Part shown: in pieces, positions 1-58,166 of the stretch
Numbering within the stretch: position 1 is the stretch's first letter
How the letters are laid out: every line of letters starts with the position of its first letter
Assembly (NCBI GenBank): GCA_943358395.1
Contig: CALRGY010000002.1
Location: 1 to 58,166 of the forward strand
Source of the DNA: Candidatus Uhrbacteria bacterium
Lineage (GTDB): Bacteria; Patescibacteriota; Patescibacteriia; UBA9934
Direction of reading: 5' to 3'
Length of the DNA: 58,166 nucleotides
Made by a program: the position numbers and the translations under genes
Notes under the pieces: generated by a model
What the model was told of the DNA's origin: nothing
The model's database searches: none
The model's input: only the letters and a program-made list of their open reading frames with translations

Positions 1-320
<320 letters not shown>

Positions 321-335
321 TCACTGATTGTTAAT

Positions 336-460
336 CAGAACGTCCTCAATTTGTCTATTTTGAACTTGCCTCATCGCAAATTTCCTCAACGTACCGTGAA
401 GTACGTATCGGAATATTTGCTCGAGTCGCGTCCAAACTAGCCTAAATTGAGAACGTCCTG
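336..460. repeat. Long-hairpin element copy 1 (working label LHE), in the 23S-5S spacer
   Basis: Imperfect terminal inverted repeats CAGAACGTCCTCAATTT / AAATTGAGAACGTCCTG. Core ACGTAC-CGTGAA-GTACGT shared with the other copies. Confidence 0.8.
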
Positions 461-511
461 AACATAACAATGCGTTCTTCACTATTTGCAGAAACTGATC
501 GAAAGGATCCT

Positions 512-626
512 CCGTCTTGGTGGCACTTCCGGCAGGGCAACACCCGTTCCCATCCCGAACACGGTCGTTAAGCCTGCACGGGCCGATGGTAGTCAAGGTT
601 GGCGAGAGTAGGTGGCCGCCAGGACA
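512..626 (+). rRNA. rrf: 5S rRNA
   Basis: Conserved CCCGTTCCCATCCCGAACACGG..GTTAAGC, GCCGATGGTAGT and GAGAGTAGGT.GCCGCCAGG. Helix I pairs GTCTTGGTGGC with GCCGCCAGGAC. Confidence 0.93.
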
Positions 627-654
627 GAGAACCCTTTCACAGTACGAAACAAAT

Positions 655-681
655 CGAGCCCCAGTGGCTCGTTTTTGTTTT
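655..681 (+). terminator. Intrinsic terminator after 5S rRNA
   Basis: CGAGCC-CCAGT-GGCTCG hairpin followed by TTTTTGTTTT. Confidence 0.75.
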
Positions 682-701
682 GACGAGTAAAATAAACGAG
701 T

Positions 702-1274
702 ATGAAAATTATTCTGGGTTCACAGTCGAAGTGGCGAGCGAAAGAGCTTGAAGAGGCTGGCATTGAATTTACCACAATGAGCGCAGATATTGATGAGAAG
801 GCAATTCGTTTCGATGATCCGGAAAAGTTGACTCTCGCACTTGCTCACGCAAAAGCCGATGCACTCCTGAAAGACATTTATGAGCCGGCATTACTGATAA
901 CAACGGATCAAGTTGCTGTTTGCGACGGGGAGATTCGAGAGAAGCCAGAAAATGTGAGAGAAGCGCGAGGTTTCTTGGAATCGTATACGAGATATCCCGC
1001 AGAGGTTGTAAACGGTTTGGTTGTGACGGATACGTCATCAGGGAAAAGATTTGAAGGAATCGATCGTGCGAAAGTTTTCTATAAACCTTCGTTGGCATTT
1101 GTTATCGATGAGCTTATTAAGAAGGGCGAAGTCATGACGTGTGCTGGATCATTTCAGGCAGAGGATCCGCTCATGCTCGCCCATGTCGACCATATTGAGG
1201 GCGGGCTCGATAGTTTTTCCGGTATGCCAATTGTGCTTGTAAAAAGGTTGCTTTCCGAAGCTCAATTGTTATGA
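702..1274 (+). CDS. maf: Maf-like nucleoside triphosphate pyrophosphatase
   Basis: 190 aa. ILGSQS..R start, DIDE motif and TTDQV..CDGEI.EKP match the Maf/YhdE family pattern. Confidence 0.8.
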   Translation: MKIILGSQSKWRAKELEEAGIEFTTMSADIDEKAIRFDDPEKLTLALAHAKADALLKDIYEPALLITTDQVAVCDGEIREKPENVREARGFLESYTRYPAEVVNGLVVTDTSSGKRFEGIDRAKVFYKPSLAFVIDELIKKGEVMTCAGSFQAEDPLMLAHVDHIEGGLDSFSGMPIVLVKRLLSEAQLL

Positions 1275-1936
1275 AAACCATCCTCATCACCGGCGTCAGT
1301 CGCGGAATCGGTCGTGCGCTTGCAGAAAGATTTCTCCAAAATGGCGATTTCGTCATTGGGACTTCAACTTCTGGCACTTCGCCGATCGAGCACGAGCGAT
1401 TACTGATGCTCAAACTTGATCTCGCAAGCCCTGAAAGTATCGCTGCATGCGCGCAATTCATCATCGATTCCGGTAAAACGATTGATGTTCTCATGAACAA
1501 TGCCGGCATTTGGTCTGGGGTCGACGAAAGTCCGAGTATCGATGTCGGAATGTTACGAAAAGTTCTTGAAGTGAATCTTTTTGGTACCGTGGACTTCACG
1601 GAGCGAATCATCCCGATAATGAAAAACGGTGGTCACATTGTGAATATTTCCTCAAGAATGGGGTCTATCGGTGGAATCGAGAGGGTTGGAATTAACTGGC
1701 CTGATTACAAAATTTCGAAAGCTGCATTAAACATGGCTACTCGTATTTTGAGTGTTCGATTGCAGGATCGAAATATCACCGTTTCCTCCGTTCATCCAGG
1801 CTGGGTCAAGACCGATATGGGTGGATCTGACGCGGATCTTGAGCCCGAAGAAGCAGCGGAAGACATTTTCACATTCGCGATATCGATGCCAGAAACCGGA
1901 CAGTTTTGGTTTAAAGGTGAGAAGTTTTCTTGGTGA
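1271..1936 (+). CDS. Short-chain dehydrogenase/reductase (SDR)
   Basis: TGVSRGIGRA Rossmann motif, NNAG, and Y..SK catalytic motif (YKISKAALN). ATGA overlap with maf stop. Confidence 0.85.
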   Translation: MKTILITGVSRGIGRALAERFLQNGDFVIGTSTSGTSPIEHERLLMLKLDLASPESIAACAQFIIDSGKTIDVLMNNAGIWSGVDESPSIDVGMLRKVLEVNLFGTVDFTERIIPIMKNGGHIVNISSRMGSIGGIERVGINWPDYKISKAALNMATRILSVRLQDRNITVSSVHPGWVKTDMGGSDADLEPEEAAEDIFTFAISMPETGQFWFKGEKFSW

Positions 1937-1955
1937 TCGGGTACAATTCTTTTAT

Positions 1956-2990
1956 ATGTTGCAGCATGACTTTCCAAGTTCCCCAGAAAAAATACGCGAA
2001 CAGATTATCGCAGAGGCTGTTTCGGAATTGAAGGGCTTTGGCTCTACGAAAGTTCGGCAGTTCCAGCAGGGTAGCGATCCTCGTCAGACGAGTCCTGAAA
2101 ATCTCATAAAGCCTTTTAAAAAAATAGCATTTCCGAGTGAAGGACCTCGTGAGCTGACTTTTTTTGGCGTTGTTCATAAAAATAAGGAATCAATCGCGGC
2201 TTTGCGGACAGATCTTCGAGAGAACGTTTTATTAAAACAGGATCCCGAAAAGATCGTTTGGATGATCGAGGGACGGCATACCGAAAAGCCATACGATCGC
2301 GAACAGGCATTGGAGGACATGGAGGGCGTAACTTCGATTGAACAAGCGATTGAGAAGTTTGGTGAATCTGGCGTTGCGTTGTGGTGTGTTGCTGATTATG
2401 CACGACGAAACCCACCAATTGAGGTTGAAATTTCATCACCAGAAGCGCCAGAAGCCGATATTGCACAGGCATTGAAATCCGAATACAGCCCTGCAGATAT
2501 TGCGGCCTATCTCATGCTTCGCCAATGGATCTCTAAAATTGGCGGGAAAAAGACAGGAGAATATTCAACCAGAGAATTCGCAGGATATGCGTTTTATGTT
2601 GCGCAGGTATCGGGTGTCGATTGGATCCATGACAAGAAGACGGAAGACGAGATTCGTGAGCTGAGGAAGAATGATGGGAAGTTCGATGAATATAGAGCAG
2701 TTGTTGGTCAGCAGTTCCTCGACGGGCTCAACACAAAACTTGGATTATCGATCACGTTGGAACAGCTTCGTGCCCGGAAAGCCGATGATACGTTAATGAG
2801 AGAGATGAATACTTCTTCCAGCGCCGAAAGCGAGCTTAATAATCGTTGGAATACTGAGCGAGATAGGTTTTTGGTGAAGGAAATTGGGAATGCAATAACT
2901 CGAGGCAAAAAACCATACGTTATTTTCGGAGCATCACACGCGATTCATTGTGAGCCGGCATTAGAAAAGCTTTCTGAGCTTGTACTATGA
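1956..2990 (+). CDS. Hypothetical protein
   Basis: ORF-track frame 1752..2990, trimmed to the first ATG after the SDR stop (MLQHDF...). No family recognised. FFGVVH near the N-terminus and VIFGASHA at the C-terminus faintly resemble TraB/GumN-type proteins (weak). Confidence 0.55.
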   Translation: MLQHDFPSSPEKIREQIIAEAVSELKGFGSTKVRQFQQGSDPRQTSPENLIKPFKKIAFPSEGPRELTFFGVVHKNKESIAALRTDLRENVLLKQDPEKIVWMIEGRHTEKPYDREQALEDMEGVTSIEQAIEKFGESGVALWCVADYARRNPPIEVEISSPEAPEADIAQALKSEYSPADIAAYLMLRQWISKIGGKKTGEYSTREFAGYAFYVAQVSGVDWIHDKKTEDEIRELRKNDGKFDEYRAVVGQQFLDGLNTKLGLSITLEQLRARKADDTLMREMNTSSSAESELNNRWNTERDRFLVKEIGNAITRGKKPYVIFGASHAIHCEPALEKLSELVL

Positions 2991-4078
2991 GATGGGGCTA
3001 CAATCAGGTTTATGTCATGTTGTACGTTCTCGTTTTTGGTATTTTTCTTCATCCCCACTTCGCTCACGCCATCCCTCCGCCGGACGTTATCTCGAGCGTT
3101 GGTTCGCAACTGTCGCAGTTTCTTGGTCTTGGTGCGGTGTTGTTTTCTCTTTCCGTCGGGATGATGGCGCGCGTGTTCCAGCAGATTGCATCGCGAACGG
3201 GAATGCGTTCTGCTGTTGTTTTTCGAATCACCATCCTCGTTATTGTTCTTGGATTTTCGAGTGCATACGTTTTCGCTTCCTATCAATCGGCGATGAGTCA
3301 ACGGGCATACAACCAGCAAATCGCCGATGACTTGAAGAGAGGGTTCGATGATCAGTTTCCCGTGGAAGATGGAGTTCCGGTCGATGACACAACGACCTCA
3401 GCGGATCCGATGATGCCCGAGGCGCTTATCGATCTTTCATTATTTGTTTCCAACGACGCATTTCGCGCGATCGAAGCATCAAATCCCTTTGTCCTTGATG
3501 CTCGGGAAGATGAGGAATACGCCTATGGTCGATACCCGGGAAGCGCGCACATTCGGTTTGCGGATCTTATGAATGGCGAATGGAACAAGGTTCCCGCTCA
3601 TCAACCGGTGTATGTCTTCTGCTGGTCTGGCATTCGTGGGGAAATGGTAACGACATTCTTAAGAACAAAGGGAATTCAGGCGCAATATCTTGAAAAAGGC
3701 GCCGAGGGTTGGGTAAAAGACGGCGGAACGTGGGAGGGAGAGATTTCGTTCGCAGTGAAATATCCCGAGGAACGATATTCGAAGGTGATCACCACAGCCG
3801 AGGCTCACGCCGCGGTCGATTCCGGTGTACTCCTCATCGACGCTCGCGATACGGAAACATTCTCCAAGAAACACATCGATGGCGCGATCAACATCTCCGC
3901 GATCTTTACCCCATCATCGGAGCTCGCCGATGAGGTCGCAGCCGTTCCGGTCGGTGCAACGGTCATCACGGTGTGTGATAGTTTTGTTAGTTGTTTTGAT
4001 GCAAAGATCGTTGCACTCAAGCTCGAAGCTGCTGGTCACACCTTCCTCGGCAGATATAACACACCTTGGGAGTACTAA
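2987..4078 (+). CDS. Membrane-anchored tandem rhodanese-domain sulfurtransferase-like protein
   Basis: N-terminal hydrophobic helices. Two rhodanese-like domains (LDAREDEEY...FCWSGIRG active-site loop; LIDARD...TVCDSFVS). Confidence 0.75.
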   Translation: MRWGYNQVYVMLYVLVFGIFLHPHFAHAIPPPDVISSVGSQLSQFLGLGAVLFSLSVGMMARVFQQIASRTGMRSAVVFRITILVIVLGFSSAYVFASYQSAMSQRAYNQQIADDLKRGFDDQFPVEDGVPVDDTTTSADPMMPEALIDLSLFVSNDAFRAIEASNPFVLDAREDEEYAYGRYPGSAHIRFADLMNGEWNKVPAHQPVYVFCWSGIRGEMVTTFLRTKGIQAQYLEKGAEGWVKDGGTWEGEISFAVKYPEERYSKVITTAEAHAAVDSGVLLIDARDTETFSKKHIDGAINISAIFTPSSELADEVAAVPVGATVITVCDSFVSCFDAKIVALKLEAAGHTFLGRYNTPWEY

Positions 4079-4079
4079 T

Positions 4080-5240
4080 ATGCCGAATCAATCATCGATT
4101 TCAGGATTGCCGACGTCGGGGAAGTTCTTTTTCGAGAAAACAGAAGTCTGTGACGTTGCGCCGTATCCGTCGGCGGAGACGTTTGCTTTACTTCAGGAGC
4201 TGTATGCGAAAGATGGACCAATCGATCGCGCATATCGATCTCAAGGAATTCGATACACCGACACGCGGTTTCTTCGCATCATCGAGGGCGAACTTTTCGT
4301 CGATCGTGAGCGAGAGTTACAAAGTCTTTTCCCGTCACACTCATACTTTGTCGGCACCGATTACACGCCGAAGCCCTCAAGAATCAAGGGATTCCTCACA
4401 TCTTTACGAAATACATCGCGGCTCCAAAAGATTCATGGCTCGGTCGATGAGTATCGCGCGAGACTCCGAGTGATGCTCGATCGAGAGCTGAAGACCACAA
4501 CGATCGACGAAGCGAAGAGGGAATTTTTTGATGATTACGAAACGATTTTCACTGTTAATCTCATCGCGGGAAATGCGATTACGCAATTGCAACGATCGTT
4601 GCCGAAAGATATTTCGATCGCAGAGGCGTTATCGTATTTCCCTGAGGGGATCGAGCCATTATGGAAGGCTCCGACCGGATTGATTGGAAGTACCCTCGAG
4701 TTCACCGATGAGAGTGCATTCATCTCGAATGCGGTCGATCACATATCGACCAGTATTCCTGATGGCATTCCGCTGAAAATATTACAAAACACGCAAAACT
4801 TCCTTCGGCTCCGCGAATACGGTCGCTGGATCGCCATTCGACACATCAATCATCTCCGAGACTTGTATCCTCACATCAATCCTCCGAATGTTCCGATCGT
4901 ACCGTTGCCGACGATTATTACCGACCAGAAGCTTCCGATCGCTCCGATAAAATCCATCGGCGTCTCCGCTGGAATCGCCACGGGAATACTCGTCGATTCG
5001 CCCACCAAAGGCGGGATTCTCGTCGTCTCCACGCTCTCGCCGGCACTCGTCCAACACTTTTCAATGATTGTCGGAATCATCGCCTCCCACGGAAGCATAA
5101 TGAGCCATTGTGCCATTGTTGCTCGTGAAATGGGTTTGCCGGTTGTTACAAAGTACCCAATACAGACGTTGCCCATCGGAAAGCGTGTGACGATCGATGG
5201 GGGAACGGGCAGGGTGAGTATTGATGAGCCGTGCGCATAA
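4080..5240 (+). CDS. PEP-utilising-enzyme mobile (phosphohistidine swivel) domain protein lacking an ATP-grasp module
   Basis: C-terminal GIATG...VVSTLSPA...IIASHGSIMSHCAIVAREMGLPVV matches the PEP/pyruvate-binding mobile domain. Start taken at ATG 4080 (MPNQSS), just after the rhodanese stop. Confidence 0.7.
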   Translation: MPNQSSISGLPTSGKFFFEKTEVCDVAPYPSAETFALLQELYAKDGPIDRAYRSQGIRYTDTRFLRIIEGELFVDRERELQSLFPSHSYFVGTDYTPKPSRIKGFLTSLRNTSRLQKIHGSVDEYRARLRVMLDRELKTTTIDEAKREFFDDYETIFTVNLIAGNAITQLQRSLPKDISIAEALSYFPEGIEPLWKAPTGLIGSTLEFTDESAFISNAVDHISTSIPDGIPLKILQNTQNFLRLREYGRWIAIRHINHLRDLYPHINPPNVPIVPLPTIITDQKLPIAPIKSIGVSAGIATGILVDSPTKGGILVVSTLSPALVQHFSMIVGIIASHGSIMSHCAIVAREMGLPVVTKYPIQTLPIGKRVTIDGGTGRVSIDEPCA

Positions 5241-5281
5241 TCATTCGCCAAATACTGCCATCGTGCTACCATTTCTGCACT

Positions 5282-6040
5282 ATGCCGATGACTCGAGTGG
5301 TGATTCTTGCTGCGGGGAAGGGAACCAGAATGAAAAGTGATATTCCAAAGCCGTTAATCCCGGTTGCGGGGGAGCCGATGATTACCAGGTTGGTGCGGAG
5401 CGTAAAGGCGTCTGGAATCGACGAAAAGCCGGTTGTTGTTGTTGGTTCTTGGAGTGAAGCGATGTTTCGGGATGCGTTGGGGGATTCTGTCGATTATGCA
5501 ATGCAAGTAGAGCAGCTCGGAACCGGGCACGCATTAAAAGTCTCTGAAGATTCGTGCCGAGACGCGTCGAGTATTGTTGTGCTCTACGGTGATCACCCAT
5601 TTCTTTCGCCATCGATTCTTCAGCGACTCGCTCAGCTTCGGCTTGAGCACCCCGATTCGCTAGTTATGCTTACGGTTCGGGTTCCGAATTTTGAAGGAGA
5701 TTACGCGGGATTTATTTCTTGGAGCAAGATTCTTCGCGATGAACATGGAAAGATTATTGGGGATCGGCAGGTAAAGGATGCTTCTGAGGAAGAGAAGAAG
5801 ATTCTCGAATTAAATCCGTGTATGTACGCATTCCCGGCTCCATGGATTTGGGAGCGTCTTTCACGGTTGAAAAACTTGAATGCGAGTAAGGAGTATTACC
5901 TTACAGACGTCATCGCGATGGCTATGGAAGAGGGGAAAGAGATCGTGACCGCAGATGCGGACCCGCTAGACGTTATCGGTATTAATTCTCCAGAAGAGCT
6001 TGCGCGAGCAGAGGCGATGAACGCTGGTATACTTCGGTGA
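5282..6040 (+). CDS. Sugar-1-phosphate nucleotidyltransferase, GlmU N-terminal-domain-like (no acetyltransferase domain)
   Basis: LAAGKGTRMKSDIPKPL, QVEQLGTGHA, LYGDHPF and EYYLTD motifs. Only about 252 aa. Confidence 0.8.
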   Translation: MPMTRVVILAAGKGTRMKSDIPKPLIPVAGEPMITRLVRSVKASGIDEKPVVVVGSWSEAMFRDALGDSVDYAMQVEQLGTGHALKVSEDSCRDASSIVVLYGDHPFLSPSILQRLAQLRLEHPDSLVMLTVRVPNFEGDYAGFISWSKILRDEHGKIIGDRQVKDASEEEKKILELNPCMYAFPAPWIWERLSRLKNLNASKEYYLTDVIAMAMEEGKEIVTADADPLDVIGINSPEELARAEAMNAGILR

Positions 6041-6041
6041 T

Positions 6042-6662
6042 ATGGATTTGATTGTGATCGTGGAGCAGCGGTCGAAGGTGGCGGCGCAGAAGGCTCGTGC
6101 CTTTGCGAATGACGTTCGTCGATTGCTTGTAGCATCACCAGTATTCGGTGGAGCAGTGGTGGGAACGGGAATTATTTTAGGGGGCGCACCGATTCTTTTG
6201 TGGCAGTATTTTGGAAATTTTATTGATGCATGTTTTGGTGCGCGGGGCGTTGGCACCATGACGACGGATTTGTCGCATAATGCTGTTGCTGTAGGAATTG
6301 TAGCGGCAGTCCTTATTGGTGCCGGCGCATATTTTGCGCAAACGCAGGCGCTGTCTCGAAGAATCGCTTCCACGATTGCTCTGAGCATTTTTTTCGTCAC
6401 ACATATCGTCGCTCTCCTTCCCGTGGAGAAATCATTTCTTGTATTTCTGTGTATCCTCGCGATCGGATTTCGGTTCGCACATCATCGCGCGGCAAGAATA
6501 CTCATGACATGCGTACTCGGACTTCTCGCGACGGTATCCGTGTCCGATATTCTGCTCATGATGACCCGCCGAAGTTTAACCGTGGGCAGCGCAGTGGAAT
6601 ATTGTGCAATTATTCTTTCGCTTTCGATGGTGAGCGCGTATATGGCACATCGTCGAGCGTGA
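6042..6662 (+). CDS. Hypothetical integral membrane protein
   Basis: 206 aa with several hydrophobic helices. No family recognised. Confidence 0.55.
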   Translation: MDLIVIVEQRSKVAAQKARAFANDVRRLLVASPVFGGAVVGTGIILGGAPILLWQYFGNFIDACFGARGVGTMTTDLSHNAVAVGIVAAVLIGAGAYFAQTQALSRRIASTIALSIFFVTHIVALLPVEKSFLVFLCILAIGFRFAHHRAARILMTCVLGLLATVSVSDILLMMTRRSLTVGSAVEYCAIILSLSMVSAYMAHRRA

Positions 6663-6674
6663 GGTAATTCTCCT

Positions 6675-7910
6675 ATGCGGATTATCACTGACTGGCACCT
6701 CCATTCTCGATTCAGCAGAGCGTGTTCATCGGATCTCACTCTTGAGAATAATGCATTGTGGTGCGAGAAGAAAGGGGTGAACGTTTTGGGGACGGCAGAT
6801 TTTACGCATCCGTTGTGGTTTTCGGAGATGCAAGAGCAGTTGGTTGAGGCTGAGTCTGGTTTGTATATGCTCCGATCGGGAAAGTTCCCATCAATGCGAT
6901 ACATGATGACAGCGGAAGTTGCGCAGATATATAAACGCGGCGGAAAAACACGCCGCATTCATAACATCATTTTTGCACCGTCAATCGAAGCGGTTGCGAA
7001 GATCAATCAGTGGCTTGATAGCGCTGGCTACAATCGGAGATCTGACGGCAGACCAATCCTCGGACTCGATTCCGAAGAATTATATAAGCGCCTTCGCGGT
7101 ATTGATGACCGCATCATCATGATTCCAGCGCACGCATGGACGCCGTGGTTCTCTGTGTTCGGATCGAAATCGGGATTTGATTCCTTGGAGGAATGCTTTG
7201 GGGAGATGACGCCGTACATTTACGCGCTCGAAACCGGGCTTTCGAGCGATCCGTTGATGAATCGATCATTGTCGAAGCTTGACGACGTGATGCTGATTTC
7301 CAATTCCGATGCGCATTCACCAAGGAACTTTGGTCGTGAAGCTAATGTGTTCGAGATTGATCCTGCGAAATATTCGTACGATGAGTTTATTCGGATTCTT
7401 CGAGATCGAGATACGGCATCATTCATATACACCATTGAATTCTTTCCCGAGGAAGGGAAGTATCACATCGACGGCTGCGCGGAATGCGGATTCTCGTGCG
7501 AGCCGATTCAGACGAAGGCGATTGGGGGTTTGTGCCCAACGTGTAAACGACCACTTACAATAGGTGTTGTTTCGCGAGTCCGGGATCTCGCCGATCGGAA
7601 AGCCGATGTAATGCCGAAGAGCCGCGTCCCGTTCAAATCCATTGTGCCTTTGCAGGAAATCATCGCCGAATGTGTGGGAGTCTCGTCAACCGCGGGGAAA
7701 AAAGTGCAGGAGATGTATGAAAAAATGATCCGCGAAATCGGTAACGAATTCCACATTCTCCTTGATGCTGATCTATTGTCGATTGCATCGGTTGCGGGAT
7801 CGTTGATTGCAGACGCGGTGCTTCGTGTTCGATCTGGAAAGGTGTCGATAACACCAGGATACGATGGAATATATGGGAAAGTACGGATCTTTTCAGAAAA
7901 TGTGAAATAA
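6675..7910 (+). CDS. PHP-domain protein with Zn-ribbon, endonuclease Q-like (COG1379-type)
   Basis: N-terminal DWHLHSRFSRA PHP motif, GTADFTHP, and CxxC...CPTC Zn-ribbon. Overall layout resembles archaeal/Bacillus EndoQ. Confidence 0.65.
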   Translation: MRIITDWHLHSRFSRACSSDLTLENNALWCEKKGVNVLGTADFTHPLWFSEMQEQLVEAESGLYMLRSGKFPSMRYMMTAEVAQIYKRGGKTRRIHNIIFAPSIEAVAKINQWLDSAGYNRRSDGRPILGLDSEELYKRLRGIDDRIIMIPAHAWTPWFSVFGSKSGFDSLEECFGEMTPYIYALETGLSSDPLMNRSLSKLDDVMLISNSDAHSPRNFGREANVFEIDPAKYSYDEFIRILRDRDTASFIYTIEFFPEEGKYHIDGCAECGFSCEPIQTKAIGGLCPTCKRPLTIGVVSRVRDLADRKADVMPKSRVPFKSIVPLQEIIAECVGVSSTAGKKVQEMYEKMIREIGNEFHILLDADLLSIASVAGSLIADAVLRVRSGKVSITPGYDGIYGKVRIFSENVK

Positions 7911-7983
7911 AAAAATTCCCGACAGCTGCTGACGAAACTCCTCCAGGACTTTCACCAACGCTGTGCGGGAATATTTTTGTGAA

Positions 7984-8112
7984 CTAGGCACGAGCCTTCT
8001 TTGCAGCGACCTTCTTCATAGCTTTCTTTGGTGCTGCCTTCTTTACCGCTTTCTTCACAACTTTCTTTACTGCCTTCTTCACAACCTTCTTTGCCGCTGC
8101 CTTTTTCTTCAT
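7984..8112 (-). CDS. Small Lys/Ala-rich basic protein (histone H1-like / nucleoid-associated candidate), 42 aa
   Basis: Hand translation of the minus strand gives MKKKAAAKKVVKKAVKKVVKKAVKKAAPKKAMKKVAAKKARA*. It is below the 60-aa cut-off of the ORF track. The plus-strand ORF 7963..8154 is its antisense shadow. Confidence 0.55.
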   Translation of the reverse strand: MKKKAAAKKVVKKAVKKVVKKAVKKAAPKKAMKKVAAKKARA

Positions 8113-8307
8113 TGGCATAAACGTATGACATTAGTTATTGACGCACGACATTAGTATCGTGGCCAAGTGTCATCACGAAGAAAACTTCATGACGCTAAGG
8201 GAAGTATAGCAGTGAAATAGCACAGAGAAAATATTTTTCTCAAAAATATCCCGAGTTATACACAGTGTGAAAATATTGTGGACGAAAAAATACGTGCAAC
8301 GAAAAAA

Positions 8308-9675
8308 TTATTCTACGATGTTGACCGATGTTCCGACGGCGCTCCACATATAAATCCATTCTGAATTTTCCGCATTCATATTAATGCAGCCGTGACTCAT
8401 CGGGTGACCAAAATTATTATGCCAGTACGCCCAGTGAATATAAATGTGATCATAGATGCGCAAATTCCATTTCACATTTGGAACGTTATAGTTATTCGGA
8501 TTACCAACGCCAAAAGACCACACATAGTCGTGATACAGTAATTTTGCCTTCACCGTTGTTTTACCGAGTGGCGTTACAAAGCCTTTCTTTGCCGTGGACA
8601 CAAGAAATGTATGCATCGGTACGCCGTATTCGTACGCGGTTAATCGTTGCTGTGAAATATCAACGCGAATAGATTTCTCAGAAACATCATCATTCATTCG
8701 CGGTGCAATATTTGCGACGACAAATCCGGAGTGTGTACCAGATTTCCTAATGAATGCTGCAGAAATAGCGTGTATTGCATCGGCGGAGAACGGTGTTATC
8801 CGATCGTTGTTCATCGATATGATCGCCGGTTCGACATAGCCCTGTGTTGCAAAAAGAATCTGGTGCTCGTCATCAACTCCGATCGGGGCGATGAGTGCTG
8901 ATGATACCGATGAGGAAGATTCCGATTGTATCGCAATGAGCGTTGACGTGACGTGATCGAATGTCCACGCAACAACGGTTGGTGCGGAATATCCCATCGT
9001 TGACGTGAGAATTTCATCGACGCCATCGCTGTTCATGTCGCCGAGCGCGATCGCGGCTCCAGTATTCTTCGTTGCGCTATCGATAAACGTTTCGGCGATC
9101 ATACGTCCAAAGGGATCAAAAACTTTGACGCTTGGCCCACCGCTAACGCCAGCACCAATAACAATATCGCCGATGCCATCTCCGGTGACATCTCCGCAGG
9201 CAATATTCACACCGCCGTGAAATGTTTCATTGAAGGCAAAGAATCCTGGATACTTCTTTTCACCCATGTTCGTAAAGATTTGCAGGTGCGGTCCGCCGTT
9301 CCACGCAGCACCGGTTACGATCTCGGTAATTCCATCGCCGTCCACGTCGCATGCGGCAACATTCACTCCGCCGCGGTAGCCAACGTCATATGCAAGAAAT
9401 TTGCCGATGAATGATCCGTCTTGGCGAAACACGGAAACGCTCGGATCTGCATCTTCACCGGCACCAACAAGAATTTCCGCAACACCATCGCGTCCAAGGT
9501 CGGCACTTGCAACGCTTCCGATGAGCGCATCCGCATCATCGAATGGCGTAAAAATCGTAACAATATCTCCCGCAGTATCAAGAATGCGGACATCTGGTTG
9601 TGATGCTGCAACGCAAAAGTATGGCGCACTCCATACGCCAAAGCCCACGATGATCCATAGCAACATGCGAAACAT
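8308..9675 (-). CDS. Secreted FG-GAP-repeat protein with C-terminal L,D-transpeptidase (YkuD) domain
   Basis: Signal peptide MFRMLLWIIVGFGVWSAPYF, repeated GD..GDG..DI..GAG FG-GAP units, and C-terminal YkuD motif HPMSHGCINM. Start trimmed to Met59 of the track ORF. Confidence 0.8.
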   Translation of the reverse strand: MFRMLLWIIVGFGVWSAPYFCVAASQPDVRILDTAGDIVTIFTPFDDADALIGSVASADLGRDGVAEILVGAGEDADPSVSVFRQDGSFIGKFLAYDVGYRGGVNVAACDVDGDGITEIVTGAAWNGGPHLQIFTNMGEKKYPGFFAFNETFHGGVNIACGDVTGDGIGDIVIGAGVSGGPSVKVFDPFGRMIAETFIDSATKNTGAAIALGDMNSDGVDEILTSTMGYSAPTVVAWTFDHVTSTLIAIQSESSSSVSSALIAPIGVDDEHQILFATQGYVEPAIISMNNDRITPFSADAIHAISAAFIRKSGTHSGFVVANIAPRMNDDVSEKSIRVDISQQRLTAYEYGVPMHTFLVSTAKKGFVTPLGKTTVKAKLLYHDYVWSFGVGNPNNYNVPNVKWNLRIYDHIYIHWAYWHNNFGHPMSHGCINMNAENSEWIYMWSAVGTSVNIVE

Positions 9676-9705
9676 ACGTGTGCTAGTATACTGCCTATCA
9701 ACTCT

Positions 9706-10524
9706 ATGAGGATCGCACAGCGTTTTCCATTTCTGCACACCGTAAGCATTTGGCGATTCCGTGTTTTGCGTTGGATGCGATGGATATTCTTTCAGCGCAT
9801 TGCCACGCATCATCGCTTGCGACCATTGCCGTTTCGCGTAACATCGCACGAATCCCTCTTGTTACGTAAGCTCGGCGACGCAGATATGCGCTTGCAGACA
9901 AATAAGATCACCAATCTTCGTCTTGCATCGGCGAAGATGAATGGAATCATCATTCGACCCGGTGAGACATTTTCGTTTTGGCGACTCGTAGGTTGGCCAA
10001 CGGCAAAGAAAGGATATGTGACAGGGATGTTGCTTTCGAATGGGAAAGTGCAAGAAGGCATCGGCGGCGGTTTATGCCAAGCAGCGAACCTGTTGTACTG
10101 GATGGCATTGCACTCGCCATTGGTTACTACCGAACGTCATCGGCATAGCTACGATATTTTTCCAGATTCTGGTCGTGTCCTTCCATTCGGTACTGGTGCT
10201 GCCGTGTACTACAACTACGTCGATCTTCAGTTTCACAATCCAACAGACACAACATTTCACATCATCATCGGCGTCAACGAAACGCATCTTCACGGAGAGA
10301 TTCGATCAGATATTCTTACGCCGCATTCGTACAAAATCATCGAGCGCGACCATCGCTTCACTCGTTCCCGTACAACCGGAAAAATCTTCCGCGAGAATAA
10401 TCTCTATCGCCAAACATTCGATAAACGCACAGGAAACATGCTGAGCGACGAGTTGCTGTATAAGAATCACTGTGAGACGCTGTATCGTCCAGAATCGAAG
10501 ATCCTCATCGAGGAAGCGCCGTAA
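9706..10524 (+). CDS. VanW family protein
   Basis: LQTNKITNLRLA..G.IIRPGETFSFW..VG and GIGGGLCQAANLLYW motifs typical of VanW. Confidence 0.8.
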   Translation: MRIAQRFPFLHTVSIWRFRVLRWMRWIFFQRIATHHRLRPLPFRVTSHESLLLRKLGDADMRLQTNKITNLRLASAKMNGIIIRPGETFSFWRLVGWPTAKKGYVTGMLLSNGKVQEGIGGGLCQAANLLYWMALHSPLVTTERHRHSYDIFPDSGRVLPFGTGAAVYYNYVDLQFHNPTDTTFHIIIGVNETHLHGEIRSDILTPHSYKIIERDHRFTRSRTTGKIFRENNLYRQTFDKRTGNMLSDELLYKNHCETLYRPESKILIEEAP

Positions 10525-10581
10525 GTGTTTGTGTGGGATCGGTTTTGACGAGTTCATCTTGAGTGAAAACGCGACGAATAC

Positions 10582-10703
10582 AAAACATCGTAATTTTGTT
10601 CAGGACTAGGAGGAGCATGAGCAATTGCCGAAGACGTACTTCTTGGTACGACGAGGCAATGCGCAATGTTCCGACAACGTCCTGGACGAAATTACGATGT
10701 TTT
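10582..10703. repeat. LHE copy 2 (divergent), abutting the tRNA-Ala 3' end
   Basis: Outer stem AAACATCGTAATTT / AAATTACGATGTTT, inner CAGGAC...GTCCTG, apical ACGTAC-TTCTTG-GTACG. Confidence 0.65.
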
Positions 10704-10704
10704 G

Positions 10705-10780
10705 TGGTGGACCAACAGGGACTCGAACCCTGGACCCTCTGCTTGCAAAGCAGATGCTCTACCAACTGAGCTATTGGCCC
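10705..10780 (-). tRNA. tRNA-Ala (anticodon UGC)
   Basis: Hand-folded cloverleaf: acceptor GGGCCAA/TTGGTCC with G3:U70, anticodon loop TTTGCAA, TTCGAGT T-loop, encoded CCA. Confidence 0.9.
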
Positions 10781-10821
10781 GCACTTGAGCAGGAATAGTG
10801 TAGCAAACTCGCAAATCATCG

Positions 10822-11820
10822 TCAAAGCATGACGGCATTTACCGGAACCTCACCCGCTAAGAATTCTTCGATGTTTTTGACGACTTGGCGGCTCATAGCA
10901 GTGCGGGCGCTGAACGTGGCGCTGCCGGTGTGGGGAGTGAGAATGACGTTTTTGAGGTTGCGCAGGCGATCGGCGAGAACGGGAGTACGGGCAAGATTCG
11001 GTTCGCCTTCGAACACGTCGAGTCCGGCACCGGCGATGATTCTGTTTTCGAGTGCATCGACGAGTGCAACGGTATCAACGATGGCGCCTCGTGCAGTATT
11101 GATGAGTATCGCGTTCGGCTTCATCATCGCAAGTGCCGTAGCATCGATGAGATGCGTGGTCGATGGGAGTAGGGGAACGTGCAGGCTCACGATGTCCGAT
11201 TCCTGGAGCACAGAATCTCTGGACATGAATTCTGCGCCAACCTCTGCCTCGAACGTAGGATTCGGTTTGAGATCGGTGTACACAATCCGCATATCGAATC
11301 CATGTTTCATCCTTCGTGCTACGTCAGATCCAATCGCTCCACTGCCGATGATTCCAAGAGTTTTTCCACAAATGTCGGCACCGAGAAGAAGTTCCGGCCC
11401 CCAGCCGGTATAGTTGCCGCCGCGAAGAAAACAATCGGTTTCAACAATACGTTTTGCAACGGCAAACATAAGTGCAATTGTATGTTCTGCCACGGCTGCA
11501 TTGCTTTCTGGTGTCGGCGCATTGGTGACAATAATTCCGCGCTTTTTCGCTTCTGCACCGTCGATATTATCGAACCCAACGCCGTAATTCGCGATCATTT
11601 TCAGGCTTGGCCCCGCGGCATCCATCACGTCTGCATCGATGGTATCGGTAAGAATTGAAAGAAGAATATCAGCCCCAACAATGCGCGTGAGAAGTTCTTT
11701 TCGAGGAATGATGCCGCTTCCTGTGAAAACATCCACGATAATATTCGGCATTGACCGCAGCAGCTCGATTCCTGGGGAGGGAATGTGGCGAGTGACGAAG
11801 ATTCGTGTTGGCATAAACAA
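10822..11820 (-). CDS. D-isomer-specific 2-hydroxyacid dehydrogenase (glyoxylate/hydroxypyruvate reductase-like)
   Basis: GVGFDNID, NAP..ES.AVAEH, and GIIGSGAIGSDVARR NAD-binding motif. Confidence 0.8.
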   Translation of the reverse strand: MFMPTRIFVTRHIPSPGIELLRSMPNIIVDVFTGSGIIPRKELLTRIVGADILLSILTDTIDADVMDAAGPSLKMIANYGVGFDNIDGAEAKKRGIIVTNAPTPESNAAVAEHTIALMFAVAKRIVETDCFLRGGNYTGWGPELLLGADICGKTLGIIGSGAIGSDVARRMKHGFDMRIVYTDLKPNPTFEAEVGAEFMSRDSVLQESDIVSLHVPLLPSTTHLIDATALAMMKPNAILINTARGAIVDTVALVDALENRIIAGAGLDVFEGEPNLARTPVLADRLRNLKNVILTPHTGSATFSARTAMSRQVVKNIEEFLAGEVPVNAVML

Positions 11821-11846
11821 ATAGCAGACGATGATTCGTCTGCTAT
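11821..11846 (-). terminator. Intrinsic terminator (minus strand)
   Basis: ATAGCAGACG-loop-CGTCTGCTAT hairpin followed on the minus strand by TTGTTT. Confidence 0.55.
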
Positions 11847-11859
11847 TGTAGCACTTCGC

Positions 11860-12639
11860 TTACTGTACCGATGACCAATCTAACGAATTCTTCACGACGA
11901 GCCATTCTGCATTTGTCGCGCCAACTTCATCGAACGTGAGTTCGATGTATTTTGTCGCGTTGGTAAATCGAAGAATATGAAAAACTCCGTTTAACCCTCC
12001 TGCGGCTTGTTCAGAAGCCGTGCCATCGATGGAGACAAGCGTCCCTCCGGAAACCGAAGAGGAAGTGACGTTGAGATTCGTGTACTCAGCATCGTCTGCT
12101 TTTGACCTTTCGGCGTAATCGGCCTTGATCTTTTCAACATCCATGAGAGCTGCCTTTTCTTTTGTGAGTGTTACGATAGAGAGTCGTGCTGGGTTCGGTA
12201 TGCCACCGCATTCATTGCACACTTCATACACACCTTTGGTCGCCTCGAATGTTGCAAGAATACTCTCATTAAAAATGAAAACACCAGTATTCCATGCGCC
12301 ACTCCACGTAATTGGTAGTGTAAGCGATGGTAATGTTCCCTTGGTTTTTGTGCCATCAAGACTTGCACCAAGGACTGGCGATGAGGTGATATTTGTCGGT
12401 GCGACATCACACGCATCAGAAATTCGTGTGAGGTTTGTGGTGATGGCGTTGATGCTGCCGTTTTGGCAGGCAGAGGCAATATCGGCTATTGATGGGGAAT
12501 TGGAGGTTTTTGTGAGAAGGAGCCCGACGATGATGAGTGAGAAAACGGCAATCCACGTCAAGAGAATAAGCATCCAGATATGAATTTTACTTGGTGGAGT
12601 GTGCTGAGCGTCTTGTGTATTTTCGGAAAACGATTCCAT
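11860..12639 (-). CDS. Hypothetical membrane-anchored protein
   Basis: 259 aa with a single N-terminal TM helix (IWMLILLTWIAVFSLIIVGLLL). No family recognised. Confidence 0.55.
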   Translation of the reverse strand: MESFSENTQDAQHTPPSKIHIWMLILLTWIAVFSLIIVGLLLTKTSNSPSIADIASACQNGSINAITTNLTRISDACDVAPTNITSSPVLGASLDGTKTKGTLPSLTLPITWSGAWNTGVFIFNESILATFEATKGVYEVCNECGGIPNPARLSIVTLTKEKAALMDVEKIKADYAERSKADDAEYTNLNVTSSSVSGGTLVSIDGTASEQAAGGLNGVFHILRFTNATKYIELTFDEVGATNAEWLVVKNSLDWSSVQ

Positions 12640-12651
12640 AGAGGAGGATCA

Positions 12652-13641
12652 TTATGCTTTGCGGATGCGGTAGGTATGCAGCTCGCGTTCTTTGGGCCAC
12701 TTCGTGAGTATACCAGTCTTCGCTCCTACATGTTGCACCACGCTTTCTGCGTTCATGGTGCCAAGGCGCAGTGCGTCTTCGATAGTCATGCCGCTCGCGA
12801 TTGCTGCGGTGAATGCAGAACCGAATGCGTCGCCGGCACCGGTACGGGAAATGGATGCCACGCCAGATGTTCTGCAGTGCCATGTTAATTTGTCCTTATG
12901 TGCATGCGCACCATTTTGTCCGTCGGTTACCACGATAATCGATCCTGGAAGTGCTAAAAGCTCGCATTGTATTTTGGGATCGTTGGACGATTTTCCTGTG
13001 AGCATTTGTGCTTCTTGAAGATTCACGATGAGGAGGGAAACGAGCTTGCGAATAGGATCAAGGCCTCTGCCGCTCTTTAATTCTTGTGCCCCTGGGTTCC
13101 ACGCAAGAAAGATACCTTTCTTTTCGCATACTTTCGCAATGGAAAGTGCGAGCGCTACATTGCCTCCCAATGATGTGAGATACACGATGTCCGATGAAAT
13201 TTTGGAAAGCTTTACATCTTTTTCGCTGAAATTTGCGCTTGCGCCACGAAAAACCAGAGCGGTTCGTTCGCCACCTTCTGCGGTAAGCAGCGTGCTGTAC
13301 GACGTGGATTCTTTTTTTGCGACGGTGATGAGGAATGTGTCAACACCGCGTGTTGCGCAATCGGTAAGAATATCGCGCCCAGAGGCATCGTCACCAATGC
13401 GGGTCATAATGCGAGTAGGGAAGGTAAGAGCAGCGAATGTTGCTGCGGCATTTGTGGCGCCACCACCAGTGGTTACGGTGAGTGCGTCGATATCGATCTT
13501 GGACCCGAGAGTCACGCATTCCGCAAGAACGCTGGGGTTGCCTGGCATTGGCATGATTTTGAACAGTTTGGAGAAAAGAAAAACATCGCGAGAAGCAGAG
13601 CCGATGGTAAGAACAGAGGGGAGAGACATAGGGGTATGCAT
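12652..13641 (-). CDS. PfkB-family carbohydrate kinase
   Basis: GGGATNAA and C-terminal GAGDAFGSAF motifs of the ribokinase/PfkB family. Confidence 0.8.
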   Translation of the reverse strand: MHTPMSLPSVLTIGSASRDVFLFSKLFKIMPMPGNPSVLAECVTLGSKIDIDALTVTTGGGATNAAATFAALTFPTRIMTRIGDDASGRDILTDCATRGVDTFLITVAKKESTSYSTLLTAEGGERTALVFRGASANFSEKDVKLSKISSDIVYLTSLGGNVALALSIAKVCEKKGIFLAWNPGAQELKSGRGLDPIRKLVSLLIVNLQEAQMLTGKSSNDPKIQCELLALPGSIIVVTDGQNGAHAHKDKLTWHCRTSGVASISRTGAGDAFGSAFTAAIASGMTIEDALRLGTMNAESVVQHVGAKTGILTKWPKERELHTYRIRKA

Positions 13642-14471
13642 TATCGTGCGGCGTGTTTCTTCCAGAGCTTCACGTAATGTGTGTAGTGTTTTGCGATAGC
13701 ATCAACAGCTTGCGCACGCGTGATTAATTTCTCCGTGTATTTCTTTACTGGATCGAAGAAAATCGTTCGTCCAATGGCAAAGCCGTCAACAACCCCGCTT
13801 TTTGCCGCAGTCACTACCCATTCGTCCACAACCTTCATCGACGCACCTCGTCCAAGAAGAATCATTGGCACCTTCGCAATTTTCGCAAGGCTTTTCCAGT
13901 CTTTTTGTGTTGGCATGGGTTCGAGTTTCCATATTGCCGGGCGAATGCCGTGGTTGTGCATGTCGCGAATAGCGATCGTTGCGCGTTTCAATGGCGAGGG
14001 TTTCCCGTGAAGCAACGGCTCCAGCATGAGGGGAATACCATCTTCAATACAGAAATCGCTGAGCGCACGAAGCTTTTTCATTTTTTCTTCGTTGAGATCA
14101 GTATCACCTACAGTGTAGTTGACGAGGACTTTTGCGAAGGTTGGATCGTGGGCAATGAGTGCACGACCGAATCCAGCACCGTGAACGAATTGCAATGTGC
14201 TCCCACCGCTTTTTTCGGTGGAAACAATGGTGGTGATGCCGAGCTTTTTTGCTTTTGCAATAACGGCACCGCCAAATTCATCATCAACGAGAACGCCGCA
14301 ATCACCTTCTTTTTGCATTGTGGAATATGCCTGCAAAAAACCATCGAAAATAATGGACCTTAGGGCGACGAGTTTCTTTCCGATGATTGCATTCGGTGGA
14401 TACGCTACACCAAAGAGCTCGTGGGTGATACCGTTCCTGTGATCAAACGGAAGGATAAAAAGGGGCTTCAT
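13641..14471 (-). CDS. Class I aldolase-like protein (LacD / IolC-C-terminal DUF2090-like)
   Basis: MKPLFILPFDHR..., LMLEPL and WKLEP strings resemble tagatose-bisphosphate/DUF2090 aldolase folds. Adjacent to the PfkB kinase. Start trimmed to Met40 of the track ORF. Confidence 0.5.
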   Translation of the reverse strand: MKPLFILPFDHRNGITHELFGVAYPPNAIIGKKLVALRSIIFDGFLQAYSTMQKEGDCGVLVDDEFGGAVIAKAKKLGITTIVSTEKSGGSTLQFVHGAGFGRALIAHDPTFAKVLVNYTVGDTDLNEEKMKKLRALSDFCIEDGIPLMLEPLLHGKPSPLKRATIAIRDMHNHGIRPAIWKLEPMPTQKDWKSLAKIAKVPMILLGRGASMKVVDEWVVTAAKSGVVDGFAIGRTIFFDPVKKYTEKLITRAQAVDAIAKHYTHYVKLWKKHAAR

Positions 14472-14500
14472 ATACAGCGAACAGTATACCGCACGCCTTG

Positions 14501-15028
14501 TTATATGTCGGATCGGTGATATATGTACCACGGCACCAATCGATCGCCACGGATTGTTTGCACGGGCTCGACGTTGGGAAACGGCCACGCTTCTATTGCG
14601 ACGACTGCTTCTGGTTTGAGCTCGCGTTTCAGGGTTGCGATGAACTTTGGGTACGCCTTTTGCATGAGAAAGGCTACAACAACATCGGCATCACTGAAGT
14701 GTTTGGTGAAAAAGTTACCGAATCGGAGTGAGACGTTTTTGTAGCGGACGGGGTGGCGAAATTTGACGAGGTATCCAAGAAAAAGGGGGAGGAGCGCAAC
14801 GTCGTAGCCGATGCAGCGTGCCCGTGGATACCGATCAGCAAACTCGAAAAGGATAGATCCGCTGCCGCACCCAAGATCGTAAATCGTTGATGCGTCATCG
14901 ATGACTAGGTTTTCGACTAACAGTTTACGTTGTGCAGAAAGGGTCGGCACCCACGGCGCAGCAAGCACACAGCCCCATGCCATGGTGCCAATAATGATAA
15001 AGAAGATGAAAAAGAGCAGGGAAGGCAT
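14501..15028 (-). CDS. Class I SAM-dependent methyltransferase with N-terminal TM helix
   Basis: Motif I IYDLGCGSGS. Start trimmed to MPSLLFFIFF. Confidence 0.65.
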   Translation of the reverse strand: MPSLLFFIFFIIIGTMAWGCVLAAPWVPTLSAQRKLLVENLVIDDASTIYDLGCGSGSILFEFADRYPRARCIGYDVALLPLFLGYLVKFRHPVRYKNVSLRFGNFFTKHFSDADVVVAFLMQKAYPKFIATLKRELKPEAVVAIEAWPFPNVEPVQTIRGDRLVPWYIYHRSDI

Positions 15029-15036
15029 TTCAATAC

Positions 15037-15744
15037 TTATCGAGGACCGAGCATGGCGAGCAATTCTTTTTCTTCGCCAGGGGTAAGGTGCCGCCATTTG
15101 CCCTGGGGCAAGCCACCGAGCTCCACGTTCATCACGCGAATACGTTCAAGCTTTTTCACGTTCACGTGCATTGCTTCACACATTCGGCGAATTTGACGAT
15201 TCTTTCCCTCAACAAGGGTAATCGCAAAAGACATATCGCCAAGTTTTTCCACTTTTGCGGGGAATGTTTTTCGCCCAAGAATCTCGACTCCGGTGGACAT
15301 CGTTTGCACAAACTCTTCGCTCACAGCACGGTCGATAGTAACGACGTACTCTTTTTCATGCCTTCCTTCTGCGCGAAGGATTTTGTTCACAATGTCGCCG
15401 TCGTTCGTGAGAAGAATCAGCCCAGAAGATGCCACGTCCAGCCTACCAATATGGAAAATGCGCTCCGGGTATTTTACGGCCTCAATAATATTATCTTTCG
15501 CTTTTGGGTCGGAAGTACAAATAACGCCAACGGGCTTATGGTATGCAATATAGACGTGCTTTTCCGAAGGCGGCGCCACGCGCTTGCCCCGTACCGTAAT
15601 CTCTTCTGTGCCATCCACCTTGGTGCCAAGCTCCGCCTTTACCCCATTAACCGCAATTTTCCCTGCAACCATGAGCCGATCCGCCTCTCTCCGTGAGCAC
15701 ACCCCTGCGTCTACCAAGTATTTGTTGAGTCGCATCACGGACAT
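15037..15744 (-). CDS. Pseudouridine synthase, RsuA/RluB family
   Basis: S4 domain (MRLNKYL..AGVCSRREADRL) and catalytic HIGRLDVASSGLILLTNDG. Confidence 0.85.
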   Translation of the reverse strand: MSVMRLNKYLVDAGVCSRREADRLMVAGKIAVNGVKAELGTKVDGTEEITVRGKRVAPPSEKHVYIAYHKPVGVICTSDPKAKDNIIEAVKYPERIFHIGRLDVASSGLILLTNDGDIVNKILRAEGRHEKEYVVTIDRAVSEEFVQTMSTGVEILGRKTFPAKVEKLGDMSFAITLVEGKNRQIRRMCEAMHVNVKKLERIRVMNVELGGLPQGKWRHLTPGEEKELLAMLGPR

Positions 15745-15806
15745 ATGCACAGAACAATAGCCGAAGTGTCGGTTTTTTGCTAGAGTTTGTGTATAATCCG
15801 ATGTAT

Positions 15807-16124
15807 ATGGCAACGCAGATCGAGGAAAGAATTAAGCAGTTACTAGATGCAATCAAAGAATTCGAGGCTTTTTTGGATAAAGATCCTAATGCACGAAGAA
15901 TTGAGAGCGAAATGAATGATTTTCAAGAAAAAGTGAGAAAGATTACCGGTGGCCATCCCTTAATCAATAACATGAATCTGGAAATACGAATGGGTCAGAG
16001 CGGGAACATGCTTAATGTTGCTCGCGAGATTCTTTCCGAGCTTCGAGAAGTAGAGAGACAGGAGCCAGGGAAAGAGAAAAAAAGTGACATCGTGCGCATG
16101 CCCGGTAGACCAATTTTCCATTGA
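15807..16124 (+). CDS. Hypothetical coiled-coil protein
   Basis: 105 aa, charged/helical composition. No family recognised. Confidence 0.45.
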   Translation: MATQIEERIKQLLDAIKEFEAFLDKDPNARRIESEMNDFQEKVRKITGGHPLINNMNLEIRMGQSGNMLNVAREILSELREVERQEPGKEKKSDIVRMPGRPIFH

Positions 16125-16129
16125 TTCAA

Positions 16130-16156
16130 AATGACGACTCACTCTGAGTCGTCATT
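16130..16156. terminator. Hairpin between convergent genes (bidirectional terminator candidate)
   Basis: AATGACGACTC-ACTCT-GAGTCGTCATT with short T/A runs on both sides. Confidence 0.55.
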
Positions 16157-16160
16157 CTTT

Positions 16161-17150
16161 CTACCCCTTCTTTTTCATCGCTTGTTTCACCGCCTTCACG
16201 ATCCACGGCGCGGTCATACGGTAATACTCGAGGAGTTCGGCGGGGGTGCCGGATTGGCCGAATTCGTCGTGCATGCCAATGCGGAGAATGGGGACGGGGC
16301 ATTCTTGGGAGAGAAGTTCGCAGACAGCTCCGCCAAGCCCGCCGGCGATTTGGGCTTCTTCGACGGTGACGATTGCACCGCATTCCTGTGCTGCGGCGAT
16401 GATTGTTTCTTCGTCGAGAGGTTTAATGGATGGGCAGTTGATCACACGAACCTCGATGCCAAGTTTTTCACAATCGCGTGCCGCTTTCAGCGCCTCGTAC
16501 ACCAATGCACCGCATGCGATGATCGCAACATCGTTTCCCTTGGTGAGCGTTTGCGCCTTGCCGATCTCGAATGGTGATGATGGTGTGGTAAAGATCGGCG
16601 TTGCCTCTCTGCCGAGTCGAAGATACACGGGGCCGTCGATAGCCGCCGCAGCAACCGTTGCCTTTTCTGCTTCAAGAGCATCGCACGGGCAGAGCACGGT
16701 CATGTTCGGTAGCACGCGCATAAGGGCAATGTCTTCTGTCATTTGATGCGTTGCCCCGTCTGCGCCAACAGAAATACCAGCATGTGAGCCGACAATTTTG
16801 AGATTTACGTTTTGGATGCATCCGGTTGTGCGAATCTGTTCCCAGTTTCTTCCGGGGGAGAATGCGGCATAGCTCGCGATGAAGGGAATTTTTCCGGCAA
16901 GCGCCATGCCAGAAGCGATAGCTGCGAGCGATTGTTCAGACACTCCCATTTGAATGAATCGATTAGGAAACGCGTTCTTAAAATCGAGAACCCGTGTGGA
17001 TTCGCTTAAGTCGGCGCACAGCGCAACCACTCGAGCATCATTCTTTCCAGCAATTACCAGCCCACGTCCAAACCCATTCCGTGTTGGCTCGGTTTTGATG
17101 GTTTTCGCGAAAAGATCACGAACGAGTTTTGCGCTTGCGCGAACGGTCAT
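16161..17150 (-). CDS. tkt: Transketolase, C-terminal (pyrimidine-binding + C-terminal domain) subunit
   Basis: About 329 aa. FPNRFIQMGVSEQ, GSHAGISVG.DGATHQ motifs. Confidence 0.88.
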   Translation of the reverse strand: MTVRASAKLVRDLFAKTIKTEPTRNGFGRGLVIAGKNDARVVALCADLSESTRVLDFKNAFPNRFIQMGVSEQSLAAIASGMALAGKIPFIASYAAFSPGRNWEQIRTTGCIQNVNLKIVGSHAGISVGADGATHQMTEDIALMRVLPNMTVLCPCDALEAEKATVAAAAIDGPVYLRLGREATPIFTTPSSPFEIGKAQTLTKGNDVAIIACGALVYEALKAARDCEKLGIEVRVINCPSIKPLDEETIIAAAQECGAIVTVEEAQIAGGLGGAVCELLSQECPVPILRIGMHDEFGQSGTPAELLEYYRMTAPWIVKAVKQAMKKKG

Positions 17151-17153
17151 AGT

Positions 17154-18146
17154 CTAGCGGCGTTTTTTGGTATCGGTGGTGTGTCGGCGTGTGACGAGCC
17201 AGTACACTAAGGCAACGATGCCTACGGGAATCCCGATCGCTGCGCCGACGATGGCGATCCAGATGATGGCGCTGAGGGCACGTTGACCAAGCACGATGAC
17301 GAGGGCGACGGCAGAATTTGCGTCGCGGGCGGGATTGAATTTGTCGGAACTTGCGCTGTTTGCTGTGGTTTCTTCGGAAATGCTGACGGAAATGGTGGCA
17401 AGGGCAGTGTGATTTTCAAGGTATCCAATTTGTCCTTGGAGTGACTCGATGGTGAGTCGAACCTCGGCAAGATGTTCCTGTACGGCAAGAACGTCGCCAA
17501 CGGATGTTGCGGTTTTGAGGATGACGAGATATTGCGCTTCTTGCGCTTGTGCTGCAGTAAGGCGTGCGGAAAGATCGGTGTACTGCTCTGTAACATCTTC
17601 GCCGGAAACTGATTCGGTGCTGATGTGAACGCCAAGTGCTTTGATTGCGAGCATGATTGCCTCGAAGCGTGCAACCGGAACGCGTACCGTCATCAATGCT
17701 GTCGCTTCACCCCTTGTATTCTCTCGTCCCGATGATTCCGCGACGAATCCTTCATCGTTTGCGAGTGGGGACGATGATGTGGTGACTATGGCGGTGATGG
17801 CATTCACGGTTGCCGAAACATCGTTCGATGTCATGTCAACGAAGCCGGTTTTGATAACGCGTGCTTGCTCCGGAGCATCGAAATCATCGGAGAATATAGT
17901 AGGAGATGGTGATGCGGTAGTCGCGGATGTATCAAAGCCCATCATCGCTGGGGCGTCACCAGCATACTGTGGGAACGATACCGAGCGCATGCCGCCACCC
18001 GATTCATCGGTACCGCTCCAGTTCCGCATCATGCCCGGGGCATACGAAACGCTGGCATATGTGGCAAGAAGAATAAGGGCAACGACGGTAATGCCGGTCA
18101 TGAGAAGAATGCGGGCGACTTTTGCCAGGAATGATGGGGTGTTCAT
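17154..18146 (-). CDS. DUF4349-like membrane protein
   Basis: N- and C-terminal TM helices. The central part (TVRVP..FE..., EDVTEQYTDLSARL...Q...L) is typical of DUF4349. Confidence 0.6.
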   Translation of the reverse strand: MNTPSFLAKVARILLMTGITVVALILLATYASVSYAPGMMRNWSGTDESGGGMRSVSFPQYAGDAPAMMGFDTSATTASPSPTIFSDDFDAPEQARVIKTGFVDMTSNDVSATVNAITAIVTTSSSPLANDEGFVAESSGRENTRGEATALMTVRVPVARFEAIMLAIKALGVHISTESVSGEDVTEQYTDLSARLTAAQAQEAQYLVILKTATSVGDVLAVQEHLAEVRLTIESLQGQIGYLENHTALATISVSISEETTANSASSDKFNPARDANSAVALVIVLGQRALSAIIWIAIVGAAIGIPVGIVALVYWLVTRRHTTDTKKRR

Positions 18147-19027
18147 AGGCTTTCGTTAGATATTTTTCCTCCCAGGGTGCGAAGGTCTTTGAGTGCAGAT
18201 GTCAGCTCTGTGCGATTCTTTGGGGGCTTGCCGTGCCAGCTTGGCTCACATTCCATGAAGCTCACGCCTTTGCCCGGAATGGTATGTGCGATGATGACGG
18301 TTGGCGCTTCCCATGTGCTTTCCCCCCGGTCGCAGGCATTAATGATGTCGCGAATGTTGTGGCCGTCAATTTCGAGTACGTTCCAGCCGAATGCGGCGAA
18401 TTTATCGTGGACGGGTTCCAGCGGCATAATGTCCTCCGTGTAGCCGTCGATTTGAATGTTGTTGCGATCAATAATCCACGTGAGGTTGTTGAGTTGATAC
18501 TTTGCAGCGAAGAGTGCAGCTTCCCAAGTAATCCCGCATTCCAGTTCACCGTCGCTCATCACGCAGTACGTGTGCCACGGCGCGCCATCCATCTTTGCGG
18601 CATATGCGGCGCCAACGGCTTGGGATGATCCGTCGCCCAGCGGGCCCGAGGTATTCTCGAGGCTTGGCAGATAACGAATTTCCGGGTGGCCTTGTAATCG
18701 TGATCCGAATTTTCGCAGAGTACTCAGCTCATCGACGGGGAAGTATCCTGCACGCGCCATCGCTGCATATCGCACCGGAACAATATGGCCATTGCTGAGA
18801 AAGAGTCGATCACGGTCTGCCCAGTGTGGTTGCTTAGGCCGATGCTGAAGAATATGAAAGTAGAGCGCCGTGAAAATATCCGCCATGCCCAGTGGCCCTG
18901 CACTATGCCCGCTACCAGCAGTCGTCAACATGGTTAAAATATCCTGACGAATCGTATTCGCAAGAAGCTCAAGTGTGCGGACTTCAGAATCAGTGATGGT
19001 AGAAACGCTGTGGCGGCGGGGAGGCAT
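18143..19027 (-). CDS. tkt: Transketolase, N-terminal (TPP-binding) subunit
   Basis: AGSGHSAGPLGMADI, LSNGH and GPLGDGSSQAVG motifs. Start trimmed to MPPRRHS because the longer track ORF reads through repeat sequence. Confidence 0.88.
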   Translation of the reverse strand: MPPRRHSVSTITDSEVRTLELLANTIRQDILTMLTTAGSGHSAGPLGMADIFTALYFHILQHRPKQPHWADRDRLFLSNGHIVPVRYAAMARAGYFPVDELSTLRKFGSRLQGHPEIRYLPSLENTSGPLGDGSSQAVGAAYAAKMDGAPWHTYCVMSDGELECGITWEAALFAAKYQLNNLTWIIDRNNIQIDGYTEDIMPLEPVHDKFAAFGWNVLEIDGHNIRDIINACDRGESTWEAPTVIIAHTIPGKGVSFMECEPSWHGKPPKNRTELTSALKDLRTLGGKISNESL

Positions 19028-19090
19028 GGAAGAAGTATACCAGGGACTTGAAAGAGAAAATGACAGACGGAAACGGAGTACGACGTATTC

Positions 19091-19133
19091 CAGACCCTGA
19101 GGCTTCGCCGAAGGGCCTCCGTCAGGATTCTGT
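19091..19133 (+). repeat. 43-nt hairpin repeat unit (GIY-YIG-associated), copy 1
   Basis: CAGACCCTGAGGCTTCGCCGAAGGGCCTCCGTCAGGATTCTG. Its reverse complement recurs at 19683-19725 and partly at 19174-19202. Confidence 0.8.
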
Positions 19134-19173
19134 GCCTCGGAGATCGGATACAAACAGAGCGTAAATTGCATTC

Positions 19174-19202
19174 GAGGCCCTTCGGCGAAGCCTCAGGGTC
19201 TG
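19174..19202 (-). repeat. Partial inverted copy of the 43-nt unit
   Basis: GAGGCCCTTCGGCGAAGCCTCAGGGTCTG is the exact reverse complement of 19091-19119. Confidence 0.8.
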
Positions 19203-19229
19203 TTTTCGATTCGTGAGCGATTACGAAAC

Positions 19230-19272
19230 CAGATCCTGAGTACCAACGAAGGTTCTCGAATGTAGCCTACCC
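19230..19272 (+). repeat. Direct repeat flanking the GIY-YIG gene (left)
   Basis: CAGATCCTGAGTACCAACGAAGGTTCTCGAATGTAGCCTAC versus 19625-19667. Confidence 0.75.
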
Positions 19273-19302
19273 GATTACGTTTGCGATGTATCATTGGTCA
19301 GT

Positions 19303-19599
19303 ATGAATGTCGGAATTTACATCATGACGAACGCGTCTCATTCCACGCTGTACGTTGGTATGAGTACGGATCTTCCTGAGCGCATTGCGTCGCATAAAGA
19401 AGGTCTCGTCGACGGATTTGCGAAGAAATATCGATGCACGATTCTTGTCTATTACGAAGGATGTGACAGTATTGATCATGCGTATATTCGTGAGAAGCAG
19501 ATCAAAGGCTGGACACGAAACAAGAAAGTCGCATTGATTCAGATGCGTAATCCAACGTGGAATGACGTGTATAAGGAATTGATTGCAGAGTCGGTGTAG
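19303..19599 (+). CDS. GIY-YIG nuclease family protein (small stand-alone, COG2827-like)
   Basis: IYIMTN....LYVGMS.DL..R...HK and REKQIKGW.R.KK..LI...NP.W.D pattern. Start at ATG 19303 (the track start 19294 is TTG). Confidence 0.8.
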   Translation: MNVGIYIMTNASHSTLYVGMSTDLPERIASHKEGLVDGFAKKYRCTILVYYEGCDSIDHAYIREKQIKGWTRNKKVALIQMRNPTWNDVYKELIAESV

Positions 19600-19624
19600 T
19601 GGCGATTTATTAAATCTGGGGTGC

Positions 19625-19667
19625 TCAGATCCTGAGTATTAATGAAGGATCTCGAACGCAGCCTACG
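19625..19667 (+). repeat. Direct repeat flanking the GIY-YIG gene (right)
   Basis: CAGATCCTGAGTATTAATGAAGGATCTCGAACGCAGCCTAC. Confidence 0.75.
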
Positions 19668-19682
19668 CTTCTGCTTCATCAA

Positions 19683-19725
19683 CAGAATCCTGGCGGAGGC
19701 CCTTCGGCAGAGCCTCAGGGTCTGT
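19683..19725 (-). repeat. 43-nt hairpin repeat unit, inverted copy
   Basis: CAGAATCCTGGCGGAGGCCCTTCGGCAGAGCCTCAGGGTCTG. Confidence 0.8.
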
Positions 19726-19784
19726 GAAATCGTTCGAAACATCATTGCGAATGATGGGATTGAGAGCTTGTAGAGGTATGAGTT

Positions 19785-19814
19785 CAAAAACAAAAACGAG
19801 GCTTTGGAGCCTCG
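19785..19814 (-). terminator. Intrinsic terminator (minus strand)
   Basis: CGAGGCT-CCAA-AGCCTCG followed by TTTTTGTTTTT when read on the minus strand. Confidence 0.7.
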
Positions 19815-19855
19815 CTGATGGGTAGAGATGATGCATCTTTATGTTTCTCTTTGAC

Positions 19856-20197
19856 TCATGCTATAGACTCAAGCGATTTAAGCATAGCGGCATGTTCGGC
19901 AATAAGATCTGCTTTGAGCTTGGAGTCTGTTGTATACGTACTAAGTGTGCTCGCGATATATTCATGGCTCATCCCCGGCCCAATTTGTGCGAGCTGTTTT
20001 CTGGGTTCTGTAACATTCACGCCACGTTGCTCTGCTGCATCGATCATTATTGTCATGCGCGCGATCGTTGCTATCTTTTTTTCGGTATTCCTTGCAATCA
20101 TGAGTCGTCTCTGTTCCTGCTCTTCTGGACCAAGGTTCCGCAACTGTTGCAGTACATTCATTTCAGTATTGGGTTCCATAAGATGTATGTTGAGCAA
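19856..20197 (-). CDS. Hypothetical protein
   Basis: 113 aa. Chosen over two overlapping plus-strand ORFs because of composition, the 11-nt gap to the upstream minus-strand gene and the downstream minus-strand terminator. Confidence 0.5.
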   Translation of the reverse strand: MLNIHLMEPNTEMNVLQQLRNLGPEEQEQRRLMIARNTEKKIATIARMTIMIDAAEQRGVNVTEPRKQLAQIGPGMSHEYIASTLSTYTTDSKLKADLIAEHAAMLKSLESIA

Positions 20198-20208
20198 GAT
20201 GAATAATT

Positions 20209-21012
20209 TTATTCGCTCACGTAAATAGCTCCAGTATTTCCACTGTCATAACTATCGAAGAAGGTGTAGGTTCCTGCTTCGGTGAAGCGGTGGGTGAAGG
20301 TAACGCCAGCGGTCATGGTGCCGGTGCCCCATGTGAGATCGTCGGCGGTGGCAGTGTGTTTTTCCGTATCTGCATTTACAAATTTTACCGTTTCCCCGGC
20401 GGCGATGGTGACATCAATAGGGCTATAGCCGTCGCTGGTGATGGTGATTGTTTCTGGATTACTCAGATCTTTATCTGTATTGATGCTTGTTGCTCCTGCG
20501 GCTTCTACGGTTTTTGAGTAACTTCCTGAGGTTTCAATAGCGCTTCCTACAGTGTAATTACTGAAGAATCCATCTGGAATATCGTCGATCATTGTGTTCC
20601 AGGTGCTGCCGTAGAGTGCAATAGCAATGGCTTCACTGGTGACGTGGCGGAGTGTTCCCCCGGCGCTGATAGCGTATGTTTTTGGATCGGTGTTGATCTT
20701 AATCATCTTTACGCCTGGCTTATACGTCACGTTTCCGCCCATTTGAATTTTTGCCAAATCCGCATCGCTGAGGGTTTTGACGGTATCAAAGTTGCTGTAC
20801 CAGGTGAAATAGGTTTTATCGTTTGGAAAAACGTACCGGAAGCCGTCTGCACCCATGTAGTACACCGCAGAGAACGATGTTCCGCGAATTAAATCGCCAG
20901 AGCTGACGGTGGATGCCGCGTGAACAGATGATGCGTTCCAAAGCTGTGCGCCGCCAAAGAGTGCAACGACGGCAAGGAAAGAGCCAAAGAAAGAAAGCGT
21001 ATGTTTGATCAT
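20209..21012 (-). CDS. Secreted protein with C-terminal cupredoxin-like domain
   Basis: Signal peptide. The C-terminus (ITITSDGYSP..V.I.AGETVKFVN.D...HT...D......G..FTH.F.EAGTY.F) resembles plastocyanin/EfeO-type cupredoxin folds. Confidence 0.6.
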   Translation of the reverse strand: MIKHTLSFFGSFLAVVALFGGAQLWNASSVHAASTVSSGDLIRGTSFSAVYYMGADGFRYVFPNDKTYFTWYSNFDTVKTLSDADLAKIQMGGNVTYKPGVKMIKINTDPKTYAISAGGTLRHVTSEAIAIALYGSTWNTMIDDIPDGFFSNYTVGSAIETSGSYSKTVEAAGATSINTDKDLSNPETITITSDGYSPIDVTIAAGETVKFVNADTEKHTATADDLTWGTGTMTAGVTFTHRFTEAGTYTFFDSYDSGNTGAIYVSE

Positions 21013-21042
21013 AGAGGGGAAGATAAGAACAAGAGTATCATA

Positions 21043-21771
21043 TCAAAGGTTGTTTTTTGGAGGAAGCGCGGCACTGTGGGTGAGTGCAAGGTACGCATTT
21101 CGTGGATGATCGGTGCCCCAAATGGCGCTTCCCGCAATAAGAGCGTTTGCCCCTGCATTGATGATATTTTGCATGTTTTCTTGAGTTACTCCGCCATCGA
21201 CTGCGATGGCGAGCGAAGGATGAATGGCGCGAATGCGGCGAATCTTTGCAAGAATCGGCTCACCAAGGAATGCGTGACCAGAATGTCCCGGTTGCACACC
21301 CATTACCAGAATACGATCGGGCAGTTGTGAAAGGACATCGATGACATCGGGTGCGGTTTCTGGGCAGAGGGCAACGCCGGTTTCTAGATCACACGCACGA
21401 ATTGCATCAAGGATCGGCGATAATGGCCTAGAAATCTCCGCATGAACAATCGCCCGAATCGTTTCCGGCACAAGTGCTTTCCACTGTTCGATGATTGGAA
21501 GAGGATTCTGAATCATGCAGTGGAGCTCGATGAATGGAACGTGATCTCTCCCCCATTTATGGGGGAGTAAGGAGGGGGCTGAAGCCGAGAGGGGGCTCTC
21601 GTGAAGAGCGGTCACTGCCGCCGCATCACAAAAACACCTTGCCCCAAACATACTTCCATCAAGAATATCGACGTGCGCTGTCATCCCCGGTTCCCAAAGC
21701 CCAGGGAACATAAGCTTCTCACGAAGCTCTTCTGCGTTTTCCGCAAGGATCGAGGGGAGAATTTCCAGCAT
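21043..21771 (-). CDS. rpe: Ribulose-phosphate 3-epimerase, carrying an in-frame repeat insertion
   Basis: ILPSILA, HVDILDG, LHCMIQNP, VMGVQPGHSGHAF, AVDGG and AGSAIWG motifs. Confidence 0.88.
   Translation of the reverse strand: MLEILPSILAENAEELREKLMFPGLWEPGMTAHVDILDGSMFGARCFCDAAAVTALHESPLSASAPSLLPHKWGRDHVPFIELHCMIQNPLPIIEQWKALVPETIRAIVHAEISRPLSPILDAIRACDLETGVALCPETAPDVIDVLSQLPDRILVMGVQPGHSGHAFLGEPILAKIRRIRAIHPSLAIAVDGGVTQENMQNIINAGANALIAGSAIWGTDHPRNAYLALTHSAALPPKNNL
21546..21598 (+). repeat. G-rich palindromic element (working label GPE) inside rpe, antisense to the gene
   Basis: CTCTCCCCCATTTATGGGGGAGTAAGGAGGGGGCTGAAGCCGAGAGGGGGCTC, translated on the minus strand as ESPLSASAPSLLPHKWGRD. 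Confidence 0.8.
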
Positions 21772-21795
21772 AGGTCATCGTTGGTCTTATTGGTC

Positions 21796-22257
21796 CTATT
21801 CCTGTACTTCGATTGCGCGAATTTCATTGACGCGCCGCATGTGCCGGGTTTCTCCCGATGGCTCCGCTGTAAGAAATGCATCCACAATAGCCATCGGCGC
21901 ATCAATAGTGCTCAGCCTGCCGGCAAGGCAGAGAATATTCCCAGTATCATTGGCACGCAGGCTCCGTGCTGCATCGATCGAAAATCCAATCCCCGCACGA
22001 ATCCCGTCAAACTTATTCGCTGCAATACACACGCCCTCTGCGCTCCCACAGATAAGGATTCCCACCGATCGTGGATTTTCCCGCACCGCCTGCGCCACCC
22101 GCGCCGCAAAAACCGGATAATCATCGCCCGGGCTAAGCTCGTGCGCACCAAGATCTTCCACTTCAAACTCACGATCATTCAAATGTCGCTTTACACTCTC
22201 CTTCAATGCAAAGCCCGCATGATCAGCACCAATGTAAATGATGGAAGGGGAAGACAT
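21796..22257 (-). CDS. rpiB: Ribose-5-phosphate isomerase B
   Basis: IGADHAG..LK, GILICGS..G..IAANK and R.HND.N.L motifs. Start trimmed to MSSPSIIYIG. Confidence 0.88.
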   Translation of the reverse strand: MSSPSIIYIGADHAGFALKESVKRHLNDREFEVEDLGAHELSPGDDYPVFAARVAQAVRENPRSVGILICGSAEGVCIAANKFDGIRAGIGFSIDAARSLRANDTGNILCLAGRLSTIDAPMAIVDAFLTAEPSGETRHMRRVNEIRAIEVQE

Positions 22258-22328
22258 GAAGGAAGTATAGCCCAAGAGTGTTTGGAGTGGGCTTCGGATA
22301 TGAGACAATGATTATATTTTCCCCGAAT

Positions 22329-22895
22329 ATGATTAAAGCGATACTGAGCGATTACGATGGGGTACTCATTCCGGATGAGTATCGGGGCATTCGGACATTG
22401 TGTCCGGATGTAACGTTGCTTGAAAGAATCGAATCTGCGTACTACGCAACCGCGACGTGTACTGGTTTGTGGGAAGAGCTTCGCAACGCATTTGCGCTGA
22501 AGGAGAGTGACGATGAGCTTCGGATGCTTTACAACACAGAAGACGACGAGCAACGGCAATTCGAAGCACGGGTTCTTGATCGGTATCGTGAGATTCAGGG
22601 TGATTGCTTACTGCTCCTTCTTTCAAATCAAATTACCGATCGCGCGAATTATCTTCGCGCGCGTAATCATCTTGGATGTTTCGATACTCTGTATTTCTCT
22701 AATGAACTTGGTTTACAAAAACCTAACCCGGCAATTTTTGCCCTTGTTCTGGCACGCCACAACCTCTCTCCAGAAGAGGTCATCTTTATTGATGACGCAC
22801 AAGAGAATATCGATGCCGCGTCAGCCCTAGGTATGCAGACCATCCACTTTACCGGGATTGAGTCCCTTGATCGCATCCGATCATTGCTTTCCTAA
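22329..22895 (+). CDS. HAD-superfamily hydrolase
   Basis: Motif I SDYDGVL, motif III/IV K.NP..F...IFIDD. Start at MIKAIL (earlier in-frame GTG/ATG starts are possible). Confidence 0.75.
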   Translation: MIKAILSDYDGVLIPDEYRGIRTLCPDVTLLERIESAYYATATCTGLWEELRNAFALKESDDELRMLYNTEDDEQRQFEARVLDRYREIQGDCLLLLLSNQITDRANYLRARNHLGCFDTLYFSNELGLQKPNPAIFALVLARHNLSPEEVIFIDDAQENIDAASALGMQTIHFTGIESLDRIRSLLS

Positions 22896-22956
22896 AATCT
22901 CTGTTTCCTGGAGCTTTTCCGTATTTTTGAGTACTATCGACATATCATTCATAAGG

Positions 22957-23079
22957 AGGACTTTCTCATTTTCGACCAATTTCGGTGCGCAAGGAAGAAT
23001 ATTCGCGAGGTGTACTTCTCGGTACATTGAGCGAATGTTCGACGCAGCAAGCCGAAAATGGGCAAAATGAGGAAGTTCT
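22957..23079. repeat. LHE copy 3, directly upstream of ileS
   Basis: AGGACTTTCTCATTTT...AAAATGAGGAAGTTCT ends. Body CGGTGCGCAAGGAAG...GTGTAC-TTCTCG-GTACAT. Confidence 0.85.
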
Positions 23080-23105
23080 CACAATTTATCGAGCTCGGCG
23101 TTCCG

Positions 23106-26057
23106 ATGCTCCACTTGCCTGATATGCAATCACATTCTGAACAGGAAAAAGCGGTTTTGGATTCTTGGGAGAAGAATAAAATTTTTGAACGATCGGTTGA
23201 GGAACGATCGAAAGAGAAGCGATATACGTTTTACGATGGGCCGCCGTTTGCCACGGGTTTGCCGCATTATGGGAGCATTTTGCCGTCGGTGATTAAAGAT
23301 GTTGTTCCACGATATTGGACGATGAAGGGCTATAGGGTGGAGCGGGTGTGGGGTTGGGATTGTCATGGAGTGCCGATTGAAAACATGATCGAGCAGGAAT
23401 TGGGATTAAAAGGCGGGAAGAAGGGTATTGAAGAGCTGGGAATTGATAAGTTTAATGCGGCGTGCCGTGCGGCGATTTTGCGGTTCGATAAGGAATGGGA
23501 GGTGATTATCAAACGTGTTGGCCGTTGGGTCGACTTCAAGCATTCGTATAAAACCATGGACAACACGTTCATGGAAAGTGTGTGGTGGGGATTTAAGCAG
23601 CTGCACGAAAAGAATCTTGTCCGTGAAGGCAAACGAGTTATTTTGTACTGTCCGCGCTGCGCAACTCCACTCAGCAACTTCGAAATCGCGATGGACAACT
23701 CGTACAAGGACGTTGAAGACAATTCGTTGTACGTGAAATTTAAGCGAAAAGATGCAGAGAATGAATATTTCTTGGCGTGGACGACGACGCCATGGACGCT
23801 CCCCGGCAACGTCGGCTTAGCTGTCGACCGCGATGCGGAATACGTGAAAGTGCAGACCGGCGATGAGTTCGTCTGGATGGCGAAGCAGTGTATGGAGAGA
23901 ACCCTCCCCCTTTTCAAGGGGGAGTCGGAGGGGGTCTCGAATGGCGTCGTGATTGAATCCCTCCCTGGATCCTCTCTCCTCAACATCGAATACGAGCCCC
24001 TCTATTCCTACATGCCCACCGAGGGCAAAAAGGCGCATTACATTCTGCCGGCAACGTTCGTTTCCCTCGACGATGGATCCGGAATTGTTCATACGGCTGC
24101 CGTGTTCGGTGAAGACGACTATAAGCTTGCGCAAGAGTTCGATCTTCCATGTGTTCCCACTCTCGATGACCAAGGTCGGTTCCTTGATATCGTTGAGCCA
24201 CTCAAGGGTGTGTTCTACAAAAAAGGTGAGCAGTGGGTGATCGACGATCTGACGAGCAGGAATTTGGTGTGGTCGTCGACGAAGTTTATGCACTCGTATC
24301 CGATGTGCTATCGATGCTCGACTCCGTTGTATTACAACGCGGTGCCAGCATGGTTCATCGATGTGCAGTCGTTGAAACCGGAGTTGATTGCGCAGAACGA
24401 AAACATTAATTGGTACCCAGAGCACCTCAAGAAAGGGAGATTCGGCAAAGGTCTTGAAACCGCACCAGATTGGAACATTTCTCGCTCTCGGTACTGGGGA
24501 ACGCCAATGCCAGTATGGGTGGCAGAAGATGGCACACGCCGTGTTCTCGGTTCATTCGATGAGTTGAAGACATGGGCGGTTGATCCTTCGTGTGTTGAAA
24601 CGCTCACCGATTATCATCGTGAGTTTATTGACCCCATCGAGGTATGGGTTGACGATGCAAAAACGAAGAAGGGCAAGCGCATTCCAGAAGTGTTTGATTG
24701 CTGGGTGGAGTCTGGCTCTATGCCATTCGCCGCAATCCACGCGCCGTTTGAGAATAAGGAACAGTTCGATCACGCATTCCCAGCGCAATTCATCACGGAG
24801 TACATTGCGCAGACCAGAGCATGGTTTTATGTCATGCATGTCATGTCGGTAGCGCTCTTCGGCAAGAATTCGTATGAAAACGTGTTGACGACGGGAACGA
24901 TTCTCGCTGCGGACGGATCGAAGATGAGTAAGTCAAAGAAGAATTATCCTGATCCCACGATTCTTATCGAAAAGCACAGCGCGGATGCTCTTCGATTCTA
25001 TTTGATGTCTCAGCCGTTGGTGAATGGAGAAAATCTGTTGTTCAACGAATCCGGGGTCGAGGAGGTCTCCAAAAAGTTCATCACCATCATGAAGAACGTG
25101 GTGTCGTTCTACGGTTTGTACAAGGAGCACGATGATGGTCGTGAACCATCGAACATGCACGTGCTCGACCAATGGATCACGGCACGGATCGATGAGACGC
25201 TTGAGGCGGAGACCGCCGCCATCGAACGCTACGACCTTTCCGATGCCGCCCGATCCCTCCAATCCTTCGTCACCGATCTTTCCACATGGTACGTTCGCCG
25301 TTCGCGTGATCGCGTGAAGAATAGTGGCGACGATCGCGCTGAAGCGCTTGCGACTCTCCGATCGACCCTCACCACCTTCTCAAAGATGCTCGCGCCATTC
25401 ATGCCGTTCCTAGCAGAAATGATGTACCGCGATGTTGCCGGTGCCTCCGAATCCGATTCGGTTCACCTTCAGTCGTGGCCTCAGACGAGTACGCGACCTC
25501 TCCCCCTTTATAAGGGGGAGTCGGAGGGGGTGGGGAGTAAGGGGGAGGTCGTGACAGCGATGGGCGAAGCCCGCGCCATCGTTTCCCGCGTGATGGAGGC
25601 TCGCGACAATGCTGGCCGTTCCGTGAAACAAGCGCTTGGATCGATGAAAATTACGACGCCGACCGGAGCTATCGAACCAGGAATTCTCGAAGTGATTCTT
25701 GATGAGGTTAATGTAAAGACTGCAACAGTGGTGAAGGGTGCTGAGCTTGCGGTCGATGTCGATACTACACTTACCCCAGCATTGATCCGCGAAGGCATGG
25801 CACGTGAGGTAACTCGTCGGGTGAATGGGATGCGTAAAGAGGCGGGGATGACCATTGCGGATCGCATTGTCCTCCGCGTGTTCTCGGTAAGCGACGAGGT
25901 CAAGATGATGTTTGAGGAGTACAAAGATTCTCTTCAAGCCGACACCCTCTCGTCATCGGTCGCATGGGACCAATGCGACCCATCAGATTCTTCCGCAATC
26001 ACTCAATCCTTCCGCGTTGCAGAACAGGACATCACGATTGGATTTATACGAGCATAG
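23106..26057 (+). CDS. ileS: Isoleucyl-tRNA synthetase (type 2-like), with two in-frame repeat insertions
   Basis: PPFATGLPHYGS (HIGH region), WDCHG.P.E and KMSKSKKN. Start moved to ATG 23106 because the track start 23058 lies inside LHE copy 3. Confidence 0.92.
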   Translation: MLHLPDMQSHSEQEKAVLDSWEKNKIFERSVEERSKEKRYTFYDGPPFATGLPHYGSILPSVIKDVVPRYWTMKGYRVERVWGWDCHGVPIENMIEQELGLKGGKKGIEELGIDKFNAACRAAILRFDKEWEVIIKRVGRWVDFKHSYKTMDNTFMESVWWGFKQLHEKNLVREGKRVILYCPRCATPLSNFEIAMDNSYKDVEDNSLYVKFKRKDAENEYFLAWTTTPWTLPGNVGLAVDRDAEYVKVQTGDEFVWMAKQCMERTLPLFKGESEGVSNGVVIESLPGSSLLNIEYEPLYSYMPTEGKKAHYILPATFVSLDDGSGIVHTAAVFGEDDYKLAQEFDLPCVPTLDDQGRFLDIVEPLKGVFYKKGEQWVIDDLTSRNLVWSSTKFMHSYPMCYRCSTPLYYNAVPAWFIDVQSLKPELIAQNENINWYPEHLKKGRFGKGLETAPDWNISRSRYWGTPMPVWVAEDGTRRVLGSFDELKTWAVDPSCVETLTDYHREFIDPIEVWVDDAKTKKGKRIPEVFDCWVESGSMPFAAIHAPFENKEQFDHAFPAQFITEYIAQTRAWFYVMHVMSVALFGKNSYENVLTTGTILAADGSKMSKSKKNYPDPTILIEKHSADALRFYLMSQPLVNGENLLFNESGVEEVSKKFITIMKNVVSFYGLYKEHDDGREPSNMHVLDQWITARIDETLEAETAAIERYDLSDAARSLQSFVTDLSTWYVRRSRDRVKNSGDDRAEALATLRSTLTTFSKMLAPFMPFLAEMMYRDVAGASESDSVHLQSWPQTSTRPLPLYKGESEGVGSKGEVVTAMGEARAIVSRVMEARDNAGRSVKQALGSMKITTPTGAIEPGILEVILDEVNVKTATVVKGAELAVDVDTTLTPALIREGMAREVTRRVNGMRKEAGMTIADRIVLRVFSVSDEVKMMFEEYKDSLQADTLSSSVAWDQCDPSDSSAITQSFRVAEQDITIGFIRA
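23894..23925 (+). repeat. GPE copy inside ileS (first)
   Basis: CTCCCCCTTTTCAAGGGGGAGTCGGAGGGGGT, translated LPLFKGESEGV. Confidence 0.8.
25498..25547 (+). repeat. GPE copy inside ileS (second)
   Basis: CTCTCCCCCTTTATAAGGGGGAGTCGGAGGGGGTGGGGAGTAAGGGGGAG, translated PLPLYKGESEGVGSKGE. Confidence 0.8.
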
Positions 26058-26060
26058 AAT

Positions 26061-26133
26061 GGCTAATATTAGCCAAATACTATTGACAAAACCGTGATTT
26101 TGTGGCATAGTAACGCCATGGACAGTCGTATCT
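26061..26133 (+). promoter_or_regulatory. Conserved regulatory cassette copy 1: 14-nt palindrome + sigma70-like promoter + conserved transcript start
   Basis: GGCTAATATTAGCC (26061-26074), TTGACA (26083-26088), 17-nt spacer, TGgCATAGT (-10 at 26106-26111), then ACGCCATGGACAGTCGTATCT. Near-identical block at 28729-28801. Confidence 0.6.
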
Positions 26134-26156
26134 GCCGAAGAAAAGAAGGTTCATGA
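26118..26156 (+). other. Candidate leaderless mini-ORF MDSRICRRKEGS*
   Basis: The ATG lies 7 nt after the predicted -10. The first five codons (MDSRI) are identical in the second cassette. Purely predicted. Confidence 0.25.
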
Positions 26157-26161
26157 AAATC

Positions 26162-26189
26162 AAAACTCCCGCCCTTCGGCGGGAGTTTT
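26162..26189 (+). terminator. Intrinsic terminator/attenuator hairpin upstream of speH
   Basis: AAAACTCCCGCC-CTTC-GGCGGGAGTTTT, identical at 28960-28987. It lies 20 nt before the speH ATG. Confidence 0.7.
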
Positions 26190-26208
26190 GTTGTAGAATA
26201 TATGTCTT

Positions 26209-26553
26209 ATGCGGGGAATCCATGTGTTCGGGGAGCTTTCTGGATGCGACTCTTCGACATTGATCGATATCGATAGCGTTTTGCGTCGTGTGCGGGAGAT
26301 CATCGATTCGGCGGGGCTGTCTCGAGTTTCAGAAGCGATGCACGTTTTTCCAAATGGTGGGTATACATTTGTGATTTGCCTTGCAGAGTCGCATCTTGCG
26401 GTGCATACGTGGGTCGACGAGCGATTGGTAACGTTAGATGTTTTTATGTGCAACGTCACGAAAGATCATTCGGCGGATGCGCAGAGAGTGTTCGACGAGG
26501 TTTCAGTAGTATTTCATCCAGAACACCGTCATGTGCAAACGGTGGAGCGTTAA
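26209..26553 (+). CDS. speH: S-adenosylmethionine decarboxylase proenzyme (small SpeH type)
   Basis: 114 aa. LAESHLAVHTW matches the ES/H self-cleavage and HTWPE-like motif. Confidence 0.85.
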   Translation: MRGIHVFGELSGCDSSTLIDIDSVLRRVREIIDSAGLSRVSEAMHVFPNGGYTFVICLAESHLAVHTWVDERLVTLDVFMCNVTKDHSADAQRVFDEVSVVFHPEHRHVQTVER

Positions 26554-28073
26554 CGCTGAAACCATCGTTGCCAACCCTCATCGTAGAGACGGACGAGAAT
26601 TTGATTATCGAGTGTGTTGATTGCGGTATCGATCTTTTGCATATCGGTATCGAGCACAAAGAGCGTTGGGAGAATGTCTGGCGTGAGGTATTTTGTCGGC
26701 ACATCAATGGTGAACGAAGGCAGAGTGGTGTTGGACGCAAGAACAAACCCCCATGGGCCAAATGACGGAACATTCACGGTATACGGCAGAACAGTGCCGA
26801 AGACTGCATTGAGTGTATTGGCAATGCACCAATAGGCAGAACGCGAAAAGTACGGAGACGTTGCTTGCGTCACAACGGTGCCACCAACGGCAAGATGTTG
26901 CGCAACGAGTCTGTAGAATTCCGTAGTGTAGAGCTTTCCGAGCGCGATGTCGTTCGGGTCAGGGAGATCGATGAGAATCACGGAGTATCGTTCATTCGTT
27001 TGCTCAAGATACGTTTGTGCATCTTGGTTGACGACGGTAACTTTTGGATTTTGAAGCGCATGCTCGTTTAATGCGACGATAAGGGGGTGGGCTGTTCCCA
27101 GTGCGGTCATTGCAGGATCGAGATCGACAAGAGTTACACGTCGAACTTCTGAATAGTTGAGAACTTCTCGTGCCGCTAAACCGTCACCGCCACCAAGAAT
27201 AAGAACGGATTCGCGTGTTGCCGCGGCGCTCATCGGAATATGAACGAGCGCTTCATGGTAGCGATATTCGTCGATACTGCTGAATTGTAAACTTCCATTG
27301 AGGAATAATCGAAGATCGTCGTGGAATTGTGTGAGAACGATATTTTGATAGAGCGATTGTTTGGAATAGAGGATTTCATCGCTATAGAGCTTTTGTTCAA
27401 AGAACGATACTGCCGGTGCGGTAAAAGAAACACCGATGAAAAGAAAAACGGCAGCAAAGAGCGTTGCGATGCCAAGGCGTTTGCCGTGAGCGATGTGTGA
27501 GCGGAACGCAAAGAGGGTTATTGCCGCGGCGATAATGTTGATGATGCCAATGGCAAAGGCGGATCGCATCAATCCAAGTTGCGGTAACAAGAAGAGTGCA
27601 AAGGCAACTGACGCAAGAAGTGATCCAAGATAATCGGCAGTAAACACGTGGGCGACGGCATGGGAAAGCTTTTGATGTTGCTCAACGATGCGGGTCATGA
27701 TGGGAATTTCAAAGCCGATCAGTGTACCAATCGCGCCGATGGAGAGTAGGACGCAGAAGTAAAAATAGGGCGTAAATGTGAACGCCGCATAAAGAAAGAG
27801 CGTTGAAAATCCACCAACGATACTCAAGAGAATTTCAATGAAAATAAATTTTTCCAGCAAACGGTGCTCGATGCGCTTTGAGAGCAGTGATCCGAATCCC
27901 ATGAAGGAAAGAAAGAGCCCGATGGTGAGCGAAAAATGCGTAATGCTATTCCCAAGAAAATACGACGAAACACTGCCCATGAGCAGTTCATAGGCGAGTG
28001 CGCACATGGCAACGAGAAATGTCGATGCAAGCAATGCGCCAACCTTCCGGTACGACGACGTTTCGGTTGGCAT
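26550..28073 (-). CDS. speE: Spermidine synthase-like aminopropyltransferase with N-terminal multi-TM domain
   Basis: About 7 TM helices, then VLILGGGDGLAAREVL, LVDLDP and ILIDLPDP motifs. Confidence 0.85.
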   Translation of the reverse strand: MPTETSSYRKVGALLASTFLVAMCALAYELLMGSVSSYFLGNSITHFSLTIGLFLSFMGFGSLLSKRIEHRLLEKFIFIEILLSIVGGFSTLFLYAAFTFTPYFYFCVLLSIGAIGTLIGFEIPIMTRIVEQHQKLSHAVAHVFTADYLGSLLASVAFALFLLPQLGLMRSAFAIGIINIIAAAITLFAFRSHIAHGKRLGIATLFAAVFLFIGVSFTAPAVSFFEQKLYSDEILYSKQSLYQNIVLTQFHDDLRLFLNGSLQFSSIDEYRYHEALVHIPMSAAATRESVLILGGGDGLAAREVLNYSEVRRVTLVDLDPAMTALGTAHPLIVALNEHALQNPKVTVVNQDAQTYLEQTNERYSVILIDLPDPNDIALGKLYTTEFYRLVAQHLAVGGTVVTQATSPYFSRSAYWCIANTLNAVFGTVLPYTVNVPSFGPWGFVLASNTTLPSFTIDVPTKYLTPDILPTLFVLDTDMQKIDTAINTLDNQILVRLYDEGWQRWFQR

Positions 28074-28079
28074 AGAGCG

Positions 28080-28292
28080 TTATCCGTGAATGGCAGCGGC
28101 GATAATGATGCATGTGCCAAGAATGCCGCTCCCAACCACAATCGCAAGGGCGGTGTTTTGATCCTTCGCGAGCTGTTTGCCTAAATGACCAGGCGTCATC
28201 ATGTCCATCACAAAGAACGATACTAATGCTAACGCGAGACCAATGGCACCAAAGAGCACAGATTCAAGGACACTGATCCAAAGAAGGTCCAT
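28080..28292 (-). CDS. DUF350 small membrane protein
   Basis: 70 aa, two to three TM helices. Classic neighbour of membrane-type SpeE. Confidence 0.7.
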   Translation of the reverse strand: MDLLWISVLESVLFGAIGLALALVSFFVMDMMTPGHLGKQLAKDQNTALAIVVGSGILGTCIIIAAAIHG

Positions 28293-28301
28293 ATAAAGGT
28301 T

Positions 28302-28453
28302 TAGGACTTTCTCATTTTAGGATAGTTTCGATGAAGATCGAGGAAAATTCGTAAGACGTACTTCATGGTACGTTGAACGATTTTCCGATGATCTGACCCC
28401 GCCGTTCGCGAACAGCGGGGTGAGTCGAAAATAGACAAAATGAGGAAGGACTA
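28302..28453. repeat. LHE copy 4 (variant II with nested GC hairpin), intercistronic
   Basis: TAGGACTTTCTCATTTT...AAAATGAGGAAGGACTA. Body CGATGAAGATCGAGGAAAATTCG-TAAG-ACGTAC-TTCATG-GTACGT. Nested CCCCGCCGTTCGCGAACAGCGGGG. Confidence 0.85.
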
Positions 28454-28456
28454 AGA

Positions 28457-28675
28457 TTATTTTCCAACGTCGGTTCCTCCGCCCGTTGTACTGCGTGAAT
28501 TAAAAATGCTGCGTAGCCCTCGGCGTGACGACGAAGATGTGCACGGAACGGTGGTGACCGTTCCATCTTCTGCGGTGGTGGTACAAGGTTGCCGATCGCT
28601 CCACATCCATGACCCTATGATGGCTGCGCCACCAAGACCAAGCACAGCAAGAAGAGTTTTCACATTGAATGGCAT
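28457..28675 (-). CDS. Small membrane protein (hypothetical)
   Basis: 72 aa from MPFNVKTLLAVLGLGGAAIIGSWMW with one TM helix. First gene of the DUF350-speE string. Confidence 0.45.
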   Translation of the reverse strand: MPFNVKTLLAVLGLGGAAIIGSWMWSDRQPCTTTAEDGTVTTVPCTSSSSRRGLRSIFNSRSTTGGGTDVGK

Positions 28676-28728
28676 ATGCAGGAAAAGTATACCGTACAAT
28701 TTTCCTTCATGTTGAATAGTATTTATTT

Positions 28729-28803
28729 GGCTAATATTAGCCGAATACTATTGACAAAAGTCCATTTTTATGGCATAGTAACGCCATGGACAGTCGTATC
28801 TAG
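28729..28803 (+). promoter_or_regulatory. Conserved regulatory cassette copy 2 (palindrome, -35/-10, mini-ORF MDSRI*)
   Basis: GGCTAATATTAGCC (28729-28742), TTGACA (28751-28756), 17-nt spacer, CATAGT (28774-28779), ATG 28786, TAG 28801-28803. Confidence 0.6.
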
Positions 28804-28804
28804 T

Positions 28805-28941
28805 CGGGCTTTCGCCTTTCGCCTTTGGTCTCTTTTCGAATCAGCTCATCGGAAACGTCTTCAACGTACCAAGAAGTACGTCTCAGACGATTTCCTCGAT
28901 CTTCATCGAAAATAGCCTCAAATGCGGAACCCCTATCACGC
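28805..28941. repeat. LHE copy 5 (degenerate ends), inserted in the leader of cassette copy 2
   Basis: GGTCTCTTTTCGAATCAGCTCATCGGAAACGTCTTCA-ACGTAC-CAAGAA-GTACGT-CTCAGACGATTTCCTCGATCTTCATCGAAAATAGCC. Confidence 0.75.
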
Positions 28942-28959
28942 ATACACATCGAGATCACC

Positions 28960-28987
28960 AAAACTCCCGCCCTTCGGCGGGAGTTTT
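28960..28987 (+). terminator. Intrinsic terminator/attenuator hairpin, second identical copy
   Basis: AAAACTCCCGCC-CTTC-GGCGGGAGTTTT, 15 nt before ATG 29002. Confidence 0.7.
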
Positions 28988-29001
28988 GGTACACTAGAGC
29001 C

Positions 29002-29853
29002 ATGTCTCTTGATTCACTGACGAGCTTGATTATTTCTCCACGGAACGACGTTGAGTCGATGACGATTGTTGCGCTTGCGGAGGCATTGCATATTCCGTGC
29101 ATTGTTTCGGCACAGCCACATGGGGCAACGCTGGATGTTGAGCCTGGATTGATTGATCGTATTCGGGAGGCGAATCCGGTGGCGCACGACATCGTGATTG
29201 TTGAAATGCCCAGCATTGCAAAGGAAGATGCGCTGCGTGAGCTGGGGTTTGATGTGCATATCGTCGACCATCATCGGTACGAAACGCTCGATAGAATGCA
29301 GAAGGAAAGCTCGTTGGAGCAGGTGCGAGCACTTTTTGACATGAACGATGCAGCGGTTGCTGCTGCGGGATTTGATCCAGTGTTGATTCGTGGTGTGGGG
29401 CTCATCGATCGTGGATTTGTGTGGGAATTAGCAAAAGAGCATGTACCCGAGGCTGATCGCAAGCGGATGATTGCATATTATCGTGCGCAAAATACGATAC
29501 TCGATCCAGATCAGATACAGGGAGAGCGTGCCGCAAAGAAGGCGTGGGATGCGCGAAGCGTGATCGAAGGTGTGATCGTCGTTTCTGTCACCGATCCCGC
29601 ATTGCGGATTCGTGAATCCCTTTCATTTCTTGCCGCAGAAGCATTCGCGGAGGCTCCGGCAACGATCATTCATCAGCCTGGGCGTATGGCATATATGCAA
29701 GAAACATCTACGGCATCGGTATTGCAGCGTACCTTTGGCGGATTCACATTTGGACAAGATTTGTGTTGGGGAAAACCGGTGGATGCGCAGGGGAATATTC
29801 CAAGCGTCGAAGAAATTCTTGCCGCGCACCACTTGGCACTGATGACGCGATGA
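29002..29853 (+). CDS. Hypothetical protein, possibly DHH-type phosphoesterase-like
   Basis: 283 aa from MSLDSLTSL. PRNDVES...IVIVEMPS...HIVDHH spacing resembles DHH motifs I-III (weak). The track start 28825 reads through LHE copy 5. Confidence 0.55.
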   Translation: MSLDSLTSLIISPRNDVESMTIVALAEALHIPCIVSAQPHGATLDVEPGLIDRIREANPVAHDIVIVEMPSIAKEDALRELGFDVHIVDHHRYETLDRMQKESSLEQVRALFDMNDAAVAAAGFDPVLIRGVGLIDRGFVWELAKEHVPEADRKRMIAYYRAQNTILDPDQIQGERAAKKAWDARSVIEGVIVVSVTDPALRIRESLSFLAAEAFAEAPATIIHQPGRMAYMQETSTASVLQRTFGGFTFGQDLCWGKPVDAQGNIPSVEEILAAHHLALMTR

Positions 29854-30557
29854 CTATGGACGACACCCACGATGACGTTTTTCTTCTTGCGCAAAAGGAC
29901 GCTGAACGCATTATGGCGGAAAAGCCGAGTGTATTCGAGGCGTTTTTCGCAATGATCGCGATTGCGCCTTCAGGGAAGGACGTGATTGCGCCACAATATT
30001 CCGATCGTCGGAATGAGATTCTTCGGCGATTTGGCTTAGAGAATGCGTATGAAAAATTTCTCATCGAGCTGTGTTGGAGCTATCCAGACAGTACAGATTT
30101 TTTCTCCACGCCGGGGAATGAGGCGGAATTTGCCACATTTCCAGCGCGAGCAGGGAAAGCGGGGCTGAATGTTGGGCTATTTCTCGATGCCTTACTTGCC
30201 GCTGTCCTCATCGATGATCGGAAAAAGCATCCAGGCACACTCGAAGCGTTTCATCGTTTTGTTGCAGCAGAATACGTCGTTATGCCCGAGCGCTTTGCGG
30301 CACGACAGGCGCAGCAGGCGCATGCGCGAAAACTTCGGATGAAGGCGATTTTGCGGGAATGCGGTTTAGCGCCAGAGATGCTATTCGAGCGCCTCAATAT
30401 TGGTTTAGGACCGGAACGTGGTGTGGTTATGGAGGGCGTGTACGAAATGATTCGTGGAGAATCCGTGGGTGCACAATTTGGTATTCATACCGAATATCTT
30501 CAGGAATGTGCACGAAATGCCGCGGGTCAGCTTTCGAAGGAAGGGCTTTCCGTGTAA
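29850..30557 (+). CDS. Hypothetical protein
   Basis: 235 aa. ATGA start/stop overlap with the upstream gene. No family recognised. Confidence 0.5.
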   Translation: MTMDDTHDDVFLLAQKDAERIMAEKPSVFEAFFAMIAIAPSGKDVIAPQYSDRRNEILRRFGLENAYEKFLIELCWSYPDSTDFFSTPGNEAEFATFPARAGKAGLNVGLFLDALLAAVLIDDRKKHPGTLEAFHRFVAAEYVVMPERFAARQAQQAHARKLRMKAILRECGLAPEMLFERLNIGLGPERGVVMEGVYEMIRGESVGAQFGIHTEYLQECARNAAGQLSKEGLSV

Positions 30558-30568
30558 AATGCGTTCAT

Positions 30569-31126
30569 ATGATCGCCTCTCTTGATGGCATTGTTTCCGG
30601 CATCGAATCCGATGGAATCCTTTTGGAAGTGAATGGTATTGGGTACCGGGTGTACATGGGCCGGGTGCAGACGGAAGTTGGCGACAGATTGCGGTGCTGG
30701 ATTAGCGAAATTATTCGGGAGGATAAGCACGACCTATACGGATTCGCGCATCGAACTGATCAGGCGTTGTTTGAACAGTTGATGAGCGTTTCTGGTGTTG
30801 GCCCGAAACTTGCGTTAAAGATTCTTTCCGTTGGCACCACGGAAGACGTTGTACGACATATCCAAATGGACGACGTGGCATTTCTCACGTCGATCAGCGG
30901 CGTGGGGAAGAAAACCGCACAGAAGATTATTTTGGATTTGAAGGGTGTGCTTGTTTTGGAGAATACGAATAATGCTTCGAATACGACCTATTCAGAAGTT
31001 TCAGACGCATTAGAAAGTCTTGGCTATTCAAAAGCGGATATTGCCGACATCGCGAAGGACATTCTTGGAGAAACCACAGAATCCCGCGTGAAATCTGCAC
31101 TGAAACTGTTATCGCGTCACGTATGA
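30569..31126 (+). CDS. ruvA: Holliday junction branch migration protein RuvA
   Basis: MIASLDG.V.......LLEVNGIGYRV, L.SVSGVGPK.AL.IL and ISGVGKKTAQKI helix-hairpin-helix motifs. Confidence 0.88.
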   Translation: MIASLDGIVSGIESDGILLEVNGIGYRVYMGRVQTEVGDRLRCWISEIIREDKHDLYGFAHRTDQALFEQLMSVSGVGPKLALKILSVGTTEDVVRHIQMDDVAFLTSISGVGKKTAQKIILDLKGVLVLENTNNASNTTYSEVSDALESLGYSKADIADIAKDILGETTESRVKSALKLLSRHV

Positions 31127-32154
31127 GCGTCGAATATACCCAAGAACAGTGGAATGCCCTTGTCGCACCATTCGCGCCCATCAGTGGTGCATTTTTGCAG
31201 AGCTTTGCCTGGGGAGAGTTTCAGCAATCGCAGGGAAGGGAAGTGAAGAGAATAGTCGTGAACGTGAACCCTCTTTTATTTATGGGGGAGTTAGGAGGGG
31301 GCGGGGGACCGAGGGGGGCTGAGCCGCAGGGGACTCGTACCGCGATCGCTCAAGCGGTGAAGTTGAAGGCACCTCTCCGCATGACGTACTGGCTGGTGCC
31401 GAAGGGCCCAATTGGCGACGCGTCATCGACGGCGATGCGAGATAGCGTGGTCGCTGCACTCGGAGCTAGCACCGATTATATCCGCACCGAATCCGCAGAA
31501 CGCCTGCCACGATCGATCGCCACGAAAGACATGCACCCCCACACCACACGTCTTATCGACCTTACGCAGGGATACGATGCAGTTTTTGGTGATTTTCATA
31601 CTCGCGTGCGATACAACACGAGGCTTGCAAAGAAGAAGGGCGTGATCTGCGAATTCGTTAGCCTCGACCGTTTTGAGGAATTCGTTGAACTCATGAAGCA
31701 AACCGCCGAGCGAGACGAGTTTTCGATTCACGAGATCGCGTATTACCGATCGATGATCGAAAGGCTCGGCGCCGAGCCATCGTGCCACGCAAAGCTGGCC
31801 ATTGCATCGAAGGATGGCACGCCCCTTGCTGCCACGCTCACCATCGACGCATTCGGTACAAGAACGTATCTGCACGGCGCATCCGGAAATATGATGCGCG
31901 AGCTGAAAGCAACCCACGTTCTGCAAGACTTCGTCATCCACGATGCCATCACTTCCGGCATGATCCGTTACGATTTCTGGGGCATCGCCCCCGAAGGATC
32001 CTCATCAAAACATCCCTGGGCCGGCATCACCGAATTCAAAAAAGCCTTCGGAGGATACGTCTATGCCACCGCCGGAACATTCGATATTCCAGTGAATATT
32101 CCAAAGTACATCATCTATCGTGTAGCAAAAGCGGTGAGGGGAGTGGTGAGGTGA
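31123..32154 (+). CDS. FemAB-family peptidyltransferase (lipid II amino-acid transferase, FemX/MurM-like) with in-frame repeat insertion
   Basis: FLQS..WGEFQ, R.N.R.A.K.G and YLHGAS...R...A.H.LQ...I patterns. Confidence 0.8.
   Translation: MSVEYTQEQWNALVAPFAPISGAFLQSFAWGEFQQSQGREVKRIVVNVNPLLFMGELGGGGGPRGAEPQGTRTAIAQAVKLKAPLRMTYWLVPKGPIGDASSTAMRDSVVAALGASTDYIRTESAERLPRSIATKDMHPHTTRLIDLTQGYDAVFGDFHTRVRYNTRLAKKKGVICEFVSLDRFEEFVELMKQTAERDEFSIHEIAYYRSMIERLGAEPSCHAKLAIASKDGTPLAATLTIDAFGTRTYLHGASGNMMRELKATHVLQDFVIHDAITSGMIRYDFWGIAPEGSSSKHPWAGITEFKKAFGGYVYATAGTFDIPVNIPKYIIYRVAKAVRGVVR
31270..31331 (+). repeat. GPE copy inside the femX-like gene
   Basis: CTCTTTTATTTATGGGGGAGTTAGGAGGGGGCGGGGGACCGAGGGGGGCTGAGCCGCAGGGG, translated PLLFMGELGGGGGPRGAEPQG. 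Confidence 0.75.
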
Positions 32155-32156
32155 TG

Positions 32157-32280
32157 AGGGGTTTTCGAATTTTAGGCTATTTTCGGTGCGCAAGGAGCAA
32201 AGTTCGTGAGACGTACTTAACGGTACGTTGAACGAATTTGTGACGAAGTAAGCCGAAAAGAGACAAAATGGGAAAACCCT
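32157..32280. repeat. LHE copy 6 between convergent genes
   Basis: AGGGGTTTTCGAATTTT...AAAATGGGAAAACCCT ends. The body is nearly identical to copies at 39384 and 55094. Confidence 0.85.
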
Positions 32281-32287
32281 AAATGAG

Positions 32288-33553
32288 TTACGGCAGCAAA
32301 CTAAACTTTTCCTGATGAATCCTGTGATGCGGCACTTTGAGAGCTAAAAGTTGAGTACGGATGGCGGCAACCATGCCTTGGGGGCCGCAGAGGAAGATGT
32401 CGGTGTTTTTGGGATCGAGGTGGCGTAAGGCGGCTTCGGCGGTGAGGAAGCCTTGCTCTTTGCTTTTCCACAACACCACGTTGAGATTCGGTTTTTGTGC
32501 ACGCATGCGGGCAATATCGTCGGCAACGGCGTTCTCTGTTTCGTCGGAAATAGCATAGAACAGAGTGGCGGAGTATTCGCTGGGGAGGGATTCCGCGAAG
32601 GCAAGAAACGGGGTGATGCCAATACCGCCAGCAATCCAGCACTGCGTTTTTCCGCCGGCGTTGTACGTAAAGCTTCCGTACGGCCCTTCCACCATTGCTT
32701 CGTCACCGATAACAATATTTTGGAGGGTATTCGTGAAGTCGCCGAGTTTTTTCGCCACAAAACGAATAGAGCCGTCGGCACTAGACCCGGCGATGGTGAA
32801 TGGATGCTCTTCAGCCTTCACGCCGTTGCTCATGTACGTGACGTAGGCAAACTGCCCCGGGCGAAGATCGAAGCCCTGGTTTTTTGGCGTTAATGTTACG
32901 TCAACGAATTTTTCGTTTACCACGCGAACGTTGGTAACGACATACGGTGTTCGATGCACAAAAAGCTTATGAAACAGCACACGGTACACAATAGCGAGCA
33001 CACCAAGTCCCAGGAAGAGCACAAAAAGGATGCGGAGCGCGGGGACGGATTGAATGCCGCCAGAAATGAAAATGCCATGGAGTGCGCCAAGAAGGAACGC
33101 GAGGGCAAGGTATCGGTGCACTTTTTTCCAAATATGGTACGGCAGGCGAATGTAATATGTGCACACAATGCAGAACGCCATGAGAATCAGCCCTAGAACG
33201 CCAAGGGTTTTAATGATGTCACCCACGGGAAGTAAGAATAGCGCAGCATCTTTGGGGGAAAATTGCGCAATCGGCCACACAAGAAAGAGGGGATGGAGGA
33301 GAAGCGCGATGAGTGCGCCGGTGCCGATGAGCTGATGCGCCCGATACGACTGCCCAAGGCTGCCGAAGATTTTTTCTTGCACCGGCAAGCGAACGGCGAG
33401 GAGTAGCGCGAGGGTAAAAGCGGCAAAGCCAATCACGCCTAATGTGCTACCAATGAAGTTCATCGAAAGCGTTGGCGACGTTGCACTGAGCCAGAGGGCT
33501 AAGGGAAGGGTGAGAAAGAGCGTGACGGGAATGGTGCCGGTGGGGATGCGCAT
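32288..33553 (-). CDS. Ferric-reductase-like transmembrane protein with FAD/NAD(P)-binding (FNR-like) domain
   Basis: Six TM helices with conserved His residues, then HPFTIAGS and GGIGITPF motifs. Confidence 0.75.
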   Translation of the reverse strand: MRIPTGTIPVTLFLTLPLALWLSATSPTLSMNFIGSTLGVIGFAAFTLALLLAVRLPVQEKIFGSLGQSYRAHQLIGTGALIALLLHPLFLVWPIAQFSPKDAALFLLPVGDIIKTLGVLGLILMAFCIVCTYYIRLPYHIWKKVHRYLALAFLLGALHGIFISGGIQSVPALRILFVLFLGLGVLAIVYRVLFHKLFVHRTPYVVTNVRVVNEKFVDVTLTPKNQGFDLRPGQFAYVTYMSNGVKAEEHPFTIAGSSADGSIRFVAKKLGDFTNTLQNIVIGDEAMVEGPYGSFTYNAGGKTQCWIAGGIGITPFLAFAESLPSEYSATLFYAISDETENAVADDIARMRAQKPNLNVVLWKSKEQGFLTAEAALRHLDPKNTDIFLCGPQGMVAAIRTQLLALKVPHHRIHQEKFSLLP

Positions 33554-33646
33554 ATTGCTGGATAGGATAGCGGAAAATTCTCATCTTGTGCACAGCAAAA
33601 ACAGACGTTGAACACATTCTGTACACAGGCGTGATAAAATACAGGA

Positions 33647-34783
33647 ATGAGAATTGGAATCGACGCAAGATTCTATGGTCCACGCGTTGGCGGTGGCGGC
33701 TTAGGTCGTTACACTGAGGAGTTGGTGACGGCGTTGCAAGCGGTGGATACAGAAAATGAATATGTGCTGTTTTTGGGGAAAGAGAACATGCATGAATGCC
33801 GAATTACGAATGCGAAGTTTACGAAGCGTATGGTCGACGTACCGTGGTATTCGCTGGCAGAGCAGACGCAGATGCCCCGGCACATTGCGCTTGCGAAGGT
33901 GAATATCATGCACTATCCACACTGGAATATCCCCATGTTTTCCCGTGTGCCGTTTGTGGTAACCATCCATGACCTTATTCTCCTTGAAGACCAAGCTTCT
34001 GCGCGTGCAACAACTCAGAATGCGTTTGTGCACGGCATAAAAAGCATTGCGCATCGGCTGGTGCTGGAGGCAGCAATCCACCGAAGCAAGCACATTGTCG
34101 CGATATCCGAATATACGAAACGATCGATTCTTGAGCATTTCCGTGTTCCAGCAGGGAAAATATCGGTGGTGCATAACGGCGTGCGCCCGCCCCACGGCGC
34201 AGAAACCGTTTCGCTCGAATCATTGGGCATCGATGAACCGTACATCCTTTCCGTGGGCAATGCGTATCCACATAAAAATATCGAAACGACGCTTCTCGCA
34301 TTTCGTGCGCTGTGCGATTCCGATGCGCGCACCATGCTTGTTCTTGCCGGAAAGCGCGATATGTTCACGAAAAAGCTGGAAGCGTTTGTACGAGAGATTG
34401 GTATTCCGCAGAATCGTATTCGGTTTATCGACACGCCAAGCGATGCGGTGCTCGCGAGGTTGTATACTAGCGCTGTACTCTTTGTGATTGCTTCACGCAT
34501 TGAAGGCTTTGGCATTCCGCCGTTAGAGGCATTGGCGTTCGGTGTGCCTGTTGCGGCAAGCCGAGCGTCATCATTACCGGAAGTGTTGGGGGAAACGGTG
34601 CGATATTTTGAGCCCAATGATGCCAGTGCTCTTACGGCACTGATGCGCGATGCTATGCACCGCCCAGAACAATGGGAACGGTTCCGTGTTCCTGGCATGC
34701 GGCGTGCAGAGGGGTATTCGTGGAAAAAGGCAGCCACAGCAATGCGTGATGTCTATCGAAATTTTGCAGATCGACGATTGTGA
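33647..34783 (+). CDS. Glycosyltransferase family 4
   Basis: C-terminal EGFGIPPLEALAFGVPV..S..SSLPEV motif. Confidence 0.8.
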   Translation: MRIGIDARFYGPRVGGGGLGRYTEELVTALQAVDTENEYVLFLGKENMHECRITNAKFTKRMVDVPWYSLAEQTQMPRHIALAKVNIMHYPHWNIPMFSRVPFVVTIHDLILLEDQASARATTQNAFVHGIKSIAHRLVLEAAIHRSKHIVAISEYTKRSILEHFRVPAGKISVVHNGVRPPHGAETVSLESLGIDEPYILSVGNAYPHKNIETTLLAFRALCDSDARTMLVLAGKRDMFTKKLEAFVREIGIPQNRIRFIDTPSDAVLARLYTSAVLFVIASRIEGFGIPPLEALAFGVPVAASRASSLPEVLGETVRYFEPNDASALTALMRDAMHRPEQWERFRVPGMRRAEGYSWKKAATAMRDVYRNFADRRL

Positions 34784-37323
34784 AACACATTCAGCACATC
34801 ACTCCCATGTATGACGACGCTGTACCAGAGCGTTTTTTGAGTGCAGCAGCACAGAGCGATGAAAAAAAGCTCCTCATTCACCATGGTACCGGGAACCCGT
34901 CGCCGTATATCGTGAAGCTTTCTCGAGGCACCGATGCACCATCGACCGCGGGGACGGCAGATGCAATCCAGGCGCTTGCTGCAAGCCTCATTATCGATGG
35001 TGACGATGATAGTGGCACCATCGAAATGGAACATGAAGACCTTGGTATAGATTTTGCAGATATTTCCAGTCAGTTGCGTGAAAGAGACGTTGCGTATGGT
35101 GTGCGGATGATTCCTCAAGAAAAATCATCGGCATCCATTGAATTTCCACGACGTCCCGTTTCCCTTGATGACGCATTGGCGGCGTATGTCGATCCAGCGA
35201 TTTCGTTGGAGGCATTCGTTCCGATCACATCGGTCATGGAAGAGGTGCCTCTGGAACAGATTGCACAAGAGCAGCGCACGCCCAACACCGTTGCTCCCGA
35301 TTCTTCGTTGCGGCGCGTGATGCGTTTTGAATGGGGCTTTTTCCATCATTTGCCAACGCGCGCCTTGGGCGCATTCGTCCTTTTATCGTTTATCGTGGTG
35401 CTTCCCCTTCATGCCATGCAGGTGTTTTCTGGAACCGCTCATCAGGTGAATGCGGTGAAAGATGTTGGGTTTGCAGCATTGGATGATGTTTCACGGGCGA
35501 CAGATGCGCTTGCCGCAAAAGATTTTTCTGCCGCAGGAGATGATTTTTCTGCTGCAGCGGAAAAGTTTGCATTTGCGCAGGAATCGTTGGGCGGTTTACA
35601 TGCTGGCGTGGTGGCACTGGTGAATAGCATTCCGCAAACGGACAGAACCTATGAATCCGTGCGTGGATTAGTCACTGCAGGCCAAGAGCTTTCGCAAACA
35701 GCGTCTATCATGAGTGAAGCAATGCAGGGGATTCCGTCGCAGTCGTCTACAGATGTTGTGACAAAGTTGAATTTGCTCGGTGCGTATATTGAAAATGCAT
35801 TGCCGCATGCCTTGGCAGCAGAAGCGGCGCTGGCAAAGGTGCGTACAAGCGTGGTGCCGGCAGAGTACACTGCAACTATCGCGCGACTGCAGGCAGATGC
35901 GCCGATGGTTGCAGCATCCATGCAGGAATTTGTACGGTTTATTCATACCCTTACGTTTGTACTGGGGGGCAATAGCACCATGCGGTACTTGGCGCTGTTT
36001 CAAAACAATACGGAGCTGCGCCCCACGGGTGGATTTGTGGGGAGCTTCGCAGAGATCAGTATGAATAACGGCGCGATTGCTGCAATGCGCCTGCCAGGTG
36101 GCGGCACGTACGATACACAGGGGCAGCTAGATACTTTTGTTGCTGCACCAAGGCCGTTGCAGCTTATTAACCCCCGATGGGAGTTCCAGGACGGAAATTG
36201 GTTCCCAGATTTTCCTACGTCGGCAAAAAAGATGCAGTGGTTTTATGAGCATGCTGGTGGCCCCACCACAGACGGCGTTGTGGCAGTGAACGCCACGTTT
36301 GTCGAAAAGCTTCTTGAGGTGATTGGCCCTATTGAAATGCCAGAATATGGCGTAACCCTCAATGCGGAGAATTTTGTATTTACCACAGAAAAAGCTGTAG
36401 AAATTGATGCCGACAAAACCAAGAACACGCCAAAGGCATTTTTAGGAGACCTTGTGCCGCGGGTGATTGAAAAAATAAAGGGAGCAGATGCACCAACATT
36501 CATGAAGATTCTGCTCTTGATTGAGCGAGGGCTTGCAGAAAAAGACATTCAGCTTTCGTTCCGTGACAATGACGCGCAAAAATTGATTGCAGATTTGGGT
36601 TTTGACGGTGCCGTGCGCCAAACCGATGGAGATTACCTCATGGTCGTGAATACCAACGTTGGCGGAGGAAAGACAGATGCAGTGATTGATCAGCAGGTAG
36701 ACGTTGTAGTAGACATTGCGGAAACGGGGACTATCGATCACGCGTTGACGCTCACGAAAACGCATCGCGGCATGGCAAATGCGGTGTTTACTGGAAAAAA
36801 TAACGTTGATTATGTGCGGTTTTATGTTCCAGAGGGCAGTGTATTACTTTCTGCGGATGGTTTTGAACCACCGCCAGAATCGCTCTTTGAATCATCGAGC
36901 GTCCCCTTGGGTGTTGATGACGATTTGTCTGTCGTGATGTCTGAAGAATCGCGCGATGCGCTTTTGGGAATAGATACGTGGAACGAATTTGGAAAAACAG
37001 TGTTTGGTGGGTGGATGCAAACAGCTCCAGGGGAAACGCAGGTGGTGCAATTGTCGTATCGCATTCCGCAGGTGCTTTTTCGTGACGAGGGCAGTACATC
37101 GGTGTTTGCACGTGCGCGCAATGCACTGGGGCTTGGTACGCACGATGGATATTCCCTTTTTGTGCAAAAACAATCTGGCGTGGTGTCGCGCGACACCACG
37201 GTACGTGTATCCGTTCCAAGCACGATGCATACCGCATGGACGAATGTTACAGGCGCAGACACGAATATAGTGACGTTTCAGAATACTCATGATGTTTTTT
37301 CCGGATGGTTATTGAAAAAATAA
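34780..37323 (+). CDS. DUF4012-domain membrane protein
   Basis: MRYLALFQNNTELRPTGGFVGSFAEI is the signature DUF4012 block. GTGA overlap with the upstream stop. Confidence 0.7.
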   Translation: MKHIQHITPMYDDAVPERFLSAAAQSDEKKLLIHHGTGNPSPYIVKLSRGTDAPSTAGTADAIQALAASLIIDGDDDSGTIEMEHEDLGIDFADISSQLRERDVAYGVRMIPQEKSSASIEFPRRPVSLDDALAAYVDPAISLEAFVPITSVMEEVPLEQIAQEQRTPNTVAPDSSLRRVMRFEWGFFHHLPTRALGAFVLLSFIVVLPLHAMQVFSGTAHQVNAVKDVGFAALDDVSRATDALAAKDFSAAGDDFSAAAEKFAFAQESLGGLHAGVVALVNSIPQTDRTYESVRGLVTAGQELSQTASIMSEAMQGIPSQSSTDVVTKLNLLGAYIENALPHALAAEAALAKVRTSVVPAEYTATIARLQADAPMVAASMQEFVRFIHTLTFVLGGNSTMRYLALFQNNTELRPTGGFVGSFAEISMNNGAIAAMRLPGGGTYDTQGQLDTFVAAPRPLQLINPRWEFQDGNWFPDFPTSAKKMQWFYEHAGGPTTDGVVAVNATFVEKLLEVIGPIEMPEYGVTLNAENFVFTTEKAVEIDADKTKNTPKAFLGDLVPRVIEKIKGADAPTFMKILLLIERGLAEKDIQLSFRDNDAQKLIADLGFDGAVRQTDGDYLMVVNTNVGGGKTDAVIDQQVDVVVDIAETGTIDHALTLTKTHRGMANAVFTGKNNVDYVRFYVPEGSVLLSADGFEPPPESLFESSSVPLGVDDDLSVVMSEESRDALLGIDTWNEFGKTVFGGWMQTAPGETQVVQLSYRIPQVLFRDEGSTSVFARARNALGLGTHDGYSLFVQKQSGVVSRDTTVRVSVPSTMHTAWTNVTGADTNIVTFQNTHDVFSGWLLKK

Positions 37324-37326
37324 ATG

Positions 37327-37505
37327 TAGGACTTCCTCATTTTGTCTATTTTCGACTCACCCCGCTGTTCGCGAACGGCGGGGTCAGATCATCGGAAAAT
37401 CGTTCACCCCGCTTCTCGCGAGAGGCGGGGTCAACGTACCATGAAGTACGTCTCACGAATTTTCCTCGATCTTCATCGAAACTAGCCTAAAATGAGAAAG
37501 TCCTA
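37327..37505. repeat. LHE copy 7 (variant II, two nested GC hairpins), fills the whole intergenic gap
   Basis: TAGGACTTCCTCATTTT...AAAATGAGAAAGTCCTA. Nested CCCCGCTGTTCGCGAACGGCGGGG (37360-37383) and CCCCGCTTCTCGCGAGAGGCGGGG (37407-37430). Confidence 0.88.
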
Positions 37506-37511
37506 AAACAT

Positions 37512-39329
37512 ATGCTTACTAAACGTCGGCACCACGAAAAGCATCCAAAACACGCGGCAGCAGAAATTGCGCAAAGCCTCTCTGCTATTTACGGCAGCGA
37601 GCGTGGCGATTTAAAGGTGCTCACCAAGGGCGAATCGTGGGCAACGTGGTTTCTGAAACGCGTGATTGCGACGTTGCTGGTGGTGTGTGTGCTGGTGTTT
37701 GGTGGGTTTGCGGTGTATTGGAAATTCTTTGCCACGAGCCACGAGGGGAAACCACTAACGATGACGTTTATCGCACCGGATGTGCTGCAAAGCGGTGCAT
37801 TAGCAACAATTGAGGTGCAGTACGCAAACGCCACGGCGTATCCACTGACGGGTGTAGAAATTGATGTGAATCTTCCTTCCGGCTTTGCGTTACGTGCATC
37901 GGAGCCTTCTGCAACGAATGTGAAAGATTTGGTGTTCGATGTTGGCACGATTTCAGGGAATACGGACGGAAAGATTGTCATCAACGGCGTGTGGAATACA
38001 GACGTTCCTAGCACAGCAGGCATTCAGGCATTGGCGCGGTATCAGCCTGCAAATTTTAATGCGGAGTTCCACGATATCGTCACGAAAACCATTACCACGA
38101 CGGAAAGCACCACCGCACTCACGATTGATGCCCCGCTGACGGCAAATGTTGGGGAAGCGGTGACGTATACCGTTCATGTGAAAAACACGGGAACAGAAAT
38201 TCTCCCTGCGCCGCGTGTGGCATTAACATTGCCTGCAGGGTTTTTTGTACAGACGAGTACTCCGGCGTTTGCTCCGGGTGAAGGATTTGCGCTCACGCTT
38301 CCCGACATTGCTCCGAGTACTGAATCGATCATCACCGTGACGGGGGCGTTCGCCTCTGATGTAATGGGAGAGCAAATCATCATGGGAGCAAGCGGCATTG
38401 CAGGTGAGCGATTTTCTGTACAAGCAACAGCCACGATGCAAACAGACGTGAAAGGGAGTGCGCTTGCACTCACCATGGTGGGTAACGGTACGCAAGGCAC
38501 GGTGATCGCAGATCCAGGATCGCTGCTTCGCTTGGCGCTCCGCATAGAGAATATGAGCGATACGGCGGTGAGTGACGCGACGGCGCTTTTAGATTTTACC
38601 GCGGAAGATAATATTCCAATTGACTGGAAGACGGCAGTGCTTGGTGGGGGAAGAATTACGGCAAAGGGCATTGTATTCGACGCAAAGGCACTGGGAGTTC
38701 TTGCGCCCGGAACACACAAAACGCTCGACCTTGCTTTTCCGCTGAAAACCGATCTTTCTGCGGTGAGTAGCGCATTTTCCATCGCCTTCAGCGCAACACG
38801 CGGTGCTATTACTGTGCAATCGGCTCCGCTTTCCGTGGTGCTCAATTCAGATGCCGCTGTAATAAGTGCACTTCGGTATTATGACGACGACGGCGCACCG
38901 CTTGGGAGTGGTCCATTGCCGCCAACCGTTGGAACAGCAACGCATTATCGTGGGGTGTGGGGTATTGCCAGTGGTGCGCATGGCTTGGAAGACGTTACGG
39001 TTTCTGCAACGCTCCCTAGTGGTGTGGCATGGGACGATTTTGCCACAGTTACCAGCGGCACACTTGCCTTCGATCCTGTTCAACGTATTGTACGCTGGAG
39101 TATTGCAAGCATTCCTGCCGGTTCTCCAATGATCACTGCCCGATTCAGCGTTGCGCTTACCCCAACATCTGCAGACGTTGGTTTGATAAAAACCGTCGTC
39201 GGCAAAACCGTTCTCACCGCAAAAGACAGCACCACGAGCGCCACCATTGAACGCTCCACCGAAGCCATTACCACCGAGTGTATCGGCGACCTGTATGCGG
39301 AAGGGAAGGGGGAAGTGAGGAAAGAGTAA
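37512..39329 (+). CDS. Membrane-anchored repeat-domain surface protein (DUF11/CARDB-like)
   Basis: N-terminal TM helix. Repeated beta-rich segments (V.Y.V.V.N.G...L) are suggestive of DUF11-type domains. Confidence 0.55.
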   Translation: MLTKRRHHEKHPKHAAAEIAQSLSAIYGSERGDLKVLTKGESWATWFLKRVIATLLVVCVLVFGGFAVYWKFFATSHEGKPLTMTFIAPDVLQSGALATIEVQYANATAYPLTGVEIDVNLPSGFALRASEPSATNVKDLVFDVGTISGNTDGKIVINGVWNTDVPSTAGIQALARYQPANFNAEFHDIVTKTITTTESTTALTIDAPLTANVGEAVTYTVHVKNTGTEILPAPRVALTLPAGFFVQTSTPAFAPGEGFALTLPDIAPSTESIITVTGAFASDVMGEQIIMGASGIAGERFSVQATATMQTDVKGSALALTMVGNGTQGTVIADPGSLLRLALRIENMSDTAVSDATALLDFTAEDNIPIDWKTAVLGGGRITAKGIVFDAKALGVLAPGTHKTLDLAFPLKTDLSAVSSAFSIAFSATRGAITVQSAPLSVVLNSDAAVISALRYYDDDGAPLGSGPLPPTVGTATHYRGVWGIASGAHGLEDVTVSATLPSGVAWDDFATVTSGTLAFDPVQRIVRWSIASIPAGSPMITARFSVALTPTSADVGLIKTVVGKTVLTAKDSTTSATIERSTEAITTECIGDLYAEGKGEVRKE

Positions 39330-39383
39330 TCCTCTATTGATACGGTGGCTATATATAGCAAAAGAAAACGTAAGTAATTTAAT

Positions 39384-39544
39384 TAGGACTTTCTCATTTT
39401 AGGCTATTTTCGGTGCGCAAGGAGCAAAGTTCGTGAGATGTACTTAACGGTACGTTGAACGAATTTGCGACGCAGCAAGGTATGAAGTAAGCGCTTCGCT
39501 TTACTTCATACCAAGCCGAAAAGAGACAAAATGAGAAAGTCCTA
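39384..39544. repeat. LHE copy 8 (variant I with a nested 15-bp hairpin)
   Basis: Perfect 16-nt ends AGGACTTTCTCATTTT / AAAATGAGAAAGTCCT. Nested GGTATGAAGTAAGCG-CTT-CGCTTTACTTCATACC. Confidence 0.88.
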
Positions 39545-40699
39545 TTAATATTTCTGTGTGGCGTGGTGCAGCGCATCGAGGATAACTGCTCCCGTTTTCT
39601 TCCATGAAAAGTGCTGCGCGCGTTCGGTGCCTCGTTTTCGAAGGAGGGCACGGAGCGGGGTGCCGTGGGGTTCCTCGATGATTTGGTGGAGAGCATTGGC
39701 GATATCGGTGATGTTGAGGGGGTCGATGAGGAGTGCGGCGTTGCCGGTGACATCGGGTAGTGATGATGAAATGCTGGTGATGACGGGCGTGCCGCATGCC
39801 ATCGCTTCAAGAACCGGAAGCCCGAAGCCTTCGTAGAACGACGGGAAGAGAAGCGTTGTTGCGCCGCGAAGCAATGCGGCTTTATGTTTTTCGGGGACAT
39901 AGGAAAGCTCGCGGATGTCTGCGGAATATGGGGACGTACGAATGGCGGCATCGAGTGCTCGCGTTTTCCATCCTGTGGTGCCGGCAAGAACCAGGGGGAG
40001 CGTTTCGGTGCTGCGGGATCGGAATTGGGTATAGGCGAGCACCACGCTTTCTAAGTTTTTGCGTGGTTCTCGTGTAGCAAGCGCAAGAAGATAGGGGTGA
40101 TTCAAATCGTACGCGGCGCGATATGAGCGGTCTTGTGACTGTTCTCGGGCAGCATAGACGGCGTGGTCAACGCCAAGAGGTGCAACGGTAATACGTTCTT
40201 CAGGGATTCCGTAAAAGTGTGAAGCATCGTTTTTACTGTGTTCGGAAACAGCAATCACGCGTTTTGCCTGCAGAAATACCTTTTCTTCATTCGTCGCTTT
40301 TGCACGCAGATGATCTTTCCACGTGAAGCATTCTGGTGCCGCGCGAAGTGCGGCATCGTGAAAGAGAACAACGTATGGCAGTGCGGTTTTGCATACATGA
40401 GCATGGGGAAAGAGCCATGCGTCTGGCAGGGTAGGGAGAAAGCGTTCCATGGTTGGCCCATGGGGAAGCGTCCAGAGTGCGCTGGCAAGTTTGTTGGGAA
40501 GGGAAAGGGGAACAACCGTAATATTCAGCTCTCGAAACACGGGAATGTTCATGAGTGTTTCTTGTGTGCCGGTAGAAAAAAGAACGAAGTGATCGTTGGG
40601 TGATTGATGCGCCATTGCGCGAATAACGGATTCCGTTACAACCCCAACTCCGGTTTTATGTGCAGCCGTGAGCGAACGAATATCAATAGCGATATTCAT
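39545..40699 (-). CDS. Glycosyltransferase family 4
   Basis: YEGFGLPVLEAMACGTPVI.S..SSLP.V motif. Confidence 0.8.
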   Translation of the reverse strand: MNIAIDIRSLTAAHKTGVGVVTESVIRAMAHQSPNDHFVLFSTGTQETLMNIPVFRELNITVVPLSLPNKLASALWTLPHGPTMERFLPTLPDAWLFPHAHVCKTALPYVVLFHDAALRAAPECFTWKDHLRAKATNEEKVFLQAKRVIAVSEHSKNDASHFYGIPEERITVAPLGVDHAVYAAREQSQDRSYRAAYDLNHPYLLALATREPRKNLESVVLAYTQFRSRSTETLPLVLAGTTGWKTRALDAAIRTSPYSADIRELSYVPEKHKAALLRGATTLLFPSFYEGFGLPVLEAMACGTPVITSISSSLPDVTGNAALLIDPLNITDIANALHQIIEEPHGTPLRALLRKRGTERAQHFSWKKTGAVILDALHHATQKY

Positions 40700-40705
40700 A
40701 ATCGT

Positions 40706-41800
40706 TTATGCTCGTGATTCCCACGCATGTGTTACCACGTCATGCATAGCTTTACGGAAATTTGCCACAGAGAATTGTTCGGCGTGCGCTTTAATTGCAG
40801 CGGGATTGAAACGTTTTTCGTCAAAGTGCAATACAGTATCTGCCAATGCTTCCCACGATTGTTCAGAAAAAAGGGTTCCAGTAACGCCCTCAATTACCGT
40901 TTCCGTCGCCCCTCCCTTATTGAACGCAATAACCGGTCTGCCTGCCGCCATAGACTCTACAGCAGTAATGCCAAAATCTTCTTCGTGTGGGTGAATAAAG
41001 GCAATCGCTTCAGAAAAGAGCCGGGCACGTTCACTGTCTGTAACCCGTCCCATAAACGTAATATTCTTTCCTGCCATTGCACGAAGCTTTGCTTCTTCCG
41101 GACCAGTGCCAAAAACAATAAGAGGAATGCCAATGCGGGTAAATGCGGCAATAACGATATCGTACCGTTTGTACGACACAAGCCGCCCGCCAATAAGAAA
41201 TGCAGTTTTTTGCGCAGCGCTGATAGAGAATTCATCTGTACTGACGGGCGGATGAATAACGACGCTTTCTTTGCCGTAATACTTCCGAATGCGTTGCTGG
41301 ACGGTTTTGGAATTGGCAACAAACACATCAACGCGATCTGCAGCAAGTTTGTCCCAGCTCCGCAAAACGCTTTGTATAATCGGGAGGAGCGCTTTGACGA
41401 ACCATGGTGCATGAAGCTCGTTCACATAGCTTGCGGCATCGCTCCACAAATAGCGGGTGGGAGTGTGACAATAGCAGATATGAATGGCATTGGCGTTTGT
41501 GACCACGCCTTTTGCAAAACCACTCGAACTCGAAATGACGACGTCGTATTCCTGGAGCGGATACTGCTCTGTCGCAATCGGCATGAGGGGAAGGAGCCAT
41601 CGCATAAAGCGGAGTGCCCCAGGAATGCGCTGAAGGAACGATGTGCGAATATCTTTATGCCCAAAAACAGGTTCCATCTGTTCTTTGCTGTAGAGCAACG
41701 TGAAGGTTGGTGCGAATGGCCACAGGGTTTGGAGCACTTCAAGTACGCGTTCGGCACCACCAAGTTGCGTTAAATGATCGTGGACAAGGGCAACCCGCAT
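40706..41800 (-). CDS. Glycosyltransferase family 4
   Basis: EEDFGITAVESMAAGRPVIA motif. Confidence 0.8.
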   Translation of the reverse strand: MRVALVHDHLTQLGGAERVLEVLQTLWPFAPTFTLLYSKEQMEPVFGHKDIRTSFLQRIPGALRFMRWLLPLMPIATEQYPLQEYDVVISSSSGFAKGVVTNANAIHICYCHTPTRYLWSDAASYVNELHAPWFVKALLPIIQSVLRSWDKLAADRVDVFVANSKTVQQRIRKYYGKESVVIHPPVSTDEFSISAAQKTAFLIGGRLVSYKRYDIVIAAFTRIGIPLIVFGTGPEEAKLRAMAGKNITFMGRVTDSERARLFSEAIAFIHPHEEDFGITAVESMAAGRPVIAFNKGGATETVIEGVTGTLFSEQSWEALADTVLHFDEKRFNPAAIKAHAEQFSVANFRKAMHDVVTHAWESRA

Positions 41801-41814
41801 AGGTATTCAAGGCA

Positions 41815-43215
41815 TTAGTAGGCTCCGCTGCGGAAAAGAATCGCGAGCGGAGTTTTGCACGCAATGACCACATCGAGCCAGGGGCTCCAGTTCTCAATAT
41901 AGTACATATCTAGGCGGACTTCGTCGTCGAAGTCAAGCGCTGCCCGCCCGCTGACCTGCGCCATGCCGGTAATGCCAGGCTTAATGGTGAGCACTTTTCG
42001 CTGGTGCGCCTTGTAGAGTGCAACCTCTTCTGGCAGGTGTGGGCGTGGCCCTACCAGGCTCATACTCCCAAAAAGAACCAAGTAAAACTGGGGAATTTCG
42101 TCCAAACTCCACGCCCGAAGAAACTTGCCCACGCGGGTAACTCGAGGGTCGTGTTGAAGCTTAAAAAGCGGGGTTCCTTCCCGTTCGTTGCCGTAGGTTT
42201 GGAGAAATGTAGGGTCAGATCGCAGGGCATGTGCGTTGTGAACCATGGATCGGAATTTGAGAAATGGGAATTCTTTGCCGCCTTGACCAACGCGGGGGCG
42301 GGAAAAGAAGACTGCCCCAGGGTTTTCAATCACAATCGCAAGGGCGATGAGGAGTTGAAGGGGAAGGGTAATAAGAATGAGTATGAGCGATGCGGCAATA
42401 TCGAACAGACGTTTATAGATCGCGCCCCAGCCGTCGAGCGGTGTTTTCGGCACTTCAATCACGGGTTGCTCGGCAAACGTGTGCATGATTGGTTTGAGTG
42501 TGCTGCCCGCAAACAAGTCGGCGCTGTATAAAAAGGTGCAGTGCTCAACGTCGGTAAATACTTTAATCGCTGTAACATCCACTCGTGATGCATCGGGATC
42601 GGCAAGAATAATGGCATCAAGTCCTTGGTTGCGCTTCATGGTGAGAAGTCGTTCTCGGCTGTCGGGAGTGAATTGAGCAAGATGAGCAACAACAGTGTAC
42701 CCAGCGCCAGGGTGTGCCGCAAAGAAGCGCTTAAGTTCATTGCCACTTTTCGTTTTGCCAATGATGGCTACAGAAGAAACACCAATACCAAACCGTCGTA
42801 ATGATCGCTGAAACACGCGCAGCAGAATGCGGAGGATGATGACGAAAAGAATAGAAAGAATCCAGGCAGCAAGCACAATAAAGCGGCTTTCAAACAGAGC
42901 ACGGGAAAAGAATGCAACGGCAAGAATAACCGCAATACTCGTTGAAACACCGGCAATAACCCGGGTAACTTCCGAAGCAATTCTTCGGGGGCGAATAACG
43001 TACAGCCCCGAAATGGCGAACATGAGCATGGTGACGAGTGCTAGGGGAAGAATCACGCCCAGGTATTGCTCAAAGGTTAAGCCGAAGAGTACCGGCTTAA
43101 TCGACGTGAAAAGTGAGGTAAACCGTAGTGAGTATGCCGCCATCGCCGCCGCAATGAGCGCGAAGTAATCTAAGGGAACGAGAAGTGATGCAAACGCTAA
43201 ATCGGCACGCTTCAT
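41815..43215 (-). CDS. Polyprenyl-phosphate sugar phosphotransferase (WbaP/bacterial sugar transferase family)
   Basis: KRLFDI..SL..L......IALAI......G..FF...RVG..GK.F...KFRSM and DEIPQ...L.G.MSLVGPRP. Start trimmed to MKRADLAF. Confidence 0.82.
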   Translation of the reverse strand: MKRADLAFASLLVPLDYFALIAAAMAAYSLRFTSLFTSIKPVLFGLTFEQYLGVILPLALVTMLMFAISGLYVIRPRRIASEVTRVIAGVSTSIAVILAVAFFSRALFESRFIVLAAWILSILFVIILRILLRVFQRSLRRFGIGVSSVAIIGKTKSGNELKRFFAAHPGAGYTVVAHLAQFTPDSRERLLTMKRNQGLDAIILADPDASRVDVTAIKVFTDVEHCTFLYSADLFAGSTLKPIMHTFAEQPVIEVPKTPLDGWGAIYKRLFDIAASLILILITLPLQLLIALAIVIENPGAVFFSRPRVGQGGKEFPFLKFRSMVHNAHALRSDPTFLQTYGNEREGTPLFKLQHDPRVTRVGKFLRAWSLDEIPQFYLVLFGSMSLVGPRPHLPEEVALYKAHQRKVLTIKPGITGMAQVSGRAALDFDDEVRLDMYYIENWSPWLDVVIACKTPLAILFRSGAY

Positions 43216-43238
43216 ATGGGTACAGTGTACATGAATTG

Positions 43239-43297
43239 TAGGACTTCTCATTTGAGGCGAGTTTCGATGAAGATCATAGACCAAAGGAGAAGTCCTA
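43239..43297. repeat. LHE copy 9 (59-nt internally deleted derivative)
   Basis: TAGGACTTCTCATTTGAGGCGAGTTTCGATGAAGATC|ATAGACCAAAGGAGAAGTCCTA. Confidence 0.7.
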
Positions 43298-43301
43298 AAT
43301 T

Positions 43302-43332
43302 GAAAATCACGACCGATGAGGTCGTGATTTTC
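43302..43332 (-). terminator. Intrinsic terminator after rnpB (minus strand)
   Basis: GAAAATCACGAC-loop-GTCGTGATTTTC. Confidence 0.65.
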
Positions 43333-43338
43333 AATTCC

Positions 43339-43768
43339 CGCTAGGAAATACTGGTAAGCCGAATTTTGTCATAGCACCAATCTTCCACCATGAAGACTGC
43401 TACCGTTGCGGTCATCTCTCTAGGCGAGCGACCAATCTTGCTCTTGCACCAGCCTGGGTTTGCCACGCATCCATGTTGCCATGGCGCGAGCCATGAAGCA
43501 TTCCGCGTTGCCGCAAAACACACCACAGCACTTTTCACCTTTGATCACGCCGAAGCATGATGTGTATTGTCTCTGTGGTACTTTCCCTCGGTTTCCATGA
43601 CGCTTTCAGGCGATATGGTGATCGAATTCCTGTGCGTGTCACAGTATCCCGGGTCATCGTTAATGACAGACTTTGGCACTCATCATTGCTGACGAATGGG
43701 TGTTCGGACTTTCCTCCCAATGCAGCCCCAGTGGAGCCGCAAAGGGCGACCGCCTTATATCCCCAGCG
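43339..43768 (-). ncRNA. rnpB: RNase P RNA, bacterial type A
   Basis: The minus strand carries GGAGGAAAGTCCGAACACC (P4 5' strand), GGAAAGTACCACAGAGA, GCCTAGAGAGATGACCGC and ACAAAATTCGGCTTACCAG. P1 is formed by CGCTGGGGATAT with AGTATTTCCTAGCG. Ends are approximate. Confidence 0.85.
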
Positions 43769-43831
43769 GAAGCAAAGAATAGCAAAAAAAGCTCTTGGGG
43801 TAAAGCAGAAAAATGCGTATAATCGAGGGAT

Positions 43832-44161
43832 ATGAAGCCAAAGTCACCGGAGACGCGATGGGAAATAGAGCGACACGATCAGATGCAGCCGAATGAAGGG
43901 CATTGGGGGGGTCTTCACGATCAAAACGAAGATGCCGCGGGAACGAAGATTAATGAGGCAACAGGAAAGCCGATTGATAATAGTACAGCAACAACGGAAA
44001 AGTTAGATCGACTAGCGGTACGATCAGTGGGAAAGACATCGAGGGGCGAAGATATGTTGGGGGACGTAAACGATAATCCGGAGTATCGAGGATTGGATGA
44101 CGTTGCAAAGAAGTGGCTGCAGGAAAATGGGGAAACAGTTGAAAAGAGGAAAAGAAAATAA
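43832..44161 (+). CDS. Hypothetical hydrophilic protein
   Basis: 109 aa. TATAAT occurs 9 nt upstream of the ATG. No family recognised. Confidence 0.4.
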   Translation: MKPKSPETRWEIERHDQMQPNEGHWGGLHDQNEDAAGTKINEATGKPIDNSTATTEKLDRLAVRSVGKTSRGEDMLGDVNDNPEYRGLDDVAKKWLQENGETVEKRKRK

Positions 44162-44218
44162 CAGCAAAATCCCCCAGCCTGCGCGTCGCAAGCCGGGGGC
44201 GTGGAGCTGACCTGGGGG

Positions 44219-44725
44219 CTACATGCCCATCAGGTTCAGCTCCTGCTGGAAGGTATCGGCAGCGGGGTCTGGTTCCGCCCGCCGACGCGTCACGACGACT
44301 TTTTCCGGCATTTCAGCCGGACGGGGGAGAATTTCTTCCCCCTCTTTTTCGGCGATTTCAGCCGCCGGGGCAACGGAGCCAAAGCCCCACCGCACCCGGG
44401 CGGCTTTCGCCGGTCGCTCCCAGACCGAAGTCTGGGAAAAGATTTCTCGAGCATTTTCCATCATTTTCTCCGCCCGAAGACGGAGGGTATCGATGGGGGT
44501 TTCGAGATTTTTTTCCGCAAAGAGCTCGATAAGCTCCTCGCGGATGGTTCGGAGAGTTTTCCGAGCTTCTCCGAACTTTTTTCCCGGAAGGTGGGCGATC
44601 ATGCCCCGTACCTTCCGGTCGCGGACGGCGATTTCTCGCCGGAGCCGCTCTGCGGGTTTCAAATTTTTCTCCCGGATTTTTCCGCGCTTAACGCGGATGT
44701 CCGGGATATTGGTGTTGTAGACCAA
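44219..44725 (-). CDS. Hypothetical Arg/Lys/Glu-rich protein
   Basis: One of three fully overlapping ORFs in a visibly G+C-richer patch. The minus-strand frame has the most protein-like composition and a hairpin plus ATTTT downstream (44171-44199). Confidence 0.4.
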   Translation of the reverse strand: MVYNTNIPDIRVKRGKIREKNLKPAERLRREIAVRDRKVRGMIAHLPGKKFGEARKTLRTIREELIELFAEKNLETPIDTLRLRAEKMMENAREIFSQTSVWERPAKAARVRWGFGSVAPAAEIAEKEGEEILPRPAEMPEKVVVTRRRAEPDPAADTFQQELNLMGM

Positions 44726-44830
44726 GCCGTCTCCCGTGGCTTGATTATTTCTCCCTCACAACAACGCGAAAGTGCGTTGGGGGAGGGAGAAGACTAGCTG
44801 AGTACACACACACTTGTCAAAGCCAAAAAT

Positions 44831-44862
44831 AAGAAATACCGCCAATATTAGCGGTATTTCTT
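44831..44862. terminator. Hairpin terminator downstream of trpS
   Basis: AAGAAATACCGC-CAATATTA-GCGGTATTTCTT with A/T runs on both sides. Confidence 0.7.
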
Positions 44863-44876
44863 TAAATAGGATTCAT

Positions 44877-45857
44877 TTACAGCACCAGTCCCATTTGCTC
44901 TTTTGCCACCTGAACTTTTGCAGACGCCTGGGTATTTGCCTTTGCGGCACCCACGGCAAGGATCTCGATGAGATCGGTTTCGTTGGCAAGGAGATCGGTG
45001 ATTTTCTTCTGGATCGGGGTAAGGAAGTCGATGAGCGCTGTTGCTGTGGCGTCTTTGAACGCTTTGTTTCCTTGGGTTTCGAACTCTGCAGCGATGTCGG
45101 TAATCGATCGACCGGTGCACAGGTGATGGATAGTGAGGAGGTTTTTAAGCCCAAGGCGTGCGTCGTCGACGGTAATGTTTGGCAAAGAATCGGTGACGGC
45201 GGCACGGATCTTTTTCGCGATGGTATCTGTATCATCCATGATCGAGATGTAATTCTTGGCACTTGCGGCGCTTTTGCTCATCTTTTTTTCCGGATTATCG
45301 AGCCCAAGAATTCGCGCGCCTTCCAATCGGATTACCGGCTTTGGCACCACAAACGTCTGCCCAAAGTCGCGATTAAACCGTTCGGCAAGGTCGCGCGTAA
45401 GCTCCACATGCTGCTTTTGATCTTCACCAACGGGAACCACTTCCGGGTCGTACAGCAGAATATCTGCTGCCATAAGCACAGGGTACGTAAACAGCCCCAC
45501 GGAAACATTTTCCCCCTTTGCCCCAGCCTTATCCTTAAACTGCGTCATACGCTCCAATTCACCCATCCGTGCCACGGTTTGCAAAAGCCACGCCAGTTCT
45601 GCATGTGCAGGAACCGTGGACTGTTGAAATAGAAGAGTTTTTTCAGGATCGATCCCCGCCGCAATGTACGCCGCCGCAAGAAATAGAATATTCTTCCGCA
45701 ATGCCTTAGGGTCTTGCGCCACCGTAATGGCATGCAAATCCACAATCATCATCGTCAAATCATGCGTTTTTTGCAGCTCAACCGCAGGCAACAACGCCCC
45801 AAAAAGGTTTCCGATGTGAAGAGTATTCGTCGGCTGAATTCCGGTTATTGCTTTCAT
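44877..45857 (-). CDS. trpS: Tryptophanyl-tRNA synthetase
   Basis: GIQPT..LHIGN (HIGH region), KMSKS and class Ic length of about 326 aa. Confidence 0.92.
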   Translation of the reverse strand: MKAITGIQPTNTLHIGNLFGALLPAVELQKTHDLTMMIVDLHAITVAQDPKALRKNILFLAAAYIAAGIDPEKTLLFQQSTVPAHAELAWLLQTVARMGELERMTQFKDKAGAKGENVSVGLFTYPVLMAADILLYDPEVVPVGEDQKQHVELTRDLAERFNRDFGQTFVVPKPVIRLEGARILGLDNPEKKMSKSAASAKNYISIMDDTDTIAKKIRAAVTDSLPNITVDDARLGLKNLLTIHHLCTGRSITDIAAEFETQGNKAFKDATATALIDFLTPIQKKITDLLANETDLIEILAVGAAKANTQASAKVQVAKEQMGLVL

Positions 45858-45909
45858 ATAGCCTAAGTGTAGCTGAAAATGCTGCCGAAGAAAAAGAATC
45901 CAATTGAAA

Positions 45910-45956
45910 CAGCCCAGGTCATGATCACTCTCGTTAGAGTGTCATGACCTGGGCTG
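45910..45956 (-). terminator. Long-stem hairpin after the lipoprotein gene
   Basis: CAGCCCAGGTCATGA..CACTC-loop-GAGTG.TCATGACCTGGGCTG, followed by TTTCAATT on the minus strand. Confidence 0.6.
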
Positions 45957-45960
45957 CTCG

Positions 45961-46656
45961 TCACTCCTCGATCCCTCCGGTGTCATCCTCGCACCCGAAG
46001 TAAATGTCGGGGTCGAGGTCGTTGCAGTCGATGGGGTAGTCGACCCCATCGTCGTCCTGATCGTAGTCATCGTCTCCGGCACAGTCTTGATCGATACCGT
46101 CATACCAGGTCTCCGTTGCCCCTGGGTAGACGGTGCTGTCGGTGTCGAGGCAGTCGACGGAGACCTCGTACCCATCGGCGTCCTTGTCGTTATCGTTGTT
46201 CCCGGTGCAGTCGGAGTCTACGCCGTCGTACCATTCATCCTCGGCGGTCGGGTGGATTGCGGCATTGGTGTCGTCACAGTCGACGAGGGCGGTGTAGCCG
46301 TCCTCGTCGACGTCGAGGGTGTCGCAGCCCTCGTCGGCGTCACCATCACAGTTGTTGTCGACGCCGTCGCAGACCTCGGTCGCGATGGGGTTGATGGTGG
46401 GGTCGGTGTCGTCGCAGTCTGCACCTTCCCCTTCTCCTCCATACCCGTCTTCGTCCCTGTCCTCACAGTCGGCGCCGTTGCAGTCTTGGTCTACTCCGTC
46501 GCCACAGACCTCATCGGCACCAGGGTAGACCTGCATATCGTTATCGGCGCAGTCATTAAGCTGGGTATAGCCGTCACCATCGCCGTCGAGAGTCTTGCTG
46601 AGATCGCAGGCAGCCAGAAACAGAAACATTGAAAAAGAAAGAAGCCTGAGTTTCAT
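45961..46656 (-). CDS. Lipoprotein with Asp/Cys-rich repeats (MopE-type putative metal-binding motif)
   Basis: Lipobox LFLAAC. Repeated DGDGY....DC.D.D..V.PGA.E.C.DG.D.DC.G units. Visibly more G+C-rich than its neighbours. Confidence 0.75.
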   Translation of the reverse strand: MKLRLLSFSMFLFLAACDLSKTLDGDGDGYTQLNDCADNDMQVYPGADEVCGDGVDQDCNGADCEDRDEDGYGGEGEGADCDDTDPTINPIATEVCDGVDNNCDGDADEGCDTLDVDEDGYTALVDCDDTNAAIHPTAEDEWYDGVDSDCTGNNDNDKDADGYEVSVDCLDTDSTVYPGATETWYDGIDQDCAGDDDYDQDDDGVDYPIDCNDLDPDIYFGCEDDTGGIEE

Positions 46657-46901
46657 GATCTTTGCCTTGTCCGGGGCGGAACATGAGCACGGAATGTGCT
46701 CAAAAAGAAACGCCAGGGCTTTCCTGAGCGTTTGCCACGAACCGGGTATTACAGCAGAGAGAGAGTTTATTCAAGCCCTTCCTAAGAAAATAGGCAGAAA
46801 TGCTGGGTATTTTAGAAAAATGGCGCTATGCTGACGAAATTTGGGCAGGAAGTGTTTTGGGGCTATAGGGGGGATGAGTCCACTCCGAACGCTTTGCGGG
46901 T

Positions 46902-46955
46902 CAGCTCCCTCCTTACTCCCCGCCCCCTCCTTACTCCCCCATAAATGGGGGAGAG
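46902..46955 (-). repeat. GPE copy, intergenic, inverted orientation
   Basis: The reverse complement reads CTCTCCCCCATTTATGGGGGAGTAAGGAGGGGGCGGGGAGTAAGGAGGGAGCTG. Confidence 0.8.
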
Positions 46956-46983
46956 AAGCGAGGAGATGAATCTCGATTGTGAA

Positions 46984-47045
46984 CTCCCCTCCATTTATGG
47001 AGGGGCTGGGGGAGGCGGGGGATTAGAGGGGGGGGCTGAAGCCGA
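46984..47045 (+). repeat. GPE copy, intergenic, forward orientation
   Basis: CTCCCCTCCATTTATGGAGGGGCTGGGGGAGGCGGGGGATTAGAGGGGGGGGCTGAAGCCG. Confidence 0.8.
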
Positions 47046-47050
47046 AAAAA

Positions 47051-47075
47051 AGAACACCCATGGGTGTTCTTTTTC
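47051..47075. terminator. Palindromic hairpin with flanking A/T runs beside tRNA-Leu
   Basis: AAAAAAAGAACACCCATGGGTGTTCTTTTT. Confidence 0.6.
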
Positions 47076-47162
47076 TGGTGCGGATGGAGGGACTCGAACC
47101 CTCAATTCGTTGAAGACACAGGCTTCTGAGACCTGCGCGTATACCAATTCCGCCACATCCGC
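47076..47162 (-). tRNA. tRNA-Leu (anticodon CAG), long variable arm
   Basis: Hand-folded: acceptor GCGGATG/CATCCGC, anticodon stem CAGGT/GCCTG with loop CTCAGAA, long variable arm, GGTTCGAGTCC, encoded CCA. Confidence 0.88.
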
Positions 47163-47184
47163 AAAAATGCCAAACTACTGTAGC

Positions 47185-48720
47185 TTAAAATGTATGTTTT
47201 GTCTTGCGGTACCACTGTTCCACGGTGGTGAATCGGTCAGATGGCGTGGTAACGGTGGCGATACTTGCGCCAAATATCTTTGGGCTGAGCGCATACAGAT
47301 AGTGGGGCTGATAGAGCATGAGCGCTGGCTGTTCCTCTGTGAATGCTGCAAGAAGAAGCTGCGCCGCCTCTGTGGCCTTGGTGTGATCGGTAGTCGTGCG
47401 AGCCGTTTCTATGGCGGTATCTACTTTACGATTCGTAAAACCGCTCAGGTTTAAGCCAGGGGAAGAGATTTGTGAAGAGTGCCAGAACGGATACAAATCT
47501 GGATACGTGCCGTACCGTTCACCGGCTAACAACGCATCGTACGCATGATTTTGAAGAACGTCGCTTTGAAAAACAGCAGGATCCACTGCTTCCACAGTAA
47601 CAGCAACACCGATCGTTTCCCACGTGTGTTGCAATGCCGTCGCCGCAGCAAGAAGATCGGGAGTGTTGAGGACGGTAAGGGAGAACGCAAGAGACGCTCC
47701 TGCCTTTGAACGAACAGTCGCTCCGCTTACGAGTGCCCACCCTTTTGCATCGAGGAGTGCTTTTGCTGCCTCTATGTCCCCAGCGGGAACCGGGGCGGCA
47801 GAATCATATCCGGGCATGCCGGAAAGAATCGGTGAAGTGATTGGCGTGCCGTATGTTCCAACGGCTGTTTGGGTGACGGTCGTACGATCGGTAGCAAGAA
47901 TGAGCGCGCGGCGTACGTCGTCGTCTGCAAGAATAGGGGAACGCTTTTGATGAAAGAATACTGCAGTGAATTGCTGAAGATTCGGGTGAAAGAGCGCAAC
48001 GCCTCCGTCGTGCGCAAAGAGCTGTGCATCGTGTGCAGAAAGTACCGATGCGCCTTCTACATTTTTATTGCGCACCGCATCGGCAAGTTCCTGAAGGGAA
48101 GAATAAAATTTAAACGTTATCTCATTGAGGTATACGGTGCCACGATAGAATGAGGGATTCCGTGCAAGGGTATAGCTGCGAAACACACCATTGGTATCTT
48201 TAACGAGCTTTGAAAACATGAATGGGCCGCTGCCAACGGGTTTGCTGTTGAGCTGTGCCAGGGGCGCATATTGTGGGGCAATTTCTTCCCAAAGGTGAAC
48301 GGGAAGTATGCCAACGGTAAGCGCGGCAAGAAAGGGCGCAAGCGGCTCGGTCAGTGTAAAGATGACCGTACGCTCATCTGGTGCTTCTACGGTTGCGCCA
48401 GTGAACGTCACAGCAAGGGGGCTGTGATAGGAAGGGTCTTGAATGGCGTGAATGGTAAAAAGAATATCGGCGCTGGTCACGGGCGCCCCGTCGTGCCATA
48501 GCGCAGAAGGGCGCAACACGAACGTATAGGTTTTTTGGTCGTCGGAAATACTCACCTGTTCGGCAAGGTCTGGAATGAGGGTGTGATCGCCGTCGTATCG
48601 CATTAAACCAGAGTAGACGAGCCGGGCAATGTCGCTATCCACATCACTTCCTGGTGCGTAGAGGGGATTGATGAATTGCGGGGTGCCAATTGCGCCTTCA
48701 ATATACGAACCGCCAATCAT
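47185..48720 (-). CDS. ABC-transporter substrate-binding protein, family 5 (peptide/nickel type). True N-terminus lies upstream of the ATG
   Basis: IPDLAE, YTF.LR....WHDG.P.T..D and overall SBP_bac_5 layout. The in-frame upstream sequence to 49017 is open and encodes WKQWRELPRFLS + a TM helix, but has no ATG/GTG/TTG. Confidence 0.8.
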   Translation of the reverse strand: MIGGSYIEGAIGTPQFINPLYAPGSDVDSDIARLVYSGLMRYDGDHTLIPDLAEQVSISDDQKTYTFVLRPSALWHDGAPVTSADILFTIHAIQDPSYHSPLAVTFTGATVEAPDERTVIFTLTEPLAPFLAALTVGILPVHLWEEIAPQYAPLAQLNSKPVGSGPFMFSKLVKDTNGVFRSYTLARNPSFYRGTVYLNEITFKFYSSLQELADAVRNKNVEGASVLSAHDAQLFAHDGGVALFHPNLQQFTAVFFHQKRSPILADDDVRRALILATDRTTVTQTAVGTYGTPITSPILSGMPGYDSAAPVPAGDIEAAKALLDAKGWALVSGATVRSKAGASLAFSLTVLNTPDLLAAATALQHTWETIGVAVTVEAVDPAVFQSDVLQNHAYDALLAGERYGTYPDLYPFWHSSQISSPGLNLSGFTNRKVDTAIETARTTTDHTKATEAAQLLLAAFTEEQPALMLYQPHYLYALSPKIFGASIATVTTPSDRFTTVEQWYRKTKHTF

Positions 48721-49017
48721 TGGGACGGTGGTTTCGTGTGAAAGCCAGAATCGAAAGCCAAGAAGAGCGCTGGATGCAATGAATACACACGCAGCAAGCG
48801 ATGCGTTTCTTTTTTCGTGGACGGAAAGAAAACGGGGAAGTTCTCTCCACTGTTTCCATGTTGGAAATGTTCCGCCACGTAAGCGAATAAGGTGGTGTAC
48901 CGCACTGGCATTCGGTGATGGAGGGCTTCGTCGTTTTTGCGCAAAAGAGCGGATCGAGGCGATCCATCTGCGACAGGTGTCACGTACGGAGAGCGGAAGA
49001 AGCGGAATACGGAGCGC

Positions 49018-49233
49018 TTAAAGGGTGAAAAGGCTGTTGGCGAGTGCTGTTCCCAAGAAAAGAACGGCAAGAATAACGGTGGCAATATGGAGCTTTTTTT
49101 CAATGCCACGGCGGGTGCGATAGAAGCTGCCGTCCCCACCAAAAGCCAATCCAACGTTGGTGCCGCGTGCCTGAATAAGGATTGCAATCATGAGAAGTAC
49201 CGCAAGAATCAGCTGAATAATATCGAGAATCAT
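49018..49233 (-). CDS. secG: Preprotein translocase subunit SecG
   Basis: 71 aa, two TM helices, LIQ..G...G.AFGG central motif. Confidence 0.8.
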   Translation of the reverse strand: MILDIIQLILAVLLMIAILIQARGTNVGLAFGGDGSFYRTRRGIEKKLHIATVILAVLFLGTALANSLFTL

Positions 49234-49294
49234 AGTGGGGAAAGTATAGCAAACTGGGGATATACGGTAAAGACAGCGGGAAAAGAGTGTTTAA

Positions 49295-49771
49295 CTATTT
49301 CCCGTCCTGTCGGGATTTTTTGATGGATTGGCGCATTTCGCGTCTGTTCATGGGATCTTCAGCTTCTGTGTGTTCCGTTTGTGGTTTAGGATGGTTCGGA
49401 TCATTTTCTACATACATAGTGCCCCGCGGCGTAGAAACAGCATGGTATCCTTCGGGACATTTTTGAACGAACTGTCTGCCACTTTCGGTAGACTGGACAT
49501 ACCATCCCTCGGGTACATCTTCGGCAAATTGGATTCCTCCTGGAATTCCCTGGGCATGATATCCCACGGGAGCTTCAGTTTGCCCTGGTTCTGCTCTCAT
49601 TACTTTAGGACGACGAACATCGGGCGTGATGGTTTTTGGTGCAAATGCAGAAGTTTCAACGGTTGGTTCGATAACAGGTTCTCCTGCATAAGCCTTCTTC
49701 ATTTCTCCCCCACCAAGGAGCGCCGCACCTATTGCCATTCTTGCAAAACTCCCAAATCCACCTTCTCTCAT
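49295..49771 (-). CDS. Hypothetical protein
   Basis: 158 aa with a short Gly/Ala-rich hydrophobic N-terminus. No family recognised. Confidence 0.45.
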   Translation of the reverse strand: MREGGFGSFARMAIGAALLGGGEMKKAYAGEPVIEPTVETSAFAPKTITPDVRRPKVMRAEPGQTEAPVGYHAQGIPGGIQFAEDVPEGWYVQSTESGRQFVQKCPEGYHAVSTPRGTMYVENDPNHPKPQTEHTEAEDPMNRREMRQSIKKSRQDGK

Positions 49772-49786
49772 ATGGTCGTATTATTT

Positions 49787-49901
49787 TAGGATTTTCTCAC
49801 TTCCCGCATTGTATCATCGAAAATTGTTCAACGTACCAGGTAGTACGTCTCACGAAATTTGCTCGATGCGCACCGAAACTGGTCGAAAATGAGAACGTCC
49901 T
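49787..49901. repeat. LHE copy 10 (hybrid body) in a divergent promoter region
   Basis: TAGGATTTTCTCAC...AAAATGAGAACGTCCT. Core ACGTACC-AGGTA-GTACGT. Confidence 0.8.
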
Positions 49902-49940
49902 CAAGATCACGACAAGGGGCGTGATATAATTCTTCACAAT

Positions 49941-50708
49941 ATGGAGGAGAGCGATGAAATCAACATGCTTGCACCATTGCAAAAGAGGCCGACCGGGTCT
50001 TCTCGGAGAGTGTTGGGTATGCTTGGTTTTGTGGTTGGACTTGCTGTGGTGCTGGCATTTTCATGGCGGGTATTTGGCTTTTATCGGGGTATTCGCAGCG
50101 GTGAAATTAACCCGGCATTGGCGTACACCACCACAAGCTTTACCCGAGCGGTTACCGCGTTTGCCGCACAAGCATCAACGAGCACCAATCCTGAGGCACT
50201 CCTCGGCGCGAACGATCCATCACTCGGGAAAAAAGATGCAAAAATTACCGTGGTGGAATTTGCAGACTTTGGGTGCCCGTATTCTCAGGAGGTTGCGCCG
50301 ATTGTTCGCGCGGTGGCGCAGCAGTATGCCGCAGATGTGCAGATTGTATTCCGTAATTTTCCTTTGGAGGAGCTCCATCCAGGATCGACGATTGCTGCAG
50401 AGGCTGGTGGATGTGCCGCAGAGCAGGGAAAGTTTTGGGAGTATCATGATGCAGTATTCGCAAGCAAAGAGCCGTTAGGTGCCGATATGCTTTTAGTGCT
50501 TGCGGATAGCATAGGGCTCGATACTGCGGCATTCATGCGATGCCTGGATACCGATTACTACGCAGACGATTTAGCCGCAGACGTGAACGATGGCGCAATG
50601 AATGGCGTAACCGGTACCCCAACATTCTTCTTTAACGGAAAAAAGGTAGAGGGATCTATTCCATTTACCATTTTTACCCAAATTCTCGATGCCATGCGTA
50701 AAACGTAA
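49941..50708 (+). CDS. DsbA-family thiol:disulfide oxidoreductase with N-terminal TM anchor
   Basis: FADFGCPYS (CxxC-type active site CPYS) and thioredoxin-fold layout. Confidence 0.8.
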   Translation: MEESDEINMLAPLQKRPTGSSRRVLGMLGFVVGLAVVLAFSWRVFGFYRGIRSGEINPALAYTTTSFTRAVTAFAAQASTSTNPEALLGANDPSLGKKDAKITVVEFADFGCPYSQEVAPIVRAVAQQYAADVQIVFRNFPLEELHPGSTIAAEAGGCAAEQGKFWEYHDAVFASKEPLGADMLLVLADSIGLDTAAFMRCLDTDYYADDLAADVNDGAMNGVTGTPTFFFNGKKVEGSIPFTIFTQILDAMRKT

Positions 50709-52137
50709 ATTATTCCTTCTTGCCCTTACGGCATGGTTTGCGCTTGCCCCAAGTGCGGCATTTGCGTCGTATCAATCCTGTGACTGTTTTTGCGGCGTAC
50801 CAGGAGCTGGTGCAACCTCCGAGGGGGCCATGGAAAGCTCGACGTGCCAGGCGAAATGCGCAGACATCGCCAAGAAAAAGCCAGACACGAAGTTCGTGGG
50901 GTGTTTTACGGATCCACAATTTTATCCAGACAGGAACCCGAAATGTTGGACAGAAGAAGCCTGCTCTGCATGGAAGGGATACAATGGAATTACACCTATT
51001 ACTGCTGATTGGGATAAGGGCCAGATGCCATACGACTGTGCAAAAACCAAGACCAGTCAAAAAGAGCAGCATTATTGCTACGCAGAAGATGCAGAGTACA
51101 AATTGAATGTTCCTATCGGGAGCATTAGCTCCGTCGATAATCTTCCTGCCTACATTAACGGCATCTATACCTGGTTACTTCCCGCTGCTGCCCTTATTGC
51201 CGTCGTCATGATGATGCTTGGTGGGCTGCAATACGTGATGTCGCGCGGCAAAGAAAAATACATCACCAAAGGAAAAGATCGCATTACGAATGCGATTACC
51301 GGATTAGTGATTCTCTTAAGCATCTTCGTTATTCTGAACCTCGTCGACCCCCGATTAACCGTGTTGAATTCGCTGAAATTACCGATGATGAAAGAAGTGA
51401 CGCTTCTTGATGTGGATTCCTCCTGCGAACGACTAGGGGATAGTGATGTGGGGTACAAAGTGGATCTGGTGACCGCACCAGAATCCTGTGGAGGAACGGG
51501 GCGAATCAGTGACAGCAGTGGTCTTGTTTCGGGAGCGGTCGGTTCATGGAAAGAGGGGGATTTGTGTGAATATATGAAGTGTACAGGTGCTGATCAGGGG
51601 AAAGTGTGTATCGCAGATGGTACAGCTAAAGTATGCAAATCATGCGCCGAGGTTCCAGATGCAACCTCATCAACCTGTTCGGCACTTGCTGATACTGGCC
51701 GAGGAGAAGAGATACAGGTGTATTGTGAGTATGATAGTAACCTCAAAGGTTGTGTGACCGCTGGAAATTCATTTCCGAGCATGCAAGGCATTGATTGCGC
51801 CGAACTTCGAGCACAATCTGGAGTGGAGGAAAAAGGAAGTCCGCAAGGGTGTAAAGTCTATCAAGACTTAACGGCGAAGAGATCGTATTCTTCCAGCCTC
51901 ACATCATCTGAAAGAGAGCCGTTTTCATCTGATATTGATTCGAGCTCTTGGGATGGCAAATTACTCAAGAAAATTTGCGAGGAAGATTTTTGCGAAGTTG
52001 CAGACTATGTCGGCGCGAACGGCTGTAACTATTCAACGGGTACTGCCGCAGATCTGGAGTCATATTTTGCAAAGGGATTTGATTTCTTCGGGCTACCAGT
52101 CAACAAATCCGTTGGACACTACTGTAATACGTACTAG
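50689..52137 (+). CDS. Cys-rich secreted/membrane protein with TrbC/VirB2-like (T4SS-pilin-like) two-helix core
   Basis: Signal peptide and more than 30 Cys. The central segment IYTWLLPAAALIAVVMMMLGGLQYV.S.G......KG..RI.NAI.GLVILLSIFVILN resembles pilin-like proteins common in Patescibacteria. Confidence 0.55.
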   Translation: MPCVKRKLFLLALTAWFALAPSAAFASYQSCDCFCGVPGAGATSEGAMESSTCQAKCADIAKKKPDTKFVGCFTDPQFYPDRNPKCWTEEACSAWKGYNGITPITADWDKGQMPYDCAKTKTSQKEQHYCYAEDAEYKLNVPIGSISSVDNLPAYINGIYTWLLPAAALIAVVMMMLGGLQYVMSRGKEKYITKGKDRITNAITGLVILLSIFVILNLVDPRLTVLNSLKLPMMKEVTLLDVDSSCERLGDSDVGYKVDLVTAPESCGGTGRISDSSGLVSGAVGSWKEGDLCEYMKCTGADQGKVCIADGTAKVCKSCAEVPDATSSTCSALADTGRGEEIQVYCEYDSNLKGCVTAGNSFPSMQGIDCAELRAQSGVEEKGSPQGCKVYQDLTAKRSYSSSLTSSEREPFSSDIDSSSWDGKLLKKICEEDFCEVADYVGANGCNYSTGTAADLESYFAKGFDFFGLPVNKSVGHYCNTY

Positions 52138-52166
52138 GGAAGAGTTCCTTTCATCGGATGCTAAAC

Positions 52167-52197
52167 AAAAATCCCACTGGTTTCAGTGGGATTTTTT
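52167..52197. terminator. Bidirectional intrinsic terminator
   Basis: AAAAATCCCACTG-GTTT-CAGTGGGATTTTTT. Confidence 0.8.
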
Positions 52198-52202
52198 GAG
52201 TC

Positions 52203-52544
52203 TTACTTTTTCACCACCAGCTCACGGAGCTTGCGGCTGAAGTCTTTGATGAAGTTCAGCTTGCGCTTGCGAACTTTGTAGCGCTTCACGACTTCGATGT
52301 TTGCAATGGCTGGGGAAGAAACGGGGAAGATTTTTTCTACACCGAATCCGTTGCTTTCTTTGCGTACCACGAATGACTTTGATGCGCCTGCGCCACGGGT
52401 GGACGTGACTAATCCTTCAAAGATCTGCACGCGTTCGCGGGGTTCGCCTTTGGCATTCACGTCCTGAATCTTTTCGTGAAGGCGAATCACCATACCGGTT
52501 TCAACGGTTGGGATGGCTTGAGGGGTGACTGTTTCTTCGGTCAT
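52203..52544 (-). CDS. rplS: 50S ribosomal protein L19
   Basis: RVQ.FEG.V........G...F.VRK.S.G.GVE..FP..SP....I.V. Start trimmed to MTEETV. Confidence 0.88.
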   Translation of the reverse strand: MTEETVTPQAIPTVETGMVIRLHEKIQDVNAKGEPRERVQIFEGLVTSTRGAGASKSFVVRKESNGFGVEKIFPVSSPAIANIEVVKRYKVRKRKLNFIKDFSRKLRELVVKK

Positions 52545-52600
52545 AGTAGGGGTTTGGGTTCCTAAAGATGGGGGAATGATAGCGAAAAAGTGCAAGAGGG

Positions 52601-53155
52601 TCAAGATTTTTGGGAGACGGCAGCAATGATAGCGGCTGTAACTTCTGCGGCATTCTGATGAGTGGTATCGATGACAAGATCGAAGTTTTTGCTATTTTGC
52701 AGGGAAATTCCATACCATTTCTGGTATCGCGCTTCATTTTGCGCCACGCGTTCTGTAAGAATGTGCTGCGTTTCCACTGCAGATGTATACAGTGGCTCGT
52801 CATTTCTGCCATGCTCCTTGCTTCGTGCGGCAAAGATACGTTCTGCGGCAATAGTAGGGTCGACAGTAAGCTGCACTTTGAAGGCATGGGGAATGAAATG
52901 CCACGAGAGCCAGCCGTCGATAATGAAATTATCTTCTGTGGCGCCGAGCGTGGCTTGGAATTCATCAACAGCGCGATCGGAAGTGATGTCATCCATGCCC
53001 CGTGCATTGAGTTCATCGATGGTAATACCCTGTTCAAGCGCCATTTTTCCCCGAAGGTCACCCATGGAATAGGCCGTAAGCCCCAGGCGTTCCGCGAGGA
53101 GATTTTTTACGGTCGATTTTCCTGCTCCAGGTGCTCCAGACAATGCAATAATCAT
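52601..53155 (-). CDS. cmk: Cytidylate kinase-like P-loop kinase
   Basis: IIALSGAPGAGKST P-loop. Size and layout match short (d)CMP/adenylate-kinase-like proteins. Confidence 0.6.
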   Translation of the reverse strand: MIIALSGAPGAGKSTVKNLLAERLGLTAYSMGDLRGKMALEQGITIDELNARGMDDITSDRAVDEFQATLGATEDNFIIDGWLSWHFIPHAFKVQLTVDPTIAAERIFAARSKEHGRNDEPLYTSAVETQHILTERVAQNEARYQKWYGISLQNSKNFDLVIDTTHQNAAEVTAAIIAAVSQKS

Positions 53156-53161
53156 AGAGTT

Positions 53162-54094
53162 TTATCGAGAAGCGCGTTGTAGATGCGGTTCCGCGAGTTT
53201 TGTGAGTGCAGTTTCGAGCTCCGGAGGCAATGGCGCTTCAAAGGTTTTCTGTTCCCTATTTGGGAGCGTAAGTGCCAGGAGTCGTGCGTGCAAAAAGAGC
53301 CGGCCAAGAGGAATAATTTTGATACCGCGAATGGTATACAGCTCGTCGCCAGCAACGGGGTGCCCAAGGGCAAAGAAATGGGCCCGAATTTGGTGCGTGC
53401 GGCCGGTTTCGATGCGAACGTCCAGGAGTGTGGCACTTGCGTAACGATGCATCACGTCGAAGTGGGTGATAGCCTCTTTGCCTTCTTGTGAATTGGGTCG
53501 TGCTGCCATACGGGCATTGCTTTGTGAACGGGCGATGGGGAAGGTGATGGTGCCGGTGTCATCGGTAACGGTGCCCATGACGAGGGCGGTGTATCGCTTT
53601 TCCGTAAGCCGTTGGGCAAATTGTGCCTTGAGATGCGTGAATGCTGGCGCGGTTTTTGCCACAATCAGCACGCCAGATGCATATTTGTCGAGGCGATGCA
53701 CAATGCCGGGCCGAGTGGCATCGTCGCCAATGGTGGTGATAGAGGGAATATATGCCTTGAGAAGATCGAGAAGCGTGGGCTCAGTGCTGGCAGATGTTGG
53801 GTGCACTAAAAGCCCCGCTGGTTTATTGACGACAAGAACATCGGCGTCTTCGTACAGAATGGAAAGTGGTGCGGTTTGCGCGGCAGTTGGCTGGTATACG
53901 GGAACGGTGGGATCGATGATGGTTACTGTGGACTGCGAAGAAACCAAGAGATGGGCGTTTGCAAGGGAATCGTTAACAAAAACACGCTGATCGGTAATGA
54001 TTGTTGCGGCTTTTGCGCGGCTCATACCAAGCGTTTCTGCCAGGGCAACGTCGAGGCGCTTGGGTTCGGTATTGAGAAGGCTAAGAATTTTCAT
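53162..54094 (-). CDS. Pseudouridine synthase, RluA/RluD family
   Basis: S4-like N-terminus, HRLDKYASGVLIVAKT catalytic motif, and GRTHQIRAH. Start trimmed to MKILSLL. Confidence 0.85.
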   Translation of the reverse strand: MKILSLLNTEPKRLDVALAETLGMSRAKAATIITDQRVFVNDSLANAHLLVSSQSTVTIIDPTVPVYQPTAAQTAPLSILYEDADVLVVNKPAGLLVHPTSASTEPTLLDLLKAYIPSITTIGDDATRPGIVHRLDKYASGVLIVAKTAPAFTHLKAQFAQRLTEKRYTALVMGTVTDDTGTITFPIARSQSNARMAARPNSQEGKEAITHFDVMHRYASATLLDVRIETGRTHQIRAHFFALGHPVAGDELYTIRGIKIIPLGRLFLHARLLALTLPNREQKTFEAPLPPELETALTKLAEPHLQRASR

Positions 54095-54202
54095 AGCCGG
54101 AGTATTGCACAGAATGCCTATCCGTGAAAGCGGTATACTTGAGAAAACACTGAAGAAAGAGTAAAATAATGTTTGATTCTTTTTATACGTAAAGCGTAGA
54201 AG

Positions 54203-54316
54203 ACCAACGAAGTTCGTCATATACAAGGAAGATTTCAAGAACCGACGAGCCGTACTCATCGTACGGTGAGGAGGCTCGAAGGAATCTGACGCGGTAGATG
54301 ACGAACTTGGGTTGGT
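54203..54316. repeat. Long hairpin upstream of tRNA-Ile (LHE-like core, different ends)
   Basis: ACCAACGAAGTTCGTCAT pairs with ATGACGAACTTGGGTTGGT. Apical CCGTAC-TCATC-GTACGG sits inside CGAGC...GCTCG. Confidence 0.6.
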
Positions 54317-54321
54317 TTTCT

Positions 54322-54397
54322 GGACCCATAGCTCAACGGTTAGAGCACCGAGCTTATACCTCGGCGGTTCCTGGTTCGAGTCCAGGTGGGTCTACCA
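54322..54397 (+). tRNA. tRNA-Ile (anticodon UAU)
   Basis: Hand-folded 76-nt cloverleaf: acceptor GGACCCA/TGGGTCT (G1-U72), D stem GCTC/GAGC, anticodon stem CCGAG/CTCGG with loop CTTATAC, T arm CCTGG-TTCGAGT-CCAGG, encoded CCA. Confidence 0.8.
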
Positions 54398-54401
54398 AAC
54401 T

Positions 54402-54560
54402 ATGTATTTTGTCCTTCCTCTTCTTCTCAGCCTTGCTGTCATATTCGGCATTCTTGGCCGACAGCAGCACAATCACGAATTTATCGGGCTGTCGTATATT
54501 TTCTTCCTTGCGACATTTGGTGCTGGCACCGTGCTCTTTTTTGCGCTGAGCGCGCTCTAA
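54402..54560 (+). CDS. Possible small hydrophobic membrane peptide (52 aa)
   Basis: MYFVLPLLLSLAVIFGILGR...FFLATFGAGTVLFFALSAL. It starts 5 nt after the tRNA and ends 4 nt before the next ORF. Confidence 0.3.
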   Translation: MYFVLPLLLSLAVIFGILGRQQHNHEFIGLSYIFFLATFGAGTVLFFALSAL

Positions 54561-54563
54561 TAT

Positions 54564-54962
54564 ATGCCAGACGGTTTCCAATCGGTACTATGGGTGCTGT
54601 GTGGAGGGTGGTTTATTATCTACTGGATTTTGGGCGGTGTGGTGTTTGCGCTTGTTGCCGCAGCACGTTCAACGCACATGCGGAAAGCGCGGTTTAGCTG
54701 CTTGTTTACCCTTGGTAGTGCTGCAGCGGCATATGGTGCGGCGGTTGTTGGGCTACTTTTGCTGCGCCCCCGGGGGCCACGGTGCCCAGAAGAGTTTTTG
54801 CCGCCAAAGGCATTTATGGTAGCAAAAGACGTCGGTTTGTACGACGCATTGCTCTGCGATACCCGAGCAATCATGACCGCAGGAGCGCTCTTCTTCATGC
54901 TCCTTCTTGCCTTGGGTGTTATGGCAATGCTGGTATCGGGAATTGAAAGGTCGAAAAAATAG
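54564..54962 (+). CDS. Hypothetical integral membrane protein
   Basis: 132 aa with four predicted TM helices. Confidence 0.5.
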   Translation: MPDGFQSVLWVLCGGWFIIYWILGGVVFALVAAARSTHMRKARFSCLFTLGSAAAAYGAAVVGLLLLRPRGPRCPEEFLPPKAFMVAKDVGLYDALLCDTRAIMTAGALFFMLLLALGVMAMLVSGIERSKK

Positions 54963-54980
54963 TCTTGTACTTTCTCAAAC

Positions 54981-55011
54981 AAAACACCGTCCCTATCTGG
55001 GACGGTGTTTT
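54981..55011. terminator. Bidirectional intrinsic terminator
   Basis: AAAACACCGTCCC-TATCT-GGGACGGTGTTTT. Confidence 0.8.
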
Positions 55012-55012
55012 G

Positions 55013-55089
55013 TGGTGCGCGCATGTGGATTCGAACCACAGACCTTCACAATGTCAATGTGACGCTCTAACCAACTGAGCTATGCGCGC
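55013..55089 (-). tRNA. tRNA-Val (anticodon GAC)
   Basis: Hand-folded: acceptor GCGCGCA/TGCGCGC, anticodon stem TCACA/TGTGA with loop TTGACAT, GGTTCGAATCC, encoded CCA. Confidence 0.9.
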
Positions 55090-55093
55090 CTTT

Positions 55094-55217
55094 GAGAACT
55101 TCCTCATTTGGTCTCTTTTCGGCTTGCTGCGTCGCAAATTCGTTCAACGTACCGTGAAGTACGTCTCACGAATTTTGCTCCTTGCGCACCGAAAATAGCC
55201 ACAAATGAGAAAGTTCT
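55094..55217. repeat. LHE copy 11 (variant I), abutting the tRNA-Val 5' end
   Basis: GAGAACTTCCTCATTT...AAATGAGAAAGTTCT. The body is the reverse complement of the copies at 32157 and 39384. Confidence 0.85.
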
Positions 55218-55251
55218 ATCCGTAAAATGATACGGTTCCAAAGAGACCATG

Positions 55252-56676
55252 TCAATTTTGCGTTGCCAAATATCGAGCGAAATCGAGTGCGGCGGCACGG
55301 GAGGAAAGATGGCCTTCGAGTTGAGCACTGCGGATACTATCGAGGTATTCGCGAATGCGGGGGCCGGGGGAGAAATTAAGCGCAAGTAAGTCGCGACCAC
55401 GCACCAGTTCTTCTGGGGCTGGTTCACTGAGCCACTTTGCGCGCTCATTCCGAAGGAAAATAAGGTTTTCTCTTGCAGTGCCATGGTTGTGTTTTGCACT
55501 GATGGTGGCGTCAAGGAGTGCAAGAAGTTCAGCGCCACGTTGCCCGCGCGTGAGGCGTTCCCGTTCTGCGGGAGAAAGATCTGTGGCGTGCCCGTGGGTA
55601 AGAGTAACGGTTTTATTCAGCATCCATCCGGCATGGGTGTGATCAAAGTGGAAACGATGATCGTCTACAGCGTGAAGGTGAAGGCGGGTAACAATGTTGC
55701 GCAATGCACCCATGGCACCGTCGTCAAGAAGTGCCAAAATGCCAGCAATGTTGCGCGTGGCGCTTTTGTGTGCAGTGCCGTAGGTACGAGTGCTTTCGTA
55801 GTGGGTAAGTGCATCCAGTAGCCGATGCGTTTTTTGCCAACCGGTTTCTCCGTCGTCATGAATGGTTGCGCCATGATGCAGAAGCTCTGGAGCAAGGGAT
55901 TCCAACGCACCACTGTCTTTCAGAAGGGTAAGGGCATACTTGGGATTGTGTGCCAGCGCCATAACAACATCGTGCCCTAAACGTACCCGGGGGATAACGT
56001 AGTGCGTATTGCCTTCCTCGTCATGATCGATGCGATGCACTGACGAGTGATGACGGGAAAGGGCATCCCACAGTGCGGGGTCAAGAGTGAAATTGTGTTG
56101 GCTTGCTAAACGAATCGCTCGTGCAACAAGCGCTGGTTCCTGAGAAAGGTGGAGCGCTGGGTGATGAAGTGTACGGATTGTTTTTGTGTGCAAAAGATCG
56201 TTGAGCCCACCGTGCGGGTCGTGAAGAATGCCGTTGTTGAAAGAGTATGCAATGGCATTGATGGAAAAATCGCGGCTTGCTAAATCGTCGTGTAGCGATC
56301 GGTCATGTCCAGGGATACGGTTGACGGTGCCGGTGCTGTCGAGTGTACGAATGTGCGGCGTAGTAATGGAAATGGTTTCTTGTGTGCTGTGCGGTGTGAC
56401 GTGCCAGTGCCCAGACGTATGCTGCGTCACAGTGCCGTGCGCCTGTAAGAATCGATGCAGTACCGGTGGCGCAACGTCACGTACCATCACATGTGCCCGA
56501 TGCGGAACCACCCCAAGAACAGCATCGCGCACTGTTCCGCCCACCAAGTACGGATCTGCAGCAGGAATATCTCGCACCATCTTAAACAGCAGCCCCAGCG
56601 GAGCCGTATCTGCAACGTATGCGCCAACCCTGCGGTGCGCTGGCATGGAACGAGTGGAGTACCAGACGGGGTTCAT
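55252..56676 (-). CDS. tRNA nucleotidyltransferase / poly(A) polymerase family protein (CCA-adding-enzyme-like)
   Basis: LVGGTVRDAVLG head-domain motif and RDFSINA. Confidence 0.75.
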   Translation of the reverse strand: MNPVWYSTRSMPAHRRVGAYVADTAPLGLLFKMVRDIPAADPYLVGGTVRDAVLGVVPHRAHVMVRDVAPPVLHRFLQAHGTVTQHTSGHWHVTPHSTQETISITTPHIRTLDSTGTVNRIPGHDRSLHDDLASRDFSINAIAYSFNNGILHDPHGGLNDLLHTKTIRTLHHPALHLSQEPALVARAIRLASQHNFTLDPALWDALSRHHSSVHRIDHDEEGNTHYVIPRVRLGHDVVMALAHNPKYALTLLKDSGALESLAPELLHHGATIHDDGETGWQKTHRLLDALTHYESTRTYGTAHKSATRNIAGILALLDDGAMGALRNIVTRLHLHAVDDHRFHFDHTHAGWMLNKTVTLTHGHATDLSPAERERLTRGQRGAELLALLDATISAKHNHGTARENLIFLRNERAKWLSEPAPEELVRGRDLLALNFSPGPRIREYLDSIRSAQLEGHLSSRAAALDFARYLATQN

Positions 56677-56681
56677 AATGG

Positions 56682-56749
56682 GAGAATTGTTTCATTTTGA
56701 CTATTTTCAGCTTGCAGCATCGAAACTAGCCTAAAATGAAAAAGTTCTC
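56682..56749. repeat. LHE copy 12 (68-nt internally deleted derivative)
   Basis: GAGAATTGTTTCATTTTGACTATTTTCAGCTTGCAGCATCGAAACTAGCCTAAAATGAAAAAGTTCTC. Confidence 0.7.
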
Positions 56750-56802
56750 TAAGCAGTATATCATGGAAGAATCGCGATTTTTATGGCATCATTAAAATAT
56801 CT

Positions 56803-57021
56803 ATGCGTACTATTGAAATCCATGCAGTCGTTTGGAAAGAGGGTCGTCAATACGTTGCTCAATGTTTAGATGTTGATGTATCGAGCTTTGGATCAACCGA
56901 GGCAAAGGCACTAGCTCGTCTTCATGAGGCTGTTGAATTATGGTTTGATGGCAAGAAAACACCTCGTGTTATGAAGGTGAAAGAGCCGAATTTGGTTTCG
57001 ATGGATCTTGTGTGTGCCTAG
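56803..57021 (+). CDS. hicB: HicB-family antitoxin (short form)
   Basis: 72 aa. Its N-terminal half matches the HicB-fold pattern A....EG..YVA.C..L.V...G.T..EAL..L.EA. It overlaps the downstream HicA gene. Confidence 0.65.
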   Translation: MRTIEIHAVVWKEGRQYVAQCLDVDVSSFGSTEAKALARLHEAVELWFDGKKTPRVMKVKEPNLVSMDLVCA

Positions 57022-57217
57022 TCCAGTGTTACTTCGATTGATACTTCGGATTCTTGAACAAAACGGATTTTTACTTGTTTCACAAAGAGGCAGTCATCTA
57101 AAATTGCACAAAGGATCGTGGACGGTCATTGTGCCGATCCACGGCAAGGAAATTCCATACGGAACATTTCGATCAATCTTGCGTCAATCAAATTTACAGG
57201 AAGAAGATTTTCGATAG
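57014..57217 (+). CDS. hicA: HicA-family mRNA interferase toxin
   Basis: L...GF......GSH.....G....VP.H.KEI..GT...IL.Q. Start probably GTG 57014 (the track uses TTG 57008). Confidence 0.7.
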   Translation: MPSPVLLRLILRILEQNGFLLVSQRGSHLKLHKGSWTVIVPIHGKEIPYGTFRSILRQSNLQEEDFR

Positions 57218-57220
57218 AGC

Positions 57221-58027
57221 CTATTTGATAAATTGCATAACCCCTGCCAGTGCCAAACCAAATCCAAGGATAAGTCCGGCGACGGTGCCGGCGTGGCGAG
57301 GGAAGCGTTGGACGGCGGAGGAGAGAATGATGGATGTGGAGGATTGCAGAGCGAAGATGCCGATGATGGTCATTACAATCGATCCCTCGAGGAAGCAGAG
57401 CAAGGCGAAGACGGTTGCGATGATTGTCGTTGGCATTCTGCCGAATCGATCCGCGAAGATACCGCCGGCAAGTTTGCCGATTCCCGCAGCAATGCCAAAC
57501 GCAAGGATCATCGGAAGAAGTGATGATGCGCTCTGGTGCAGCCAAAGCGTGGAACGGGAGGCGACGAAGAGGACAAGGGCGCCGATGATGAGGATTGAAT
57601 GAATCGATAATTGAGAGGAATGAGCTGTCATCGGAACCATGATCGAGGATGCGTGCGTGTTGTTTTTTACGATGATAAGGATCACGACGAGGATAATCGT
57701 TATAGTAATCAGAATCGGAATCATTGAGAATGACTGCATTGCGGCGAGCGTTCCCAGGGTGAGTCCGATCACTCCCGGTGCTGCAAAGAGGGCAGCGCCA
57801 ATGGATTTCTTCGGTGTAGCAAGGCTGGAAAGAGCACCGGCGCCAACGTGAATCATCGCGGATCCTACAGCGATCATCGTTAAAGCAAGGATCGGTTGAG
57901 AAGAGAAAGAAACAAGACCGATACCCATGACACTCATTCCGAAAACAATCGCGGAAAAGTGCGCTTTGAGGCGATCGACGAGCACGCCGAAGAGCGGTTG
58001 AAGGGCAAAGGCAACGACGTTACTCAC
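57221..58027 (-). pseudogene. MFS-type transporter, apparently 5'-truncated
   Basis: Begins (GTG) directly in the TM2-TM3 loop motif PLFGVLVDRLK. The second repeat has GKLAGGIFADRFGR. No in-frame TM1 lies upstream, and an IS transposase gene starts 41 nt beyond. Confidence 0.5.
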
Positions 58028-58068
58028 CTTACGCAGTCCCTCACTCTTCCTGCTATGCTTGAGGCTGT

Positions 58069-58166
58069 ATGGAAAAACATCTCGACCTCTACACCGACTA
58101 TCTCATCTCCTCATTTTCACAAACGACCGCGACGGGACTTTCCAGAGCCCTGGATGGCGCGGTGAG
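58069..58166 (+). mobile_element. 5' end of an IS4/IS701-like DDE transposase gene (partial, runs off the right edge)
   Basis: Hand translation gives MEKHLDLYTDYLISSFSQTTATGLSRALDGAV. From memory this matches the conserved N-terminus (DYL.SSF.Q.TATGLS.LLDG) of IS701/IS4-like transposases. Confidence 0.5.

Follow-up and report, generated by a model that had tools for sequence, protein, structure and literature searches.

A segment within the gene for a FemX-like peptidoglycan peptidyltransferase of a Candidatus Uhrbacteria bacterium is probably (about 80%) a decayed, long-form copy of a dispersed class II triplex-motif repeat, which would be a tolerated passenger in the gene and would spread by overwriting short patches of DNA. 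The segment, designated copy D, belongs to a multi-copy family and is missing from most orthologues of the gene. In this bacterium, whose genome is tiny, and in its relatives, family copies occupy surface loops of essential proteins while the frame is kept, and orthologues often have them at shared sites. The window, which is the whole stretch of 58,166 nt that was analyzed, was compared with orthologues and other genomes, designated here by L numbers.

The scan of the 58-kb window for the mirrored G-arm revealed exactly six copies: one antisense in rpe, two in ileS, one in FemX, and two intergenic copies arranged head-to-head (Table 1). The core GGGGGAGTTAGGAGGGGG has four matches in the window at three or fewer mismatches versus none in 100 shuffles, and the complete three-arm motif with perfect 7-nt arms is present five times (A, B, C, E, and F) versus none in 200 shuffles. 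The order of the core is a C-arm, a loop, a G-arm, a second loop of 3–4 nt, and a mirrored G-arm (CTCCCCC-N6-GGGGGAG-TAAG/TCG-GAGGGGG). The intact core, CTCTCCCCCATTTATGGGGGAGTAAGGAGGGGGC, is ~33 nt long and the long form is ~70 nt. The third arm mirrors the purine arm in all six copies, as expected for an antiparallel third strand with G*G-C and A/T*A-T triplets. Copy F has arms of another sequence type (CCCCTCC / GGAGGGG / GGGGAGG), in which all three arms are altered in concert. As single-stranded DNA, the intact copies are predicted to fold into a hairpin with an 8–9 bp stem and a 3–4 nt loop, at -8.6 to -9.3 kcal/mol (-8.8 kcal/mol for copy A). The first-pass annotation had described a G-rich element, which captures the G-rich half; the complementary C-arm at the start of the element was overlooked, and the two G-arms are mirror images. 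Copy A adds a net 12 amino acids relative to the rpe orthologues of L001 and L003. In copy B, the 12 nt directly 3' of the mirrored arm (23934–23945) are missing in a 90%-identical relative. Rfam, at gathering thresholds over the whole window, reported rRNA and tRNA only, with no match at any repeat copy. Another repeat family in the window has 16-nt terminal inverted repeats.

Table 1. Coordinates of the repeat copies, the parts of copy D, and the FemX gene in the window.
Feature	Position	Strand	Remark
FemAB-family (FemX/FmhB-like) peptidoglycan peptidyltransferase gene	31123..32154	+	343 aa ORF; carries copy D
Copy D, long-form, partly decayed triplex-motif repeat in FemX	31258..31335	+	
Copy D, 5' extension GTGAACGTGAAC	31258-31269		
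Copy D, decayed C-arm CTCTTTT	31271-31277		
Copy D, first loop ATTTAT	31278-31283		
Copy D, G-arm GGGGGAG	31284-31290		
Copy D, second loop TTAG	31291-31294		
T in place of the A of copies A and E	31292	+	codon 57, TAA -> TTA (Leu)
Copy D, mirrored G-arm GAGGGGG	31295-31301		
Copy D, additional G-runs	31302-31318		
Copy D, tail GCTGAGCCG	31318-31326		
Copy A, intact, in rpe (gene 21043-21771, minus strand)	21537..21605	+	read antisense ...SPLSASAPSLLPHKWGRDH...
Copy B, intact, in ileS (23058-26057)	23897..23945	+	read as TLPLFKGESEGV
Copy C, intact core and G-rich extension, in ileS	25491..25559	+	read as RPLPLYKGESEGVGSKGEVV
Copy E, intergenic long form, G-arm pair duplicated	46895..46956	-	tail common with copy D
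Copy F, intergenic, head-to-head with E, adjoins tRNA-Leu	46979..47044	+	

On one strand, a pyrimidine arm, a loop, a complementary purine arm, a loop, and a third purine arm follow one another, and the window copies lie within both ranges used in the ITxF search (stem 6–15 nt, loops 1–6 nt). In 810 kb of other genomes, 112 more perfect motifs with 22 covarying arm combinations were observed. Among copies outside the search seeds, arm 3 has its A where a mirror image of arm 2 would put it, not where a direct repeat would. With GGGGAGG, for example, 41 and 39 cases fall at or adjoining the mirror position versus 4 at the direct position. A reading of the two G-arms as direct repeats was also considered, and it is ruled out by the mirror placement of the A in arm 3. 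By its architecture, the window repeat is thus a predicted class II intrastrand triplex motif, with all three arms covarying. BoxC-like arms (CCCTCTCC/GGAGAGGG/GGGTGAGG) are present within the same data set in L121, L034, and L050, and a near-identical core of the window type is also seen in Bacteroidota, Gallionellaceae, Rhodocyclales, Chloroflexota, and others. In other genomes, genes that carry the core in frame include uvrB, uvrA, ftsK, secA, and a Mur ligase gene. Neither the core sequence nor its complement gave a match in a full-text literature search, and a literature search on repeat elements in Patescibacteria proteins returned nothing relevant.

The FemX site was compared in an alignment of 38 orthologues and in ~70 metagenome orthologues. 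The first-pass annotation had taken the segment as a longer copy of the G-rich repeat of the window, and the comparison agrees, with the segment inserted in frame relative to orthologues. In ~60 of the 70 orthologues, 43–44 residues separate the WGEFQ and KGP anchors; these orthologues are without the segment, so that the Gly-rich stretch is not conserved in FemX homologues lacking the element. Longer spacing is observed almost solely where a repeat copy is present; the exceptions are the distant L162, L165, and L192, which have 2–11 additional residues and no copy. The closest orthologues, at 74–79% identity, are without the segment, and the polarity at this site is suggested by orthologues of only ~75% identity.

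Several orthologues carry a copy at the same turn of FemX. The forward CTCCCCC type is present in the window, L001, L122, and L124, the BoxC-like type in L121, and a reverse-oriented copy in L123, which is the sister of L001 with its forward copy. The encoded peptides in the copy-bearing orthologues are unrelated (SPPAKGESEGV, LSCQGEGRGEV, and RAPSNSPINGGES). In the tree built with the insert masked, filled sites interleave with empty ones. This recurrence could also stem from one old insertion, with later conversion of the site by other copies and some losses, but a single ancestral insertion is less simple given the arm type of L121, the reverse orientation in L123, and the interleaved empty sites.

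Not all copies are simple insertions: ileS copy C and the FemX-site copies of orthologues replace local sequence. In L001, L121, and L122, 11 residues stand in place of a 7–8-residue turn. The ileS gene of L207 is 90.4% identical at the DNA level to that of the window, and at site C, 69 nt of the window stand against 33 unrelated nt in L207 that fit the orthologue consensus, with no target duplication. The junction that points to patch replacement is that of ileS copy C, not that of the FemX copy. Both ileS sites B and C carry copies in several orthologues, with differing reading frames, and the repeat is read as PLFKGESEGV, FMGGVGGG, or antisense PSNSP... depending on the frame. GG(G/A)GAG falls precisely where arm 2 would be in the empty ileS site C of L003 (one of three occurrences in 2.9 kb) and in femX of L125/L126 (one of two occurrences), and is absent from the arm-2 position in ileS of L001 and in femX of L003 and L127–L129. 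Such microhomology at empty sites is no more than suggestive.

These junctions suggest a family that propagates or renews itself as DNA by overwriting a short target patch, and not by simple addition with target-site duplication. A stall at the folded strand could, for instance, be followed by template switching or ectopic gap repair. The same permissive loops may be hit repeatedly, or the copies in them kept, across related genomes. The presence of the motif in intergenic DNA and antisense in rpe supports an element acting at the DNA level.

A classical non-autonomous transposon, of the REP/REPIN or MITE kind, whose hairpin is recognized by a RAYT or an IS200/IS605-like Y1 enzyme encoded elsewhere, would also account for many dispersed copies of a short GC-rich hairpin that are patchy among close relatives. 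REPIN-like head-to-head doublets are present as well, in copies E and F of the window and likewise in L064 and L072. However, the window copies have no GTAG or CGTC, the tag that forms the REP head, and are preceded by GTGA(A/T)C or CGCGACC. Apart from the 8-bp stem, terminal inverted repeats are absent, and the one well-resolved junction, at ileS site C against L207, is a replacement of 33 nt with no target-site duplication. The hairpin alone leaves the covarying mirrored third arm unexplained. Only three matches to the repeat were found in 2.9 million viral contigs, which makes a phage vehicle unlikely, and Holder et al. saw no link of TM_ECO to transposons, phages, or plasmids (PMC4666352). 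A transposon origin is therefore considered unlikely.

The decay of copy D bears on its function. The core as it stands in FemX is CCCTCTTTTATTTATGGGGGAGTTAGGAGGGGGC. Both purine arms are perfect, and the pyrimidine arm has four C-to-T changes (CCCCC -> CTTTT). The hairpin is lost in the predicted fold of the single-stranded DNA (-2.6 kcal/mol), and 51 of 200 shuffles fold equally well. Because copy D cannot form the Watson-Crick stem as DNA, it probably does not do whatever the structure does. Nor does the RNA of the entire FemX insert fold better than shuffles (z = +0.42). The 62-nt string given for this copy in the first-pass annotation occurs exactly once, and lies at 31271–31332, one base rightward of the reported 31270–31331. 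Its 3' tail GGGGGGCTGAGCCG (31313–31326) matches GGGGGCTGAAGCCG at 21574 in the rpe copy and at 47031 in the intergenic copy, as had been noticed. The extra nucleotide relative to the ileS copies is real: since the second loop is 3 nt (TCG) in ileS and 4 nt (TTAG) in FemX, the second G-arm is read in another frame in FemX. It is not a slip specific to FemX; the 4-nt loop (TAAG) is a subtype common to the rpe copy, one intergenic copy, and the FemX copy.

A signal in RNA or translation is very unlikely. Such a signal would be a G-quadruplex of the sense-strand RNA, or a role of AGGAGG within the core as a Shine-Dalgarno-like internal pause by which the synthesis or folding of FemX is tuned. On the sense strand, copy D has four runs of five or six G (G5-8-G5-1-G5-5-G6, beginning at 31284), which suit a G-quadruplex only when one 8-nt loop is permitted and fail the canonical scan at loops of 7 nt or less; copies C and F satisfy the canonical definition. 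In L017, L095, and L108, the motif stands 6–30 nt before a start codon. Against long open frames in other genomes, however, the motif shows no strand bias (20 sense, 20 antisense), the rpe copy is antisense, and the closest FemX orthologues are without the segment. For TM_ECO of E. coli, a quadruplex was excluded by NMR, and a promoter or terminator effect was not found.

The host gene is a member of the FemAB family. Its ORF matches Pfam PF02388 (FemAB; E 1.6e-34), and its 165 homologues, in Patescibacteria, are named lipid II:glycine glycyltransferase or FemA-FemB family. The profile from the 38 orthologues (alignment A1) hits FmhB of S. aureus (6snr, E 3e-29), FemA (1lrz), and FemX of Weissella (1ne9), so that the sequence profile and the FemAB / GNAT-like fold are both present. 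The window protein scores 24 bits against the NCBIfam equivalog for alanyltransferase FemX, far under the cut-off of 500. The gene stays open, as the first-pass annotation had stated: the 343-aa frame is intact and all 62 columns invariant across the 38 orthologues are kept. The segment 31270–31332 encodes the 21-residue peptide PLLFMGELGGGGGPRGAEPQG, residues 50–70 of 343. In the AlphaFold model, with a mean pLDDT of 93.4, these residues have a pLDDT of ~57 and lie between strands 40–48 and 72–82, at the tip of a beta-hairpin in the N-terminal lobe. Its counterpart in the alignment with FmhB of S. aureus (6snr) is the turn GRDGE. Structure mapping, which the first-pass annotation had proposed, thus places copy D in a predicted surface beta-hairpin turn without confident modelled structure, in a gene otherwise intact.

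The open frame, the absence of the would-be stop, and the surface position are also what would be seen if a Gly-rich linker had been selected for the function of the FemX protein. This is extremely improbable: ~60 of 70 orthologues, including the closest, are without it, the same DNA is also seen outside coding sequence and, with other frames and orientations, within other genes, copy-bearing orthologues encode unrelated peptides at the site, and model confidence is low at the segment. The probability of an assembly artefact or chimera is practically negligible: other contigs of the same runs match the 40-nt core alone, which makes the repeat a potential joining point for the assembler, but a 3317-nt contig assembled independently in two lake-water metagenome runs (depths 12 and 17) has no difference over 30900–31700 including the insert, which keeps the reading frame and has one conserved gene on either side.

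We infer that copy D, as a decayed triplex-motif repeat, would be a passenger without a role in the FemX enzyme. It is likely to be tolerated because no stop codon can arise in any of six frames from homopurine or homopyrimidine arms, because its net length is a multiple of three, because it is placed in a loop, and because the one would-be stop of its subtype is absent. The sequence at this point is GGGGGAGTAAGG in copies A and E and GGGGGAGTTAGG in copy D. With the codon phase at 31292 set by the start at 31123, the 4-nt loop TAAG would read GAG TAA, and copy D reads GAG TTA.

Triplex motif repeats have so far been described from E. coli and a few other bacteria as intergenic curiosities whose only known role is local genome instability. 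A subfamily of the same architecture is seen here inside essential genes of a candidate-phyla-radiation bacterium, with independent-looking copies at one loop of orthologous genes and a closely related pair that points to patch replacement. The filled and empty sites in conserved genes of many genomes offer a concrete system for studying repeat movement. They suggest that triplex repeats shape protein loops in reduced genomes with little intergenic space. For annotation, the recurrent peptides 'PLxKGESEGV', 'SPxxGGVGGG', and 'PSNSP' in Patescibacteria proteins would be repeat-derived and not functional motifs. A wider reading is possible, if rather doubtful: triplex repeats may be a transposase-free, structure-driven class of mobile or gene-converting elements, in at least six bacterial phyla, that repeatedly overwrites the same surface loops of essential proteins. 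Within this reading, microhomology might target GG(G/A)GAG-rich turn-coding DNA. If true, this class would generally supply the small Patescibacteria proteomes with loop variation.

Several known repeat systems share features with the window repeat. Very small cyanobacterial repeats, reportedly described by Elhai and colleagues in 2008, are said to lie in genes, other repeats, and intergenic DNA, with transposase and target duplication absent. They have another sequence, with no triple-arm architecture reported, and serve as a lead only. REP/REPIN are likewise short, dispersed GC-rich hairpins, often in inverted doublets, but REPs are extragenic and tagged, in contrast to the untagged, genic copies with a covarying third arm; the REP tag is GTAG or CGTC (PMC3733652). 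Archaeal G-rich/C-rich repeats are all intergenic, unlike the window copies.

The Rickettsia palindromic element (RPE) is a selfish palindromic repeat found in frame in unrelated housekeeping genes at fold-compatible places (PMC10969869). The window repeat resembles it as an in-frame selfish palindrome in unrelated housekeeping genes. RPEs are ~100–150 bp long and AT-rich. Their peptide is conserved and they are restricted to Rickettsia, whereas the window repeat, with its 33-nt core, occurs across phyla and is read in either orientation and in several frames; it differs from RPEs in length, peptide, and host.

The closest resemblance is to BoxC / PIT / TM_ECO, which are G/C-rich intrastrand triplex motif repeats of class II from E. 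coli and further bacteria (PMC4666352), for which Holder et al. 2015 cite the BoxC/PIT/TM motif work of Hoyne and Maher 2000 and 2002 (PMC4666352). TM_ECO was reported from 262 proteobacterial genomes, its triplex was seen with single strands in vitro only and was not detected by in vivo footprinting, and for E. coli MG1655 it is described as 'always located intergenically' (PMC4666352). Both have a C-rich arm, a 3–6 nt loop, a complementary G-rich arm, a 3–4 nt loop, and a mirrored G-rich arm, two subtypes that differ in the second loop, and frequent inverted pairs of two types. Both are dispersed and multi-copy, with sharp differences between close relatives and no link to phages or transposons, and BoxC-like arms occur in the same genomes and, in L121, at the FemX site itself. 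The differences are in sequence, location, and host. The window arms are 7–8 nt (CTCCCCC/GGGGGAG/GAGGGGG) versus 9 nt (CCCTCNCCC...), and the window copies do not match the TM_ECO consensus CCCTCNCCC-N3-6-GGGNGAGGG-N3-GGGNGAGGG. Four of the six are genic, in contrast to the solely intergenic motif of E. coli MG1655, and the long form has additional G-runs and the GCTGAAGCCG tail. The window repeat is in Patescibacteria, with its core in further phyla, whereas TM_ECO was reported from Proteobacteria. The window repeat is a separate sequence subfamily that retains the architecture of BoxC/PIT/TM_ECO.

The 62-nt G-rich string that the first-pass annotation had placed in a FemX-like gene has a single exact occurrence in the window, at 31271-31332, shifted rightwards by one base from the position first assigned to it. 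The predicted peptide PLLFMGELGGGGGPRGAEPQG is encoded at 31270-31332 and corresponds to residues 50-70 of a 343-aa ORF, and the proposed FemAB-family host is confirmed by a match to Pfam PF02388 (E 1.6e-34). Homologues in Patescibacteria, Uhrbacteria being among those named, are annotated as lipid II:glycine glycyltransferase or FemA/FemB family. The locus including the insert was assembled identically from two independent lake-water metagenome runs. The gene is open, as had been read, and looks functional because the window protein retains all 62 columns that are invariant in the alignment of 38 orthologues.

In the same alignment, the window FemX is ~21 residues longer than the orthologues at this segment. 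A short turn, such as VVGEDGDRT, is seen there in the closest relatives (74-79% identity), and the spacing between the WGEFQ and KGP anchors is 43-44 residues in ~60 of ~70 FemX orthologues from metagenome contigs. By alignment, the 21-residue segment is thus an insertion relative to orthologues. The AlphaFold model, with the orthologue alignment as input, has a mean pLDDT of 93.4 and a pTM of 0.89; pLDDT falls to ~57 over residues 50-70, flanked by strands 40-48 and 72-82. A profile search of PDB sequences aligned the insert site to the turn GRDGE of S. aureus FmhB (6snr).

The inserted sequence is one of six copies of a G-rich repeat in the window (copies A to F in the table). The G-rich part had been described before; the core also has an upstream C-rich arm. 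In the full core, CTCCCCC is separated by a loop of 6-7 nt from GGGGGAG, and this by a loop of 3-4 nt from GAGGGGG. Arms 1 and 2 are complementary and fold as single-stranded DNA into hairpins of 8-9 bp (-8.6 to -9.3 kcal/mol), and arm 3 is the mirror image of arm 2. Perfect 7-nt triple arms were found in five window copies versus none in 200 shuffles. In copy F, all three arms are altered in concert (CCCCTCC / GGAGGGG / GGGGAGG). When one strand carries a pyrimidine arm, the complementary purine arm and a mirror image of the latter, the arrangement is a class II (purine-motif) intrastrand triplex motif (PMC4666352). By architecture, the window element is an intrastrand triplex motif repeat, a known but little-studied kind; the reading of the FemX segment as a copy of the G-rich element is supported and made more precise.

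Features of the window and their positions
Feature	Position	Strand	Context
FemX ORF	31123-32154
Copy A	21537-21605	+	within rpe, which is on the minus strand, hence antisense
Copy B	23897-23945	+	ileS
Copy C	25491-25559	+	ileS
Copy D	31258-31335	+	FemX
Copy E	46895-46956	-	intergenic, head-to-head with F, adjoins tRNA-Leu
Copy F	46979-47044	+	intergenic, head-to-head with E
MITE-like copies	337-468; 22957-23090; 28300-28463; 28812-28943; 32163-32291; 37317-37519; 39384-39554; 43245-43275; 49820-49910; 55093-55226; 56683-56748		intergenic
Nested hairpin CTCACCCCGCTGTTCGCGAACGGCGGGGTCAG	28393-28424; 37356-37387; 37403-37434		MITE-like copies
Nested hairpin GGTATGAAGTAAGCGCTTCGCTTTACTTCATACC	39460-39500		MITE-like copy at 39380
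Duplicated 74-nt segment	26060-26133; 28728-28801 (also 56752-56789)		89% identity
43-nt inverted repeat	19091-19133; 19682-19724		93% complementary, flanks 548 nt
12-nt tandem periodicity	7995-8104		7 units, CTTCTT.GC.GC type
tRNA-Ile (TAT)	54322-54397

The core was scanned for in one genome per species with the pattern CCCCC-N6-GGGGGAGT-N1-2-GGAGGGG. At least 116 stretches matched, versus roughly 2 expected under uniform base composition. Among the matches listed are Uhrbacteria, other Patescibacteria, Bacteroidales, Gallionellaceae/Sideroxydans, Rhodocyclales, Anaerolineae/Chloroflexota, Planctomycetota and Armatimonadota, and CTCT ahead of the C-run and T behind the last G-run are conserved in them though unfixed by the pattern. 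The 810 kb surrounding these matches contain 112 more motifs with perfect triple arms; the arms come in 22 combinations, some of them BoxC-like. Where an arm has a single A, the third arm carries its A or T at the mirrored, not the direct, position. That the three arms covary is the chief sign that the triple-arm layout itself is maintained, beyond mere G-richness or a hairpin. Among 2.9 million viral contigs, the core matched only 3 times.

In Gallionellaceae (L010, L030, L034, L050, L070, L083, L113 [Sideroxydans] and other loci), the core sits within a longer composite repeat made up of an inverted second triplex motif of another arm type (CCTCCCC/GGGGAGG/GGAGGGG), a spacer, the core itself and a tail of 40 nt that is conserved, TTGGTTCTCATACTTCAAACTTCACTTGGCCGGATCAATA. 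At L011, L017, L095, L108 and others, the last G-arm GGAGGGGG ends 6-30 nt upstream of the start codon of a long ORF and could serve as a ribosome-binding site.

Copy D is a long form of the 4-nt-loop subtype and shares the continuation GGAGGGGGCGGGG...GCTGA.CCGCA with copy E. Both of its G-arms are intact. Its C-arm has changed to CTCTTTT, versus CTCCCCC in A and E, and therefore the DNA hairpin is lost (-2.6 kcal/mol; 51 of 200 shuffles fold equally well). The extra nucleotide noticed earlier is present; it is not specific to FemX but a subtype trait, because copies A and E also have a 4-nt loop (TAAG). In the FemX frame, GGGGGAG TAAG of A and E would be read as GAG TAA, the sole stop available to this subtype; copy D lacks it, having GAG TTA with T at 31292. 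It is this substitution, beside the extra nucleotide, that by reading frame keeps the gene open. Most probably, copy D is a passenger in decay, lodged in a loop that tolerates it.

The same FemX turn is occupied elsewhere. Among loci from other genomes or metagenome contigs, it is empty in L003 and L125-L130. It holds an intact short forward copy in L001 (CTCTCCCCCTGCAAAGGGGGAGTCGGAGGGGGT), a decayed forward copy in L122, a forward copy with a ~26-nt interruption in L124, a forward BoxC-like copy in L121 (CCCTCTCC-TGCCAA-GGAGAGGG-CCG-GGGTGAGG) and a reverse-oriented copy in L123. In a neighbour-joining tree built after masking of the insert, filled sites are interspersed with empty ones, and P0012, the reverse copy, has a forward copy (P0013) as its sister. 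Copies at ileS sites B and C are found in several orthologues in differing reading frames, giving PLFKGESEG, LPTFMGGVGGGL, PPFMGGSRG and SPSHGGVGGG. This recurrence would fit repeated hits on the FemX and ileS loops; it would also fit an old copy that other copies renewed through conversion and that some lines lost.

The arrival of copies is best resolved by comparing the window ileS with that of L207 (DNA identity 90.4%, protein identity 95%). At site B both have a copy with identical stems and a differing loop, and the window has 12 additional nt immediately after the third arm. At site C, between flanks ~95% identical, the 69 nt of copy C stand against 33 unrelated, A/T-rich nt in L207, whose peptide fits the distant-orthologue consensus (…D.N-IL-..-MGE). 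The element-free L207 looks ancestral there, and the comparison identifies site C as a patch replacement without target-site duplication. Likewise, short FemX-site copies put 11 residues in place of a 7-8-residue turn, and the rpe copy ~65 nt in place of ~30 nt. This replacement pattern would be matched better by template switching, or by ectopic gap repair, at a folded strand that has stalled than by cut-and-paste or copy-and-paste transposition. Beside these genes, between rpiB and ileS, L207 (726-2507) carries a PcfJ-like gene of 593 aa where the window (22278-22895) has a 205-aa ORF and a MITE copy; the region is therefore rearranged between close relatives.

The MITE-like element is unrelated to the triplex-motif repeat. 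It is ~125 nt long, is bounded by terminal inverted repeats of 16 nt (AGGACTTTCTCATTTT ... AAAATGAGGAAGTCCT) and contains the palindrome ACGTAC...GTACGT; each of the 10 or more copies found is intergenic. Triplex-motif repeats are tolerated in genes and the 125-nt MITE is not, because homopurine/homopyrimidine arms cannot encode stop codons in any frame. Elsewhere, the core lies in frame within bona fide, conserved genes: uvrB (L064), ftsK (L073), PGA_cap protein (L049), Mur ligase (L120), secA (L031), uvrA (L052), histidine kinase (L008) and TonB-dependent receptor (L085). Sense and antisense cores show no bias (20 vs 20 long open frames). The eight genes with an in-frame core come from other Patescibacteria, from an Anaerolineae genome and, in the case of L085, from one further genome; in uvrB of L064, two motifs of different arm type form an inverted pair.

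One MITE-like copy immediately follows the FemX stop codon and another is in the 23S-5S spacer. The nested hairpins, absent from other copies, are by comparison small hairpin insertions within a repeat. The duplicated 74-nt segment, with promoter-like TTGACA...TAGTAA followed by ATGGACAGTCGTATCT, may be a promoter and leader shared by two genes. The segment between the 43-nt inverted repeats could be a small mobile or invertible unit, and the 12-nt periodicity would encode a Lys/Ala-rich repeat on the minus strand. tRNA-Ile(TAT) is uncommon in bacteria, where AUA is usually read via a lysidine-modified CAT anticodon.

The closest known system is the E. coli motif first called BoxC, later PIT elements and later TM_ECO (Holder et al. 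2015, PMC4666352), with the consensus CCCTCNCCC-N3-6-GGGNGAGGG-N3-GGGNGAGGG. By CD and NMR, its single strands adopt a triplex of very high stability, and in vivo footprinting did not detect a stable triplex. Its loci are unusually variable between strains, copies in K-12 are intergenic without exception, and no link to phage, plasmid or transposon was found (PMC4666352). TM_ECO has two subtypes distinguished by the second loop, and its inverted pairs join a copy of one subtype to a copy of the other (PMC4666352). The window family has the same architecture, loop sizes, subtypes (TAAG vs TCG) and inverted pairs, but differs in arm sequence and arm length. Four points go beyond the literature found: this sequence subfamily and its spread across phyla, the frequency with which the repeat resides in frame within essential patescibacterial genes, its repeated presence in the same loops of proteins, and its replacement-type junction.
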